NCBI RefSeq assembly: GCF_009914755.1
Contig: NC_060947.1
DNA from: the human T2T-CHM13v2.0 reference genome, Homo sapiens
DNA length: 64,000 nucleotides
Reading direction: 5' to 3' (one strand)
Shown here: piece by piece, positions 1 to 64,000 of the stretch
Numbering within the stretch: the first letter of the stretch is position 1
How the letters are laid out: each line of letters begins with the position of its first letter
Made by a program: the position numbers and the translations under genes
Notes under the pieces: model-generated
The model's input: the letters and a program-made list of their open reading frames with translations, nothing else
Told to the model about the DNA's origin: nothing
Database searches by the model: none

Positions 1-124
1 ATAGCCTTAAGTTGCTGCATGGTAAGCTGGGAAACGCAGCTTTTATTCTAACTGGCCAGGTACTCAGATCAAAATTAGAGATTCTGATACTATAGCAGCT
101 CAGGAGAGCTACTAGTCTCTGCAC
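1..124 (-). mobile_element. MLT1 (J/K-like) MaLR LTR fragment
   Basis: ctgggaaa..gcagcttttattct...actagtctctgcac resembles the reverse-strand terminus of old MLT1 LTRs. Confidence 0.5.
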
Positions 125-289
125 ATTTATCAAGAACCATCTTAAGAGAGAGACATTCCTAACCATAATTCTAAACTACCTTCCTGCCTCCTCCATAATC
201 TATTATAGCCCTTCCCCTCTCTTGTACACAACTGATAGCTGAGAATCCTAGGGAAAATATGGAAGGACTATCTAAGGAAACATGATTAT

Positions 290-490
290 TTTAAAACTCT
301 TATAGTAGAAAGTCTCCAAAATGTACAAAATTATATTGAATAGTATCATGAGCCTCCATATACCCATAATCCAGCTTCAACAATTATCAATTCATAACCA
401 ATTTTGTTTCACCTATAATTTACTTATTCTCCTTGAGATTATTTTGAAGCAAATACTGTGCATCATATAATTTTATGTAAACATAGTTAT
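290..490 (-). mobile_element. Old L1 (L1MC4/5-like) 3' end fragment
   Basis: tacccataatccagcttcaacaattatcaa...gattattttgaagcaaata; reverse of the same 3' UTR seen at 5960-6200. Confidence 0.7.
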
Positions 491-644
491 TTTAAATCTT
501 TGTTTTTGAAAAACAGCTGACTAATAAACTGGAATAGAGAAAGTTGGAAGATCAGGAAAGGTAGTTATCAAGGGCAAGCCTGGATTATCATTCACCCATA
601 GCAATGGATTCACTTAAGCATATCTTTATGAAGTCCATATTCTT

Positions 645-860
645 CTCATGGCTAGCTCCTGGTCATTCGTTAGGTCTTAGTTAAATGTCACACTATCCTT
701 TTTTTTTGTAGCACATATCACAGTTTATAATTACTTTATTTATTTGTGTGTTTCTTCTAGAAGAATGTAAGCTCCATGAGGACAGGGCCTATCATAATGC
801 TTGGCACATAGTAGGGCATCAATATATAATTATGTAAGGAAGGAAGGAAGGAAAAGAAAC
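645..860 (+). mobile_element. L2 3' end fragment
   Basis: gaatgtaagctccatgaggacaggg...gcttggcacatagtagg followed by a GGAA-type tail. Confidence 0.75.
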
Positions 861-997
861 TAAGAAAGGAAGAATTCAAAGCTCTTTATTAGTTGTAGGA
901 TAGACTGATACTATAGATATTACTATAATGTGAAGCCTGCCTGAAAGGGACTACCAGTTTGGTAAGTAAGACAGCCAGCCAGGCAGGCAACTCTAGC

Positions 998-1265
998 ACT
1001 CATTTATTCATCCATTAAGTGAATAGTTGCTGCACATCTACTATGGGTGAGGCCCTGTGTTAGAAAGGTGGACTGTGATAACTGCTAAAACAGATACATA
1101 GAGTGATGGACAGGAGAATTCCGTCTCAGGGAGGCAGGACTCAGGTAGGGCTTTGAAGAATGAGCAGGAAGGACATCAACAAAGGGAAAAGCATTATTGG
1201 AAGTGAGGATAGAGGGATAGAAAGAACAAAGGCCAAGAGGTTGGAAAAATTAGGACACATTCAAA
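998..1265 (-). mobile_element. L2 fragment
   Basis: catttattcatccatt...catctactatg...ggccctgtgttag; gggctttgaagaatgagcagga. Confidence 0.6.
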
Positions 1266-1583
1266 GTCTTATGACATACAATCATTGGAGTAAAATTGTG
1301 CTATTTATGCCCCTGTTTTAAAAAGATAGATAGTAGAAAGACATAGTGGGGGTTGCTGCTCTGGGGTTACAAATTTTTAAAATGAAAAATTAAGAAATGA
1401 AGAAACTCTAACAATTTTTTACTAAGCATGGTCTCTTTTTCTCCAAAAATTCTCTCATAAACAGCTGCTTCTTTATTTAGATAATGGTTATATTGATAAC
1501 AGCATAATACCCCAGGGGAGAGTCATGGAAAATCAAAACAGCTGGGACCTTCGTTAAGTAGAAGAGCTTCTTCTGTTCCCATG

Positions 1584-2090
1584 TGTGGTGGAGTGAAAAA
1601 TGGCCAACTATTTTGTGCTATTTGTCCTGTCAAAAAACAGGGTCTAATTCCTCTCTCCTTGAATCTAGGCTGGCCTTAGTGACTTACTTGACAAATAGAA
1701 TATGGTAGAACTGACATTTTGGGACTTTTGTGGCTGTGTTATAAGAAGCCTTACAGTTTCCACCTGGTTTTCCTAGAACCAAACTACTCTGCTGTAAAGA
1801 AGCCCCCAAAAGGCATGTGGAAATGCCCACAATGAAAAGCATCAAGACCTCTGGCCAACAGCCCCAGCTGAGCTCCCAGATGGCAGCTACTACTAATTTG
1901 CCAGACTTGTGAATATATCACCTTGAAAGCAGATCCTCCAGTCCCGGTTGGGCTGCCTCAGCTGGCGCAACACGAGCAGTGACAGGCCATCTCTGCCAAG
2001 CCTTGCCCAAATTCCAGAAACATAAAAAACAAATGATCATGTTATTTAAGCCACTAAGTTTTGTGTAGTTTGTGTAGTTTGGTGTGCAAG
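1584..2090 (+). mobile_element. MLT1G/H-like MaLR solo LTR
   Basis: tgtggtgg start; ccttgaatctaggctggccttagtgact; gccccagctgagctccca; tttaagccactaagttttg end. Confidence 0.8.
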
Positions 2091-2345
2091 CAGTTCTGGT
2101 GCAGTGGCTGCTGCTGGCAGGCCACTGTGTGGCTGAATCTGCTTCTTCCACCCTAGCCTCTTTCTGATATGGATTGTAAATCTTTAGAGTTCTTTTTTTA
2201 TATAAATTAAAAAGTAATATAAGTTTCATGTAGTAAAGTTAGGAAATACAGAGAAGGAAAACAAAAAAATTAAAATTACTCATTGTGCTACCTCCCAGAA
2301 ATAACCACCATTAATATCTTGGTGCCTAACATTCCAGATTTATTG

Positions 2346-2440
2346 CCTTCCTTTCTTCCTTCCTCCCTCCCTCCCTCCCTCCCTCTCTCCCTTCCTTCCT
2401 TCCTTCCTCTCTCTCTCTCTCTTTCCTTCTTTCATTTTCT
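2346..2440. repeat. Pyrimidine-rich simple repeat (CCTT/CCCT/CT), expanded Alu tail
   Basis: almost pure C/T tract directly abutting the Alu poly(T). Confidence 0.9.
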
Positions 2441-2729
<289 letters not shown>

Positions 2730-4081
2730 CAGATATCTTTCTATACATGTATTCACACGCATATATTTTTGAATGGTAGCATAAATATCTGCTGCTTTGA
2801 AATCTGGTGTTTTCAATGAACAATGTAGCCACAACATCTCTGACTACAATAAATATAAATCCATAGTTTTGTTTTAATGACTGTCTAGTATTATATCTCA
2901 TGGAGCTAAAAAATTTTAATTATCCTTGTTGCTGGGCATATAGGTTCCTCTCCATTGTTTGCTCTAATAAATGCTGATTCGACAAACATGCATTTGTAGC
3001 TAGATCTTTGTACAAAGTTGTTTTCTTTTAGATCGTTTTAAAAAGTTGATCACTGAGTCAATAAACATGCATCTTTTAAAGCTTTTGGTCTAAAATTTCC
3101 AAGTTATCTAGGGTCTTATTTTGTATGAAGCATACAGGGCTCCTGTTGGAATATGGAACTGAATGAAGGAAAAGATGGAAACCAGAAGCATTTTAGAAGT
3201 GTCAGTATGAAGTGTGTGTCCACATGAATGGATGAAATTTTAATTGAATCTAAATCTTCTGTATCAAATCAGAGAAGTCTATATTGCACCTCCCATGGAT
3301 TCATGTCTGAGCACTTGAATGATGACCCCAAAAGAGTAGAGTGTTATCAAGTCTTGGCTAAAGGAGAGATTATATGCAGCAAGAACAAGCTCTCAGGTTG
3401 AGTGACCAAGGTGCTCTCTAAATTGAAATCATGTTGAGACTAAAATCATGTGTGCCCCATGAGGAGACTATCAACCCTGACCAATGTCCTCTGGGAGAAT
3501 CTGGGATTCAAGACAAGATGTAGATGTGAGTAGCTGGTAAGGCCAAGGCACCAAAGTGAGATAAAAGAGGAGCCTGAGAAGTGAGTTTAAGAAAGACTTT
3601 TCTGGCCAGATACCTTTCATCCCTCCACCTTCAAAGAAGTCTGGGCTATTGGCCATGGCTGCCCTCCCCACATATGGCAACTGAACACAAGGTCTAGGAG
3701 GTATCATGCTGGAAAATGCATACACACATGGTTGCAACCTCTACTCAGTTTCTAAAATCACTATTTTTGGTGATTTAGTCTAAGCCCTGAAGCCCATGAG
3801 CAAGGGGACATTTGCTCTGCCTTTTGATTTGACAACAGGATAACCTGTGCAATAAATTGCTAAGCCTGGAGAACAATGACTGAGTCAAATCCTGTGGTGG
3901 CTAGATTTTCTTCTAGCTGCACTTCTCACTCCATTGCAAATCAAGGGAATGTGAACATTGCAAGGGGAATGGGACCATAGAACTATTAGGTTTTCCTCCA
4001 GCTTTGAGGTTTTATGAGTTGATAGGCATGTCTGCATATGACTTGATCATAAATGGAGAACATCCGGCAAGCTCAGGGCAT

Positions 4082-4126
4082 CTCATGGCAGTCAAGCTCA
4101 TGGCAGTCAAGCTCATGGCAGTCAAG
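4082..4126. repeat. Tandem repeat, 3 perfect copies of 15-bp ctcatggcagtcaag
   Basis: read directly; degenerate partial copy caagctcagggca just upstream. Confidence 0.95.
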
Positions 4127-4924
4127 GAGATTTAGTGTGTGCATGTGGGTGTTTATCCATTGATTGGAGGGGAAAGGCTCCCTCTTGAGGCTGGAAATTA
4201 CTCTTTTCTTAGCAGAAAAGCAAAAAAGAGAAATGAAGGAGTTTGGAGGAAAAGGAACATTTGAGAGTTGGGGGGTGGGGGTTGGTGGGGAGAGCCTTTG
4301 TCCCCGACAAAATGAACTTAGTAATGGGAGGTTTGGAGTTAGTGAGGCAGGCTGACTCACAGCTGGAACAGTAGGTGACCTCTATGTGGCCTCCAGATCC
4401 CACAAAGAGACGGTCTATTGAAGTTTTGAAGTGGGAAAGTCAGGAGGGCAGGCAGCAGAGGCAATAAAGCCAAAGTGGAAAGACTCTTGGCTCATAAGAA
4501 CAGAAATTTGGCAGCATGGGGGTGATGGGGAGCTTGCCAGCTTCATATACCAACTACTGAACAAATGTTGTTAAATATTGCTTGCTGTGAATTAAACTTC
4601 TCAGTATAACTCTTTGCCAAGAATGTTCAATAAGACATGGTGCATGGGCAAAGAATACCACTTGATTAATGTAATAGATATGCTCAGGTATAACACACAC
4701 TAAATAAAATAGAATATTCATGAAATTCTTACTATGGATGCTTCATCATAGTCAAAGACAGCTAAAGGGTATGTGTGTGTGCATGTGTGTGTGTGCATGC
4801 CCATGCATGTGTGGGTGTTGCTTCTCTAGAGGGTTATAGGCATATGTTGGGAGAGCCTATGAACCCAAAGCTGAGGCTACAATTGAGAAAGAGAAGTCAG
4901 GAATGTTTCCCAGTAATTAATGTT

Positions 4925-5120
4925 TACTTGAATCATTAATTCACATAATACTTGTTGTATATTTACAGTGTACCAAGTGCTGCCCTGGGCTCCATATTTT
5001 ATGTAAATGAATAAGACCAGGTTTTTGGCCCCAGAGGAATGCACAGTTAGAGGAATGAGACAATGGCATACAATGTTATAAATACTGATAGAAGTTAGCT
5101 CAAGTATTATGGGGGTTTAA
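4925..5120 (-). mobile_element. L2 3' fragment
   Basis: tcattaattcac...tgtaccaagtgctgccctggg...atgaataagacc. Confidence 0.6.
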
Positions 5121-5230
5121 TCCACTCTAGAGAAAATGGAGTAAAGGAAGAATTCTCTGTGATGGTGGGGTAAATGAAAAGCTTTTAATGAACAGGTGAT
5201 AGAACCCAGTGAGAGGGGGCCTAACTGGGT

Positions 5231-5249
5231 CAGCCACTAGGGGGCATGT
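5231..5249 (+). promoter_or_regulatory. Candidate CTCF binding motif
   Basis: cagCCACTAGGGGGCAtgt matches core CCASYAGRKGGCR at all 13 positions. Confidence 0.6.
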
Positions 5250-5959
5250 GAGTACGGGTCTGCAACTGGGAAAGAGGCTCCTGTTGATGGCTTCTGGTAG
5301 CAGTAGGGAGACTGTTTCCCTTAAATAGGAAACCAGAGAGGAAAGGATAGTTTTTCTGCTCTTGTCTCTCCATTAAAGCAAATGGTTATTTTATAGGCAA
5401 ACTGACAGGTATTTGGTAATTGAGGGGGAAACGGTGAGCTTGTTCCTGAGGTGGTGGATCTCACTAATGTGGGTCCCAGTAGATTTAGGCTAGGTACACA
5501 TGGCTGGAAAGCTTAGCAAGATGGGAGAGATGGCAGCAAGACACATGCCAGGGACCACAGGGAGCCCAGCACAAGAAGACTCCTGCTTCCCTAGTAACCA
5601 GAGGTCATGTACAGAGTCAGGGTGATGAAGGGGATTTTGGCTTCCATGTGCAATCCAATTTCTCTTAAAGTCATCCCATTTTATATCCTGATTTAGCTTT
5701 AATTTTTCCAGGCCTCTCCAGTGTGTGGGAAGTCATGGGACTGAATTAATAGGGATAATCTAAATGTCCTTAGCTGGTGCCTCCATCCACCCAGTGTGGC
5801 ACCCAAGCCCCTAGATTCATCAAGTCTAGACACAGAAGTCCCCAGGGAGACTCACGGATACTCACAAACAGTCCTCTCATGGTTTTCTCATTCAGGTCCT
5901 AAGCTGAGCTTTCCGCTAAACTTGTGTTAACAGTGTTCTGAAGAATAGGAGGATATTTT

Positions 5960-6200
5960 ATTTAATTTTGTGTGTGTGATAATGGCAATGTGATTTTTTT
6001 TAAAAATAAATTCATATCCTGAAATATTTATGGATGAAATTAAATGATGTATAGGATTTGCTTCAAAATAATATGTAAAGTATAGACAAAACGAGATTTT
6101 CCAATTGATAATGATTAAAGCTGCGTGATAGGCACATAGGGGTTCATTATACCATTCTGTCTAATTTTATATATATTGGAAAATTTTGTAATAAAAAAGA
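5960..6200 (+). mobile_element. Old L1 (L1MC4/5-like) 3' end
   Basis: gaaatatttatggatgaaat...gatttgcttcaaaata...ggggttcattatacc...aataaaaaa. Confidence 0.75.
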
Positions 6201-6470
6201 GAGGAGAATATCATATGAGTTGATAAGAATAACATTTATTCATATAGAGCTTGTTGGACCAGGTGAATCAGGATTTCCAATTCCCTGTCTCCAATAGTAG
6301 CCTGAATGCTTTTGTAGAATTTATTGAATGTAAGATGTATACCAAAGCAAGGTGAACACTAATCCTTGAAAGAAAATGAGGGATACATTACATGTATCAG
6401 AAGTTGGGAAGACCAGAAGGATCCTGGAACAAGAACAAACTAAGTTGTCAAGATTTGCTTCAAAAAAGGA

Positions 6471-6473
<3 letters not shown>

Positions 6474-6508
<35 letters not shown>
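6474..6508. repeat. (TG)n microsatellite
   Basis: about 17 perfect TG units. Confidence 0.97.
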
Positions 6509-6510
<2 letters not shown>

Positions 6511-6519
6511 TTTTTTTTC

Positions 6520-6556
6520 ATTAGTTCTGTCCCTCTAGAGAACCCTGACTAATACA
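6520..6556 (+). mobile_element. MLT2 (ERVL) LTR 3' terminal stub
   Basis: attagttctgtccctctagagaaccctgactaataca is the MLT2A/B 3' terminus. Confidence 0.8.
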
Positions 6557-7819
6557 AATGGCTAATTACAAGGGTATTTTATATGTATACTGACAAGAAG
6601 ACACCCAGGGTAAACCTAAAGACTGTTGAATTCACACATTTAGTTCTCACTACTAGAATGTTGATGACCAGGTGCAGTGCCCTAGGCAGCCTTCTTCAAA
6701 TGTGATGGGGCCAATCCTTGCCTTGCTTGCTCTAGCACAAGTGGTAGTACCTCTCCCAGTATCTTTGGTGGAGTGGGGATGCCCCAGGTTCAACATCAAG
6801 AGATTCCCTGAAAGCGGTTTCATGCCCATTGAGAGTTAAGATTGCAGATGTTTACATCATTAGTGTGATTTACTTGTCCAGTTCCCAAAAACAGCTGTGT
6901 GGGAGGTTGGCATGGTGAAGATGTGGTTGGATTCTGAAGCAATGTGTGTGATGAGAAAATACATTTCTAAAAATGCCAAATGGTTAGATAAAACCCTCCT
7001 TGTTTCTTTGGAACTGTGATCAATGTCACTTGATTTTCCTTTCTTCTTCCTCCATTGCTGAGCTGGTTGCTCTCCCATGACATTTGGAACCATTGAAGGG
7101 TAGTTCCCCGCATTTTTAGTGGCTGTTAAACAGGTTTCCACAGTGAGAGGCTGAGGCAAACTGAAATTTATAAAACTACTTGTTATAAATCAAGACCACG
7201 GAAAAAGCGGCAATACCCTAAACTGTCTAACTGTACACACATCTTCCTTCAAGTTCCTTACAATAGCTGTGAAGCAAAATCTATATGACATATCGGGCAA
7301 ATCCCACCTGCATATCAGGGTGCAGTTTTAGCTTCTGCAAAGTAGTTTTGCAGAGGAAATATTCCAGGTCACAACGCATTATTCAAAACAATAGCCAGTA
7401 ATATTTAAAACAGAAGATCATCAAAAGAGGAAGAATTTGGCAGAAGGGCCCCAGTTCTAACATTCTTTCAGTTGACTGACCAATTTCCTGGCTATCCTGC
7501 TCCATAAAACAGGATTGTACAAGGAAGAGAAGTGGTCATGTCACCTCTTGTGATTGCTCAGGAGGCAACAGACAGCTGGTGAGGCAAGCGGGAGGTGGGA
7601 GTACCCACAAGGAGCTGACAGGAAGGAAGTCAGGACACTGAATCCCACTCCTGAGTAAAGAATTCTGAAAAGAGAAAATTATTTCTCTTGGTTTCTTTCA
7701 CTCATTTCAAAGTCTCATAAGCTTGTAAGGAAATTGTCAAAGATGCTCTTATATAGGCTACGATCAATCAGATATAGAGTTAGTTCCTAGGAGTTCTAAT
7801 GCCGACACTGGAGACCCAC

Positions 7820-8070
7820 CTATAATCACCTTCTCTGGGCTCCTTCAGCACTCTGTACTCTTTACAACACTCATTATATGGTGTGGTGATAATTTATTTG
7901 TTTCCATGTCTGTCTGTTCGCCAGCTAGATTGTGCCCTCCAGGGAAGATACCTTATCGAATTAACCTCTGTATCCTCAGCACTTGACATGGTGACAGGCA
8001 TAGAATAATAATTCATTAAATGTTTTTCAACGAATGGATGAATGGATGGATGGATGGATGGATGGATGGA
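7820..8070 (+). mobile_element. L2 3' end with (GGAT)n tail at 8032-8070
   Basis: ctagattgtgccctccaggg...tctgtatcctcagcac...cattaaatgttt then gaatggatg repeats. Confidence 0.8.
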
Positions 8071-8589
8071 ATGAAATATAATGTCATTTTCTCCATTCAG
8101 TAGCTGGAGCTGGGAATGGGTAGATGAATTATTTCTTTTCGGGATCCAAGCTTCTCTAACATGGAAACCTAATAAATGTTTGATTGAACTCAGCTAGCAT
8201 ATGAGCTCTTACTATGTATTAGGACAGTTCTAGAAATAGTGTGGGGGATTCTAAAGAAGTACAAGATGGTTCCTGTCCCCCAAACCACTTTCAAAGTCAT
8301 TGAACATACAAAGTGATAAACCCATGAAATAAGCAACAGAGAAAGTGGTGTTATAACCAAGGACTAGACGGTTGATAATAAGTTCTACAGAAGTTTATAG
8401 AAATGAGAGGAGAATATGGGCCAAAGTAGAACAACCACAACAAGCAGAGATGAGGGGAAGGCACAGAAGCAAATACAAGGTTATGAGCGTTTATGGCATA
8501 TCTGTACAGCAATGCTCCCTTTTCCTGGTTACTGTCCCCTCTCTCCCTATCCACATGATTCTAGCAAAGTCTCTCACCTTACCTAGGAA

Positions 8590-8960
8590 TATAGAATTCT
8601 TCCCCAGGGCATTTGAAACTAGAATTGATAGGTTCAGTGTGGGTCTGTGGGTAGACATAGTAACAAGTAAAACTTAATAGGTGTCACTGGTCAGGAGGTG
8701 TCGCTGGTCATGTTTTCTGCCACACAAAGGATTCCAAAATGCAGTGAAAGAGAATAACGCAGAAGCAAAGGCAGAAGTTGTGGTAAGAGAAAGGACAGGA
8801 GTGGCGGTGGCAAAGAGATGGTGTTTCCCTGGGTTCAGCTGATCTGGAGGTCCAGCTGCATCCCTGTCTTCCCTCAGCTTTTTCCAAGCCCCTTTCAGCA
8901 ATTTCTCTTTTTTTGTTGAAACCACCCCAAGTTGATTTTCTGTTATGAGCACATTCAAAG
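8590..8960 (+). mobile_element. MLT1K/L-like LTR fragment
   Basis: gaggtccagctgcatccctg...aagttgattttctgtta 3' signature. Confidence 0.5.
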
Positions 8961-10253
8961 TACACATTCATAGATGTACCACTCACTGAGGAATAGTATA
9001 TTTTCAGAACGGTTTATAATTAGGTGTGGCGAGAGGCTAAAGTCTGGAAGTGGGTGGTGTGAATATTGAAGCAGTTAAGCAGAGACCTATGGTTAGACTT
9101 GTTCCTAAAGAGACTGCTGGTGGGAATGTGCATGATGAATTCCATGGGGAAAAAGACTGGAAGTAGGGAGACCAGTTGACAGAGGAAGAGCCACCTCATG
9201 AGTCTTCAATTTTGCTTCATCAACTCTTGGAGAATAAAAACTGAGGTTATTTAAAAAAGAAACTTAGGAAACAAATTAACCAAAATAAAATTGATTACTG
9301 TTACTGTGCACACTCCCAAAACACTAGACCTTTCTATGAACATCCTCCTGCTACTCTGTACCTTATCTTGGGTCATTTTAAAAATGTTCTTTGCAATGGC
9401 TCCTCTTAAAGTAGAATTGAGATTGAGCTCCCTCTCTTCCTCCTCTGAATGTTTCCTGTTCTGCCTCCCGTATTCCTTTTCTCTTCTTAGCCTGGCTAAC
9501 CCTGAACTAGGGTTGCTAATTTAAGGTAAAACAAATTTGGGTCTCAAGAAACAGAACTCCCCTCTCAATCATTGGGGTTTGTATGGAAATGTCATTGTAG
9601 ATTTTTATGGCATAAAGCCCAGATCACCTACTATTTAACATCTAGAGTTGAATCACAAATATGGAAAGAGATCCAAGATTACTAATGAGCTGCCTTAGTC
9701 TGCCAAGAAGCTCACTCAATATCAGGAAAAAAAAGTCTATTGCATGGCATCTGTCTGTAATGCTAGCCAAAGAGGTGTACAATGGGCAGTCACAATTGAA
9801 AATGACCTTCATTATGCTGAATTCATTTCTCTAATGTGTCCATTTTTCCTCATCGTGTATCTCGACAGTAATAATAGACATGGAAATAAATTCAAATTGT
9901 GATTCAAATTTCAGAATGTGAGATTCACAGGTGTGGTGGCTTTTCTCAGCTGAATGTGGGGGGTAGATGAGTAAGAAATCTAGGAGGATTTAACAAAGTG
10001 AGGAGCATTGTTCAGAAAATCAGACATGGACACAGCATGGGCAAGACTGTCTGTCTTACTCAAACAAGAATCTTTACATAATGTACCAAAAATTTAAGTA
10101 AGTGATTTGCAGCTCAGGAAGAAAAAGTTAACTCTTAGCATTACAGATAGGCCCCAAAATATCTTTGAGCACCTGTTTCTGCTTTCTAGGTGCCGTACCT
10201 GTGGTGCCACTGGGACCATAGAACCATTTGGCCCTTGTTTGTTTATACTGGCT

Positions 10254-10490
10254 GTGTAGTTAGCAGAAAGAGTGCTGGATTCCAAGTCAGGAGACCTGGA
10301 GTGGATCCCTGGCTCTGCTACCTATTGTCTGTGCCATGACAAGGAGTCACTTAACCCCTGAGCTTTAGTTTCTGCAACTGCAAAAGGGGACTATAATCAC
10401 TGCACATTATACCTTGCAGGTTTGTTAGGATCAAATGACATAATGGATGTGGAAGTGCTTTGTCAGTTGTAAAATACATTATTATTGTCA
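10254..10490 (+). mobile_element. MIR SINE
   Basis: gaaagagtgctgga...agtcaggagacctgg...gtcacttaacc.ctgagctttagtttc...aggatcaaatga. Confidence 0.85.
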
Positions 10491-11289
10491 TCACAGTGAT
10501 TTCTCTCCGTTATTTCAGAGAACACTGAAATACCAGAAAATCAGTGTCAATTTCCACTCTGTGAAAATTTCCACTTACCCATAGCCTGATAATTTTATGC
10601 ATGATGAGTCTCTCCTCCATCTCTCTCAGTGTTGTTCCTGAGAACTCTCAGGCTGGGTTGTAGCAGCTCTCTCTTGCTGCTAAAGTGTGTATGATGTACG
10701 ATTTGATGAAGGGGCCTTGTGGTTGACTGAGAAACGCAGGGTAGGTCAACACAATACCAAATCTGGATGAATTCAGTGCACAAAATCATCAAGCCTCTTG
10801 ATTGGTCTTTCTATACGTACAGCCTCAATCTCGTAGCTTAAAAGATGGCGGCAAGCTCATGACCTTTGCTTAATGCAATGTTTTGCTACTCTCTACCATT
10901 CTGGATATCAAAGGAAGCTACCAAATCAACCTGAGAGAGTAATTTCTTAATGAGATTCTTCAAAACATAGATAAATGGACAGTGCTGTCATTTCCATGAA
11001 AAACAGAAATGATAAAAGGAACTCTATTTCCTTTACCTCATGACTCATCCACTTGCTGGTGGGAGGGTTTTTTTATGTTTTTTGTTTTACTCTTTTGGAG
11101 AATAGCCAAAAGGGTATTATTCTGTTATGCTTAACAGAACAATAACTGTCCTGTGCATTTTTAACAGAGCTTTCACATATATTATCTCATTTGAACTCAT
11201 TTTATTTACAACCACCTCTTTGCTCTGTCCTTTCATCTAGCTTACAGAGAGTATCTTGTCATTGCTGTATCTTCATAATTGCCTCCCAG

Positions 11290-12383
<1,094 letters not shown>

Positions 12384-12389
12384 TAATTT

Positions 12390-12535
12390 GATGCAGGTAT
12401 AATCATCATTCCCATTTTAAAGATATGAAAACAGAGGCATAGAGCCTTGCCAGTAGTAACACAACTAGGACTGAGTTAACACTGAGCTAGGACTGCAACC
12501 TAGTTCTTATGACTATTCTGGCTTCTTTCCATGCT
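12390..12535 (-). mobile_element. MIR fragment
   Basis: atcattcccattttaaagatatgaaaacagaggcatagag. Confidence 0.7.
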
Positions 12536-13540
12536 GCCAGAAGAGGACTACCAGCTTAAAGGAACACACCAGTCACACATTTCCTGTAAGACAGGAAGTC
12601 TTCCAAATGCATTGAATTAAGCCTGCTGTCTGATCCTTGCTGTTGCAGTGACCTGGAGTACTGGAATCCCCCTACTGATTGAAGCAAGCAGCTACCATCC
12701 TAGAAACATAACGACAACAGGTTTTATATGTAAAACACATTAACTAAGAAAGGATATCATTTATCAATTAAATTTTAAACTGGCACTACAACAACCCATT
12801 CAGGTGCAATCTCCTAGCTTTCTTGCAATCTTGGGACCCTCACCTGCTGCTATGCAAACAGATATAGGGTCACTCCCCCAAAGCTGGACATGGATGGCCT
12901 GGGGATTACAGGGTTTGGTTTTATGTGCTGCTACCTTCTTCCCTTCAATGGAGTTGCCAAAATAACCAGATGTTATTAGCCAGATATGTCTGGAAAGAGG
13001 CCAATCAGTGATGTAGAAAATAGAAGAAAGTGTTAGGATTCAAAGTGTTAGATGAAAAATTAAAACTCTTTAGGTGCCTTGAGGCTGATGAAAAACTTTG
13101 CCAAACTGCTAGGACTGTAAGGCTGACTGTTCCTAGAATGGAAACACTGTAGGAGGGGCTCACAAGTCAGGAGGAGCTCACAAGTCCATGGCCAGATGTT
13201 TGCTTCTATTTATATTTTCCTACTTTTGTTTTGGGACAAATTTGGGGTAACTGATATTTTGAGGTTTTGTTGTTAATATTCTGCTGTATTTTATCAGACT
13301 GTAAATAGGGCTGTTTAGAAGATTTGCTGCATTTTGGACTGTGTTTGTCTTACATTCAATTAAAATTTTCCCCTGGAGATCTGGCTCCAATTAGATAATA
13401 GAAGTTATCAAGAAACTGAGTTTTTTTTGATGATCGCTTTTAAACAAACTTTGCTGGAATGTATCTGTTAGCTTTTGCAAGAAACATCTGAAATTTTAAA
13501 TAGAAGTTTTAGAATTCCTTTACTGAAAAATGCTTGTTGA

Positions 13541-15330
13541 TCAATATTTGCAAATCATATATCTGATAAGGAAACTGTATCTAGAATATATAAGAACTCT
13601 TACAACTCAATAATAGAAAGACAAACAACAATTTTAAAATGTACAAATAATTTGAATAGACATTTTCTCAAAGAAGATAAACAAATGGCTAACAAGAACA
13701 TGAAATGATGCTCAGCATCATTAGTCATCAGGGAAAAGAAAATCAAAACCATAGTGATACACCACTTCACATCCATTAGGATAGCTATAACCACAAGATC
13801 AGACAATAACAAGTGTTAGCAGGGGTGTGGAGCAATTGAAAACCCCATATATTTTTGGTGAGAATGTAAAATTGTGCTGCTACTGTGGAAAGCAGGCTGG
13901 CAGTTCCTTAAATAGTTAAACACAGAGTTATAAGATAACCCAATAATTCTACTTCTGGGAATATACCCAAAGCAATTCAAAGCAGGACTCAAACAAATAT
14001 TTGTACACCACTGTTCAGAGCAGCATTATATACAACAAGCAAAAGTTGGAAACAATCCAAGTGTTCATCTACTGATAAATGGATAAAATAATATGGCATG
14101 TTCACACAATGGAATATTATTTGGCCATAAAAGGGAATAAAGTACTGATTCATATTACTTAAAAAAAACTTTTAGTTCAGGGTACCTGTGCAGGTTTGTT
14201 ATGTAGGAAAATTACATGTCACATGGGTTTAATGTACAGATTATTTCATTGCCAGGTAATAAGTATGGTACTTCATAGGTAGTTTTCCAATTCTCACCCT
14301 CCTCGCACTCTATCTTCAAGGAGGCCCTGGTGTCTGCTGTTCCCTTTTTTGTATCCACATGCACTCACTGTTTAGCTCTCACTTGTAAGTGAGAACATGA
14401 GGTATTTGGTTTTCTGTTCCTGCATTAGTTCACTTAGTGTAATGGCCTCCAGCTCCATCCATGTTGCTGCAAAGGATATGACCTCATTCTTTTTTATAGC
14501 TGCATAGTATTCCATGGTGTATATGTGCCAAGTTTTCTTTATCCAATCCACTGTTGATGGGCATTTATGTTGATTCCATGTCTTTGCTATTGTGAATAGT
14601 GCTGTGATTAACATAATGTATGCATGTGTCTTTATGGTAGAATAATTTATAACCTGCTCGGTATATACCCAGTAATGGGATCGTTGGGTCGAATGATAGT
14701 TCTGTTGTAAGTACTTTGAAAAATATCCAAACTGCTATCTAGTTTTCTGCTATCCAGAAATTTCCAACTGCTACTTACAGTGTCTGAATTAATTTACATT
14801 CCCACCAGTAGTGTGTAAGCATTTCCTTTTCTCTGCAACCTTGCCAGCATCTGTTATCTTTTTGAATTTTTAATAATAGCCATTCTGACCAGTATGAGAT
14901 GTTATCTCATTGTGATTTTTGACTTGCATTTCTCCAATGATCAGTGATGTTGAACACTTTTTCATATGCTTCTTGGCCACATGTACGTCTTCTTTTGAAA
15001 AATGCTACAACATGGATAAACCTTGAAAACATTGTGCTAAGTTAAAAGCCAGACACAAAAGACCACATATTCTATCTCTATGAAATGTCCAAAACAGGCA
15101 AATTTATAGAGAGAAAGTAAATTAATGGTTGCTAAGGCTTAGGGAAGTGGGCGGGTAATTATGGGGTGATAGCTAAAGAGTATGGAGTTCATTTTTGAGG
15201 TAATGAAAATATTCCAAAACTGATTGTGATGATTGCTGAACAATTCTGTGAATCTACTAAAAACCATTACAATTAACGGGTGAATTATATGGTATGTGAA
15301 TTACATCTCAACAAAATTGTTACAAAGAAA
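13541..15330 (+). mobile_element. L1MB (7/8-like) 3' portion, split by an L1PA insertion
   Basis: atatttgcaaatcatatatctgataagg...aagtactgattcat // atgctacaacatggataaaccttgaaaac...gaattacatctcaacaaa. Confidence 0.85.
14160..15001 (-). mobile_element. L1PA13-16-like 3' fragment
   Basis: reverse ORF2 C-terminus (ORF 14372..14614: [22 protein letters not shown]) plus 3' UTR. Confidence 0.9.
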
Positions 15331-15509
15331 ATATTGCTGGCCATGTTCTTTGTGCCTTGTGCTGTATCAGGTGCTGGGGACAGGGGTGCAGATATAACCA
15401 AGAGTCAGAAGCCCCCAAGAAGCTTATGATTTAAGGGGGCAAATAGGAAAGAAAGCAACTATCAAGATAGGGTAAAAAAAAAAGATGCTATGCTTGAAAA
15501 CCCAAATAC

Positions 15510-15939
15510 CTGCTCAGCTTCCTTTGGAGCTCAAGGTGGCCACATGACAGTGACATAATTATGGCTAATGATACATAAACAAAAGACTGCTAAGGGGCTT
15601 CTAGCAGAGTTTTTCTTTCCTGAAGAAAAGATACAGGCATTGCTAATGCTTTCTGCTTTTCCCTAGTTCCTGCCTTGAATGCAGACATGATACCTGGGGC
15701 TCTAATAACCATCTTGCAGCTGAATTACTGGCAACAATGAAGGTGAGAAGCCAACACATTAAGGGTGGGTGGCAGTGCGGAGACTGTAAGATGGTCTGGT
15801 CTCTTGATGGCCACAATGAATGAATGCCAGCAACCACCTACCTCCGGACTTATGTAAGAAAAATAGCCTTCTATTTGTATGAGTCATTGCTGCTGGACGT
15901 TCTGTTACCTGAAGCCAGAAAGTGTTCTCCACTGATACA
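15510..15939 (+). mobile_element. MLT1J-like LTR
   Basis: ttcctgccttgaatgcagacatgatacctgg; cctacctccggactt; ttctgttacctgaagcc...ctgataca end. Confidence 0.75.
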
Positions 15940-16049
15940 GAGTGTATGAAGAAACTTTATAAGCCAAAAAATTATTTAAAAAAATAAAGAATGATTTCTA
16001 GAAAAGGAGAAATATATGACTTGAGTTACATTTTGATAGCAGGCTAAAA

Positions 16050-16830
16050 AATAAATTGGCGAGTTGTAGTAGGGAATGTTAGTGAGGTGGTGGTGACAAG
16101 AATGAAGACAATAAACAATGGAAGTGCAGTGGCAGCGAGGATGGGGACAAAAGGACAGATGCCAGAGAGAACATGGAGGGGTAACTGATAGGACCAGACA
16201 ACTGATCGGACATCAGAAGGGGTGCAGAAATGGGAGGGTTTGAAAATGCTTTGAAAGATTTTAGCCCTGGTGACCGAAGGGATGGTGGAACTGTAAACCT
16301 ACATTCCTAATAAGGGAATGAGTATAACTTTAAAGAGAACGATAATTAGTTCACTTTTGGACATATTGACTTTGAATTGCCTGCAACACACTTAAGAGAG
16401 GTCCTGTAGGCAGTTGAAAATCTGGGAATTAAAGAACAGATGGAGATATGCATTTGGATGTCTTCAGTGTGCAAGTGGCAGCTAAAGCCATAGATGTGGG
16501 TGGTATCACTCATGAGGAGTAGGGATGGTATAGAAGAAAATGGCAAGAGATGGAAACTTCTGTGTGTAGGGGATGTCTACGTTTAAGTATTAGGTGAAAA
16601 TGAGGAGTCAGTAGAGAAGAGACTAAAAAGAAACTTTCTATGATTTTAAAATGTTTATTGAGTGCCTGCTATGTGCTAGACACTGGGCTCAAGACTGAGT
16701 AGTCAGAAAAGCAGGAAGAGACCCAGAAATATGTGAAGCTGTGGAGGACGTGGAGCAGGAATGGCCCTGGTCAACAGTGTCAAATGCTGAAGAAAAGTCA
16801 AGTGGGATGAGAAATGAGGAACTCCTTTCC
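16050..16830 (-). mobile_element. L2 fragment(s)
   Basis: agttcacttttggacatattgactttga; ggtcaacagtgtcaaatgctg. Confidence 0.75.
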
Positions 16831-17819
16831 TCGGCCACATTCATCTGAATTCCTTTAACGGGAGTTTATTGTTAACTGTAATAGCCTGTCTGGAAGACAA
16901 ATGCTAAATTAATTTGGGAACTGACTTCTAAAACTCTCAAGTGGCCTAAATCATTTAAAAGAGGTTCAGATTCTATTATGTGAGATTGAATTGGTTTCTG
17001 TAGGTGGTTGTGCAACATTCTCCCCTAGAGATCTGTATGTCACATATGGTTTCTGTCCAGTTCCTCCTAGGAGCAAGAATAGTGGTGATGTGAGAGCAGA
17101 GCAACTTCATCAAATCGCTCTGATGCCTTATTCTGTGAATGTAAATTGGAGCTCCTTGCTTTGAACTCTAATAGACCTTAGTGCCTATGCTGTGCAATAT
17201 ACACTTGATTAATATGATCTTTTCCTTACTTGTGTCATGGGTGTTAGGCTTGCCTCTCTAAATACACTGAAAGTCCCTTAAGGGTAGAGATTATGTCTTT
17301 TGGTTCTCTCCCATTTCCTACAGGGCTGGACAGAATAGGCATTAAATAAATGTTTGATTATGTCATAGGACTATAGTCAAAGTGGTTTTATAGAATGCCA
17401 ATGTGCATTTTATAAAATGTACATTTTTAAAAATTAATGTTATTTTAAATCCCAATATAAAAAAAATCTAGCTATATAATTTTATTGATACAGGGTATAG
17501 TTTGGAAGAGTATAAAGAAAGTGCATGAGTGAACTAGCTGGCATGGATTGCATCTTGGGCTGGACGAGTAAGCAAAAAAGAAAGAGATCTGGCTTGAATG
17601 AAACTCAGTATCACTTGGCAGCAATCTCCCAGCTCTCTGTGGGGAAGCCTGGATTAATGCCAACAGGATGAAGGGTATTTCAGGAATCCACTGCAATGTT
17701 TAAAGATCTGTGCTTGGGATCTTTATGGGCCCAGTCAACAACAACAGGTGCATTAGAACTTTTTTTATAAGTTAATTCACTAAACGTTTATTGAGCTTAT
17801 ATTACAAGCAGGTACATGT

Positions 17820-18540
17820 ATCCAGCCATTAAATATTGCAGCTCCTCCAGTGTTCAATCCTTGGATATTCGCCTTTTCTTACTCTACACTTTCTCCTTAG
17901 GTGATTTCATTTTCAGCCTCTGCTTCAACTACCACCACCCATAGGCAGATGACTCACATGTTTGTATCTTCAGATTGGAACTCTTCTCTGAGATCCAGAC
18001 CTATACATCTAGCTGCCAGCTTGATAGCTCCTGTTGGATGGCTCCCAGAAATTACAAATGAAACAGCTCTTAAAAAGAACTCATGCTCTTCTTTCTTTCC
18101 ACCATCGCCTTCAACCAAGCCTGGCCTTCTTCCAGTGTTCTCCATCTCAGCCGATGACACTTTCATCTATCTTGTTCCATTAGCCAGAAACGTGGCACTC
18201 ATCTTTGACACATCCCACTTCTTCACCCTCATATCTAGTCTCTTAGGAAGTCCCTACCATCACTTCCACCTGCAAAATATAGCCATATCTGCACACTTCT
18301 CCCTATTGCCACTGCCACAACTCTAGTCTCAGACAAAATCAGTTCTCACCTGGCTTAGACAATTGCAGCTTTCTTAATTGGCCTCTTTACTCCCATTTTT
18401 TCTCTCCTTCTAGTTTGATCTCCACCCCATAGGAAGAGTGATTGCTCTGATATACACATCACATCATGGCACCCTATTGCATGAAATTCTTCAATGACAT
18501 ACATATCCTTTTTCTTAGAATAAAGAATAAGATAGCTTAT
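17820..18540 (+). mobile_element. L2 fragment
   Basis: tctactctacactttctccttaggtgatttcatt...gcagatgactcaca; cttagaataaag. Confidence 0.8.
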
Positions 18541-18879
18541 AAAGTCTGGAATGATTCCCTAAGTTTCTAACTTGGACCTTCATTTAAGGCATAGTTTTGC
18601 AAGTGAACACAAATAGAATTTTGAAAGCAAACTTACAAATCTTTAGAATTACAATATATTTGGAAATTAGAGTGCTAATTTTCCCGATAATTTAAACTTG
18701 CTCCTTTAACCACTATATTCCATATTTATGTCTTTACTACACTGAACAAAAGTTAACCTTTTTATGATGATTTGGTGATTCTGGCTTCTCTCTTCCTGCT
18801 AACTTTACTTGTCAGTGTGTCAGCCTCAAGCATCCCCCTTCTTGTCTCCTTTTAAATGTATTTTTGAATGAAGTGTATA

Positions 18880-19235
18880 TATATGTGAGTCTGCTTACAT
18901 AATTGTGGAGGTTGACTGGGAAAGTCTGAAATTTGTAGGGTAAGCCATCAGGAGGAGCAGACTAAACATTCTGGGGCAGAAACTGCCCCTGTGGTCAATA
19001 GACAGAATTTCTTCTTCCTCAGAGAAACCTTAGTTTTGCTATTAAGGCTTCTTCAGCTGATTGGATATGACCCACCCACATGATCAAAGATAGTGTCCTT
19101 TACTTAAAGTCAAATGACTGTAGATGTTAATCACATCTACAATAGACCTTCACAGAAACAGCTAGATTAGTGTTTTATGGAATAAAAATAGGAATGGTAG
19201 CCTAGCCATGTTGACACATAAAACTGACCATCACA
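18880..19235 (-). mobile_element. MLT2 (D/E-like) ERVL LTR
   Basis: ctgattggatatgacccacccaca; ctagccatgttgacacataaaactgaccatcaca terminus. Confidence 0.85.
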
Positions 19236-20802
19236 ATTGAGAAGTCGATATTTATAGTTGATACACATTCTCATCCACAGGCTGGAAAGAAGCTTTAGAT
19301 GGCTATGGCACTCAATGCTCATAGGCTTTCTCATTTCTTTCTGGGTTATACAGCCATGTTCCAGCAGTTAAAGCTGCTGGAAGCCTAATCTCCAGATATC
19401 TGAAGTGGTTCTATATGATACTTGGAATTCACATATTATATTTAATTTTGAAACAAAAGTAATGAATTATTTGACAAATACAATTCTAAATGTGTAGATG
19501 ATATGAAAAGGGCTGAAGGTCCTCAATTTAGATGGGGCCTAAAATATACAACAAAGAATGCTTAGGACAAAAGGGACAAGAACAGGATATCCAGAAGAGA
19601 GGAGAAAATGCTGGAATTGGACTAAGGAGAACCTTAATACCAGGATGGGGTTACAGTGTTTATAGGAAATCTTATGAGAAGTAATCCATCTTTTGAGTTT
19701 TAGGTATTTATACATATCATCATGAAGAAAGCACCCTACATGAATCTATGAATTTAGGCATGATGACATGAAATTACAGAAATATTAATAATAATAATAA
19801 TCACCAAGCACTGTGATAAATGCTTTGGATAAGGATTATCTCATTTCTTTCTCTGACAAGATTTTGTAAAGGTAAGAGTAAACATTATACCATGATCCCG
19901 AGGCCAGAATCCCTTCTTAAGTTCTACTGTAGATGGAAAGGAGGCCTCAGCTGAATAGGCAAAAGTTACTAACATATAATTAAATTAACGATATGTTGAT
20001 GTTTGTTTGGAAAATACAATATGGTCTAAAAATGTATGAGCTTCTTGCTACCAGTAAAACTGATGACTAAATTGTGTTAGGAAGACGTTTTGTTGGGGAT
20101 AATGGTATGTGTTGGTGGGGAGATAGTAGAGAAGGGAAGAAAATATAGTAAATTTGAGGCATGTATCTCTAAGCATCTCAGAAAAGATGAGACCTTAAAG
20201 GTAAACAGTGCTGTATTCCGACAGCACAAGAAGCCTAATCCAGAGGCACCTCTGAGTCAGGCTTTGGGTTGCTGGGACTGAGGGATGAATGTGGAGTTCA
20301 GATTTAAAGGCTCTTGCTTCCCCAATGCCCAAGGGAAATGGTATTGGCCTATAACTGGGAGCAAGGATGGACTAGAAAGTGAAACAAGGGGAGATGATTT
20401 CGAGTCAAATCTAAAATTTACATAGCTTACATGTAGTTTGTGCTTCAGGATTTCCTCAGACAGTCCAGCCCCCGTTTTCAAGCTCCCAAATCATAAATAT
20501 TTCTTCCAGTTTCTCCTATGATGCTACAACCTGTGAGTCTCCTTTCCTTCCTATGCCGTTTGGCATCCCTCTTCCTCATTGGCCATCCATCGGTAGCATA
20601 GATGATTGACCTATACACTCATCTCCAGGCCCCATAAACATTGCCTTTTTTCCCCTCCCTCTCTATAGGAAGAAAAGCAGCATTGTTCTCCTGACTTTCC
20701 CTTCCTCTAAATTTCCCCCTTTGTGGTCAACATCTTCATTTCAGTTCTTTTCCATCCTAGGTTCCAAGGAATGTGGCTCCATCTTTGGGGATGAAGTTGC
20801 AG

Positions 20803-20990
20803 GATGTGGTGGAAATAGCACTCGACTTTGACTGAGACTCTCTTGGATTTGTGTCCTAGCTCAATCTCTCTGAGTTCTGGTTTCCTTGTCTGTAAAATGT
20901 GAATAGTAATACCTGCCTGACCTACCTCAAAGTGTTTTTGAGAGTAGCAAAATCAAGCCGAGTTAATGGAGAAGAAAAGACTTTGTCAAC
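20803..20990 (+). mobile_element. MIR
   Basis: tttccttgtctgtaaaatgtgaatagtaatacctgcc core. Confidence 0.75.
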
Positions 20991-21669
20991 TCTAAACACA
21001 TATATTCCCAGATCCTAAGTGGAGAAAGAAAAACACAGAGCCCAAGACAAAGACACACCGAGAAACCCAGAAACTAGGAGGAAGAGAGTAAACATAATGG
21101 ATTAAGAAATTTTGCTTTGAGGCTTGGGACAATTTTTTTTGTTGTTTCTGAGTGAAAGCAATGTTCTTTTGTGAGCTGAAAAAAATCCTGATCAAGGCTC
21201 AGTAAGAGCAGTGCCAGTGATGCATCTGTATCCATAAGCTTTGAAGTAAAATTAGACATTAAAAAAAAACCCAAGACTGCCCTCGATCTCTAAAGGCCTG
21301 GAAAACGACCTAAAGTCACCTTTAGCATCTCCACAGAAGTCTATGTCTACCTGCTTATTTTTCTTAATTAAATCTGATTTACCTTAAGTAGCAGTCTTGA
21401 AGATAAACAAACAACACTTACACAAGTATATACAGCACGTTGTTTACTAGTATTAGAACACCATAAAGAAGTGGTGCATATGTACTTTTAAGGTATTTAA
21501 ATATGCCATTTTGAAATACACTTTTTGTTGTATAATATAAAAGTGGCTCCACGGTCACTTTTGTTTTTCAAAACTCATTTTTCAAAACTTGCAAACCTAA
21601 GGTATTTTGGGCATATTACGGGTTACATAGGGTTTTGTGGGCTATGTCTTCGATCCTAACCAGGGAGAC

Positions 21670-21835
21670 AGCATGTCAGTAATAGAACCTAAATTTAGGA
21701 GTGAGAACACGGGTTAGGTCATACCTCTATCACTTAATTGCTGTGCAACCTTCATTTCTGTGAAGCTCAGTATTCACTTCTATAAAATGGAGATTAGACC
21801 TATCTTTCTGGGTTGTGATAATGATTAGAAATCAT
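21670..21835 (+). mobile_element. MIR fragment
   Basis: gctgtgcaacctt...ctcagtattcacttctataaaatggagat. Confidence 0.7.
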
Positions 21836-22405
21836 ATATATTTAGCTTCCTATTTCTGCCATAACAAATTACCTCAAACTTAGTGTCTAAAAAGAACACA
21901 AATTTATTCTCTTACAATTCTGTGGAAGTCCAACCTGGGCCTCACAGGACTAAAAATCAAGATGTTGACACAGTTGTGTTCCATTTTTGAGGCTTTAAGG
22001 CAAATCTGTTTCTTTGCATTTTTCAGCTTCTGAAGGCTTCTTGCATTCCTTAGCACTTTTCACTGTCTTCAAAGCTAGCAAGGTTGCATCTTTTTGGCCA
22101 TCTTTCATAGCCACATCTCCCTTTGACTTTTTTCTGCCTCCCTCTTCCACTTTTAAGGACCCTCATGATTACACTGGATCTACCTAGATAATCCAGGATA
22201 ATCCCCCCATTTAAAGACCAGTTTATAAGCAACCTTAATTCCATCTGCAACATAATTCCCCCTTTCCATGTAACCTAACATATTCACAGGTTCTGAGGAT
22301 GAGAAGGTAGACATTTTTGCACCTATTTGCAGAGGGAGGGGGCTTCTACAATGACTTGGAAAAGAATGTAGACACCTTTGGAGGGTCATTATTCTGCCCA
22401 CCACC
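21836..22405 (-). mobile_element. MLT1D-like LTR
   Basis: ctgccataacaaattacc..aaacttagtg; gataatccaggataatc; aaccttaattccatctgcaac; cattattctgcccaccac. Confidence 0.85.
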
Positions 22406-22429
22406 ACCCCTCTATACACACATACACTA

Positions 22430-22686
22430 AACTTTTTAAAATTTTTGAACAATTTTCAATTTGGAGAAAATCTGTGAAGGTAATACAGAGAGCTCCCATA
22501 TGTCCCTTACCCATTTTCTCCTAATGTTGGCATCTTATTACCATGGTACATTTGTCACAATTAAGAAACTAACACTGATATATTACTATTAACCAAACCG
22601 CAGACTTTATTAGGATTTTGTCAGTTTTTCTACTGATGTTGTTTCTGTGTTCCAGGATCCAATCCAGGATACCACATTGTATTTAT
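22430..22686 (-). mobile_element. L1MC1/2-like 3' end
   Basis: catggtacatttgtcacaattaagaaac; ttccaggatccaatccaggataccacattg. Confidence 0.85.
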
Positions 22687-22842
22687 AGAGTTATTACTAT
22701 TAATAGCAATCTTATTACTTCTATGACAAAGTATATTCCTAATTCCAAGCAACTGATTTAATTCATCTTAAAATATCCCATAGAGACAAAATAGAAAAAA
22801 CGTACTTTGTACTTAAACATTCTTTATTCCCCTTTCCTCCCT

Positions 22843-25830
22843 TAAATATATTTATTAAGCACCTACTGTGATACAATTGTTCTTCTAGGCCCTGAGGATA
22901 CAGAAGTGAATGAAAGAGACAAACATCCCTGCCCCCAAGTAGTTACATTTTATTGGGGGGAAAAGAATGGGGTTGTGAAGGGAACCGACAATAAACAAGA
23001 CAAGTAAGTTGAATATACAGTTTGTATCATGGGGATAAATGAAATGAAGATAAATAAAGCAGTTAAATAAAATAAAGAAAAATAAAACGGAGAGAGACAG
23101 AGAATGCTGGGTGTGTGTGGAGCAATTTAAAATAGTGTAGTCACGGATCCAAAGCCTGAAACAGATGAGGAAGTGAGCCACAGCTATCTGGGGGAAGATC
23201 ACTCTAGGCAGAGAACACAGCTGGGACAAATCCCCTAAGACTCCGTGATAGGTTGGAGAAAGAACAAAGAGGCCAAGGCTGGTGGAACACAGTGAATGAA
23301 GTTAGAGAGGTAATGAAAGGTGGTGTCCAATTATATAGAGCCTTACAAGTCACTGCAATGACTTTGGTTTTGACTTGACGCAGATGGGAAGTTATTGGAA
23401 AGTTTTGAGCAGAAGTGTGACATGATCTTATTTTGCATTTTAAGAAAATCAATTCTGGATGCTTTGTTCAAAATAAACAGTAATGGGGCAAGTGTTTCAG
23501 GGAAACCTGTTGGGAGGCTATTGCAATAATCCAGGCAAAAGATGATAGTGGTGTCAACTAAGGTGGTAGTAGGGAAGGCAGTGGGAAGGGGTTAGATTCT
23601 AGTTGTATTTTGGAAGAAACTTAACAGAACTCACTGATAAATTAGCTGTGAAGTATGTAAGAGAGAAAGGTATCAAAAGTTATATCAAGGTTTTGGGCCT
23701 GAGTAACCAGAAGGATGGAGATGCCACTTACTGACATGGTGAGACCACAGGAGGAACAGGTTTTAACAGTGGGCATGGGTAGAGGAGCTATACCATAAGA
23801 TGGGTTTTGTACATGTCAATCTTGACATGTCAAATATATATGCCAGTTGACCTCTAAAGTAGGCAGTTGGATATATGAGTGTGAAGTTCAGGGAAGGGAT
23901 CTGGGCTGGACATATAACCTTAGGAGTTGTCTGTGGTATTTAAAAGCCACAAGACTGGATGAGATCACTAAGTAAGTGGATGTAGAGAGAGAATAAAGGA
24001 CCCAGAACTGAGCCCCAGGGAATTAAAATATATTAAAAGATGAGGGAGGTGAGGATGAAGAAGCAGTGGATACTGATTAGAAGATGAGGGAGGTGAGGAT
24101 GAAGAAGCAGTGGAGACTGAGAAGGAGAGGCCAGTGAGGTGAAAGAGGACCAGGAGAGAGTGGAATCCTGGAGGCCGATTGAAGCAAGTATTTCCAGAAG
24201 GAAGAAGTGATAATACAGTGTCAAATGCTACTGCTGAGTCAAGTACAATGAAGATTGAGAAGCGACTATTGAATCAGCAAGGTGGAGGTCATTGGTGATC
24301 TTGACAAGGGCAATTTCAGGGAAATGGTGGAGGAGGATGCCTGATTAAGATGAATTTAAGAAAGACTTGGTGGAGAGGAATTGAAGATGATTATGGGCAA
24401 TACCTTTGTGGAGTTTTTTTATAAAAAGAAAGAGAAATGAGTAGTAATTGGAGGGCAATCCAAGATTAAAAGCATAATTTAAAATGGGAGAAATAACAGC
24501 ATGTTTGTATGCAGATGGAATTATCCAGTAAAGATGGAAAAATTGATGATATAGAAGACAGACAAGAGAATTGCTGGAAAACTGTTCTGAAGTTGGTAAA
24601 ATGGGATGGGTTTGAGTGCACAAGTCAAGAATTGGCCTTAGTTAGGGGCACAGACCGCTCATCTATGGTAACAGGAGGGAGGCCAGTGTGTGCACACAGA
24701 TGGAGGTCAGCTGCTGATGGGAGTATGGGCAACAACTTCTCAGCTGATTGCTTCTACTTTCCAGATAAATAAACAAGGTCATCTGATAAGAATGAAGATG
24801 AGAGAGGTGCTGGAGGTTGAGGAAGAAGGTAAGGTACTATTTGTTTAGAAGAGTGAGAGAATAAATGAATTAGTAAATGTAATAAAATTACTGAATACCA
24901 TTAAGGGACCAATTGAGGATAGTGGTCATGAATTTAAAGTGAGACCAGTAGGCACATAGTGTGTTTTCCCCAGGCACATTTAGCTGCACAGGTGCAGGTT
25001 CAGAGGAGGCAGAAAATTTGATTAAAATAGAGTGGAGACGTTGCCAGAGGGGTATGATGAAACAAGGCAAGGGGCAAGGGAGTCATTGGTATACACAAGA
25101 GAGAAATTATAATGATGGGTCATGGAAGCGAAGCTGTGTAATGAAGAAAGTGAAATGAAGAAAGTGAAAAGGTGATAGGCTCAATGAATTAAAGGTCCTG
25201 ATGAGATTGAAGGATTGCTGAAGATAGGGCAGTAGAGGGAGTCAGTGGAAAAATAAGAAGTGGTGGTGGGATAGTGGGATGCATACAATTCAGATAAAGG
25301 AAGGAATGCAGTTACTGGTAATGATCAGGTCTAGGATATGGCCATGGGAGTGAGCAGCTGACGTTGGGGAGTGGGGAACAGACAATGTCGCTCAAGGAAA
25401 AGAGGTCAAGGAACTGAAAGTCCAGGGCACAGGTAGGATTCTCTATGTGTACTATTGAAATCACCAAGAATTAAGGCAGATGTAGTGTTGGAGAAAGTGA
25501 AAGCATGCCAAGAGCTAAAATACTCAGGAGATCAGGGGTCTGTGGATGACTGCAAAAAGGAGGGACTAGTAAGTGGTCTGGTCTGATGGCATGAGATCAA
25601 AACGAGGGTGTTTTAGTGGAGAAAAGAAGAATGGCCTGGAAATGGCAATGGAAAAAAAAGGCCACCTACCCCACTTTCAAATCTAGCAGTATGAGGGTTT
25701 AACAGCCACCACTTAAGAAAGCAACAAGGGAAAGGGTATTGTTCCTAGAGGAGAACTGAATTTCAGTTAGAGCAAGAAAGAGAAAGAAATTTTCAGAGAA
25801 TAGACTAAGATTATAGGGAAAACAGTTTAG
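22843..25830 (-). mobile_element. Long L2 (L2a-like) element, about 3 kb
   Basis: continuous L2 hallmarks from the 3' end (tttattaagcacctactg) through gtgtcaaatgctactg, ggaggtcattggtgatcttgacaag and attgaaatcaccaagaa to tttcagttagagcaag. Confidence 0.85.
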
Positions 25831-27055
25831 GCAAAGAGAAGGGGACATTGATATAAAAATATTGGGTTCTTTGGGTGGTGGCAGGGGAATATTATCTGTG
25901 TGTCTTAGGCTATGCTTCACATCGTACAGTTTTCTTAGAGATTTGAAAAAGGAGAGCTGCAGAGTAACACATAGTCAGTGTGTCTCTAGCAGTGGCCAAG
26001 AGAGGGAACCCTGATCAGCCAACGTAAGTCCTGGGATCTGCGAAGAAGGTCCGTCACTGCAGCAGAGAAGCAGGACTCATCAGACTGCCATAGCTGGGCA
26101 ACTATCCTTTGAAGCCATTTAACAACTCTAGTCCTGATTTCTGCACTCTCCAAACAACCTTTGGACTTTAATTTGGTTTTCCAACTTATCTTTTCTTCTG
26201 GCAGAGAATGTGCTGGCTAGCTGGCAGTTCCATTTCCCAGTGTAAATTAATCAATTGGCTTCCCATTTAATCAGTTGGTCTCCTGTAAATTTGGTTAGCA
26301 TGAGTCAGTCCCCTGAAGCCTGATCACCTCTGCGTGAATGCCATAAAAATTAATTTCTGAATTTGTTAAGCTGAGGACCAGACACTGGCACTCATGATGA
26401 CCCCAGTAATGTAGCCCAGCCTGAAGCAACTGTGTCTGCTTTCCCCACAGATTTACCTTAATTCTATTCTACTAAGAATGTGTCAAAAAGACAGTGAGGC
26501 TTAACCCTTTGCAAATGCCCTGTACTTTAAACAACAAAAAACTGCTGGCATCACATTATTTATTCTTATGCAAATATGATATGAAGCTCAAAGGAACAAT
26601 GTGCTTTGGCAACTATTTTGGTGAAGTTCCCATGCCTTTTCCTCATTTCCTCAAGAACACTGGCTAGGGCAGCAAGATGTCTTGCTGGCTTAACTTCAGA
26701 GAAGTAAAGCCCAGGCAGATAAGATAATCAGTGCAGTGATGGATTAGAATTCTCAGTCCACAAATGTCTAGATCCACGTTCTGAAAAGAAGTGTTCCTGG
26801 TTTGAAACAGAACGTGAGAACTAGCTAAGTCCCACCAATTGTTATAATCCGCATTAATGAATATTTTGATCCTTTGGGGCCTAATGTCCAGAGTACTGTG
26901 ATTAAGACATCTTGGCTTCTTTCCTTGTAAACAGACTGGCTTTATTCATTATCTGAAGCATCAAAATTCAAAAAGTTAACAGACTCAGACACTTCAATTT
27001 CTCATAGTAATAAGGAAAGATGGTTATCTTTTTCTTTTAACTCCCCCCTCCCCTT

Positions 27056-27088
27056 GTGTGTGTGTGTATGTGTATGTGTGTGTGTGTA
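27056..27088. repeat. Imperfect (TG)n
   Basis: tgtg/tatg run. Confidence 0.9.
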
Positions 27089-27324
27089 GACCTTACATTG
27101 TTGTTGGGTTAAATATGAAATCATGAGGAAAAAGAGAAACAAAATAAAGCAATAATGCTAGGGCCAAAATGAGACTGAGTAGGAAAGAAATAACAGAAAG
27201 GATACACCTAGGATTCTTTCCCAAATATCCATTAGTTGGTGATGAAATTCAGGTCAAGTAAAAAAGGGCTATAAATGCTATTGGGTTTGTTTGACCAAAA
27301 CAAGCATTAATGGTAATAGCTAGA

Positions 27325-27633
27325 AAAGAAGTCATCAAACGATGGTCTGCAAGACAAGTCCAGCTCACTCCCTAATTTTGAATGGGCAACAAGCAGGAAT
27401 GATTTTTTTATGTTTTTAAGTGATTGAAACAAATGAAAGGAATAATAATATTTCATGGCACTTGAAAATTACATGAAATTCAACTTTTAGTGTCCATAAG
27501 TAAAGTTTTATTGGAATACAATCACATCCATTTATGTACAAATAGTCTATGGCTGCCTTCACACTACAATGTCAGTAATTGCAACAGAGGCCATAAGTCC
27601 CACAAAACCATAAATTTGAATATCTGGCCCTTT
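27325..27633. mobile_element. MER58B-like hAT-Charlie DNA transposon
   Basis: taaagttttattggaatacaatcac...tctatggctgccttcacactacaa...tatctggcccttt. Confidence 0.8.
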
Positions 27634-27949
27634 GGTTTTTATTAGATGGCAACTGTTTATCAGCTCACATTATTATACCCAAAATTTAAAGTGATTTGGG
27701 GAGAGATTAATGGATATTTAGGTATCTTTTCTATTAATTTATTCTTCAATAAAATTCTTTACCAGTGAATTTAACCTGAAGTATTTACTCCACAACTTCT
27801 ATTGTCTCTATCCCCAAAGAAGTCACAGGTGGAGCACCAGATAATAATTTGGAAGGTGAAATACAGAATTAAAAATATATCACTTGGTACTCTAGTTTTT
27901 GGTTCTGTCTAGTAATGTGACTATTAAATATCTATCTGGAGCAGAGTTG

Positions 27950-28195
27950 GGTAAGAGAAAGACTTAAGAACCTGTTACAATATTGAATCCACAATCAGAT
28001 AATAGGAAAGTGTCTTTGGATATTAAAAATCTGACTACTAAAATTAAAAATTCAGCACAATGGTTGAATGATAGAATGGGTGTGGCTAAAGAAGGAATTA
28101 GTTATTGGAAACTTAGGTAGAGGAAATTTCCCAAAATATTAAACCAAAAGACAAAGAGATGTAAAGTATCAGAGAAAAATTGAGGCATGGAGAAT
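27950..28195 (+). mobile_element. Old L1M/HAL1 ORF1-region fragment
   Basis: A-rich aaattaaaaattcag...gctaaagaaggaattag...gaggaaatttcccaaaa. Confidence 0.55.
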
Positions 28196-28199
28196 CAAC

Positions 28200-28610
28200 C
28201 CAGCTTCATGAAGTTATCAGTGCTCAGGCTCTTTTATCTTTCCGTTGCAACCATTTTCAAGATATGACTTCCATCCTCAGTTACCTCACAGCTCAAGGTA
28301 GCTCCTGGGGCTCCAGCCATCTTATCCAAGTTCCAAGTAGTCAAATAAAGGAAGTGAGAGGAAGAGTAAAATGGACACCTCTCCCAGTTTTGTCAGTTCT
28401 CCTTAAGGAGGCTTCCTAGAACTCCTACATAGTATTTATTTTAACTTAATTGGCTAGAACTTGATCAGGTGGCCACACTTGTCCAAAGAAAGACTAAAAA
28501 GTATTATGTTTATTCAAGGCAGTAGTGTACTCTGCTAAAAATTGAGGTTTAGTTCTTTAGGAAAAAGGGAAAACTGGATTTGGAATAAGCAATTAGCAGT
28601 CTCTTCCATA
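28200..28610 (-). mobile_element. MLT1J/K-like LTR
   Basis: ggctccagccatc; attggctagaactt; gcaattagcagtctcttccata terminus. Confidence 0.65.
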
Positions 28611-28759
28611 AATCCTGTTCTTAGGCAAACTGATATTCAAGGATGAGGGCAAACACATATTAATAAATTTTAGTATTCATGGACCCGCTCTAAAATACTC
28701 AAGGGCATACTAAAACTAAAAAGTAATATAATAAAGAGAAAGACATAACATAAAAGAAA

Positions 28760-28917
28760 CAAGTGGTGTGTTGGTAAATGTTTAACAACCAACTCTGGGG
28801 GGAAAAGCTCTGATTTGTATCATGAAAATCACCCCCAACATGGCTGACATCAAGCTACCAGCATGATTTCACTGAACACAGAGTTGAAAAGAGATGCTAA
28901 CAATTGGCTCTTGTGAT
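28760..28917 (-). mobile_element. MER63-like hAT-Blackjack fragment
   Basis: agtggtgtgttggtaaatgtttaacaacc TIR-side sequence. Confidence 0.7.
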
Positions 28918-28949
28918 AAAAAAAAAAAAACGGTTTTAAAAAAGCATGA

Positions 28950-29740
<791 letters not shown>

Positions 29741-29929
29741 AACACAATTAAAAAGAAAAGCTTTGGCAAATCTAATTAAGAAAAAAAAGATTCAAATAAG
29801 CAAACTTTGGAATAAAGAGGACATAATAGATATGAAAAAACTAAAGCATTTTCAGAGACCAGAATATACCTATATGTATAGTTGTGACTTGAAGTCATGT
29901 TTGCATTTTCCATATTCAAAAAGTGAAAT

Positions 29930-31620
29930 CAAATCAGCAAGTTTGAGGAAACCCCTAAAATTGAATACAAATGGAGACACATTAATTATATGTCAAAGTG
30001 ATAACATAACCAACCCAGAAATAAACAAAAATTAATCAGGTAATTTTTAATCATATACTCTCAATTTAAAGATAAAAATAAATAAATATTGAAAGATTCT
30101 TATTAGATTTGTTGTTAGTAGTGGTGTCAGTATAGCAACGCTGAAACTATTTTGTGTATGCTTATAGGATTGGGGAAATGAGTGATTATATTACATTAAT
30201 GTTGTTGCAAGCCAGGGTTCTCACGGTGGGAGAAGGTACATCATTGGCATGGGAGAAGAGGAAGAATCCTATGGTGCTTGATTGGAATTAGAGATATCAG
30301 TATGAGCTCATCCTTAACTCTGTTCACTTAAAAGGTCTAGAAGTGTTAACATCCCCAAACCAATGAGCACAGCTAGTGCTAAGATCTTGTTTTCTAAATA
30401 CCATTCTCCAATAAAAGAAACCAGAGCCTTTTGGAGAAATAGCTGGTTCTAGGGCTAGGCCAAGGGAAATATAAGATAAACTGGGAATATCTTGTGCTAA
30501 AAGGAAAGGCAGTGATTCAACACTGATGGGACATGCCTAAAGGACATAGGAGCCAGCTTGAAGGGTTTCTACAGCTGGATTGGGGACAATTTTACCATCA
30601 AAATGAAATCATGAAGGTAAAACATTTACACGTCAGACAGTTTTTGTGATATTGAAAACTTTAGTTTTTCATAAATCAAATTTATGGGTCCAAACTGATA
30701 CTGAAAACCAAAGTCAGAAAAAAAACCAAATCAATACATTAAAAAAGGAAGGAGCAGCCAAAACTATTTTTTATAATAATAGAATGCTCACTAATAAATG
30801 TAGTGGGATGATAGAGTTTGAAGCCAATATTTTGCAATTAACGTAATAATACTTGATTTGGGCAAGACACCAAAACTATTGAGTACAAGAGTATTGAAAA
30901 GAATCAAAGGTATTTCCCACAGATTACTTACTATAAATCACAAAGGGGAAAAGGGCCTATTCATGGTGGAGAAGCCTGGTAGATACTACCTTAACCAAGT
31001 GATTAAAGCAAACATCCACAAAAAATGGGACAACCTGACATCATGTGCCTTCTGCTGTGGTGCACTGAGAAGGGCAAAGCATCACTTCTGTTATTCCTGC
31101 CCACAATGCAGCATCTGAATATGATCATAAGGAAACATCACACAAAGCCAAGCTGATGGTCATTCTACAATGTAACTGATTTGTTCTCTTCAAAAATGGC
31201 AATGTGATGAAAGATAAAGAAAGGCTGGGGTAAAGATGAAGAAAGAGATAGGAAAACTAAATGCAATGCATGACCCTAACTTGGAGCCTAGATTAGAAAA
31301 TGAAAATGCTGCAAAGAACTTAATCTGAATAATTGGTGAAATTAGAATTTGGGATATGCATTAGGTAATAGTATTTGATTGATGGTAAAGGTCCCAAATT
31401 TGATCATTTTCTTGTTACTATGTAAGAAAAATCTTTATTTTTAGTAGACATATGCTGAGGTACTTAGCCTTGAAGGGTCATTAACAACTGGTTACATGGT
31501 TTAGGAAAAACACAGTATATGTATATATTTATAAAGACGTGAAGCAAATGTGGAAAACTGTTACAAAATTATTTTTTCAAGACTACTCTTTACCACTTTG
31601 TGCCTATAAATTTTACAATC
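29930..31620 (+). mobile_element. L1MC/L1MD 3' UTR region
   Basis: ctaaataccattctccaataaaagaaaccagagc; tggagaagcctggtagatactaccttaaccaagtgat; actaaatgcaatgcatga. Confidence 0.8.
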
Positions 31621-31849
31621 TAGGGATGAGTTTCTAGAAAAAAAAATAGATTTCCAAAGTTTACTCCAGGAATGCTTTAAAGTCTGAATAGATCTATTAC
31701 CATAGGAGAAATTTAGAAAACATTTAATTCCTTTCTTACATAAACTGTACCAGAGCATAGGGAATAGAGGAAACATAAATGCAGGTCTCATCCCAGTGTA
31801 AGGAACCTACAGCGGTGTCCACTTTATGTGCAATAAACAGACAGCTGAG

Positions 31850-32065
31850 TGTAACAGACTGGGAGTCAGTGGACCAGGTTATGGTACTGACTCTGCCTCT
31901 CAGTGCAATGGGGATTTGAGCAAGTCACATAACTTCTCTGAGCTTCCATTTCATCCTGTGAAATGCTAGACCCTATAAAATGGGGCTGGTGCGGTTTGCT
32001 TTTCATAACTCACAGATCTGTAGTAGGAATCAAGTAAGCTAACACTGTAGGAAATGAAAAGCCTT
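31850..32065 (+). mobile_element. MIR
   Basis: gcaagtcacataacttctctgagcttccatttc. Confidence 0.7.
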
Positions 32066-32399
32066 GGACACATATAAGAAATACTAGTCAAGAATTCAGG
32101 GAAGTCCGTGTGCATCTTGGGACTTGACCTGTATTTGTAATTCCTTTTCAACAAATGTCTTCTGTTAAAAATAGTTACATTTTGTCTAGTTCGTAATATT
32201 GAAAAAGGCCAATGGTGGAATGTCCTAAACTTTTGTATGTCTGACATTCACTCTGCCTTGGAATAGTTTATGTAACCAAGGAATTGTCTCTTACTTAATG
32301 GGTTGGTGACTCACATGGATGTGTAAATATATAATTACTTCTCAGCTTTAATGACACTTCCAAAAAGCTCTCTCGGCTCTCCTGGACCAGGAGAGGACC

Positions 32400-32550
32400 T
32401 CTCCCCATAGCATTTGGTACTTATTTGTCTCATTAACCATCTCCTCCCTGCTAGATATAAGCTCAACGAGGGCAACAGCTAGATCCACCTCGTTCATCAC
32501 TGTCGCCTCAGTGCCTACATAGCAAGCACTCACTAAATATTTGTTGAAAG
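32400..32550 (+). mobile_element. L2 3' end
   Basis: ctagatataagctc..gagggca...gttcatcactgt...cactcactaaatatttgttgaa. Confidence 0.75.
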
Positions 32551-32874
32551 GCAGCTCTTATTCAAGAAAGATAAATGAATAAAAATCCTCACTGAAGGAA
32601 GAGTTGTATGTTTTAGCAAGTATTTTTGAGCATGTACGATGTGCAGTGCCCTTGGCTAAACAACATGGGGGCTACAGAGGTCATTCTGAGTCTTGCAGTT
32701 TCTGACAAGACCACTCAGATCCCAGACTGTCATTTTCTCCTCTCTGGAGGCTGGAAGTGACTGTTTGCAGAGTCACTCTGCCACCTTTTGGCTGTACCTA
32801 GGAATTGCACCTTTTCTGGCATTCCCCTCATCCGGAGAGGACCTGCAACTCGCTCTACAGACCTAGGGCAGCAG

Positions 32875-33080
32875 CATCATTCATTCATCCATTCCACAAA
32901 CATCCACTGAATGCACACCTCATGCCAAGTTCTGTGCCAGGAGCTGGAGACATAGTGGTGGAAAAGCACACACAGTTCTTGCCCTCAAGGAGTTTACTGT
33001 CTGGTCTAGGGGAGAAAGAGGGCAATAAATGTGTAATTACATAAATAATAACTACAAGTGTGTTCAGTGCTGTGGAGGAG
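32875..33080 (-). mobile_element. L2 3' end
   Basis: cattcattcatccattccacaaacatccactga...cttgccctcaaggagtttac. Confidence 0.75.
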
Positions 33081-33364
33081 AAATACAAATTGCCATAAGA
33101 GTGTCTCATGTCTTTCCACTCCATTATCTTTTTGCAGCAAAAGCTCATGAAATGGGAGTACAATACATTTTGCCACCCTAACCAGAAGGGCAGGAAAATA
33201 AATGCTCAGGCTAAAAAGGGAGCACAGAACCATGATCAGATTGGCTGCAGTAATGCGTATGGCTTGGATTTTTTACAACACCCAGGCTTGCCTTTTGTCC
33301 AAACCCAGATGGCTATCCAAACTATTCCATTTGCCAAAAAAAATGAGAACTTCTAGTTTTCCTT

Positions 33365-33870
33365 AGTAGTAATAATAGCTGACATTTTTTGAGAGCTTAC
33401 TTTGCGCCAGGCACTGTTAGGCATTTTAAATGCAGCAGCTAGCACAACCTTCATAATAATCCTATGATATAGGTAGTATTAGTGTTCCTGTAATGACGGT
33501 AATGGTGGGAAGCACAGGGTCTGGAGTAGGATTACCCACCTTTGAACCTGATTTGCCATCTACCAGATGTGTGACTGGGCAATTTACCTAAGTTCTTGGT
33601 ACCTCTGTTTTTCCACCTCTAAAATGGAGATTATAAAAGTAATCTACTTTATAGGGTTGATGTGAGGAGTAAATGACAACACATGTAAGTAGTTAGAACA
33701 GTGCCTGGCATATATATGTGTATATTTATGTGTGTGTGTATACGGATGAGGGCATCTGAGCTTCAGTAACTCATCTAACCTCCCATATCTACTGAATGGT
33801 GCAGATGTTGAGAAGAGAGGCAATCTGATCCCTGAGCCTGGACTGCACACTCGTCCACTATGCTATCTTG
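33365..33870. mobile_element. MIR cluster (plus-strand MIR 33500-33715 inside a minus-strand MIR)
   Basis: aataatagctgacatt...ccaggcactg (-); ctctaaaatggagattat...gaacagtgcctggcata (+); gatgagggcatctgagcttcag (-). Confidence 0.75.
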
Positions 33871-34139
33871 AATACCCTGTTCCTGGGTACCTTCTGTTTC
33901 TCTGGCAACAGAAGTCTCAATTGACTCTGCACAGTCATATTCTGGAATCATTTTGCTGAGCCTTGGTCTTAGCTGAACATTGGCAAAAGTAGCTTTTCAC
34001 AGGCACCTGCTATTTCTTTCCCCAGGGGAAGATCTTACAGGTACATTGTAGAAATAACCTCTCCTTTTGATATTGATGGAAGCTCTGGAACAGGGCAGCT
34101 TTCAGCAACGTTACTGTTTGCATGTGATGTCTTTGGAAC

Positions 34140-34450
34140 ATGATATAGTCATTGTGCAGAGAACAAGAGCCTTAAAGCCAACCAAATCTGGATCTAAATC
34201 TTAGCTCCACCATGTGACCTTGGACTAGGGTTTCCTTCTCTCTGATCCTTGGTTTCCTCATGTTGGAAGTAAAAGGAATAACCACTACCTCATAGAGTTG
34301 GCAAAAGAGAATAAAAGAGATTATATGTAATATTATTTATATATACACACACATACATGTATATGTAGATACACATATATACATGTTTATATATAAGTAT
34401 ATAATATATCTCAAAGGGTTAGGCACAGTACCTGAGTTGAGGCTTACAAA
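34140..34450 (+). mobile_element. MIR with internal (TA/CA)-rich simple repeat at 34320-34410
   Basis: tgtgaccttgga...ggtttcctcatg...tacctcatagagttg; ggcacagtacctg. Confidence 0.75.
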
Positions 34451-36029
34451 TGCCAACTGTCTCCCATCAGGGGGTTAGTTATTGTGGTTATAAAAGGGTG
34501 AGGGGGCTGGGAAAAATCCAAATAGTAGGCAACCACAAAAAGCCAACACATGGGAAGAACAGAGGGAAAGGGGAAGAGAGGCGGAAGGGAGAGGTGAGTA
34601 ATTTCATTCTGGGCTTGAGCCCAAACTTCAGGGTGAGGAATGTCTTCTTAGCAAACAGTCAACCCCGATCTGTGATTTACTGGAGCCCACAGTCTCCACA
34701 CTAACAGCACCATCTGTGATGAATGCATTGATTTGGAGCTGCAGCCCTGGCTGCTGCTCCTGCCCCTCTGAGAGGAAGGTTAATGGCAGGGTTCAAGGAA
34801 AAAGCAGGTGGAATGTGTCTCCTTAGCCCACTCCTCCTCTTACCTTAATGAATGCTAACCCCAAAGTCTCTCTGTTCCTGGAGTTGAGGGCCACTTGCCT
34901 TGGAAGCCAAATTGAGGTAAATTGATATTTTTTGGATGCTTTCCTGATCACTTAGTTATATGGATAATTATCAGGGTGGGGCTGATTCTGGAGAAATCTT
35001 GCACTTTTCCCTGAGTCATGCTTTTACTGTTTAAGGCCTGATTAGGCTCCATGGCTGAGAACTCTGAGTGTGTTCGGAAGAGACTGGGTTTTGATAAACT
35101 GGATTGGAGCAAAACTCCTAATTTAGCCTAGAGGTTCAGGACTCAAGCTGCCCAATTTGGAAGGGTGCATATGGGAGTTCAAACAAGATAAAAGTTATGG
35201 AGAGCTGGTTCTATACCAGATGCAGAGCTGGGAGCCAAGACAGCCAGCTTTTAAGATGTCTTAGAGGTGGGGTATCTGCAATGTTTGTTTTCTGAGGTTT
35301 GCTATAAATGAGCTGGAGGCTTCGGTTGTCACGGTAATGACAGAGGCTCCATTTTGAAGCTTCTAGGGGAAGCTTATCAAGTAAGCACAAGCCACTTCTC
35401 TGAGCAGGGAGTCAATGCCATGGTAGGAACATTTGTTGTAGCTCCTCTATGCAAACTGCACAGTCACAGAAACATGGCTTAGTGGTTTTCAAAATTGCCA
35501 CTTGCATCTACAAGTGGAGCAGGTGAGAAGTTATCTCAAATGAACTCAATGTTGGCAATCAAGCATTTGTTGGATACCTTCTGTGTGCTGCACATTTCTG
35601 TCAGGCATTGTGAGGGATCCAGAAGAAGCTATGAACTGGCTTCTCCACTTCATCACCGAGCCTGTAAATGAAAGAAACTACCTTGTGTGAAACAACAACT
35701 TATGAAGAGTGAAGTGAAAAGCTAAGGAGCCCAGTGGCATTCAGAGGATGTGGTGGCTTTGAAATTGTGGGTGCTTAGAGCTTGGTAGTGTTGGCTAAAT
35801 TGCAAGGCACAAGACAATGAGAAGACCACCTGACTGCAGCACAAGATCTGGATCAAGGAGACATGATGGTGGGGTAGGTAGTGTGAAGATGACCAGGTAG
35901 ACCTCATAGTTGGGGCTGCGCTGCGGACTCTGGGTAATAGGCAGCAGGATAGATGGTAAAAAGGTTGTGTTAGGAAGAATTGGCCCTTTCCTTCTCTCTG
36001 ACCTCATCTTGCACCACACTCCTGGTATT

Positions 36030-36701
36030 GAGGTAAATAATACTAGCTGCTAAAAGGATCTCTCCAAAATTCTCCATTGATGGCTCTACCCCACATACCC
36101 AGGGACCAGATGCCTTTTGTCTTGTGGCTTTGAAAACTCAAGGGGGACTGGACATGGTGGCTCATGCCTGTAATCCCAGCAATTTGGGAGGCCGAAGCAG
36201 GTGGATCACCTGAGGTCAGGATTCGAGGCCAGACTGGGCAACATGGTGAAATTCTGTCTCTACTAAAAATATAAAAATTAGTGAGGCGTGGTGGTGTGCA
36301 CCTGTAATCCCAGCTATTCAGGAGGCTGAGGCAGGAGAATCACTTGAACCCTGGAGGCAGAGGTTGCAGTGAGTCGAGATCAAGCCACTGCACTATAGCC
36401 TGGGCAACAAGAGTGAGACTCTGTCTCAAAAAGAAAAAAAAGAAATCTCAAGGGGTTTGGAATTATCTATTGATTCTTTTGTAGCCAATAAGCAGATGAA
36501 AGAAGAGAGAATCACATGTCAGAGGGTTTTATAGGCCAGTCCTGGGAGTGGTGTATTTTGCCGTACCTACATTCCATTGGCCATAAGTCAGTCATATGAC
36601 CACGTGTAATGGCAAGGATGTCTGGGAAATGGAATTTGGCTGGATGTCCAGTAAGAGGAGGCGGACACAGGTAGTGTTGAACACTCTCAATCTCTGCCAC
36701 A
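36030..36701 (-). mobile_element. MLT1J-like LTR interrupted by Alu
   Basis: cacatacccagggacc; cattccattggcc...gtcatatgacc; ctgggaaatg; tctctgccaca end. Confidence 0.75.
36146..36441 (+). mobile_element. Alu (AluSq/Sx-like) with TSD
   Basis: full dimer; TSD gaaaactcaagggg (36132-36145) / gaaatctcaagggg (36442-36455). Confidence 0.97.
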
Positions 36702-36719
36702 TGCCTCTATTTGCACTAT

Positions 36720-37110
36720 GATTCAGTCTCACTGATTTTCTGAGAGTTCTTTCAGCATGCCAAGTTCCTCTTCCCCTCAGGGTTTTTACAATTGCTGTGC
36801 CTGTGCTTTTTATAAAGAGCACCCTATGACTGGCTGATGAAAAGTCACCACCTCAGAAACGCTTTTCCTGATCATTCACAGGAAGAATCTCACTCTATCA
36901 CATTTTAATCCTGTATCTTCTTCATAGCACTGCCAAAGCAGGTACAATATTTCTTGAAATTACTTTGTTTATTGTCTGTTTCCTCTTGTTTGAATGTAGC
37001 TCCAGGAAATCAAGGACATCGTGAATCTTGTTCACTGCTATATTTTCAGTATCTAGGACAGTTCCTAGCTTGTGATAGTTGATAAAAAAAATCAGTTAAA
37101 GGAATAGAAA
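36720..37110 (+). mobile_element. L2 3' end
   Basis: ttgtttattgtctgtttcc...gaatgtagctcc...tcttgttcactgctata. Confidence 0.75.
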
Positions 37111-37219
37111 AAAAAGAAAGAAATTGTCCAGCAGCAGAATGTACTTGAGAGAGGGCACAGTAAGGCTGGAGGCAGGTGGATCCCCTGGTATGCTAGTCAG
37201 TTGCAGGAATAATAGTTAA

Positions 37220-37565
<346 letters not shown>

Positions 37566-37825
37566 CAGTAGTTAACACTTATATAGCATTTACTATGAAT
37601 CTGATAATGTTTAAGCACTTTATGTTATATACATTACCTCATTAAATTCTCACAACAATCCTATGAAACTGACACAGTTATTATTTCCATTTTACAAGTG
37701 AAAAAATTAAGGCCCAAAGAAGTTAACTTTCCAAGGTTACACAGCTACTAGGTGGTACAGGTAAAATTTAAGCCCAGGGATATCTGGCCCAAGATCCATG
37801 CTCTTAAGCCATTACACTATACTCC
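37566..37825 (-). mobile_element. MIR, near full length
   Basis: ctcacaacaatcctatgaa...ccattttacaagtgaaaaaattaaggccca...tttaagcccagg. Confidence 0.85.
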
Positions 37826-38409
37826 CCGTTACCTTGTGGGGCTGGTAGGAGCCTGGCTCAGGGTAGAGATGGGGGAAATGCAGACAGAACTGGAGAAATG
37901 AGCAAGACTTGGGGATCTGACATGTTTATCTGAGACTTGGTTTCCTATTTTGGTTAGGAAGGGAGAGAAGTCCCTGATCATAAATGTGTCCGCAGATGCT
38001 CTACAGGTCCTTTTCAGCTAGGTATGGAAGGTACTCTAGTGCTCCTCCACTCCCTAACCCCAAAACTAGCTCACTTCTCTCTGTCTCTTCAGAAGGATGT
38101 TCTCGGACCCAGGGAGGGAAATGAGGACAGAGGCAGGAATGAGTTTTCAATTGGAGCATCATGAAAATGAAGCAGAACATTGTATTTCAGAAGAAGAGAA
38201 CACCCATCAATCCAAAAGAGTTGATTTAATAAAAGTTGAATCATCTACAGTTGCCTCCCTAAAGCAGTAACAAAACGAAATTAATGCAAAAATGGAAATT
38301 CTTCTGATTGTCAGTGGAACATCATGAGCAGTGAGGAAATGTGTGATGCGGAGGTCTCAGATAAAAACCACTGTGACTGTTGAACTCTAGTGGAGAAATG
38401 AAATCACCC

Positions 38410-40710
38410 CTGCTGGCTCCTCCTCTGCTCAACCTCTAACTGCTGAAGTGTCTTGGGACTTAGTGCTGATCCTTTTTTTTCTCTGTCATCACTCTTGCCT
38501 TCTCCCTGGGTTATCCCATCTAGCCCCCTGGCTTCAATTACCATCTGTATGCTGATAACACCATAATTTATATCTCTAGTCCAGACTCCTTGCAGGAGCT
38601 CCACACTCCTTGGTGTACCTGCTCATTTGACATGTCAACTTGTCTAAAAAGCATCTCAAACTTAAAAAGATAAAAACAGAATTTTTTGACTTTGGTATCC
38701 TCCCCTCCAAAGCTGCACCTTCCTTAGTCTTTCCCATCTCAGCAAATGGCATCACAGTGCATACGTTTCCTTCAGACCTCCAATCCGTGAGTTGCCCTTG
38801 ATCTTTCTATTTCCCTCATTCTCCTACCCCTAATTCATATCCAAACTACCATCAAATCCTGCCAGCTCTATCTTCAAAGTCTGTCTGGAATCAGCTCCAT
38901 CTCCTCCTTGTTGTTTGTTGCCATCCTAATTCAAACCTATATCATCCCTTGCCTAGATGACAACAGCCTAAACTTGTCTCACTGCCTCCACTCTTGGAAC
39001 AGTTAGTTATCCCTTTTTGCTGTTGTTTTATAAAATATTTTTGGAGTGATCTTTTAAAAATGTGACTCAGTGAGCCCTGTGGCAGTGTTTTAGTACAAAC
39101 TCATGTTTAGTTTAATATAGATACAGATGGATAGACATATAAATATTTATAGATATGTATACACATGTGGGTTAGTTCACACAAATCATGTATTTCCTAG
39201 CTGTGTTAGCTGAGAGGGCCTAGAGGCAATGACACCTTGCTGGCAATTAGAACACTTAGCACACAAATCTTGGTCTGTAATATCATTCTCCAACAAAAGG
39301 AGCCAGGGTCCTTAGAGAAATGGCTGATTCTAGGACTGGGGAAGGAAAAACACAAGGTGAGCATACAGCATCTTGTAGTGGCAGAGAGTAAGATAGTGCT
39401 CAAAAACAAAAGGATAGGGGTATATCAAAGGAATGTAGGAGCCAACCAGAAAGAGCTCCCACCAGCCAAAACTAGAACAAATTGAACAATAAAATAAATA
39501 ATGTAGTATTTGGATTATTACACAAAGTATGATATCAATATCCATGAGTTTGTACTAATATAAATAAATGTTTGAATAAAGAGATAAATGAGGAATGATG
39601 GGCAAATCTTCCTTACAGGAGAATTCCAAATAATAGATGTGGCTATTCCCCTTTCCAGGAGATGCAGCTTAGTTCCCTTTCCCCCATCTCCTTGAAGGTA
39701 GGGTAAACTTAGTGCCCTGCTTCTAAAGCATAAAATATGAAGAAGGAAAGAGTAAATTTATAGTGGAGAAACCAGGCAAGCGCTACCTGAACTAAGTGAT
39801 GAAGGTTAACATCTCCAGTAATGGCATGTGGCTACCTATCATGAACCCCTGATATGATATGATAAGAAGGACAAATCACCTCTTGGGCAGTCTTCCAAAA
39901 CACCCCTAATCTGAGTCTAATCATGAGGGGAAAACATCAGACAAACCCCAGATTGGGAAATTTTTTACAGGGTCACTGACCAGACTCTTCAAAACTGTCA
40001 GGGACATGAAAAACAAAAGACTGAGGAACTATCAGAGACCAGAGAAAACTAGGGTGATTTGATGACTAAATGCAATGTGGTAGCTGGGACTCGATCCTGG
40101 AACAGAAAAAGGAGATTAATGGAAAAACTGGTGAAATTCAAATAAAGTGTTGAGTTTAGTTCGTATTCATGTACCATGGTATATTAAGATGCTAGCAATG
40201 GTGGGAACTTGGTGAAAGTGTACAGAAACCCTCTGTACTATCTTTAAACTTTTCTGTAAACCTAAAATTAGCCCTAAATAAAAAGTTCATCTTAAAAACT
40301 ATGATTCAGATCATGTGGCTGTCCCATTTAAACTCTCCAAATGTTTCCCTTTGCATCTAAAATGAAACCCAAACTCTTTACTAGGACCTCTGCAAATTCA
40401 TCATGTACCACTCTCCTCTTGTCACTTCACTCCAGCAACACCCAGCTTCTGACATTTCCTTAAACATACCCCGCTTCCTGCATCAGAAGCCATCCTTATC
40501 CCTCTATCTATTAAAAGCAAACTTCCCTTCCTCCTGGATCTCTCCCGTAGCCCAATTTTATTTCCTTCATAGCACTTCTAATAATTTGAAACTTCCTTAT
40601 TTATTTATTTTATTGCAGCTAGACTGTGAGCTCTGTGAGGTCAGGTGCCTTACCTGTTTTGTTCATCACTCCTTTCCCAACACAGGATAGGCACCAACTA
40701 AGTACTTGGG
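38410..40710 (+). mobile_element. L2 fragment split by an L1MC/MD insertion
   Basis: gcatctcaaactta; ttcccatctcagcaaatggca; resumes 40300 tcagatcatgt...ctagactgtgagctctgtgagg. Confidence 0.8.
39071..40295 (+). mobile_element. L1MC2/L1MD-like 3' end
   Basis: agctgagagggcctagaggcaatgacacc; gactaaatgcaatgtgg; ctctgtactatcttt...aaataaaaagtt; degenerate TSD aaaaatgtgactcag/aaaactatgattcag. Confidence 0.85.
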
Positions 40711-41579
40711 GGGGATAAGTTGATCTTTCTAGGCTTCTGAAAGTCCCACCTCCTTTGGGATCACCACAACAACTGTCCAGAAGCAGGAAAAGGCAGAAAG
40801 TCTGAGCAATTAGTCTCACCTGGGTTTGAGAAGAGTGGCAGACATCTTGCACGCTCTCTGTTACAGGCACATGTTGGGGAAAGGTGATCTTTGATTGGAA
40901 GAGAGAAGGTCTTACAACCTAAGGGTTTAGGATGTAGATCTTTTTTCCTCCCAATCAATATTTGTTTAATTACTAGATTGTCCATGCTAAAAATAGACTA
41001 TAGTTGATTTTCTGAGAAAAAGTCCTTATAATCTTGCTGTCAAAATTTTATAAGGCCTACAGTATGGCCATCATATTTGGAGAATGGAAATGATTTTCTT
41101 AAAGCCAGAAAATTTCCTTGGTTTAGCTATGCTTAGTGCTTAAAACCAATCATAAATGAACATGATCAGGAAGGTTCCCACCTCACCAATATCCCTGCTA
41201 TTCCCTAACATCCATTCAGCCATATCCTCCTCCCAGGCCCCATGAAAGACCCCCCAAATTTCCCTACCCCCTAAAGCAAACAAAACTCTTTTCCTCCCTT
41301 TCCATGCAAAACTGTTTATTAATTAAAAGCTATAATGCATGTATAGAGCCTTTCAAAAGCTAGCAATCCAGGTCTTCTCATTTTAACTAAATCAGAATCA
41401 GAGTTGACTTCATGCCCATCCTGCCAGGGAGGCAGTTCCTTCTTTCAGGTTTTCTTGTTACTAGAAGGTAAAAAGCCTGGTAGATAACTTATGAGGGTTC
41501 AGCTGCCACTTTGGAGGCACTATATTTTGTCCTTTTAGTGTTTTCTCACTGGGTGGTTTGGCCCCATAACTGTAGCCCG

Positions 41580-43602
41580 TGTATCAGTCCGTTCTCACAC
41601 TGCTATAAAGATACTACATGAAACTGAGTAATTTATAAACAAAGGAGGTTTAATTGACTCACAGTTTCACGTGGCTGGGAGGCCTCAGGAAACTTACAAC
41701 CATGGCAGAAGGCAAAGGGGAAGCAAGGTACATCTTATATGGCAGCAGGAGAGAGAGAGAGCAGGGGAATTGTCAGACATTTATCAAACAACTGAATCTC
41801 ATGAGCCCACTATTATGAGAATAGCGTGGGTGAAATCACCCCCATGATCCAGTCACCTCCTATCAGTTCCCTCCCTTGACATGTGGGGATTACAATTCAG
41901 ATTTACAATTTGAGATGAGACTTGGGTGGGGACACAGCCAAATCGTATCATTCCTCCCCTGGCCCCTCCCAAATCTCATGTCCTTTTCACATTTCAAACC
42001 AATCATGCCTTCTCAACAATCCCCCAAAGTCTGAACTCATTCCAGCATTAACTCAAAAGTCCAAGTCCAAAGTCTCATCTGAGGCAAGGCAAGACCCTTA
42101 GGCCTAGGAGCCTGTAAAATCAAAAACAAGTTAGTTACTTCCAAGATACAATGGGAGTTCGGGCATTGAGTAAATTGTCCCATGCCAAATGGTAAAAATT
42201 GGCCAAAACAAAGGGGTCATAGGCCCCATGCAAGTCCAAAATCCAGCAGGGCAGTCATTATACCTTAAAGCTCCAAAATGATCTCCATTGACTCCATGTC
42301 TCACATTCAGGGCACACTGATGCAAGGGGTGGGCTTCCAAGGCCTTGAGCAGCTCTGTCCTTGTGGCTTTGTAGGGTACAGCATCCCTCCCGGCTGCTTT
42401 CATGGGCTGACATTGAGTGTTTGCAACTTTTCCAGTCTCATGGTGCAAGCTGTCAGTCAGTGCAAGCTGGGGTATGGAGGATGGTGGTCCTCTTCTCACA
42501 GCTCCACCAGGTAGTGCTACAGTGGGGACTCTATGTAGGGGTGCCCACCCCACATTTCCCTTCCACATTGCCCTAGTGAGGTTCTCCATGAGTGCCCTGC
42601 TCCTGCAGCAAGCCTCTGTCTGGATATCCAGGCATTTCCATACATCCTCTGAAATCTAGGCAGAGGTCCCCAAACCTCAATTCTTGACTTCTGTGCACCC
42701 ACAGGCTCAACACCACATGGAAGCTGCCAAGGCTTGGGGCTTGCACCCTCTGAACCCAAGGTTCAAGCTGTACCTTGGCCCCTTTTAGCCACGACTGGGA
42801 TGCAGAGCACCAAGTCCCAAGACTGCCCAAAGCAGCAAGGCCCTGGGCCTGGCCCACAAAACCATTCTTCCTCATAGGTGTCTGGGCCTGTGATGAGAGG
42901 GGATGCTGTGAAGACATCTGACACGCCTTGGAGACATTTTCCCCATTGTCTTGGCAATTAACATTCAGCTCCTTGTTACTTATGCAAATTTCTGCTTCAT
43001 CTCCATCTGAGACCATCTTGGCCTGGGCCTCCTTGTCCACATCACTATCAGCATTTTGGTCAAAACCATTCAACAAGTTTCTAGGAAGTTCCAAACTTTC
43101 CCACATCTTTCTCTTTTCTTCTGAGCCATCTGAACTGTTCCAACCTCTGCCTGTTACCCAGTTCCAAAGTCACTTCCACATTTTCAGGTTATCTCTATAG
43201 CAGTACCCCACTACTGGTACCAATTCTCTGTATTAGTCCATTCTCACACTGCTGTAAAGATACTACCTGAGGCTGGGTAATATATAAACAAAGAAGGTTT
43301 AATTGACTCACAGTTCTGCATGGCTGGGAGGCCTCAGGAAACTTGCAATCATGTTGGAAGACAAAGGGGAAGCAAGGCACATCTTACATGGCAGCAGGAG
43401 AGAGAGAGCAGGGGAAGTGCCAGATACTTATCAAACAGCCAGATCTCATGAGAACTCACTCACTATCAGGGGAATAGCATGGGGAAAACCACCTCCATGA
43501 TCCAGTCACCTTCCACCAGGTCCCTCCCTTGACATGTGGGTATTACAATTTGGATTACAATTCGAGATGAGATTTGGGTGGGGACACAGCCAAACCATAT
43601 CA
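41580..43602 (-). mobile_element. THE1D-like MaLR element: LTR 41580-41950, internal 41951-43228, LTR 43229-43602
   Basis: two direct LTRs tgtat(c/t)agtcc...tatca, THE1-int sequence between them, TSD gcccg/gccct. Confidence 0.93.
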
Positions 43603-43821
43603 GCCCTGAACACATCATTCCAGCTGGCCTTTAACAGGACTGTGATGTACCAAAAAAGTCACTAAGGCAGCCCAGAGATTGGTAAGATTTACCTTTACCC
43701 CTCAAAGTTTTTTGAACAGATTGACTTGAACAGTGCTGGATTATGGCAATTTACCTCAACCTCACCATAGTTATTATGAGAAGAAATATTGTTCTTCTAA
43801 GATTTTAAATTAGTTGCTTCA

Positions 43822-44064
43822 GTTTTTATTATTTTATTTTAGAATCAAGGGGTACATGTGCAGGTTTGTTACATGACTATACATTGCATAATCCTGAGGT
43901 TTCGGCTTCTATTGTCACCCAAATAGTGAACATAGAACCCAATAGGTAATTTTTCAACACTTTCCCTTCTCCTCTCCTCTCCCCTTTTGGAGTCCCCGTT
44001 ATCTATCATTTCCATTTTTATGTCCATGTGTATCCATTGTTTAGCTTCTACTTATAACTGAGAG
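43822..44064 (-). mobile_element. L1PB-like 3' end
   Basis: ggggtacatgtgcaggtttgttacatg; cacccaaatagtgaacatag; ccttttggagtcccc. Confidence 0.85.
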
Positions 44065-44214
44065 TGTATAATTTATAACTTGTATGTTTATCACAGTTAT
44101 TATTTTTTAATGACCCAGATTGAATATCCTCTTTTAAGTTTCACTCCCTTGCTTCTACTATATTGCTCTGCAAATACCTCTGTACAATTTTCAATTAAGA
44201 TTATAGAATGTAGA

Positions 44215-44722
44215 TCTTAATCCTAGGTGTCTCAGAATCACCTGGAAGGGCTTGTTAGAAATATGGATGCTAGGGCTGGGCGTGGTGGCTCATGCCTGTA
44301 ATCCCAGCACTTTGGGAGGCCAAGGTGAGCAGACTGCTTGAGCCAAGGAGTTTGAGATCAGCCTGGGCAACATGGCAAAACCCCGTCTCTAAAAAAAAAA
44401 TTTAAAAATAGAAAAATTATCTTGGTGTAGTGACACACACCTGTGGTCCCAGCTACTCGAGAAGCTGAGGTAGGAGGATTGCTTGAGCCCAGGAGGTCGA
44501 GGCTGTAGTGAGCCGTGATCTTACCACTGCACTTCAGTCTGGGCAACAGAATGAGACTCTGCCTCCAAAAAAAGAAAAAAACTGATGCCCCTGGACCTGT
44601 GACTCTGAATTTTCTTGGAGGACACCCCGGGTACCAGGTCTGCATTTGTACCTGGAGACATCTGTATTTTTAGCAAGCTCTTTCAGGTGATTTTGACATA
44701 CACCCAGGATTGAGAACCACCT
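44215..44722. mobile_element. MER5A-like DNA transposon split by Alu
   Basis: tcagaatcacctggaagggcttgtta // caggtgattttgac...ttgagaaccac. Confidence 0.8.
44274..44580 (+). mobile_element. Alu (AluJ)
   Basis: ggctgggcgtggtggctc...ggaggattgcttgagcccaggaggtcgaggctg (J diagnostics). Confidence 0.95.
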
Positions 44723-45072
44723 TTTTAAGGGATGCTGGGGAAAGGAGAGAAAATAAGAAAAACTAATTGGCATGTGAGGAAATGGGTCTTTATGATTCCT
44801 AGGGATTTGCCTTGGGAAAAGGAAAAGTAGAGAATATTTTTTAGAGCTCTACATACAAGGTTGTCCAGGCCAGTTCACTAGGGTTGGAAGATAGTCAAAA
44901 GTAGGAGGCAGTTGTTCTAAGTCTTGGTTGAACGTCATTGTTGTCTGGAGTGTTGCCAGGGTAAGCAATTTTTGGAAATCAGAGAGTGGACCTACATACA
45001 GTATATAGGGCCCAGTGAATACTTAATTTATTTAGATATATGATGCAGTAATGTTTTATAGTTGTGTTTCTC

Positions 45073-45539
45073 TTTTTTATTATATTTTAAGTTCTGGGAT
45101 ACATGTGCAGAACGTGCAGGTTTGTTACAATGGCACACGTGTGCCATGGTGGTTTGCTGCACCCATCAACCTGTCATCTACATTAGGTATTTTCCCTAAT
45201 GCTATCCCTCCCCTTGCCCCCACCCACCGACAAGCCCCAGTGTGTGATGTTCCCCTTCCTGTGCCTGTATGTTCTCATTGTTCAACTCCCGCTTATGAGT
45301 GAAAACATGCGGTGTTTGCTCTTGTTCCTGTGTTAGTTTGCTGAGAATGATGGTTTCCAGTTTCATCCATGTCCTTGCAAAGGACATGAACTCATTCTTT
45401 TTTATGGCTGCATAGTATTCCATGGTGTATATGTGCCACATTTTCTTTATCCAGTCTAACATTGATGGGCATTTGAGTTGGTTCCAAGTCTTTGTTATTG
45501 TGAATACTGCTGCAATAAACATATGTGTGCATGTGTCTT
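45073..45539 (-). mobile_element. L1PA7-like 3' end
   Basis: ttctgggatacatgtgcagaacgtgcagg; reverse ORF2 end (ORF 45202..45522). Confidence 0.92.
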
Positions 45540-46128
45540 CTCAAAGTGATGCCCTTGGTTGCCCTATTTAAAGACTGTGCATGTGTGTGTGTTTGTGTGT
45601 GTGTGTTGAAGGACTGGTGTTTAAAATGTGGCTTCCCAGTTTCCAGTTCCAACCTATCACTGCTGGATAAAATTTAAGAATCAATATTTTATAATATGGG
45701 GCTGAAAACATTTTTTTTTTCTGTTGAGGAGCACCAATGTTCAGAAAAATGTTCACAACAGTTAGAAAAATAAACTAGGTAATTATTTGGAATGAGTAAT
45801 GATATTCTATTTTCAAAAGAGTAGGAAATCTAAAACCATTCAGTATATATAACAAATGAAAAATACACTACAACTCTAAACTACGAACAATTAAGGAAGT
45901 TAAAGAGAGAAAGATGAACTCAGTAAATAGATGAGGGGAAAGATAAGTAAAGGGATGAATAACAAGAAACAATGTCCTATCTCAGCTACTATTACGACTT
46001 ATCATGGACTATAGATTTTTTAAAGAAACAGATAAACTATGCTAAACTTTACTCTTGAAACTGCTTTAATCATCCAGTTCTATCCATGTTGTGAATGACA
46101 GAATTTTCTTTTTTAAGGCTATAGAGTA

Positions 46129-46138
46129 TGTCTGTCTG

Positions 46139-46184
<46 letters not shown>

Positions 46185-46213
46185 CATCTATCTATCTATC
46201 ATCTATCTATATC
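46129..46213. repeat. Compound (TCTG)n(TCTA)n tetranucleotide STR
   Basis: read directly. Confidence 0.97.
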
Positions 46214-46751
46214 ATTCTCTTTAGTCATTCATCCATTGATGGACACTTAGGTTGATTCCATATCTTGGCTACTGTGAATAATGCTGCAATGAATATGGGA
46301 GTGCAGATAGCTCTTTGATGTACCAGTTTTAATTGTTTTGGCTATATACCCAGAAGTGGGATTGCTGGATCATCAGGTAATTCTATTTTTAGCTTTTTGA
46401 GGGCCCTCCGTACTATGCTAAGTGAAATAAGCCAGGCACAAAAAGTCAAATACTGCATGATCTCACTTATATGTGGAATCTAAAAAAGTTGAACTCATAG
46501 AAACAGAACAGCAAGGTAGTTACCAGAGGGAGGGATGTATAGAGACAGGGAAAGGGAAGATGTTGATCAAAGGACACAAAGTTTCAGTTAGACTGGAGGA
46601 ATAAGTTTTAGTAATCTATTGCACTGCATGGTGACCACAGTTAATAATAATGTGTAGTTGTCTCTCAGTGTCCTTGGAGGATTGGTTCCAGGACTCTCCT
46701 GAATACCAAAATCTATGAATGCTCAAGTCCTTGATATAAAATGGCATAGTG

Positions 46752-47543
46752 CAGCCAACAGACACATGAAAAAATGCTCATCATCACTGGCCATCAGAGA
46801 AATGCAAATCAAAACCACTATGAGATACCATCGCACACCAGTTAGAATGGCGATCATTAAAAAGTTAGGAAACAACAGGTGCTGGAGAGGATGTGGAGAA
46901 ATAGGAACACTTTTACACTGTTGGTGGGACTGTAAACTAGTTCAACCATTGTGGAAGACAGTGTGGCAATTCCTCAAGGATCTAGAACTAGAAATACCAT
47001 TTGACCCAGCCATCCCATTACTGGGTATATACCCAAAGGATTATAAATCATGCTGCTATAAAGACACATGCACACATATGTTTATTGTGGCAGTATTCAC
47101 AATAGCAAAGACTTGGAACCAACCCAAATGTCCATCAATGATAGATTGGATTAAGAAAATGTGGCATGTATACACCATGGAATACTATGTAGCCATAAAA
47201 AAGGATGAGTTCATGTCCTTTGTAGGGACATGGATGAAGCTGGAAACCATCATTCTCAGCAAACTATCGCAAGAACAAAAAACCAAACACCGCATGTTCT
47301 CACTCATAGGTGGGACTTGAACAATGAGAACACTTGGACACAGGAAGGGGGACATCACACACCAGGGCCTGTTGTGGGGTGGGGGGAGGGGGGAGGGAGA
47401 GCATTAGGAGATATACCTAATGTAAATGACGAGTTAATGGGTGCAGCACACCAACATGGCACATGTATACATATGTAACAAACCTGCACATTGTGCACAT
47501 GTACCCTAGAACTTAAAGTATAATACAAAATAAAAAATAAAGA
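46752..47543 (+). mobile_element. L1PA3-5-like, 5'-truncated, with TSD; open ORF2 C-terminus
   Basis: [18 protein letters not shown] motif; G-rich 3' UTR; TSD ataaa(a/g)tggcatagtg 46736-46751 / 47544-47559. Confidence 0.97.
47376..47397 (+). other. G-quadruplex-forming motif of the L1PA 3' UTR
   Basis: GGGG t GGGGGG a GGGGGG a GGG. Confidence 0.8.
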
Positions 47544-48929
47544 ATAAAGTGGCATAGTGTTTGCATGTTACCTATGCACATCCTCTTGTATTCTTTAAAT
47601 AATCTCTAGATTACTTATAATACCTAATACAATGTAAATGTTATATAAATATACTGCATTTTTAAGGTTTGTATTATTTTTATTGTTGTATTGTTATTTT
47701 TTCTGAATATTTTTTATTATCAGTTAGTTGAATCTGTGGATGTGGAATTCATAGATGTCAAGGGCCGACTGTATTGCATATTTCAAAATTGCTAAAAAAA
47801 ATAGACTTCTTAACATCTTAACCATTAAAAAAATGCTAAGTTGGTGAGTTAAAGGATATGTTAATCAGCTTGATTTAATCTTTCTACAATGTATACATAG
47901 ATCAAAACATCACATTGTACCCCATAAAATATACACAATTATTGTCAATTAAAACAAATAAAAAATTAAAAAAAGAGAAAAATCCTAAAATGCTTTAATG
48001 CTATCTAAACTTTTTACCTTCTGATATTCTCAAAACTCTCTTTTCCCAGACTTCCATTGAGAAAATTTCCAACTTTCTGCTCTGAAGAGAGAGAAGTCTT
48101 TTATCTCAGTGGAAGAGGACACGTTCTGTTTTCATGGAGTAACATCCCTATCTGCTGGCCTTCCAAAATATTGCCACTGCAGACAAAGAGTTTCTGAGGC
48201 AGAAGCATGATGGCTCTATCTCCACTCCACCAACCCCTGCATCCTGAGCCAGCCAGGTCCAGAAGCAGGAGGCGGGCAAAACCCCATGCTGGTCTCTCTC
48301 TCTCTCTCTAATCAAGAGCCTACTTCCCTGGAAGCCCTGACAAATTCCACTTCACAAGTCTATTATAGCCTAAATCACACACTGCCTTAGACTTATCCTG
48401 TGTAGCAGTCTGACTTCCCCCTCTGAAGATAGGGATTATTTCTTATTATTATAGAGTCCTAAGTGCCATCAGTGTCTAGCATACATTAGGCCGTCAATAA
48501 AATATTGGCTGAACAAAAATTTACCATAAAGGATAGAGTGTCCTAAGTTGCTTAAAAGTGTGCATTAACTACCTGATGAGACTTCAGCTTGTGTTACAGC
48601 TGCTTTTGTGAAATAAAGATTGTCCATTTCTTTTTATGATTATTTTAAAGCAGCTTTTATGCAGAGATACAAATGATTTTTTCTCATAGTGACAATGATC
48701 TTGCTTTCATCTTTGAGCAGTAAAACTTTTAAAAATGACTTTGAATGCTTATGTGAAATTGTGATCACCTAATTACCAATGATAAAGAGAAAGCAGTGAT
48801 GTGGTACACCAAATGCTATTTCAAGAATAATGAGTAATTACATTCAGGGAAGCTCCCTTACTTTTCTGACGGGATCAACCATACATGTGTATTCTAGACA
48901 TGTGGAAAGAGAATCCATTTGTGTAACAG

Positions 48930-49130
48930 TTATGGTCTTCAAAGTAGTTTCACATATGTGACTTCATTTTAGTCTCACAATCCCCTTCGGAGTTAGACAG
49001 AGGAGCTTTCATTTCCATTTGCCAGTTAGGACACTGCCACAGACAGCTTTAGTAATAGGGCCAAGATGAGCCTACAAATTAGTGCCAGAGCCAGGACAGA
49101 GCCATGTAGCTCCCTCCTCTTGTCCAGGAT
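48930..49130 (-). mobile_element. MIR
   Basis: ttcattttagtctcacaatcccc; agtgccagagccaggac. Confidence 0.6.
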
Positions 49131-49839
49131 GCACAGGGGTTGGTGTTTCGTGCTTGGACTGTATTAACTCTTTGGAGAGCAATATTAAGACAAAAACATC
49201 ATAATGTCAGAGCTTTATATGCACACAAAACCTCCATCCAAATGGTTTCGATTTATTTTTTGGAGAAAGGAAATCTTAGGCCCATCAGCCACATTCTTCA
49301 GGGTTGATTAGTATTGTTTCTATTTCCAATGTTTGGAATTTAGATGGCTCTGAGTGATTTGTGCATGGAATGGCAGCCCAAGTTCTGTTGTCACCACTGT
49401 TCCACTTGCTGCTTTCACAGTTTGCCCTACCTTTGTTTAAAATGATTGAAGAATGCTGTGAGGGCTGCTCTGAGGAAGCAGACAAGTGCATGCAAGTCTC
49501 TTCTTAAAGCAGCCTTTCAGCTTCCAAAGGAGGAGAAGAACTAATAATCTTTTATTTGTTTAGGCTGTTTGTGTTTATAGAATCCAGGAGTTCTCAGCAA
49601 CTTTCATTTAGCTTTTACAAATCACACACATACATTCTCCAAAATACAGCAGCTTAACCATTTCTCACCTTTGCAGTTTTTATCACTGGGCATAAAGTAA
49701 CCCCAAATGAAAACAAAGTAGGTGACAAAAATAGAATATGCTTTCAAAACTTTACTAATATCAGAAAAAAAGTGGAACTTCTAGGCCAACTAAAGATGTT
49801 TAGTCCTATGAATTTGTTAGGATTATTCTATACCTTATT

Positions 49840-50140
49840 GAGTTTTAATCCACTTCACATATTAATTTAGTTCAGCTCCTCTCTTTTTGCTCTGGGGAAA
49901 CTGGGTCCTCAAGAGAGTAAGTGATTTGTTCAAGGTCACACAAACAGTGGCAGAGCCAGGACTACAATTGTAACTGCCTATGTTCAGCCCAGTGCTCATT
50001 TCTTTGATTGCAGCTGAAGTCAGAGTCAGCTGTTTTCATATTTTCTTATAGTTAATACTACGAATACAAATAGCTAACCTCTACTGAGCACATGCTATGT
50101 TTCAAGCACTGTGCTAAGTGCTTTACATGCATTGTCTCTC
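49840..50140 (-). mobile_element. MIR fragments
   Basis: ggaaactg...taagtgatttgttcaaggtcacac; gcactgtgctaagtgctttacatgc. Confidence 0.7.
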
Positions 50141-50199
50141 ATGTTTAAACTTGCTAAACCTGCTTCTTTTTCAAAACAAACTGTAAACCAGTAATAATT

Positions 50200-50202
<3 letters not shown>

Positions 50203-50239
<37 letters not shown>
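50203..50239. repeat. (TC)n microsatellite
   Basis: read directly. Confidence 0.95.
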
Positions 50240-51109
50240 TTCCTGCTAAGAGGAAAACATGAAAACTTTAACTAAACATCATTTTTTATGGCTTCTCTTG
50301 GGGTCTGGCTCCGTGGCGTGCTCTCCTTCAGATCTTGCTCAGTCTTTCTCTTTCACCAAGCGATCTCCATGGTTGGTACTAAGGCTTATCAATAAGAGAA
50401 CACGATCCTGACCTTTAAAATGTATCCCAATAGTCCTTTGAACTGGGATTTTAATCTGCAGATAAAATGCAGTCAAATGATCAAATTTACTCATTTATTG
50501 TTTTACTTCTCATATAATGTCCCTTCATTTTATTAAGAGAATATTATATTTCTTTAATAAATAGTGTCTCTCCTAATCCCTGTAATTTCCATCTCTTGCT
50601 TTTGAACAGCATGCTAGAGAAGCGCCTTTTTTTGTTTTTTTTTTTAAAGAAGCACAATGGCTTTGGTCTTTCTAGGGAAGACAAAGGGCTAAATTAAAGG
50701 CACAGCTGGCAACTTGACACTGGCTGGGGGTGGAGAGACCTAGTTAGCATTCATCCATTTACCTCTGTCCAGTTGGCTAGCTTGTCTCTCTCTTCTTTCT
50801 CATCCCCTGAAGGCTGGGAGTAAAGAATCACCAGGTTCTTTATGGTACTTCCAACAGCTGGACCTATAGCAATTGCCTGCGGGTATGTCTTCCCTTGGAC
50901 AATAGGTGAGTAAGCCTGTAACCAGGTTGTCAAGAAGAGAGGAAATCCGAAATGTAAACATCAGCTTTCAATTACACTTGCACATATCTTTCTCTTACAA
51001 ATACCACACCTCATTTTTCATCTTTCTGAATGCATGATTTTGTTTCATTGAGAGAGAATTCACATTTTGAATACAGTGTCACAACTCAGTTTAGTTGAAA
51101 AGAAGTCCT

Positions 51110-51231
51110 TCATTTGTTCATTAATCCATTCATAGAACATTTGGTATGTTCTAGGCACTATACTAAACGCTTGTGCAGTCAAACATGAATCAAGCAGTCC
51201 CTGACCTTGAGAAGCTACAGTTTCATGGAGG
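51110..51231 (-). mobile_element. L2 3' end (continues after 52261)
   Basis: catttgttcattaatccattc...ctaggcacta...gtccctgaccttgagaagctacagt. Confidence 0.7.
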
Positions 51232-51781
51232 TGTCGAGGCATTGGAACAAGAGCAACTCCATCTTGAATAGGAGCTGGGTAAAATGAGGCTGAAACCTAC
51301 TCGGCTGCATTCCCAGATGGTTAAGGAATTCTAAGTCACAGGATGAGATTAAAGGTCAGCACAAAATATAGGTTGTAAAGACCTTGCTGATAAAACAGTT
51401 GCAGTAAAGAAGCCCACCCAAACCCACCAAAACCAAGATGGTGACGAGAGTGACCTATGGTCGTCCTCATTGCTACACTCTGACCAGCTCCATGACAGCT
51501 TACAAATGCCATGGCAAGGTCAGGAAGTTACCCTATATGGTCTAAAAAGCAGGAGGCATGAATAATCCACCTTTCGTTTAGCATATCATCAAGAAATAAC
51601 CATAAAAATGGGCAACCAGAAGCCCTCGGCGCTGCTGTCTATGGAGTAGCCATTCTTTATTCCTTTACTTTCATAATATACTTGCTTTTGCTTTGCACTG
51701 TGGACTCACCCTGAACTCTTTCTTGTGTGAGATCCAACAACCCTCTCTTGGAGTCTGGATCGGGACCCCTTTCCTGTAACA
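51232..51781 (+). mobile_element. MER41A solo LTR (ERV1)
   Basis: TG..CA termini; gagcaactccatcttgaataggagctgggtaaaatgaggctga; ggacccctttcctgtaaca; 550 bp; GAGG on both sides. Confidence 0.93.
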
Positions 51782-51785
51782 GAGG

Positions 51786-52257
51786 TGTGAAAGGAAAAGA
51801 AATCTTAGGGCTCCCAAAAACACTAAGCTAAAGGGAAAAGTCAAGCTGGAAACTTCTTGGGCCAATCTGCCTCCCATTCTATTCAAAGTCACCCCTCTGC
51901 TCACTGAGATAAATGCATATCTGATTGCCTCCTCTGGCGGAGCTTATCAGAAACTCAGAAGAATGCAACCATTTGTCTCTTACCTACCTATAACCTGGAA
52001 GCCCCCTCTCCACTTCCAGTCTGTCCACCTTTGCTTCGAGTTGTCCCACCTTTCCAGACAGAACCAATGTTCATCTTACATATGTTGATTGATGTTTCAT
52101 GTTTCCTTAAAATGTATAAAACCCAACTGTGCTCTGACCACCTTCGACACATGTCGTCAGATCCTCCTGAGGTTGTATCACTGGTACGTATCCTCAACAT
52201 TGGCAAAATAAACTTTATAAATTAACTGAGACCTGTGTCAGATTTTCGGGGTTCACA
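51786..52257 (+). mobile_element. MER4A1 solo LTR (ERV1)
   Basis: tgtgaaaggaaaa..aaatctt...cactaagctaaagggaaaagtcaagctgg...gggttcaca; 472 bp; GAGG on both sides. Confidence 0.92.
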
Positions 52258-52575
52258 GAGGCAATAGATATTTAATCAGGTTTTGATACACTATGGTAAG
52301 TGCAGTGATAAAAAATGCAAAGGTGAGGAATGGTTGAACTGCTGTATTTTGACAAAGAATGTGTTTGTGTGATTTATAAAAGCTAAATGAAAGTTGCTGA
52401 GAATGTTTAGGTAATCTCTTGCCTTCTCCTTTCCCTTCTGTTCTGACCATGAAGCAACCCTGGAGTTTCTGTGAATCTGCTGTTATTCTGGGGGCTGCCC
52501 GATTCGCGAATCATTCATTGCTCAGTTAAACTCTGTTAAATTTAATTCAGCTGAAGGTTTTCTTCTTTTATCAGA

Positions 52576-52593
52576 TGGTGTCACAAGTGGGAT
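52576..52593 (+). other. Primer binding site, tRNA-Leu(CAA)-like
   Basis: tggtgtcacaagtgggat vs TGGTGTCAGAAGTGGGAT (complement of the tRNA-Leu 3' end as I recall it), 2 nt after the LTR CA. Confidence 0.8.
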
Positions 52594-54140
52594 TCAAAGT
52601 AGAGCTCTAGCCACCCCCAGGAGTGCTGAGTGAACATGGAAGGACCCACTTGTGTCCATTGATCTCTCAGAGATGCTGGGGATTGTGGGTATACTCCCTT
52701 TTGGATTTCGGAGCTCCATGGATTTGTGTTTTGAGCTCTCTGAGTTTCTTTGAGCAAATTTCTGATTCAAACTGGGTTTGGAGTCATGACAGAAACTAGA
52801 CTGGGTTCAGCAATGGATTTGATCTGGGAATTAACTGGCTCGAATCCAGTTAGAGGCCTCTTACATCTGACTGGGTCAGAAAGGAGCTGGTAGTAAGCAG
52901 TAATATTGCAGGGGGTATAAAATTTGGCTTTTGAAAATTCACAGGGATTTTTGTGTTATACCACTTTGTTTCATGTTTCTTGTGTACTTAGGTAGGAAAA
53001 ATTATTGGCTAAGTTAATCAAGAGAACCTGAGCATAAAGCCAATATTTTAGGTAAAATGAGATCCTTAATTTCTAGAAAACTGAGTTCCTTCTGGTTTAT
53101 ACTTTAGGCCCGGGAAGAAGCAAAATCTTACAGAAATGGCAAAATCTTACTAAAGATAACTTATAGTGGAACATTCCGAATGAACAACAACGCATTGAAG
53201 TACATTTAAAAATGAAGGCTCTCAGTAAAGTTCCTTTTGGCTAAGAATGGGTTTAGTACTATAGCATGTCAACTGCTATTCTCTTTGGAAGAATCTGCCT
53301 TGCATTCTTTGCTGATGGCTGTGGGTGACAGGATTAGGCACATACAAGATCGTGAGACATGGGGAGCTTTTTCCTCTCTAAAAGGGGAAACTTGAGAGCT
53401 GATGGGACTGCTGGAAAAGATCCCTTTTATACCGAGAAGCAGTCGCCTGAACTTTTTAGTGTTGCTGCAATGGGTGGGTCTTTCTCTGGCCTCCCTGAGC
53501 AGCTCACCTTCCCCACCCTGCCATGGGCAATGCTTTTCTCTCTCTACTTTTCCTGTCTTATATTTTCTATTACTCAGGGCGACCATCTTGCCCAGAGACC
53601 ACATGTTGAAACTCCTGGTTGGAGGTTGGATTAACGATCATGGGGCCTAACCAGGGGCAAGTTTGAGCCTTGCCAGTTTGATATTGGGTGCTAATCAGAA
53701 TGTCTGTGTTTTGTCACATGTATTTTACTCTGGCCAGAGCAAAAAAAGATACTTTTCCTTTATGCTACAGCTTGGTCACAGTGCAATGGTGCAGAGAACT
53801 GAGTCACTAGGGCCACTCAGGGAAAGGAACCCAGAAACCTGGCATGCTGGCAAAAGGGGAAGAATTTCTTACCAGTCAGATTTCTTGCTTCTTTCTCTCT
53901 GTGCAAATGGTTGAATGGATGGTAAAAAATTACTGTTTATCTCCATCTTGTTTCACGTCCTTGGGAGCTTGACCTTGTAACCATATGACAATACTTTCTC
54001 TTGGTCTCTGCCTTCCAGAGAACAGGAATTTTAGGGTTTATGTCATAGTTAGCTCTAAAAATTATCTTGAGTAGTTAATAGCCTTTGCAAGCTCAACATT
54101 AATGACTGTAGATTCCTTCTGGGGAGGGCAATGGAGATTA

Positions 54141-54216
54141 CCCTCTGCTGTAGCTCAGTAGCTAAGGTTTCTCCTTTTCACACTGGCAGTCTGGGTTCAA
54201 TTCCCTGCTTAGGCAG
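54141..54216 (+). pseudogene. tRNA-Glu(TTC)-like relic inside the ERV internal region
   Basis: A box tagctcagtagc, loop ttTTCac, B box ggttcaattcc at tRNA spacing; stems degraded. Confidence 0.6.
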
Positions 54217-56724
54217 TAAGTCCCTTTTGGTTTAATATCTGCATGACCTTGTTTAGCCTCTTCTCCTCCATGGACTATCTTAAATTTTCTTTTCTCTGAG
54301 CACCTAGGAGGTTACCTTTGGTAAAGTTCAAAGGCCAGAAATATCGGCCCCTTGGCCTGGCTAAGGTTGGGTAATAAAAAATACTAAAAAGACTTTATTA
54401 CAGTGCTATGGTTAAAAGTCAGCTTAATTAAAAGCAGATATTCAAGCTCTAACAGCCTGTACACCTTGGGAAAAACAGGAGGCACCAGAAACTCCTTTCC
54501 TGGCCCTATTCTTCCAAGGGCTCCACCCTAAAGCCAATAACCAATTAAGAAACTTAAAAACTGGCAAACGAAAAATCTTACAACTACTGTAGTAATCTTC
54601 CGTCTGTCTGTGTAATTATATATGTGTTGTGTGTAATGTTTATATAAAAGAGCTCTAATTAATTGGCTTAAACAAAAACAAATGCTTAAATCAAGTATTT
54701 TAAAAGCAAAATAAAAACAGCTTTAAAGATTATTGATAAAATAAAGACATTTTGTCTAAATTATGCAGATCAGATATTAGGTTTGAAAATGCTTTAAAGT
54801 CATAACTGCTTTGACTTTTGAAAATTGTTCAATTTATTTTGGAGACATTACATTCTAAATAGGCCTGGGGATATATGGAATTAACCATGCTCACTAGCTA
54901 TGCAAAGAAGGTTATAAAGAAAAGAGATTTTATATAAGAAAGGATGTTGTATGGTAAATTCCTGTCCTAAAGTAAAATAACTGGGTGTTTAAAAAGAGGG
55001 GTGTTTAGGGCAAATCAGAAAGTCTAAACATGTTGTACATGGTCTGTGTAAGTCGTGAAAGAATTTATGAAAAGATATTTTTGCCAGAAATGTTGTACAA
55101 TTTAAAATTAGGCCTCCTAAATGCTTCCTAAAGTGCCACTATGACTCTTAACTGTACAGTTTGTCTGTTTTACAACTAGGTAAGGCCCGGTACACGCGGA
55201 GTTAGATGCTGGAAAGAGTCAGATCTTATCTGCATTTCTGTCTAGGTCCTAGGTTCCACACCTAGTACACAATTAAAATCCCTTACTTACCAAGGTTTTC
55301 ACCAAAAGTAAAAGTTGCTAAGAATTAACACTGTAATATGTAGTTGAGACTACTGAAAAAATAAGTTTACATACAAGGTATGTAAGGAGAATAAAGTGTG
55401 TTTTCATAAGAGATTATAAAAAGGTATAGAATGTAAATTTCTGCCTAGGTTAGAGGGTTAAAGGATTGTTTTAAATTAAATAAAGCTAAAGATTTGAACA
55501 AGTTGTGAAAGGTTTATAAAAAATTAATTGTAAAATATTCTATGTGTGGACATATTGGCTAAAGTGAAAATGGCATTATTCAGCTTTTTCCATAAATTGG
55601 ACATTGGAATAAAAGCTCAACAGAGTTTTATTAAAACATTGTTCTGCTCTGAGAAAAAAAAAATTTAAAGGGTTATAAAAGGTTTATAAAAATCTTAACT
55701 TGTGGTCAAACTAATTAAAACTGAATAGGTTTATAAAATGTTATTTAAAAGCTAGCTTTAACATCAAAAATACACTAATGGAAACATAAAATTTGGTTTT
55801 CTCTTTTAAAAAGTATTTTGTGTAATATCAAAAGACAAAGGTTTTTGTTTATCTTTTAAGTAACTACAAAGGACACAATGGGGAAGGGAAGGAAAGGAGA
55901 CAGAGTCAGTTGTCCTCATGCTATCTTCATTGGGTCTTGTTTGGAAAGCTGAGTCTCCTCTCTATCAGAATAAGGTTTTTTCCTTTAAAAAATTTATGAG
56001 TTATCATTTTGCTAAATAAATGATTTATGGTACCCTAAGATTTTATGTTGTAATATCCACTGTTTTAAACCTTTGGTATTTAACAAACCTTTCAAAATCA
56101 AGCTCTAGATTATCATGCTAAATCAGCCAATACTAAAATTGTTTAAGTACACAATTTGAATGAACTCCATGGTCTAAGTCAAATTACCTCTGCTAACCCA
56201 TTAGTTATCAGTCCTATGCACCTAAATTGGAGAAACAAGTGGAATGCAGAAGGACATAAGTCCAATGTTAAGCATGGACTCATGAATAACCAGGATGGCC
56301 ACCCTGTCTTTCCTGAGTCCTTAAAGCTTTTGTTATTAAAGGTTCTGCATTACATGAGTCGTCAAGAAAAAAAAAATCCAAATTAAATATATTGATGTGG
56401 TGACTTATAAATTGCAGAAATAATTTAAAACCAGTGTTTGGTTCCATATTTCTGGGAAGACAATCAAAGCTTCAGGTACATTTGGCTACCTGATAGGCCA
56501 TTTAAACATTTATAAAAGGATTTCATTCAATTGTCATTTTTAATTCATTTTTCTGGTTGTATAAAAGCTTTCCCATGCAAGAGGGCTGATGTTATAACAG
56601 TAGATTATTATGCTACAGTGTATTTTCACCAGGTAAATAAAGCTTTTTAATGGTTCACTGAGGACAATCTCTTCACAATCTAGAGCCCGAAGATTGGATC
56701 TTCTGAGAGTATCAGAGAAAGACC

Positions 56725-56781
56725 GTACTTGCCATCCACATTACAGCAAAACTTTGGAGCCTTGAACCTTGGGTTCATAAT
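56725..56781 (+). pseudogene. Integrase C-terminal relic
   Basis: translates VLAIHITAKLWSLEPWVHN, resembling the class I retroviral TAxKxxGxxPWxH motif. Confidence 0.55.
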
Positions 56782-57268
56782 CTCATAACTGGGATGGCTC
56801 CCTCCACACTCCTGGAACTGTACACCCACTGGAACCCTTAAGGTAAAACTAACCAGGAAAGTTTATCCCCAGAAGAAGATAACATCCTTGATGTGAACAG
56901 CTTTCCCCAAGATCACCAATCAAGACTTCTACTATCACTAGACTCTTATATTTGAACATTTTTTCCTTGTTTACGCCTGTATGAACAATAGAAATGAAAA
57001 GGGGATCTATTACTTGCACTTACAGGATATACTTTTATTTTTGAGGGATTTTGCAGCCAGCCTTCTACATGAATAACCGTATACTTTAATAGATAAAAGA
57101 TGAAGGTCCAATGTAGGTGAGAAACTTTGGTGGTACATGTGTTGCCTCATAATCAGTCAAAACTCCTCTTAACCCACATCATGGATTAAAGAGAACATTG
57201 CCAGGAGGCCTTCACTCTTCTAAAAGGACATCATTTGTTATGTCCTTTGTCCATGATTTAGAAAAAAA

Positions 57269-57450
57269 GAGGCAATAATTAGAAATGTCACCCACACAAT
57301 AGGCTTTACAGAAAATTCTACTTTAAAGGCTATCATTGCACAACAGACTTTAAATTCTCTTGTGAAAATTATGCTAAATAATAGAATTGGCTAAACAGAA
57401 AAGTACATGTGCAGCTGCTGACACTCGTGGCCTATGGAAAAATACATCAA
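57269..57450 (+). pseudogene. env TM relic
   Basis: EAIIRNVTHTIGFTENSTLKAIIAQQTLNSLVKIMLNNRIG* (heptad repeat plus start of the immunosuppressive domain), then TCAAADTRGLWKNTS (decayed CX6CC region). Confidence 0.7.
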
Positions 57451-58233
57451 ATGTAGATTATAAAAATTCAGTTGTAGAGGATTAATGAAAAGGCCACTTA
57501 GTCAAGCAAGTAGACTCTTCATCTAGCTCATTCTTTACTTATTTAATTTTAGGTGGTTTGGTTTATGGGGAACCTGGGTAAGGAGCATACTCCAAACTCT
57601 TGGTATTATTCTCTGAATAGTCATAATAATAGTCTCCCTGGTGTGCTGTATTATCTCAAAGGAGTTAAATGTTTTCCTGCAGCCATCTCTAAAACGTCAA
57701 ATGGTCTCTCTTCAACTGGAATGACAAAAGCTGAAAGAAATGTGTGACCATGATAACAACATAACCTATGAATGATGTGCTGAGACCAGAAACCCAAAAT
57801 GATGGTAACTGAGAGTGGCACTAAGGCCCTAAGTTTTGGTCACACTCTCACCTATGTGAGAACCTGGACAAAAAGAGGAAATTTTTTTAAACAAAATTAT
57901 AGGAGGCCATTATTTTGGACTGAACTTATGTGCTAGGCCCTAACAAACCAAACCAAACCAAACTAAAATGGAGTCACTTGTGCTAAATGTGACATAATCA
58001 AGCTAAGGCTTTAAGAAAACACATAGATCCTAAAATGGACCAGGTTTTTTCTCCTGTAAACATCATGTTCCAGTATAAGGAGGTATCCTCTACTCAGTCC
58101 TTATTCCCTCGTTGCAAAACGCACTGTTCTACTTTTCCAGTGGGTTTCAAAACCATATAAGTACATATACCATAGTGATAGTAACACCAGTGACTGAGAT
58201 TTTGGTCAATCTCTCAAAATTGAGAAAATGACC

Positions 58234-58245
58234 AAAAGGGGGGAA
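58234..58245 (+). other. Polypurine tract
   Basis: aaaaggggggaa immediately before the 3' LTR TG. Confidence 0.9.
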
Positions 58246-58843
58246 TTGTTAAACCAAACTAAATATGGCCTGAGAAGGACTCCATACTTCTATATTTGAG
58301 TCCTTGTGGATGAATTGTAACCTAGCTTAATAGTCAGACAAAATTGAAAACCAAACTTAATAGTATGCCCCTGTAACAATGGCTGAGTGTTGGCCAATCC
58401 CAGGAGTCTTACTTCAACTACTCATAGACTGCTGAATGTTCAAACTGCGTTCAAATAAGGCAAATGTTGAGCTGTAACCAATCTCACTGTTTCTGTACCT
58501 CACTTCCAATTCCTGTATGTCACTTTACCTTTTTTGCCTATAAATTTGTTCTGACCACGAGGCACCCCTGGAGTCTCTGTGAGTCTGCTGTGATTCTCGG
58601 GGCTGCCCAATTTGCGAATCATTCATTGCTCAGTTAAACTCTTTTAAATTTAATTCGGCTGAAGTTTTTATTTTATCAACGTAAATGTTTATAAATCAAA
58701 CATTAGAAGGCTTTTGTTGTACTTTGAGCCATGCCAGTTATTACGTGTGAGACCTTGGTTAAGTTACTTCACCCTCTCTAGGTTTCAGCTTTATTATTTG
58801 TAGAAAAAGCAACTGTAAAAAATCTTATAATGTAACAACCAAG

Positions 58844-59171
58844 TGAGACAGCCAGGTGGGAGGGGTCCCTGGAGAAACACCAACCAGCCTGCCCACTGAG
58901 GTAGAGCCTCGGGAAGTTCACGATGTTTGCAGCAGGGAGGAGCCTGGCCCTTCCTCTTCTTGTGTGGAATCTGGGATTCGAACTGCTGGGCTGGAAGCAC
59001 TCTAGCAGGGGCTTTGGCTTTGCAGAGGATCCGTGTTTCCCCTTTTTTCCTTTTCACCCAATAAAACCCTGCTTCACTCACCCTTTAAACCGTCTGCGAG
59101 TCTAAATTTTTGTGGCCCTGGGACAGACAAGAACCCCGTTTTTAGCTGTACTAAGGAAAAGTCCTGTGACA
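58844..59171 (+). mobile_element. MER61A-like solo LTR
   Basis: tgagacagccaggtgggaggggtccctgg...ctaaggaaaagtcctgtgaca; perfect TSD caag/caag; aataaa inside. Confidence 0.88.
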
Positions 59172-59667
59172 CAAGTAATTAGTAAAAGGAAATAACAAAA
59201 AGTTCCCAGGCAAAAGGATTATTCAAAATATTGAGATTACATTCATTAATTCCAATAATTTAGTGTTTCAATTATCTTTCAATCTTTCTGATAAGAAGTA
59301 GGTTTCAGTTAGGTGCTCCCATGTGGTTAACATCTTGCTGTCTTTCTAACACTTGCTAATCTTCCTTTTTAGCAAGTGAGAGCAAGCTTCAGCTCAGTGC
59401 TTCCAGCAGAAAATGGTCTCCGGCTAAAACTTAATGTTGTTTTGTGGTCATATTTATTTTTATCACTATGTTCTATTTATAGGAAGAGATACTGCCTTTC
59501 CACTTACTATAGTGACCAAGTTTCCTTCTAAAAAATTATCCAAATATAAAAAGTGAGTCAAATTCTAGAAAATACTAATTAAATAATACAGCTGATTATT
59601 ACATATAGCAAATATCACAAAGGTGATTCTAGAATGATTAAAGTTTGGGAAACAATGGATTATGTGA

Positions 59668-60064
59668 TTGAGGCAGAGACTGGTTAGGTGTTCATCAAAT
59701 TCATTTCCTTTTATTGGACACATAGGAAGATTATATTTTCCAGCCTCCGTTGCAGTAAGGTTGAGGCTAGGTGACTAAGTTCTGTTCTATGGAATGTAGG
59801 TGGAAGTGTTGTGTATCACTTCCAGTTCTGGCTCACAAAACATCCCATGAGTTCCTTTGTAAAGTAGCTAGTGTAGTGGCTCTAGAGGATGGTGAAACCA
59901 ACTGATGCATGGAGGCTAAATTCCTGAGTCCCCACTTGGAGGAGAGCTGCCAGGAACATCTGAATTGGACTTTGCACAAAAGAGAAACTTTTACTCTATT
60001 AAGTCACTGCGACTTGGGGATTATTTGTTAGAGCCACAGCAGTTAACCAACCCTGATTAACACA
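59668..60064 (+). mobile_element. MLT1I/J-like LTR
   Basis: ggcagagactgg; ttttccagcctccgttgcagt; taagtcactg..ttggggattatttgtta; ctgattaacaca. Confidence 0.8.
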
Positions 60065-60852
60065 GCAATCCATGAGGACTTCACTACTTAGCACAGTGAC
60101 CTGTGTGTAGTAAGTGCTTAGTAAACGATTGTTGAATAAGTTAATTTTGCTCTCATTTTAATCTGTCTTTACTCACAATTGTCTGTTGATAATGTTATTA
60201 GGTATAGGATTTAGGTTTCAGCACAAGTCTCAACCCTTGTTTTATGACACATTAGACAGCTCCAGTAATGTTAAATGACCTTAGCATTTTCAAAATAAAA
60301 TGAGTTTGAATTACTGTTTTAGAAAACATGCCTATAATACTTTTAGGACTCGGGTAAGCGGGGTTGAAAATAGGGTACCCTGTTACTCAAAAGATTTGAA
60401 ATCTCTGCCTTAGAATATGATTATGAATTCAGTGTTTTGGCAAAGTTTTAAAGATATCAAATGATTTAGAGTCTACTCTAGACTAGATTATTCCTCTGTC
60501 TCCAGAGGGAACTGTTTTACACGCTTGCAGATATGATAGTTGTTTGTACTTTATAAAATAACAACAACAGCAAGCAAGGTGGGGTTTTCCTAAGGTATTG
60601 TATTCTAAGGTCTTAGAACTTTCACATTCAGGAAACTCTTCTTTGGGGAGGATCAAATAAAATGGTATATGTTAAAGTCCTTTGCAAAACATAAAAGTAC
60701 TATACAACTATAACATTATTGTTAGCCACTGTTCTACCATTAAAGCCCATTTCCTTCTCTTTTGCTCTCTTAATCAGGTAACATAATTTTCTTTACTGAT
60801 CAGCCACTTAAAAGAACACCACTTGAAAGGCAAATTAGCAATATCTACATTA

Positions 60853-60891
60853 GCGACAGAGTGAGACTCCGTCTCAAAAAAAAAAAAAGAA
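60853..60891 (+). mobile_element. Extremely 5'-truncated Alu (23 nt plus A tail) with TSD
   Basis: gcgacagagtgagactccgtctc(A)n between agcaatatctacatta / agaaatatctagatta. Confidence 0.88.
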
Positions 60892-61019
60892 AGAAATATC
60901 TAGATTATAGATGTACGTATCTAAGTACTTGAATTAGATGAATGTTACGTTCCTGGAATAAGTAATATAAATTAGAATGGGAAAATCAAGGCTAATTTTT
61001 CTATAGAAAATATGTCATT

Positions 61020-61319
61020 GGCTGGGCACGGTGGCTCACGCCTGTAATCCCAGCACTTTGGAAGGCTGAGGCGGGCGGGTCACGAGGTCAGGAGAGGGAG
61101 ACCATCCTGGCTAACGCGGTGAAACCCCCTCTCTACTAAAAATACAAAAAATTAGCCGGGTGCGGTGGCAGGCGCCTGTAGTCCTAGCTACTCTGGAGGC
61201 TGAGGCAGGAGAATGGCTGAACCCGGGAGGCGGAGTTTGCAGTGAGCCGAGATGGCGCCACTGCACTCCAGCTTGGGAGACAGCGAGACTCTGTCTCAAA
61301 AAAAAAAAAAGAAAAGGAA
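61020..61319 (+). mobile_element. AluY-like, full length, perfect TSD
   Basis: gaccatcctggctaac.cggtg; many CpGs retained; TSD agaaaatatgtcatt 61005-61019 / 61320-61334. Confidence 0.97.
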
Positions 61320-61334
61320 AGAAAATATGTCATT

Positions 61335-61775
61335 GGAAGTAGTATGGTGGAGTCATTTTCTAATCCAGAGCTTCGTTTTCCTCATTTGTAATGTGGGAGA
61401 AATAATAGTACCTATTGGGTAGTGCTCTTGTCATGGTTGAATGAGATAATGTATGTGGTATACATTGCACATGTGAGGTACATAACCTGTGCTCAATAAA
61501 CAGTAGCTCTGACATTATTATGATGATCATCTGCACAGACTCTGGAGCCAGACTGCTTGAGTTCAAGTCCTGGCTCTGCCATGTACTAGCTGGGTAATCC
61601 TAGAAAAGCGATTTCATATCTCTGTGCTTTACTTCTTTCAGCTGTAAAATGGGGGAGATAATACCAGGGCCTACCTTATAAGGTTGTTGTGAGGTTGAAA
61701 TGAGACAACATATGTAAAATGCTTAGAAAAGGGTGCCTGGCACATCAGGAGAACTCAATAAATAGTAGCTATTAT
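61335..61775 (+). mobile_element. Two tandem MIRs
   Basis: ttcctcatttgtaatgtggg; tctggagccagactgcttgagttcaagtcctggctctgcca. Confidence 0.8.
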
Positions 61776-61809
61776 TCTTGTCTATGAGAAACCATTCTGG
61801 AAGGTGAGA

Positions 61810-62055
61810 AAAGTGTTGCTTTTGTCTGCTGCCTGATGCTCACAGCCTTCTCCACTTCATTCAGCAGAGACTTTGGTATCTGGATTAGAGAATTCTTTTT
61901 CATCCTAAATGCTGCCATTCCCCTAGGGGGTGTCATAATTGACATGGACAGGCAGAACACCACTCTGACCTCTCAGTTCTTTGACCTCTTAAACTTCAGA
62001 GGTCTTTACTTGCACATCACTTCAGCTACCTACTCCCATGGAAAGGAATATTCTT
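61810..62055 (+). mobile_element. L2 (endonuclease-region) fragment
   Basis: ctgacctctcagttctttgacctc...cacttcagctacctactcccatgg. Confidence 0.6.
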
Positions 62056-62060
62056 AACTC

Positions 62061-62391
62061 TGAAGATGGAAGGTTGCAGAGAAGAATCTGAACCAACAGG
62101 ACTTGCTAAGTGTCCCCCAGTTTATTACTATTAGATTATACCCACTTTGTTCAGTTCTGTTTCTCTATGATTATCCACTTCTTCATCAAATCTAGCATAA
62201 AAATCCACACATTTCTAAAAAATACACAGGTTTAATGGTTCCTTCAGGTCTTCATTTCCTTAGGAAAGCTCCTGTGTCACATAAAATGTATATTAAATAC
62301 ACATGTATGCTTTTCTCTGTTCAGTCTGTCTTTTGTAATAGGGGCCATTAACCTAGGATAGGGAAGAAAAAGATATTTTTCCTCCCCTACA
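62061..62391 (+). mobile_element. MER34-family LTR, 3' part
   Basis: gtcttcatttc...ctcctgtgtcacataaaa...gtatgcttttctctgtt...tttcctcccctaca. Confidence 0.75.
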
Positions 62392-62740
62392 CTAGGGACT
62401 GAATGTTTTGTGCTTCTAAAGTTTATATTTTGAAGCCCCTATCCCCAGTGTGATGGTATTTAGAGGTGGGGCCTTTGGGAATTAATTAGGTTTAGATGAT
62501 GTCATAAGGGTGGAGCCCCCATGATGAGATTAGTCCCTTTATAAGAAGAGGAAGAGACATGAGGTCTTTCTTTCTTTCCACATGTACACACCAAGGACAG
62601 GCCATATGAGGACATAATGAGAAGATGGCCATTTGCCAACCAGAAAGTGAGCCCTCACCAGACATCAAATCTGTCAGCCTTGATCCTGGACTTTCCAGCC
62701 TCCAGATCTTTGAGAAATAAATGTTTTGACTAAGTCACCT
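62392..62740 (+). mobile_element. MLT1A-like LTR
   Basis: gtgatggtatttagaggtggggcctttggg; ttataagaagagg; ggactttccagcctccaga; gagaaataaatg. Confidence 0.85.
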
Positions 62741-62744
62741 GTGT

Positions 62745-63435
62745 TTCCCCCATCATTTATTCCTTTCCTCCTGTGATAGTAGAGCAGTGTCTCTCCTCCC
62801 TTCTAAAGTTAATTTCTTCATCTGTCTGATCCCCATTTTCTTCACCTTCTATTCACTCACCTATGACAAGTGCTTTCTGTCTGTTTCTACTAGCTTTGTA
62901 TCAGCAGCATCAAAACGTGTTCAAGTCATTCAAGCCTTTAAAAATAAACAAATCAACAAGAAAATTTTATTGACCCAAGGTCCCCTTCTGTCTACTGCCT
63001 TAGCTCTTTCTCCCTATTCACAACCAAACCTCTTGAGAGTTGTCTCCTCCTTGATCTCCTCTTCCTCACCTTTGAGCACTCCACTGGAAATGCTCTCATC
63101 AAGGTCACGGGCAGCCTCATTGCTGGTAAACCCCGTGGACATTTTTAATCTATATCTTACCATACCTCTCTGCAGCCTCTGACCACTTGCTTTTGGAAAT
63201 TCTATTTTGCTTGGCTTCTGTGATAACCACCCTATCCGGGTTTCTTTCTTCATCTCTTCTTTCTTCTCTTTGCATAGCCCTCTTCCTCTGGCTGCCCCCT
63301 AAATGTTTGTGTTTCTTGGGAATCTGTTTAGGTCTCTTCTCATTCTACACACTCTCTTAAGGTAATCTCTCCTGCTCCTATGACTAATAATTCTCCTTTA
63401 GATCTGTTTCTTCATCAGATATATTGAGTTCAGAC

Positions 63436-63493
<58 letters not shown>

Positions 63494-63690
63494 ATACCTA
63501 TCTGTCATTTACACTGAATATCTGATAGACATCCAACTCAACATGTACAAAATTGAATGCATCACCCAACTCCCCCAACGTTTCCTCAAACTTCTGTGTT
63601 AATAATTGCCCACATCAGAAACCTTGGTTCAGAATTGTACCTCTTCCCTTCCCTCATCCTCTCTTCAACAGGTCCTGACATTTTTACCTG
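62745..63690 (+). mobile_element. L2 fragment
   Basis: ctccactggaaatgctctcatcaaggtcac; aactcaacatgtacaaaattgaa. Confidence 0.75.
63436..63496. repeat. (TA)n(TG)n microsatellite
   Basis: read directly. Confidence 0.95.
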
Positions 63691-63694
63691 AAGA

Positions 63695-63890
63695 GGTAGT
63701 AGAATATAGTGGTTAAGATCAAGCACCTGCTGCTAGTTGAGAGATCTTGGATAAGTTACTTAATCCCTTTGAGGCTCAGTTTTCTCTGCAGTGACCATGT
63801 TATGGGGTTGTGTGGATCAGGTGAGATAAAGCACGTGAAGCGCATGCCATAGAGCCTGACAAAAAACAAACACTAGCTATTGTTATTCAT
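63695..63890 (+). mobile_element. MIR
   Basis: tatagtggttaaga; ataagttacttaatcc...ctcagttttctc. Confidence 0.7.
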
Positions 63891-63907
63891 TACATCCTTA
63901 TATTCTC

Positions 63908-64000
63908 TGCTATGGTCTGAGTGTTTGTGTTCCCCAAAATTTATATTTTGAATCCTAATCATCAAAGGGCTGGTATTAGGAGATGGGGCCTTTGGGAAGT
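63908..64000 (+). mobile_element. MLT1A/MST-type LTR 5' start (runs off the window)
   Basis: tgctatggtctga.tgtttgtg..ccccaaaatt...ggtattaggagatggggcctttggga. Confidence 0.85.

What the first reader, a model, noticed from the sequence alone, without database searches (positions are those of the whole stretch)
51228..52261. Two different ERV1 solo LTRs share one target site: GAGG-[MER41A]-GAGG-[MER4A1]-GAGG
Seen: GAGG at 51228-51231, 51782-51785 and 52258-52261. These bound two complete TG...CA LTRs of different families, both on the + strand, inside an L2 that resumes afterwards. Known: ERV1 integration gives 4-5 bp TSDs, and the nearby MER61 shows a 4-bp one. Inference: a second retrovirus integrated precisely into one TSD copy of the first, and both proviruses later collapsed to solo LTRs. 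Base-exact reuse is improbable by chance. It could reflect integrase preference for LTR-host junctions, or a tandem/heterologous co-integration. The result is a 1-kb composite LTR regulatory cassette.
Basis: partly seen in the sequence, partly recalled or inferred. Interest (0 to 1): 0.8.

Follow-up and report, generated by a model that had tools for sequence, protein, structure and literature searches.

The report
Two retroviral LTRs sharing one target site
Two ancient retroviral leftovers of different families sit head-to-tail on the human X chromosome because the second virus inserted into the very four bases duplicated by the first; this is real, but probably a rare chance hit in a retrovirus-rich neighbourhood.

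Summary
GAGG lies at 51228-31, 51782-85 and 52258-61, bounding two complete TG...CA LTRs on the + strand (51232-51781 and 51786-52257).

- **Boundaries.** Other genomic copies of both families share these boundaries. Their 4-bp target-site duplications (TSDs) vary, so GAGG belongs to neither LTR.
- **Best reading.** Two successive ERV1 integrations took place, the later one into one GAGG copy left by the earlier. Both elements are now solo LTRs.
- **Not a mobile composite.** Seven whole-genome searches found only one other MER41-to-MER4 junction, on chr13 (found; two searches returned only the window's own locus).
  - That junction is an independent event. It has unrelated flanks, a GAAG duplication, and the most distant LTR relatives in both trees. 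The MER4 element there is still a full provirus.
- **A third case.** A chr18 locus reads TTAT-[MER41]-TTAT-[MER41]-TTAT.
- **Chance or preference.** Three such loci exceed a uniform-random expectation. Against a crude local-density estimate they are only borderline. A preference for LTR-host junctions is therefore possible but not shown.
- **Not settled here.** The order of insertion, the L2 identity of the flanks and the family names.
- **Regulatory role.** None was tested.

Interest is modest.

The parts
51228..51231 (+). GAGG, outer left copy of the target-site duplication
   Evidence: Read. It lies directly before the TG of LTR1.
51232..51781 (+).
   Evidence: In one search, 38 of 40 scored hits cover only this part of the composite. 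In one search, 15 near-full-length copies share its ends. It is preceded by no PPT and followed by no PBS, so it is a solo LTR.
51782..51785 (+). GAGG, middle copy, shared by both LTRs
   Evidence: Other copies of both families have different 4-mers at this position.
51786..52257 (+). Solo LTR of the MER4A1 type, 472 bp, TGTG...CACA, with TATAAA at 52115 and AATAAA at 52207
   Evidence: In some searches, copies span positions 1-472. Relatives lie next to a PBS-like TTTTGGTAAC or a PPT and internal sequence.
52258..52261 (+). GAGG, outer right copy
   Evidence: It lies directly after the CA of LTR2.
51085..51227 (.).
   Evidence: A genome search found no paralogue. It has no similarity to the chr13 locus. 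The L2 identity was not verified.
52262..52302 (.). Right host flank, before the next repeats begin
   Evidence: From 52303 on, the sequence matches 49591-49688 in reverse (89%). From 52439 on, it matches an LTR of a third ERV.

Best explanation
Two ERV1 retroviruses of different families integrated one after the other at the same 4-bp target. The first integration duplicated GAGG. The second integrase then made its 4-bp staggered cut in one of those two copies, which gave a third copy. Each provirus later lost its interior by recombination between its own two LTRs, leaving two solo LTRs head-to-tail. The base-exact reuse is most likely a rare chance hit in a neighbourhood where ERV1 insertions are dense, not a dedicated mechanism.

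- **Shown:** the LTR boundaries, the 4-bp TSD habit of both families, the three GAGG copies, and that no mobile composite exists.
- **Inferred:** that both elements were once full proviruses, the order of insertion (the MER4A1-type first is weakly favoured), and chance as the cause.
For: - **Sequence and boundaries:**
- **TSD habit:** perfect 4-bp TSDs were read at 5 of 15 MER41-type copies and 5 of 14 MER4-type copies, plus one more. Several further copies show one mismatch. Copies beside a PBS or PPT are proviral LTRs and do not count against this.
- **Not one mobile unit:**
  - Only the chr13 locus spans both LTRs.
  - The pattern gave 5 hits against 7 in the control. Only chrX and chr13 among them are real junctions.
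  - The pattern, with up to 3 mismatches, found the window's own locus alone.
- **chr13 is an independent event:**
  - The flanks share nothing but Alu sequence.
  - The TSD is GAAG.
  - chrX LTR1 against the chr13 LTR41 has d=0.182, rank 26 of 26. chrX LTR2 against the chr13 5' LTR has d=0.21, rank 18 of 18.
  - The chr13 MER4 LTRs sit in a separate clade with support 0.999. The two MER41 copies share 0 rare variants.
- **chr13 keeps the provirus state:** the two MER4 LTRs are 5.1 kb apart with d=0.074. There is a PBS-like stretch, a PPT, and internal sequence shared with other MER4 loci.
- **ERV-dense setting:**
  - A third ERV provirus lies at 52439-58678 in the window.
  - The chr13 stretch holds four ERV1 elements in 14 kb.
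  - 2 of 36 MER41-centred loci carry a MER4-type LTR piece within 1.5 kb.
Against: - **Three loci is more than uniform chance predicts.** The architecture or a near-version of it was found three times: chrX, chr13 and chr18 (TTAT-[MER41]-TTAT-[MER41]-TTAT). Copy numbers are taken from the candidate counts of the searches: 2977 (MER41 end plus junction), 2245 (MER4 start) and 7207 (both together). Uniform random integration would then give roughly 0.01-0.05 such pairs.
- **Local density only partly rescues chance.** With the crude local densities, I expect about 0.16 exact and about 0.8 near-exact cases. Two and three were seen, which gives P of about 0.01-0.05.
- **That density sample may be biased.** It is small, and every query behind it also held MER4 sequence, which may have inflated the density.
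- **The order of insertion is unresolved.** Terminal branches are 0.0705 for LTR1 and 0.099 for LTR2, a difference of about 1.5 standard errors.
Confidence: 0.62

Rival explanations
1. The structure is the same (two successive integrations), but the reuse is not chance. ERV1 (gammaretrovirus-like) integration is drawn to the junction between a resident LTR and host DNA. There are two possible routes. One is tethering to an active LTR enhancer or promoter. The other is that the duplicated 4-mer and its kept flank are still a preferred, partly palindromic target.
For: - Three loci have an LTR abutting an LTR head-to-tail at the TSD: chrX, chr18 and chr13 (within 0-2 bp).
- This compares with about 0.01-0.05 expected under uniform integration, and 0.16-0.8 under the local densities.
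- On chr13 the younger element (MER4 LTR branches about 0.04) landed at the edge of the older one (LTR41 branch 0.080).
- The chr18 empty site is nearly palindromic: CAGTG-TTAT-GACTG.
- A review reports independent murine leukaemia virus integrations at identical nucleotides in palindromic contexts, in tumour-selected data (PMC5340798, section 9 read).
- BET-protein tethering of MLV to enhancers and promoters is stated in abstracts listed. I read only those abstracts.
Against: - There are only three cases.
- chr18 could instead be a tandem duplication of LTR plus TSD (searches do not decide).
- On chr13 the MER41 LTR has no recognisable TSD of its own. Eight L1 paralogues left the empty site ambiguous.
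- No pair was found in the reverse order, MER4 then MER41.
- No inverted MER41-MER41 pair was found.
- If junctions were strongly preferred, thousands of MER41 copies should show more than three cases.
Confidence: 0.27
2. MER41-GAGG-MER4A1 is a single composite element, either a recombinant long LTR or a copied DNA segment. It inserted once into a GAGG target. The middle GAGG matches the outer copies by coincidence.
For: - A second locus, on chr13, has the same order, orientation and near-identical spacing.
- The outer GAGG pair would serve as the TSD of the unit.
Against: - Only two loci exist.
- Their LTRs are the most distant pair in both trees.
- On chr13 the 4-bp duplication brackets the MER4 provirus alone. 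The outer flanks of the pair differ, ATAC against GAAG.
- The chance that an internal spacer equals the TSD is about 1 in 256.
Confidence: 0.03
3. The junction is a 2-LTR-circle-type joint, or the product of a simultaneous co-integration of two viral DNAs. The 4 bp would then come from the unprocessed viral ends.
For: A CA-4 bp-TG spacing is what circle junctions show (recalled knowledge of retroviral DNA ends, not from a call).
Against: - A circle junction joins two identical LTRs. Here the families differ.
- The bases next to the LTR ends in proviral copies are TT(T) after CA and AA before TG. That would give TTAA, not GAGG.
- It does not explain why the middle 4-mer equals both outer flanks.
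- Three TSD copies need two rounds of cutting and gap repair.
- On chr13 the two elements differ in age.
Confidence: 0.02

Closest known systems
Ordinary adjacent or nested ERV insertions and solo-LTR formation in primate genomes
   Same: - TG...CA LTRs with 4-bp TSDs.
- Interiors lost by recombination between an element's own two LTRs.
- Clustering of ERV1 elements.
   Different: The second insertion used exactly the 4 bp duplicated by the first, so one TSD copy serves both elements. My literature searches listed no paper that describes this arrangement (listings and abstracts only).
Nucleotide-level integration hotspots of murine leukaemia virus
   Same: A gammaretrovirus-type integrase hits the same nucleotides more than once, often in palindromic contexts (PMC5340798, section 9).
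   Different: - Those data are tumour-selected somatic integrations in different animals.
- Here the two hits are fixed germline insertions on one chromosome, so the target was duplicated in between.
- Two different virus families are involved.
Tandem proviruses that share a central LTR (described for HERV-K; the term appears listings, the mechanism is recalled)
   Same: Head-to-tail arrangement of retroviral elements at one locus.
   Different: - Those arise by unequal recombination within one family and have no TSD between the units.
- Here the families differ and a TSD copy lies between them.
Site-specific LTR retrotransposons such as yeast Ty3 at tRNA genes (recalled)
   Same: Repeated use of one insertion point gives abutting LTRs.
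   Different: Ty3 is targeted by a host transcription complex at a fixed position. No such landmark is evident at the three human loci.

Membership tests
ERV1 solo LTR, MER41 group (LTR1) | TG...CA ends shared with many genomic copies | tested here: met
   In one search, 38 of 40 scored hits end within LTR1's limits. In one search, 12 of 15 copies read TGTC at the predicted start; the other three start lines are offset (alignments begin at position 5). Thirteen of 15 copies end in ACA and two in GCA or ACG.
ERV1 solo LTR, MER41 group (LTR1) | 4-bp target-site duplication | tested here: met
   GAGG/GAGG in the window. Other copies show ACAG, TTTT, GAGA, GAGG, GAAT and TATG.
ERV1 solo LTR, MER41 group (LTR1) | Match to the curated MER41A model (Dfam/Repbase) | not testable with these tools
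No repeat library was available. PMC5753468 (passages read) lists MER41A under MER41-int, ERV1.
ERV1 solo LTR, MER4 group (LTR2) | TG...CA ends, 4-bp TSD, TATA box and poly(A) signal in the sense orientation | tested here: met
   TSDs of other copies are CCTG, GCCT, AAGC, GACA and GCAA. TATAAA lies at 52115 and AATAAA at 52207.
ERV1 solo LTR, MER4 group (LTR2) | Relatives flank a retroviral interior with a PBS and a PPT | tested here: met
   Four 5' LTR copies are followed by TTTTGGTAAC, TTTTGATAAC or TTTTGGCAAC. Two 3' LTR copies are preceded by a purine tract. Internal sequence is shared among loci. Pfam found nothing in 4 short open frames.
ERV1 solo LTR, MER4 group (LTR2) | Match to the curated MER4A1 model | not testable with these tools
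   No repeat library was available. The chr13 LTRs fall in a different clade of the same group.
Composite or recombinant LTR that moves as one unit | The same junction at many loci, each with its own outer TSD | tested here: not met
   There are two loci only. At chr13 the outer flanks are ATAC and GAAG.
2-LTR circle junction | The same LTR on both sides, with a spacer made of the viral terminal dinucleotides | tested here: not met
   The families differ. The spacer equals the host TSD.
Tandem duplication of LTR plus TSD | Both units are copies of one LTR | tested here: not met
   In one search the locus set was searched with each LTR. LTR1 matched only 51232-51781 of the window's locus and LTR2 only 51786-52257. 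For the chr18 pair this test is inconclusive.
Insertion into an L2 element | Flanks align to L2 and are contiguous across the empty site | tested here: inconclusive
   The genome search with the left flank found only itself. Local searches found no paralogue.

The most novel reading that the evidence does not exclude
Gammaretrovirus-like ERV1 integrases preferentially reuse the 4-bp duplication at the edge of a resident LTR. Head-to-tail LTR pairs that share a TSD would then be a recurrent signature of ancient superinfection, both between families (MER41 with MER4) and within one (MER41 with MER41). They would not be accidents.
Probability: 0.25. Interest if true: 0.6.

Novelty: new member of a known kind. 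Interest (0 to 1): 0.33.

Why it matters
As a single locus it is a tidy textbook case. It shows that a retroviral TSD can itself be a target, and it leaves a readable record of two infections. It matters more if the excess holds up. Three loci were found with very limited searching. A true preference for LTR-host junctions would be a new rule of integration-site choice for ancient gammaretrovirus-like viruses. Such a rule would help to explain why ERV1 elements cluster, and existing repeat annotations and integration-site data could test it. Nothing here shows a regulatory role for the pair.

Tried and rejected
- **Composite mobile unit.** Rejected.
- **GAGG as part of an LTR.** Rejected.
- **Segmental duplication between chrX and chr13.** Rejected. 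The flanks share only Alu sequence.
- **A hit on chr1 that ran 20 nt past the MER41 end.** It is an ordinary solo LTR with a TATG TSD and a chance resemblance.
- **Reverse order, MER4 tail-4 bp-MER41 head.** 0 hits with up to 3 mismatches.
- **Inverted MER41-MER41 pairs.**
  - A degenerate palindromic pattern gave 24 loci against 3 in the control.
  - Of the 16 I fetched, 14 have no MER41 similarity and 2 have MER41 on one side only.
  - Of the 8 not fetched, 2 were the known chr18 and chrX junctions and 2 involved Alu. The other 4 were set aside by eye as mixed palindromes.
  - The excess over the control is therefore not real.
- **L1 paralogues to settle the empty site on chr13.** Eight copies were aligned and the result is ambiguous.
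- **L2 check of the chrX flank.** No paralogue was found.
- **Pfam on four short open frames of the chr13 provirus interior.** No retroviral domain. The only match at E up to 0.01 was AAA_13, at 15.2 bits against a 36-bit cut-off.
- **Longer frames.** They could not be scanned because the tool refuses translations with stops.
- **Tandem duplication against site reuse at chr18.** Distances and shared rare variants do not decide.

Full report
**What is in the window**

One search shows ...TTTCATG GAGG | TGTCGAGGCATTGG ... CCTGTAACA | GAGG | TGTGAAAGGAAAAG ... GGGGTTCACA | GAGG CAATAG... The three GAGG copies lie at 51228-31, 51782-85 and 52258-61. They bound a 550-bp element (51232-51781) and a 472-bp element (51786-52257), each starting with TG and ending with CA.

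GAGG is common. It occurs 547 times on both strands, against 447 +/- 19 in shuffles, and 286 times on the + strand. The chance that both outer flanks equal the middle 4-mer is still only about 2e-5.

**Are the boundaries right?**

The human assembly that holds the window could be searched.
- With 51700-51870 as query, 37 of 39 non-self hits stop at query position 80-90, at the CA of the first element.
- One exception is the chr13 locus described below. The other is a chr1 solo LTR whose flank resembles the query by chance.
- With the whole pair as query, 38 of 40 scored hits cover only the first element.
- Copies of the second family span its positions 1-3 to 470-472.

In these independent copies the flanking 4-mers differ from locus to locus.
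- For the first family they are ACAG, TTTT, GAGA, GAAT, TATG and, once, GAGG.
- For the second they are CCTG, GCCT, AAGC, GACA and GCAA.

GAGG is therefore host sequence, and both families make 4-bp duplications.

Some copies of the second family are followed by TTTTGGTAAC-like primer-binding stretches or preceded by purine tracts, as expected for proviral LTRs. Neither LTR in the window has such neighbours, so both are solo LTRs. I could not check the names MER41A and MER4A1 or the L2 identity of the flanks. No repeat library was available, and the flank search found only itself.

**Is it one composite element?**

Six whole-genome searches could have shown the same junction elsewhere.
- Searches were by similarity.
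- Searches were by pattern.

They found one other locus, chr13:50,354,502-50,355,518. It was returned. Searches returned only the window's own locus.

At the chr13 locus a MER41-type LTR is followed by GAAG and then by a MER4-type LTR. That LTR is the 5' LTR of a 6-kb provirus.
- Its partner LTR lies 5.1 kb downstream.
- A purine tract precedes the 3' LTR.
- A PBS-like stretch follows the 5' LTR.
- The whole provirus is bracketed by GAAG...GAAG.
- Its interior matches the sequence next to other MER4-type LTRs.

The chr13 and chrX loci are not copies of each other.
- Their flanks share only Alu sequence.
- The chrX and chr13 MER41 LTRs are the most distant pair in their set (d=0.182, rank 26 of 26).
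- So are the two MER4-type LTRs (d=0.21, rank 18 of 18).
- The chr13 MER4 LTRs lie in a separate clade with support 0.999.
- The two MER41 copies share no rare variant.

The pair is therefore not a mobile unit. The same kind of event happened twice, with different subfamilies.

**What the chr13 locus adds**

It also gives an order. The MER4 LTRs have branches of about 0.04 since integration, and the neighbouring MER41 LTR has 0.080. The perfect duplication belongs to the MER4 element. So on chr13 the MER4 virus came second and landed at the 3' edge of the MER41 LTR.

The fit is not as clean as on chrX.
- The MER41 LTR ends GGTAA, without a clear CA.
- Its left flank is ATAC, so its own duplication is not recognisable.
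- Eight L1 paralogues did not settle the empty site.

On chrX the order is open. The MER4A1-type LTR has the longer terminal branch (0.099 against 0.0705, about 1.5 standard errors). This weakly favours it as the first insertion.

**A third locus**

A pattern for MER41 end-4 bp-MER41 start gave one hit, on chr18. Fetching the surroundings showed TTAT-[MER41]-TTAT-[MER41]-TTAT, with a different Alu inside each LTR.

The two LTRs differ by d=0.106. They are each other's 8th and 3rd nearest of 28, and they share two rare variants, which ties for rank 14 among 406 pairs. That fits two insertions from one burst. It fits equally well an early tandem duplication of LTR plus TSD, and I cannot tell these apart.

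No pair in the reverse order and no inverted MER41 pair was found. The apparent excess of hits dissolved on inspection. None of the 16 loci I fetched holds two LTRs.

**Chance or mechanism?**

For one site, base-exact reuse is very unlikely. Genome-wide it is not. With N LTR insertions in a genome of G bases, about N squared over G site sharings are expected, which is tens of cases for all human LTR elements. The copy numbers behind that estimate are recalled, not measured here.

For the particular pairs seen here, I used the candidate counts as rough copy numbers. Uniform integration then predicts only about 0.01-0.05 cases, against three seen.

Both loci lie in ERV-dense stretches.
- The window has a third provirus at 52439-58678.
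- The chr13 stretch has four ERV1 elements in 14 kb.
- 2 of 36 MER41-centred loci hold a MER4-type LTR piece within 1.5 kb, and 1 holds a second MER41. None of the 15 MER4-centred loci holds a MER41.

With these local densities I expect about 0.16 exact and 0.8 near-exact cases, so P is about 0.01-0.05. The sample is small, and all its loci came from queries that also held MER4 sequence, which may inflate the density.

My judgement is that chance within clustered insertions is the more likely cause, at about 0.6. A real preference for LTR-host junctions is a live alternative, at about 0.25. Reports that murine leukaemia virus hits identical nucleotides repeatedly, in palindromic contexts, give that alternative some precedent (PMC5340798, section 9). 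The chr18 empty site CAGTG-TTAT-GACTG is nearly palindromic.

**Other readings**

A circle-junction or simultaneous co-integration origin fails for three reasons.
- The LTRs differ.
- The spacer equals the host duplication.
- Three copies of a 4-mer need two rounds of cutting and repair.

**Function**

Nothing supports a regulatory cassette. RefSeq lists no element here. LTR1 has lost its AATAAA and has no TTCNNNGAA motif. LTR2 keeps TATAAA and AATAAA.

**Literature**

Four full-text searches listed no paper describing LTR pairs that share a TSD. I saw listings and abstracts only. PMC5753468 (passages) assigns MER41A to MER41-int and MER4A1 to MER4-int, both ERV1.

**Verdict**

It is one instance of a rare but expected outcome of repeated retroviral insertion, with a hint of recurrence that a genome-wide annotation table would settle.

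Noticed in passing
window 52439-58678: A third ERV1-type provirus begins 180 bp after the pair. Its 5' LTR is cut down to 135 bp (52439-52573, 88% identical to 58547-58678). A PBS-like TGGTGTCACAAGTGGGATTC follows it. A purine tract AAAAGGGGGGAA lies near 58232-58245, before a 3' LTR of about 433 bp. Stretches at 54641-56101 resemble the chr13 MER4 interior.
   Followed up: partly
window 49591-49688 and 52303-52403: An inverted repeat of about 100 bp at 89% identity brackets the LTR pair, 2.6 kb apart. That is too similar for two independent old L2 fragments. Its origin is unknown.
   Followed up: no
L055/L056 (chr13:50,345,001-50,365,000): Four ERV1 elements lie in 14 kb. They are a MER41 3' LTR with its purine tract (2771-3326), a MER41 LTR (9502-10056), a MER4 provirus (10061-16077), and a reversed MER4-type solo LTR with a GCAA duplication (16473-16937).
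   Followed up: partly
L055:1145-1921 against L056 interior (positions 3836-4596 of 519-5630): The interior upstream of the chr13 MER41 3' LTR is 78% identical over 813 bases to the MER4 provirus interior. The two purine tracts are nearly the same (AAAAAGCAGGGAAAA and AAAAAGCGGGGAAA). The two virus groups are therefore related.
   Followed up: no
L080-L084 (chr18:26,169,360-26,171,320): TTAT-[MER41 LTR]-TTAT-[MER41 LTR]-TTAT. Each LTR is interrupted by its own Alu. The empty site would read CAGTG-TTAT-GACTG, a near palindrome.
   Followed up: yes
L025 (chr2:100,585,753-100,588,792), LTR at 983-1536: An unrelated MER41-type solo LTR also has a GAGG duplication. Five of the eleven MER41 duplications read here begin with GA (including the window's GAGG and one 1-mismatch pair). 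This may hint at a weak target preference.
   Followed up: no
pattern search: A palindromic degenerate pattern gave 24 loci against 3 for the reversed-pattern control. Yet 14 of the 16 loci fetched had no similarity to the LTR. The control underestimates chance matches for such patterns.
   Followed up: yes

What the first reader, a model, noticed from the sequence alone, without database searches (positions are those of the whole stretch)
54141..54216. tRNA-Glu-like Pol III cassette embedded inside the MER57 provirus
Seen: A-box-like tagctcagtagc (54151-54162), anticodon-like loop ttTTCac (54175-54181) and a consensus B box ggttcaattcc (54194-54204) at tRNA spacing. The segment is colinear with tRNA-Glu(TTC) as I recall it (AGTGGCTAGGATT..CTTTCAC..GGGTTCGATTCCC). 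It lies in sense orientation about 1.5 kb downstream of a PBS for a different tRNA (Leu). Inference: an ancestral ERV captured a whole tRNA by template switching. It may have spread TFIIIC/B-box sites (Pol III promoter or insulator) or used the fold for packaging. It has no poly(A) tail or TSD, so it does not look like an independent retro-pseudogene.
Basis: partly seen in the sequence, partly recalled or inferred. Interest (0 to 1): 0.7.

Follow-up and report, generated by a model that had tools for sequence, protein, structure and literature searches.

The report
Fossil tRNA carried by ancient retroviruses
This is a decayed copy of a glutamate transfer RNA inside a dead human endogenous retrovirus; it was likely copied once from a mature tRNA into an ancestral virus and handed down to several virus families, and this copy is probably inert today.

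Summary
Window 54144-54215 is a decayed, full-length, sense-strand tRNA-Glu inside a defective MER57-type provirus, 1.57 kb after its PBS. ARAGORN and Rfam miss it, but a model built from host tRNA-Glu genes ranks it first in 64 kb (24.2 bits, E about 5e-5; a Lys model gives 13.8). It is part of the element, not a local insertion: relatives carry it at the same place. Sister ERV1 lineages with homologous flanks carry less-decayed versions, mostly ending in CCA or one change from it (19 of 22; 0 of 30 host Glu genes encode CCA). So the source was likely a mature tRNA, captured once. In the MER57-like lineage the acceptor and anticodon stems and the CCA are lost while the loops and A/B boxes are kept (21/42 stem vs 1/22 loop positions changed). 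That hints at Pol III/TFIIIC use in the replicating virus, but nothing shows activity: 24 of 31 copies have an internal T4 run and the cassette is no better conserved than its neighbours. Ten literature searches found no description. Verdict: real, a new variant of small-RNA capture by LTR elements, function unproven.

The parts
54144..54215 (+). decayed full-length tRNA-Glu-derived cassette (positions 1-72 of the host gene), no CCA in this lineage
   Evidence: gap-free projection on host tRNA-Glu(TTC); Glu model 24.2 bits at 54147-54215
54151..54161 (+). Pol III A-box match (D arm)
   Evidence: sequence; only A+B pair at tRNA spacing in the window
54175..54181 (+). anticodon-type loop, TTC at 54177-54179; contains a T4 run (54175-54178); flanking stem does not pair stably
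54194..54204 (+). Pol III B-box match (T arm)
54225..54228 (+). T4 run just downstream (possible Pol III terminator; present in only 10 of 31 family-A copies, background 16% per 20 nt)
52439..52573 (+). 3' part of a truncated 5' LTR (90% identical to the end of the 3' LTR)
52576..52593 (+). primer binding site, Leu type
   Evidence: MER57 listed with PBS L in a supplement of PMC4724089
52576..58246 (+). non-coding, AT-rich internal region of a MER57-type defective provirus; about 215 nt shorter at 53943 than most relatives
   Evidence: no Pfam match in three frames; relatives
57257..57700 (+). broken env (TM) remnant resembling the published MER57b env putein
   Evidence: by-eye comparison, 83 translations with the supplement passage
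58247..58678 (+). 3' LTR (432 nt) after a polypurine tract at 58234-58245

Best explanation
The segment is a decayed, full-length tRNA-Glu in sense orientation inside a defective MER57-type provirus, likely captured once from a mature tRNA when reverse transcriptase switched onto a co-packaged tRNA in an ancestral MER4-group virus, and probably inert in this copy. Shown: Glu origin, family-wide presence, homologous flanks in sister lineages, CCA-like ends in a sister lineage, loss of the cloverleaf in this lineage. Inferred: single capture, the template-switch route, spread by viral replication and recombination, and present-day inactivity.
For: Glu model 24.2 bits vs Lys model 13.8 bits on the window copy; 20 of 30 family-A loci hit by the Glu model at E<=0.05 (28 of 30 at E<=10) vs 3 of 30 by the Lys model; anticodon triplet TTC in 28 of 31 copies. 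A sister family B is plainly Glu (top isotype Glu in 23 of 23; 16 of 20 at E<=0.01) and shares colinear 67-68% blocks on both sides of the cassette with the window element and two non-host letters at positions 17 and 22. The triplet after the discriminator is CCA in 9 of 22 family-B copies and within one change in 19 of 22; 0 of 30 host Glu loci encode CCA there, and none of their flanks resembles the ERV flanks. No poly(A) in 54 copies. A tree of 75 observed sequences puts family A on one long branch (100/100) with B and C nearer the host genes (72 columns, poorly resolved). For inertness: no stable fold, tiles over the cassette are 78-83% identical to relatives vs 78-89% for neighbours, no gene annotated (hub table).
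Against: Family A itself has no CCA (0 of 31), so mature-tRNA origin rests on the bridge to family B. Lineage-wide changes in family A avoid the loops (21 of 42 stem vs 1 of 22 loop positions, p 0.0002; 6 of 16 vs 1 of 20, p 0.03 without CpG sites and acceptor stem), and one D-stem pair has changed on both sides in 16 of 30 copies: not what a pure passenger predicts. An old L1-mediated or SINE insertion would look much the same once its target-site duplication had decayed. 11 of 31 family-A copies score best with Lys by pairwise alignment.
Confidence: 0.6

Rival explanations
1. The replicating virus kept the captured tRNA as an internal Pol III/TFIIIC module (type 2 promoter or boundary), and box-intact copies may still bind TFIIIC.
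For: All 13 box-defining positions stay within the box consensus in 68-100% of copies of both families, while stems diverged; both boxes are exact and at tRNA spacing in 8 of 31 family-A copies including this one; the cassette persists in at least three internal-region lineages. The same pattern (boxes kept, cloverleaf lost) is reported for Helenus TRIMs (PMC10886601).
Against: T4 or longer runs lie inside 24 of 31 family-A cassettes vs 2 of 11 host Glu genes; family B shows no stem/loop bias (6/42 vs 2/22, p 0.70) and only 1 of 22 copies has both boxes; the anticodon loop, which is no promoter part, is kept as well; the finding was picked for its boxes (ascertainment); no binding data.
Confidence: 0.27
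2. Same tRNA-Glu origin, but entry was at the DNA level: L1 machinery inserted a mature tRNA (tailless retropseudogene) or a tRNA-Glu-derived SINE head into an ancestral provirus, which then spread it.
For: CCA end fits any RNA-templated route; independent CCA-ended Glu retrocopies exist in this genome (L153 has an A-rich tail, L148 has flanking direct repeats); tRNA-Glu-derived SINE families CHR-1/CHR-2 exist in cetartiodactyls (PMC9223172).
Against: No A-tail in 0 of 54 A/B copies; no clear target-site duplication in alignments; sense orientation is required by template switching but only 50% likely here; no SINE body follows the CCA.
Confidence: 0.2
3. The cassette came from a primer read-through product (whole primer tRNA-Glu joined to minus strong-stop DNA of a Glu-primed ERV) that recombined into another ERV.
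For: Such products exist here: an ERV sublineage whose PBS is extended to the whole tRNA-Glu complement (L088, L144, L145; 9 of 40 rows cover both flanks; Gag MA follows in L088) and a tRNA+LTR-end chimera between direct repeats (L148).
Against: Those copies are antisense to their provirus, lie at the LTR edge, group with host genes in the tree and have unrelated flanks; the 3' flank of families A/B was not seen to match an LTR end.
Confidence: 0.1
4. The segment derives from tRNA-Lys or is a chance likeness in AT-rich ERV DNA.
For: Pairwise score of the window copy is higher for Lys(TTT); no ARAGORN or Rfam call.
Against: 0 of 790 null tiles; Glu model beats Lys model by 10 bits here and 20 vs 3 of 30 loci; sister lineages are unambiguous Glu.
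Confidence: 0.03

Closest known systems
Helenus / Ajax / Cassandra TRIMs (TRIMp3; Kojima 2024, PMC10886601: parts 1 and 3 of 6 and passages read)
   Same: Non-autonomous LTR element carrying a small-RNA-derived segment with A and B boxes kept and the tRNA fold lost; tRNA-like part unrelated to the primer tRNA.
   Different: There the segment lies in both LTRs of elements under about 1.3 kb and can drive the whole transcript; here it is a single internal segment 1.6-1.8 kb from the PBS in a 6-kb mammalian ERV1; the paper has 0 occurrences of ERV or mammal.
MER57 (MER57-int, MER4I group; Vargiu 2016 PMC4724089 passages and supplement passages; Kojima 2018 PMC5753468 passages)
   Same: Leu PBS, LTR/PBS junction and env remnant resemble the published MER57 entries; no pol or gag.
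   Different: The passages seen mention tRNA only as primer; 0 hits for tRNA-Glu, tRNA-like or tRNA gene in the six supplement files held.
tRNA-Glu-derived SINEs CHR-1/CHR-2 (PMC9223172 passages)
   Same: Full tRNA-Glu-derived head with Pol III boxes.
   Different: They are independent LINE-mobilised elements of cetartiodactyls; this one moves only as part of an ERV. A sequence likeness between CHR heads and family B is recalled only and was not tested.
Primer tRNA/strong-stop chimeras (Ohshima et al. 1993 model; title seen in a reference list only, paper not held)
   Same: Whole tRNA with CCA joined to retroviral sequence by reverse transcriptase.
   Different: Such products abut an LTR end and are antisense to the provirus (as in L088, L144, L148); the finding is internal and sense.
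[quoted passage not shown] 2006 not held)
   Same: A whole host tRNA sequence inside a retroviral genome.
   Different: Recalled as an intact gene between pol and env of an exogenous fish virus; not verified here.

Membership tests
functional tRNA gene (RF00005) | covariance score over the family cut-off / ARAGORN call | tested here: not met
   best relative 23.2 bits vs cut-off 29 (L018); 0 calls at the cassette in 30 loci
functional tRNA gene (RF00005) | four paired stems | tested here: not met
   acceptor and anticodon stems broken; isolated anticodon arm median 0.0 vs -6.2 kcal/mol in host; alignment
tRNA-Glu-derived sequence | significant, colinear match to tRNA-Glu over its length, better than to other isotypes | tested here: met
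   host set had 71 distinct genes in 24 anticodon classes, lacking His, Pro, Tyr, Asn, Sec and some isoacceptors
RNA-templated (mature tRNA) copy | 3' CCA not encoded in host genes | tested here: inconclusive
   met in family B (9 of 22 exact, 19 of 22 within one change; host 0 of 30); not met in family A itself (0 of 31)
independent L1-mediated tRNA retropseudogene | unique flanks, A-tail or target-site duplication | tested here: not met
   flanks shared by relatives; no A-tail
Pol III type 2 promoter | A and B boxes at tRNA spacing | tested here: met
   (spacing 44)
Pol III type 2 promoter | TFIIIC/Pol III binding or transcript | not testable with these tools
   no ChIP or RNA data; PMC5529029 passages have 0 occurrences of GTF3C, POLR3 or BRF
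TRIMp3 (Helenus) | tRNA-like segment inside the LTRs of an element of about 1 kb or less | tested here: not met
   internal position, 6.2-kb element; Glu model has no hit in either LTR
MER57 ERV1 | Leu PBS and MER57-type LTR end and env remnant | tested here: met
   by-eye match to published passages
MER57 ERV1 | assignment by Dfam/RepeatMasker model | not testable with these tools
   no repeat library available; names of families B and C unknown

The most novel reading that the evidence does not exclude
MER4-group retroviruses captured a mature host tRNA-Glu and kept its Pol III promoter boxes under selection through the divergence of several families, seeding the primate genome with a hidden class of ERV-internal TFIIIC/B-box sites; the same cassette might be kin to, or the source of, mammalian tRNA-Glu SINE heads.
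Probability: 0.18. Interest if true: 0.75.

Novelty: new variant of a known kind. Interest (0 to 1): 0.42.

Why it matters
It documents capture of a whole mature host tRNA by a mammalian retrovirus lineage and gives a 72-nt marker with a known starting sequence (the host gene) for ordering the poorly resolved, recombinant MER4-group families. It warns that some decayed tRNA-Glu hits in the human genome are ERV parts, not tRNA pseudogenes. If the boxes were selected, it would be the first ERV-internal counterpart of the Pol III modules of Cassandra and Helenus and a source of TFIIIC sites; that part is unproven.

Tried and rejected
ARAGORN and Rfam on the window and on 20-30 relatives: no call at the cassette. 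Lys origin: suggested, rejected. Conserved cloverleaf or packaging fold: anticodon-stem pairing in family A (68% vs 15-34% slid) turned out to be mostly G-U pairs with no stable arm. A second tRNA-like call in relatives (ARAGORN Ile at L014:278-364; weak model hits in L014, L018, L020, L025) is a local repeat-rich leader with no tRNA match: rejected as artefact. Downstream T4 as terminator: 10 of 31 (A) and 13 of 23 (B) vs 16-21% background, weak. Pfam on element frames to place the cassette relative to gag/pol: nothing in the window, L091, L014, L021, L009. A generic A+B-box genome pattern gave one unrelated hit. L095 is a chance motif hit. Motif search in the supplements of PMC4724089 was uninformative because long sequence runs are cut there. 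Two papers wanted (Paul 2006, Ohshima 1993) are not held.

Full report
Observation. The stretch 54144-54215 projects without gaps on a host tRNA-Glu(TTC) gene taken from the same genome. General tools miss it: ARAGORN 0 genes, no RF00005 hit, folding z -0.55. Specific tests find it: 0 of 790 control tiles reach its score, and a covariance model from 8 host Glu genes ranks it first in the window at 24.2 bits, E 5.3e-5 (rough calibration). It is the only A+B box pair at tRNA spacing in 64 kb (box patterns recalled).

Which tRNA. One pairwise alignment preferred Lys(TTT), and 11 of 31 family copies did too (14 Glu-TTC, 1 Glu-CTC, 3 Gly, 2 Thr). With structure, a Lys model gives 13.8 bits on the window copy and hits 3 of 30 relatives at E<=0.05, against 20 of 30 for Glu. 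The triplet at the anticodon is TTC in 28 of 31 copies. The host set lacked His, Pro, Tyr, Asn and Sec.

Context. The cassette lies 1.57 kb after a Leu-type PBS (52576) in a 6.2-kb element with a truncated 5' LTR, a 432-nt 3' LTR, no Pfam-detectable coding remnant and a broken env piece. The LTR end, PBS type and env piece resemble the MER57 entries in the supplements of PMC4724089 (passages, by eye). A genome search with 161 nt gave 213 candidates, 40 scored, 40 matches; I fetched 30 (one is the window copy). All carry the segment at the same place, one (L024) lacking its 5' part, within kilobases of shared flank. With L094 these are family A (31 copies). So it is part of the element.

Sister lineages. 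A pattern search found a second element type; 20 of its 42 relatives were fetched as short stretches. This family B (23 sequences with L091-L093) is clearly Glu (16 of 20 at E<=0.01). It shares three colinear 67-68% blocks around the cassette with the window element and a similar 3' flank (26.0 vs 16.4 shuffled), and two non-host letters. After the discriminator base it reads CCA in 9 of 22 and within one change of CCA in 19 of 22 (L092, a near-duplicate, dropped), whereas 0 of 30 host Glu loci encode CCA and their flanks are unrelated. A further search gave 60 matches vs 0 for the control pattern (many are true tRNA genes); 20 were fetched and show more internal lineages and some independent copies. 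A tree of 75 observed sequences (L024, L092, L094-type duplicates aside: L024, L092, L141, L152, L159 left out) puts family A on one long branch, B and C nearer the host genes (few columns, bootstrap not settled).

How it arose (inferred). A CCA-ended, full-length, sense-strand tRNA without A-tail (0 of 54), in one homologous position across families, fits one template switch of reverse transcriptase onto a co-packaged mature tRNA-Glu in a common ancestor. L1-mediated or SINE insertion into an ancestral provirus, or reuse of a primer read-through product, are not excluded; the latter products do exist in this genome as a separate class.

What it does. In family A lineage-wide changes hit 21 of 42 stem and 1 of 22 loop positions (p 0.0002; p 0.03 on the strictest subset; significant for A/T but not G/C host bases). 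Acceptor and anticodon stems are lost, the CCA is lost, one D-stem pair is compensated in 16 of 30 copies, and the box positions stay in consensus; 8 of 31 copies keep both boxes. That suggests promoter-type use in the replicating virus. Against it: family B shows no such bias (p 0.70) and 1 of 22 copies has both boxes; 24 of 31 family-A cassettes hold an internal T4 run; the finding was chosen for its boxes; and since insertion the cassette has decayed like its neighbours. I put this copy as probably inert and the Pol III/TFIIIC reading at about one in four. A tRNA-like packaging fold is not supported.

Known or new. Ten searches (listings and abstract starts) returned no paper describing a tRNA inside MER57/MER4-group internal regions. 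Read further: PMC10886601 (parts 1 and 3 of 6 and passages), passages of PMC4724089 with supplement passages, PMC5753468, PMC11905727, PMC1431705, PMC5529029, PMC9223172, PMC2850357, PMC13297096, PMC5210030, PMC13517186, PMC5016936. Repbase/Dfam notes, subscription papers and bioRxiv supplements could not be searched, and repeat curators may well know the segment. The closest described kind is the small-RNA-carrying TRIMs (Cassandra, Helenus, Ajax), which it works like at most and is not a member of. The salmon virus tRNA-Met case is recalled only.

Verdict. Real feature; Glu identity secure; single capture of a mature tRNA likely; function unproven. New variant of a known kind, interest 0.42; most novel reading 0.18 probable, 0.75 if true.

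Noticed in passing
L088:1487-1562, L144, L145, L142 (chr2:96058023, chr2:159343705, chr8:7826882, chr3:106879131): A Glu-primed ERV sublineage in which the PBS is extended to the complement of the whole tRNA-Glu(CTC) right after the LTR end; 9 of 40 rows cover both flanks; Gag MA follows in L088. Looks like primer read-through fixed in proviruses, a second and separate capture; some copies may be segmental duplications.
   Followed up: partly
L148 (chr2:11584621-11584781): 5'-truncated tRNA-Glu with CCA joined to about 33 nt of reverse-complemented LTR end, between 11-nt direct repeats: an integrated primer/strong-stop chimera.
   Followed up: partly
L093, L143, L146, L149, L154, L157, L158, L160; L147, L155: Further internal-region lineages with a CCA-ended Glu cassette, a 5' flank like family B and different 3' flanks (grouped by eye; 20 of the 60 matches fetched).
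   Followed up: partly
L014:1-230, L020, L025, L030: Family-A cassettes also occur behind a different LTR end and a different, Arg/Trp-like PBS with a repeat-rich leader, i.e. in a second, recombinant background.
   Followed up: partly
window 52439-52573: The 5' LTR is truncated just after the TATA-like position; only its last 135 nt match the 3' LTR.
   Followed up: partly
window 51630-51780 and 51790-52260: Two further LTR-like pieces upstream of the element (ends in taaca and ttcaca); not classified.
   Followed up: no
window 58840-59170: Another LTR-like element follows the 3' LTR; Alu copies at 61020-61300.
   Followed up: no
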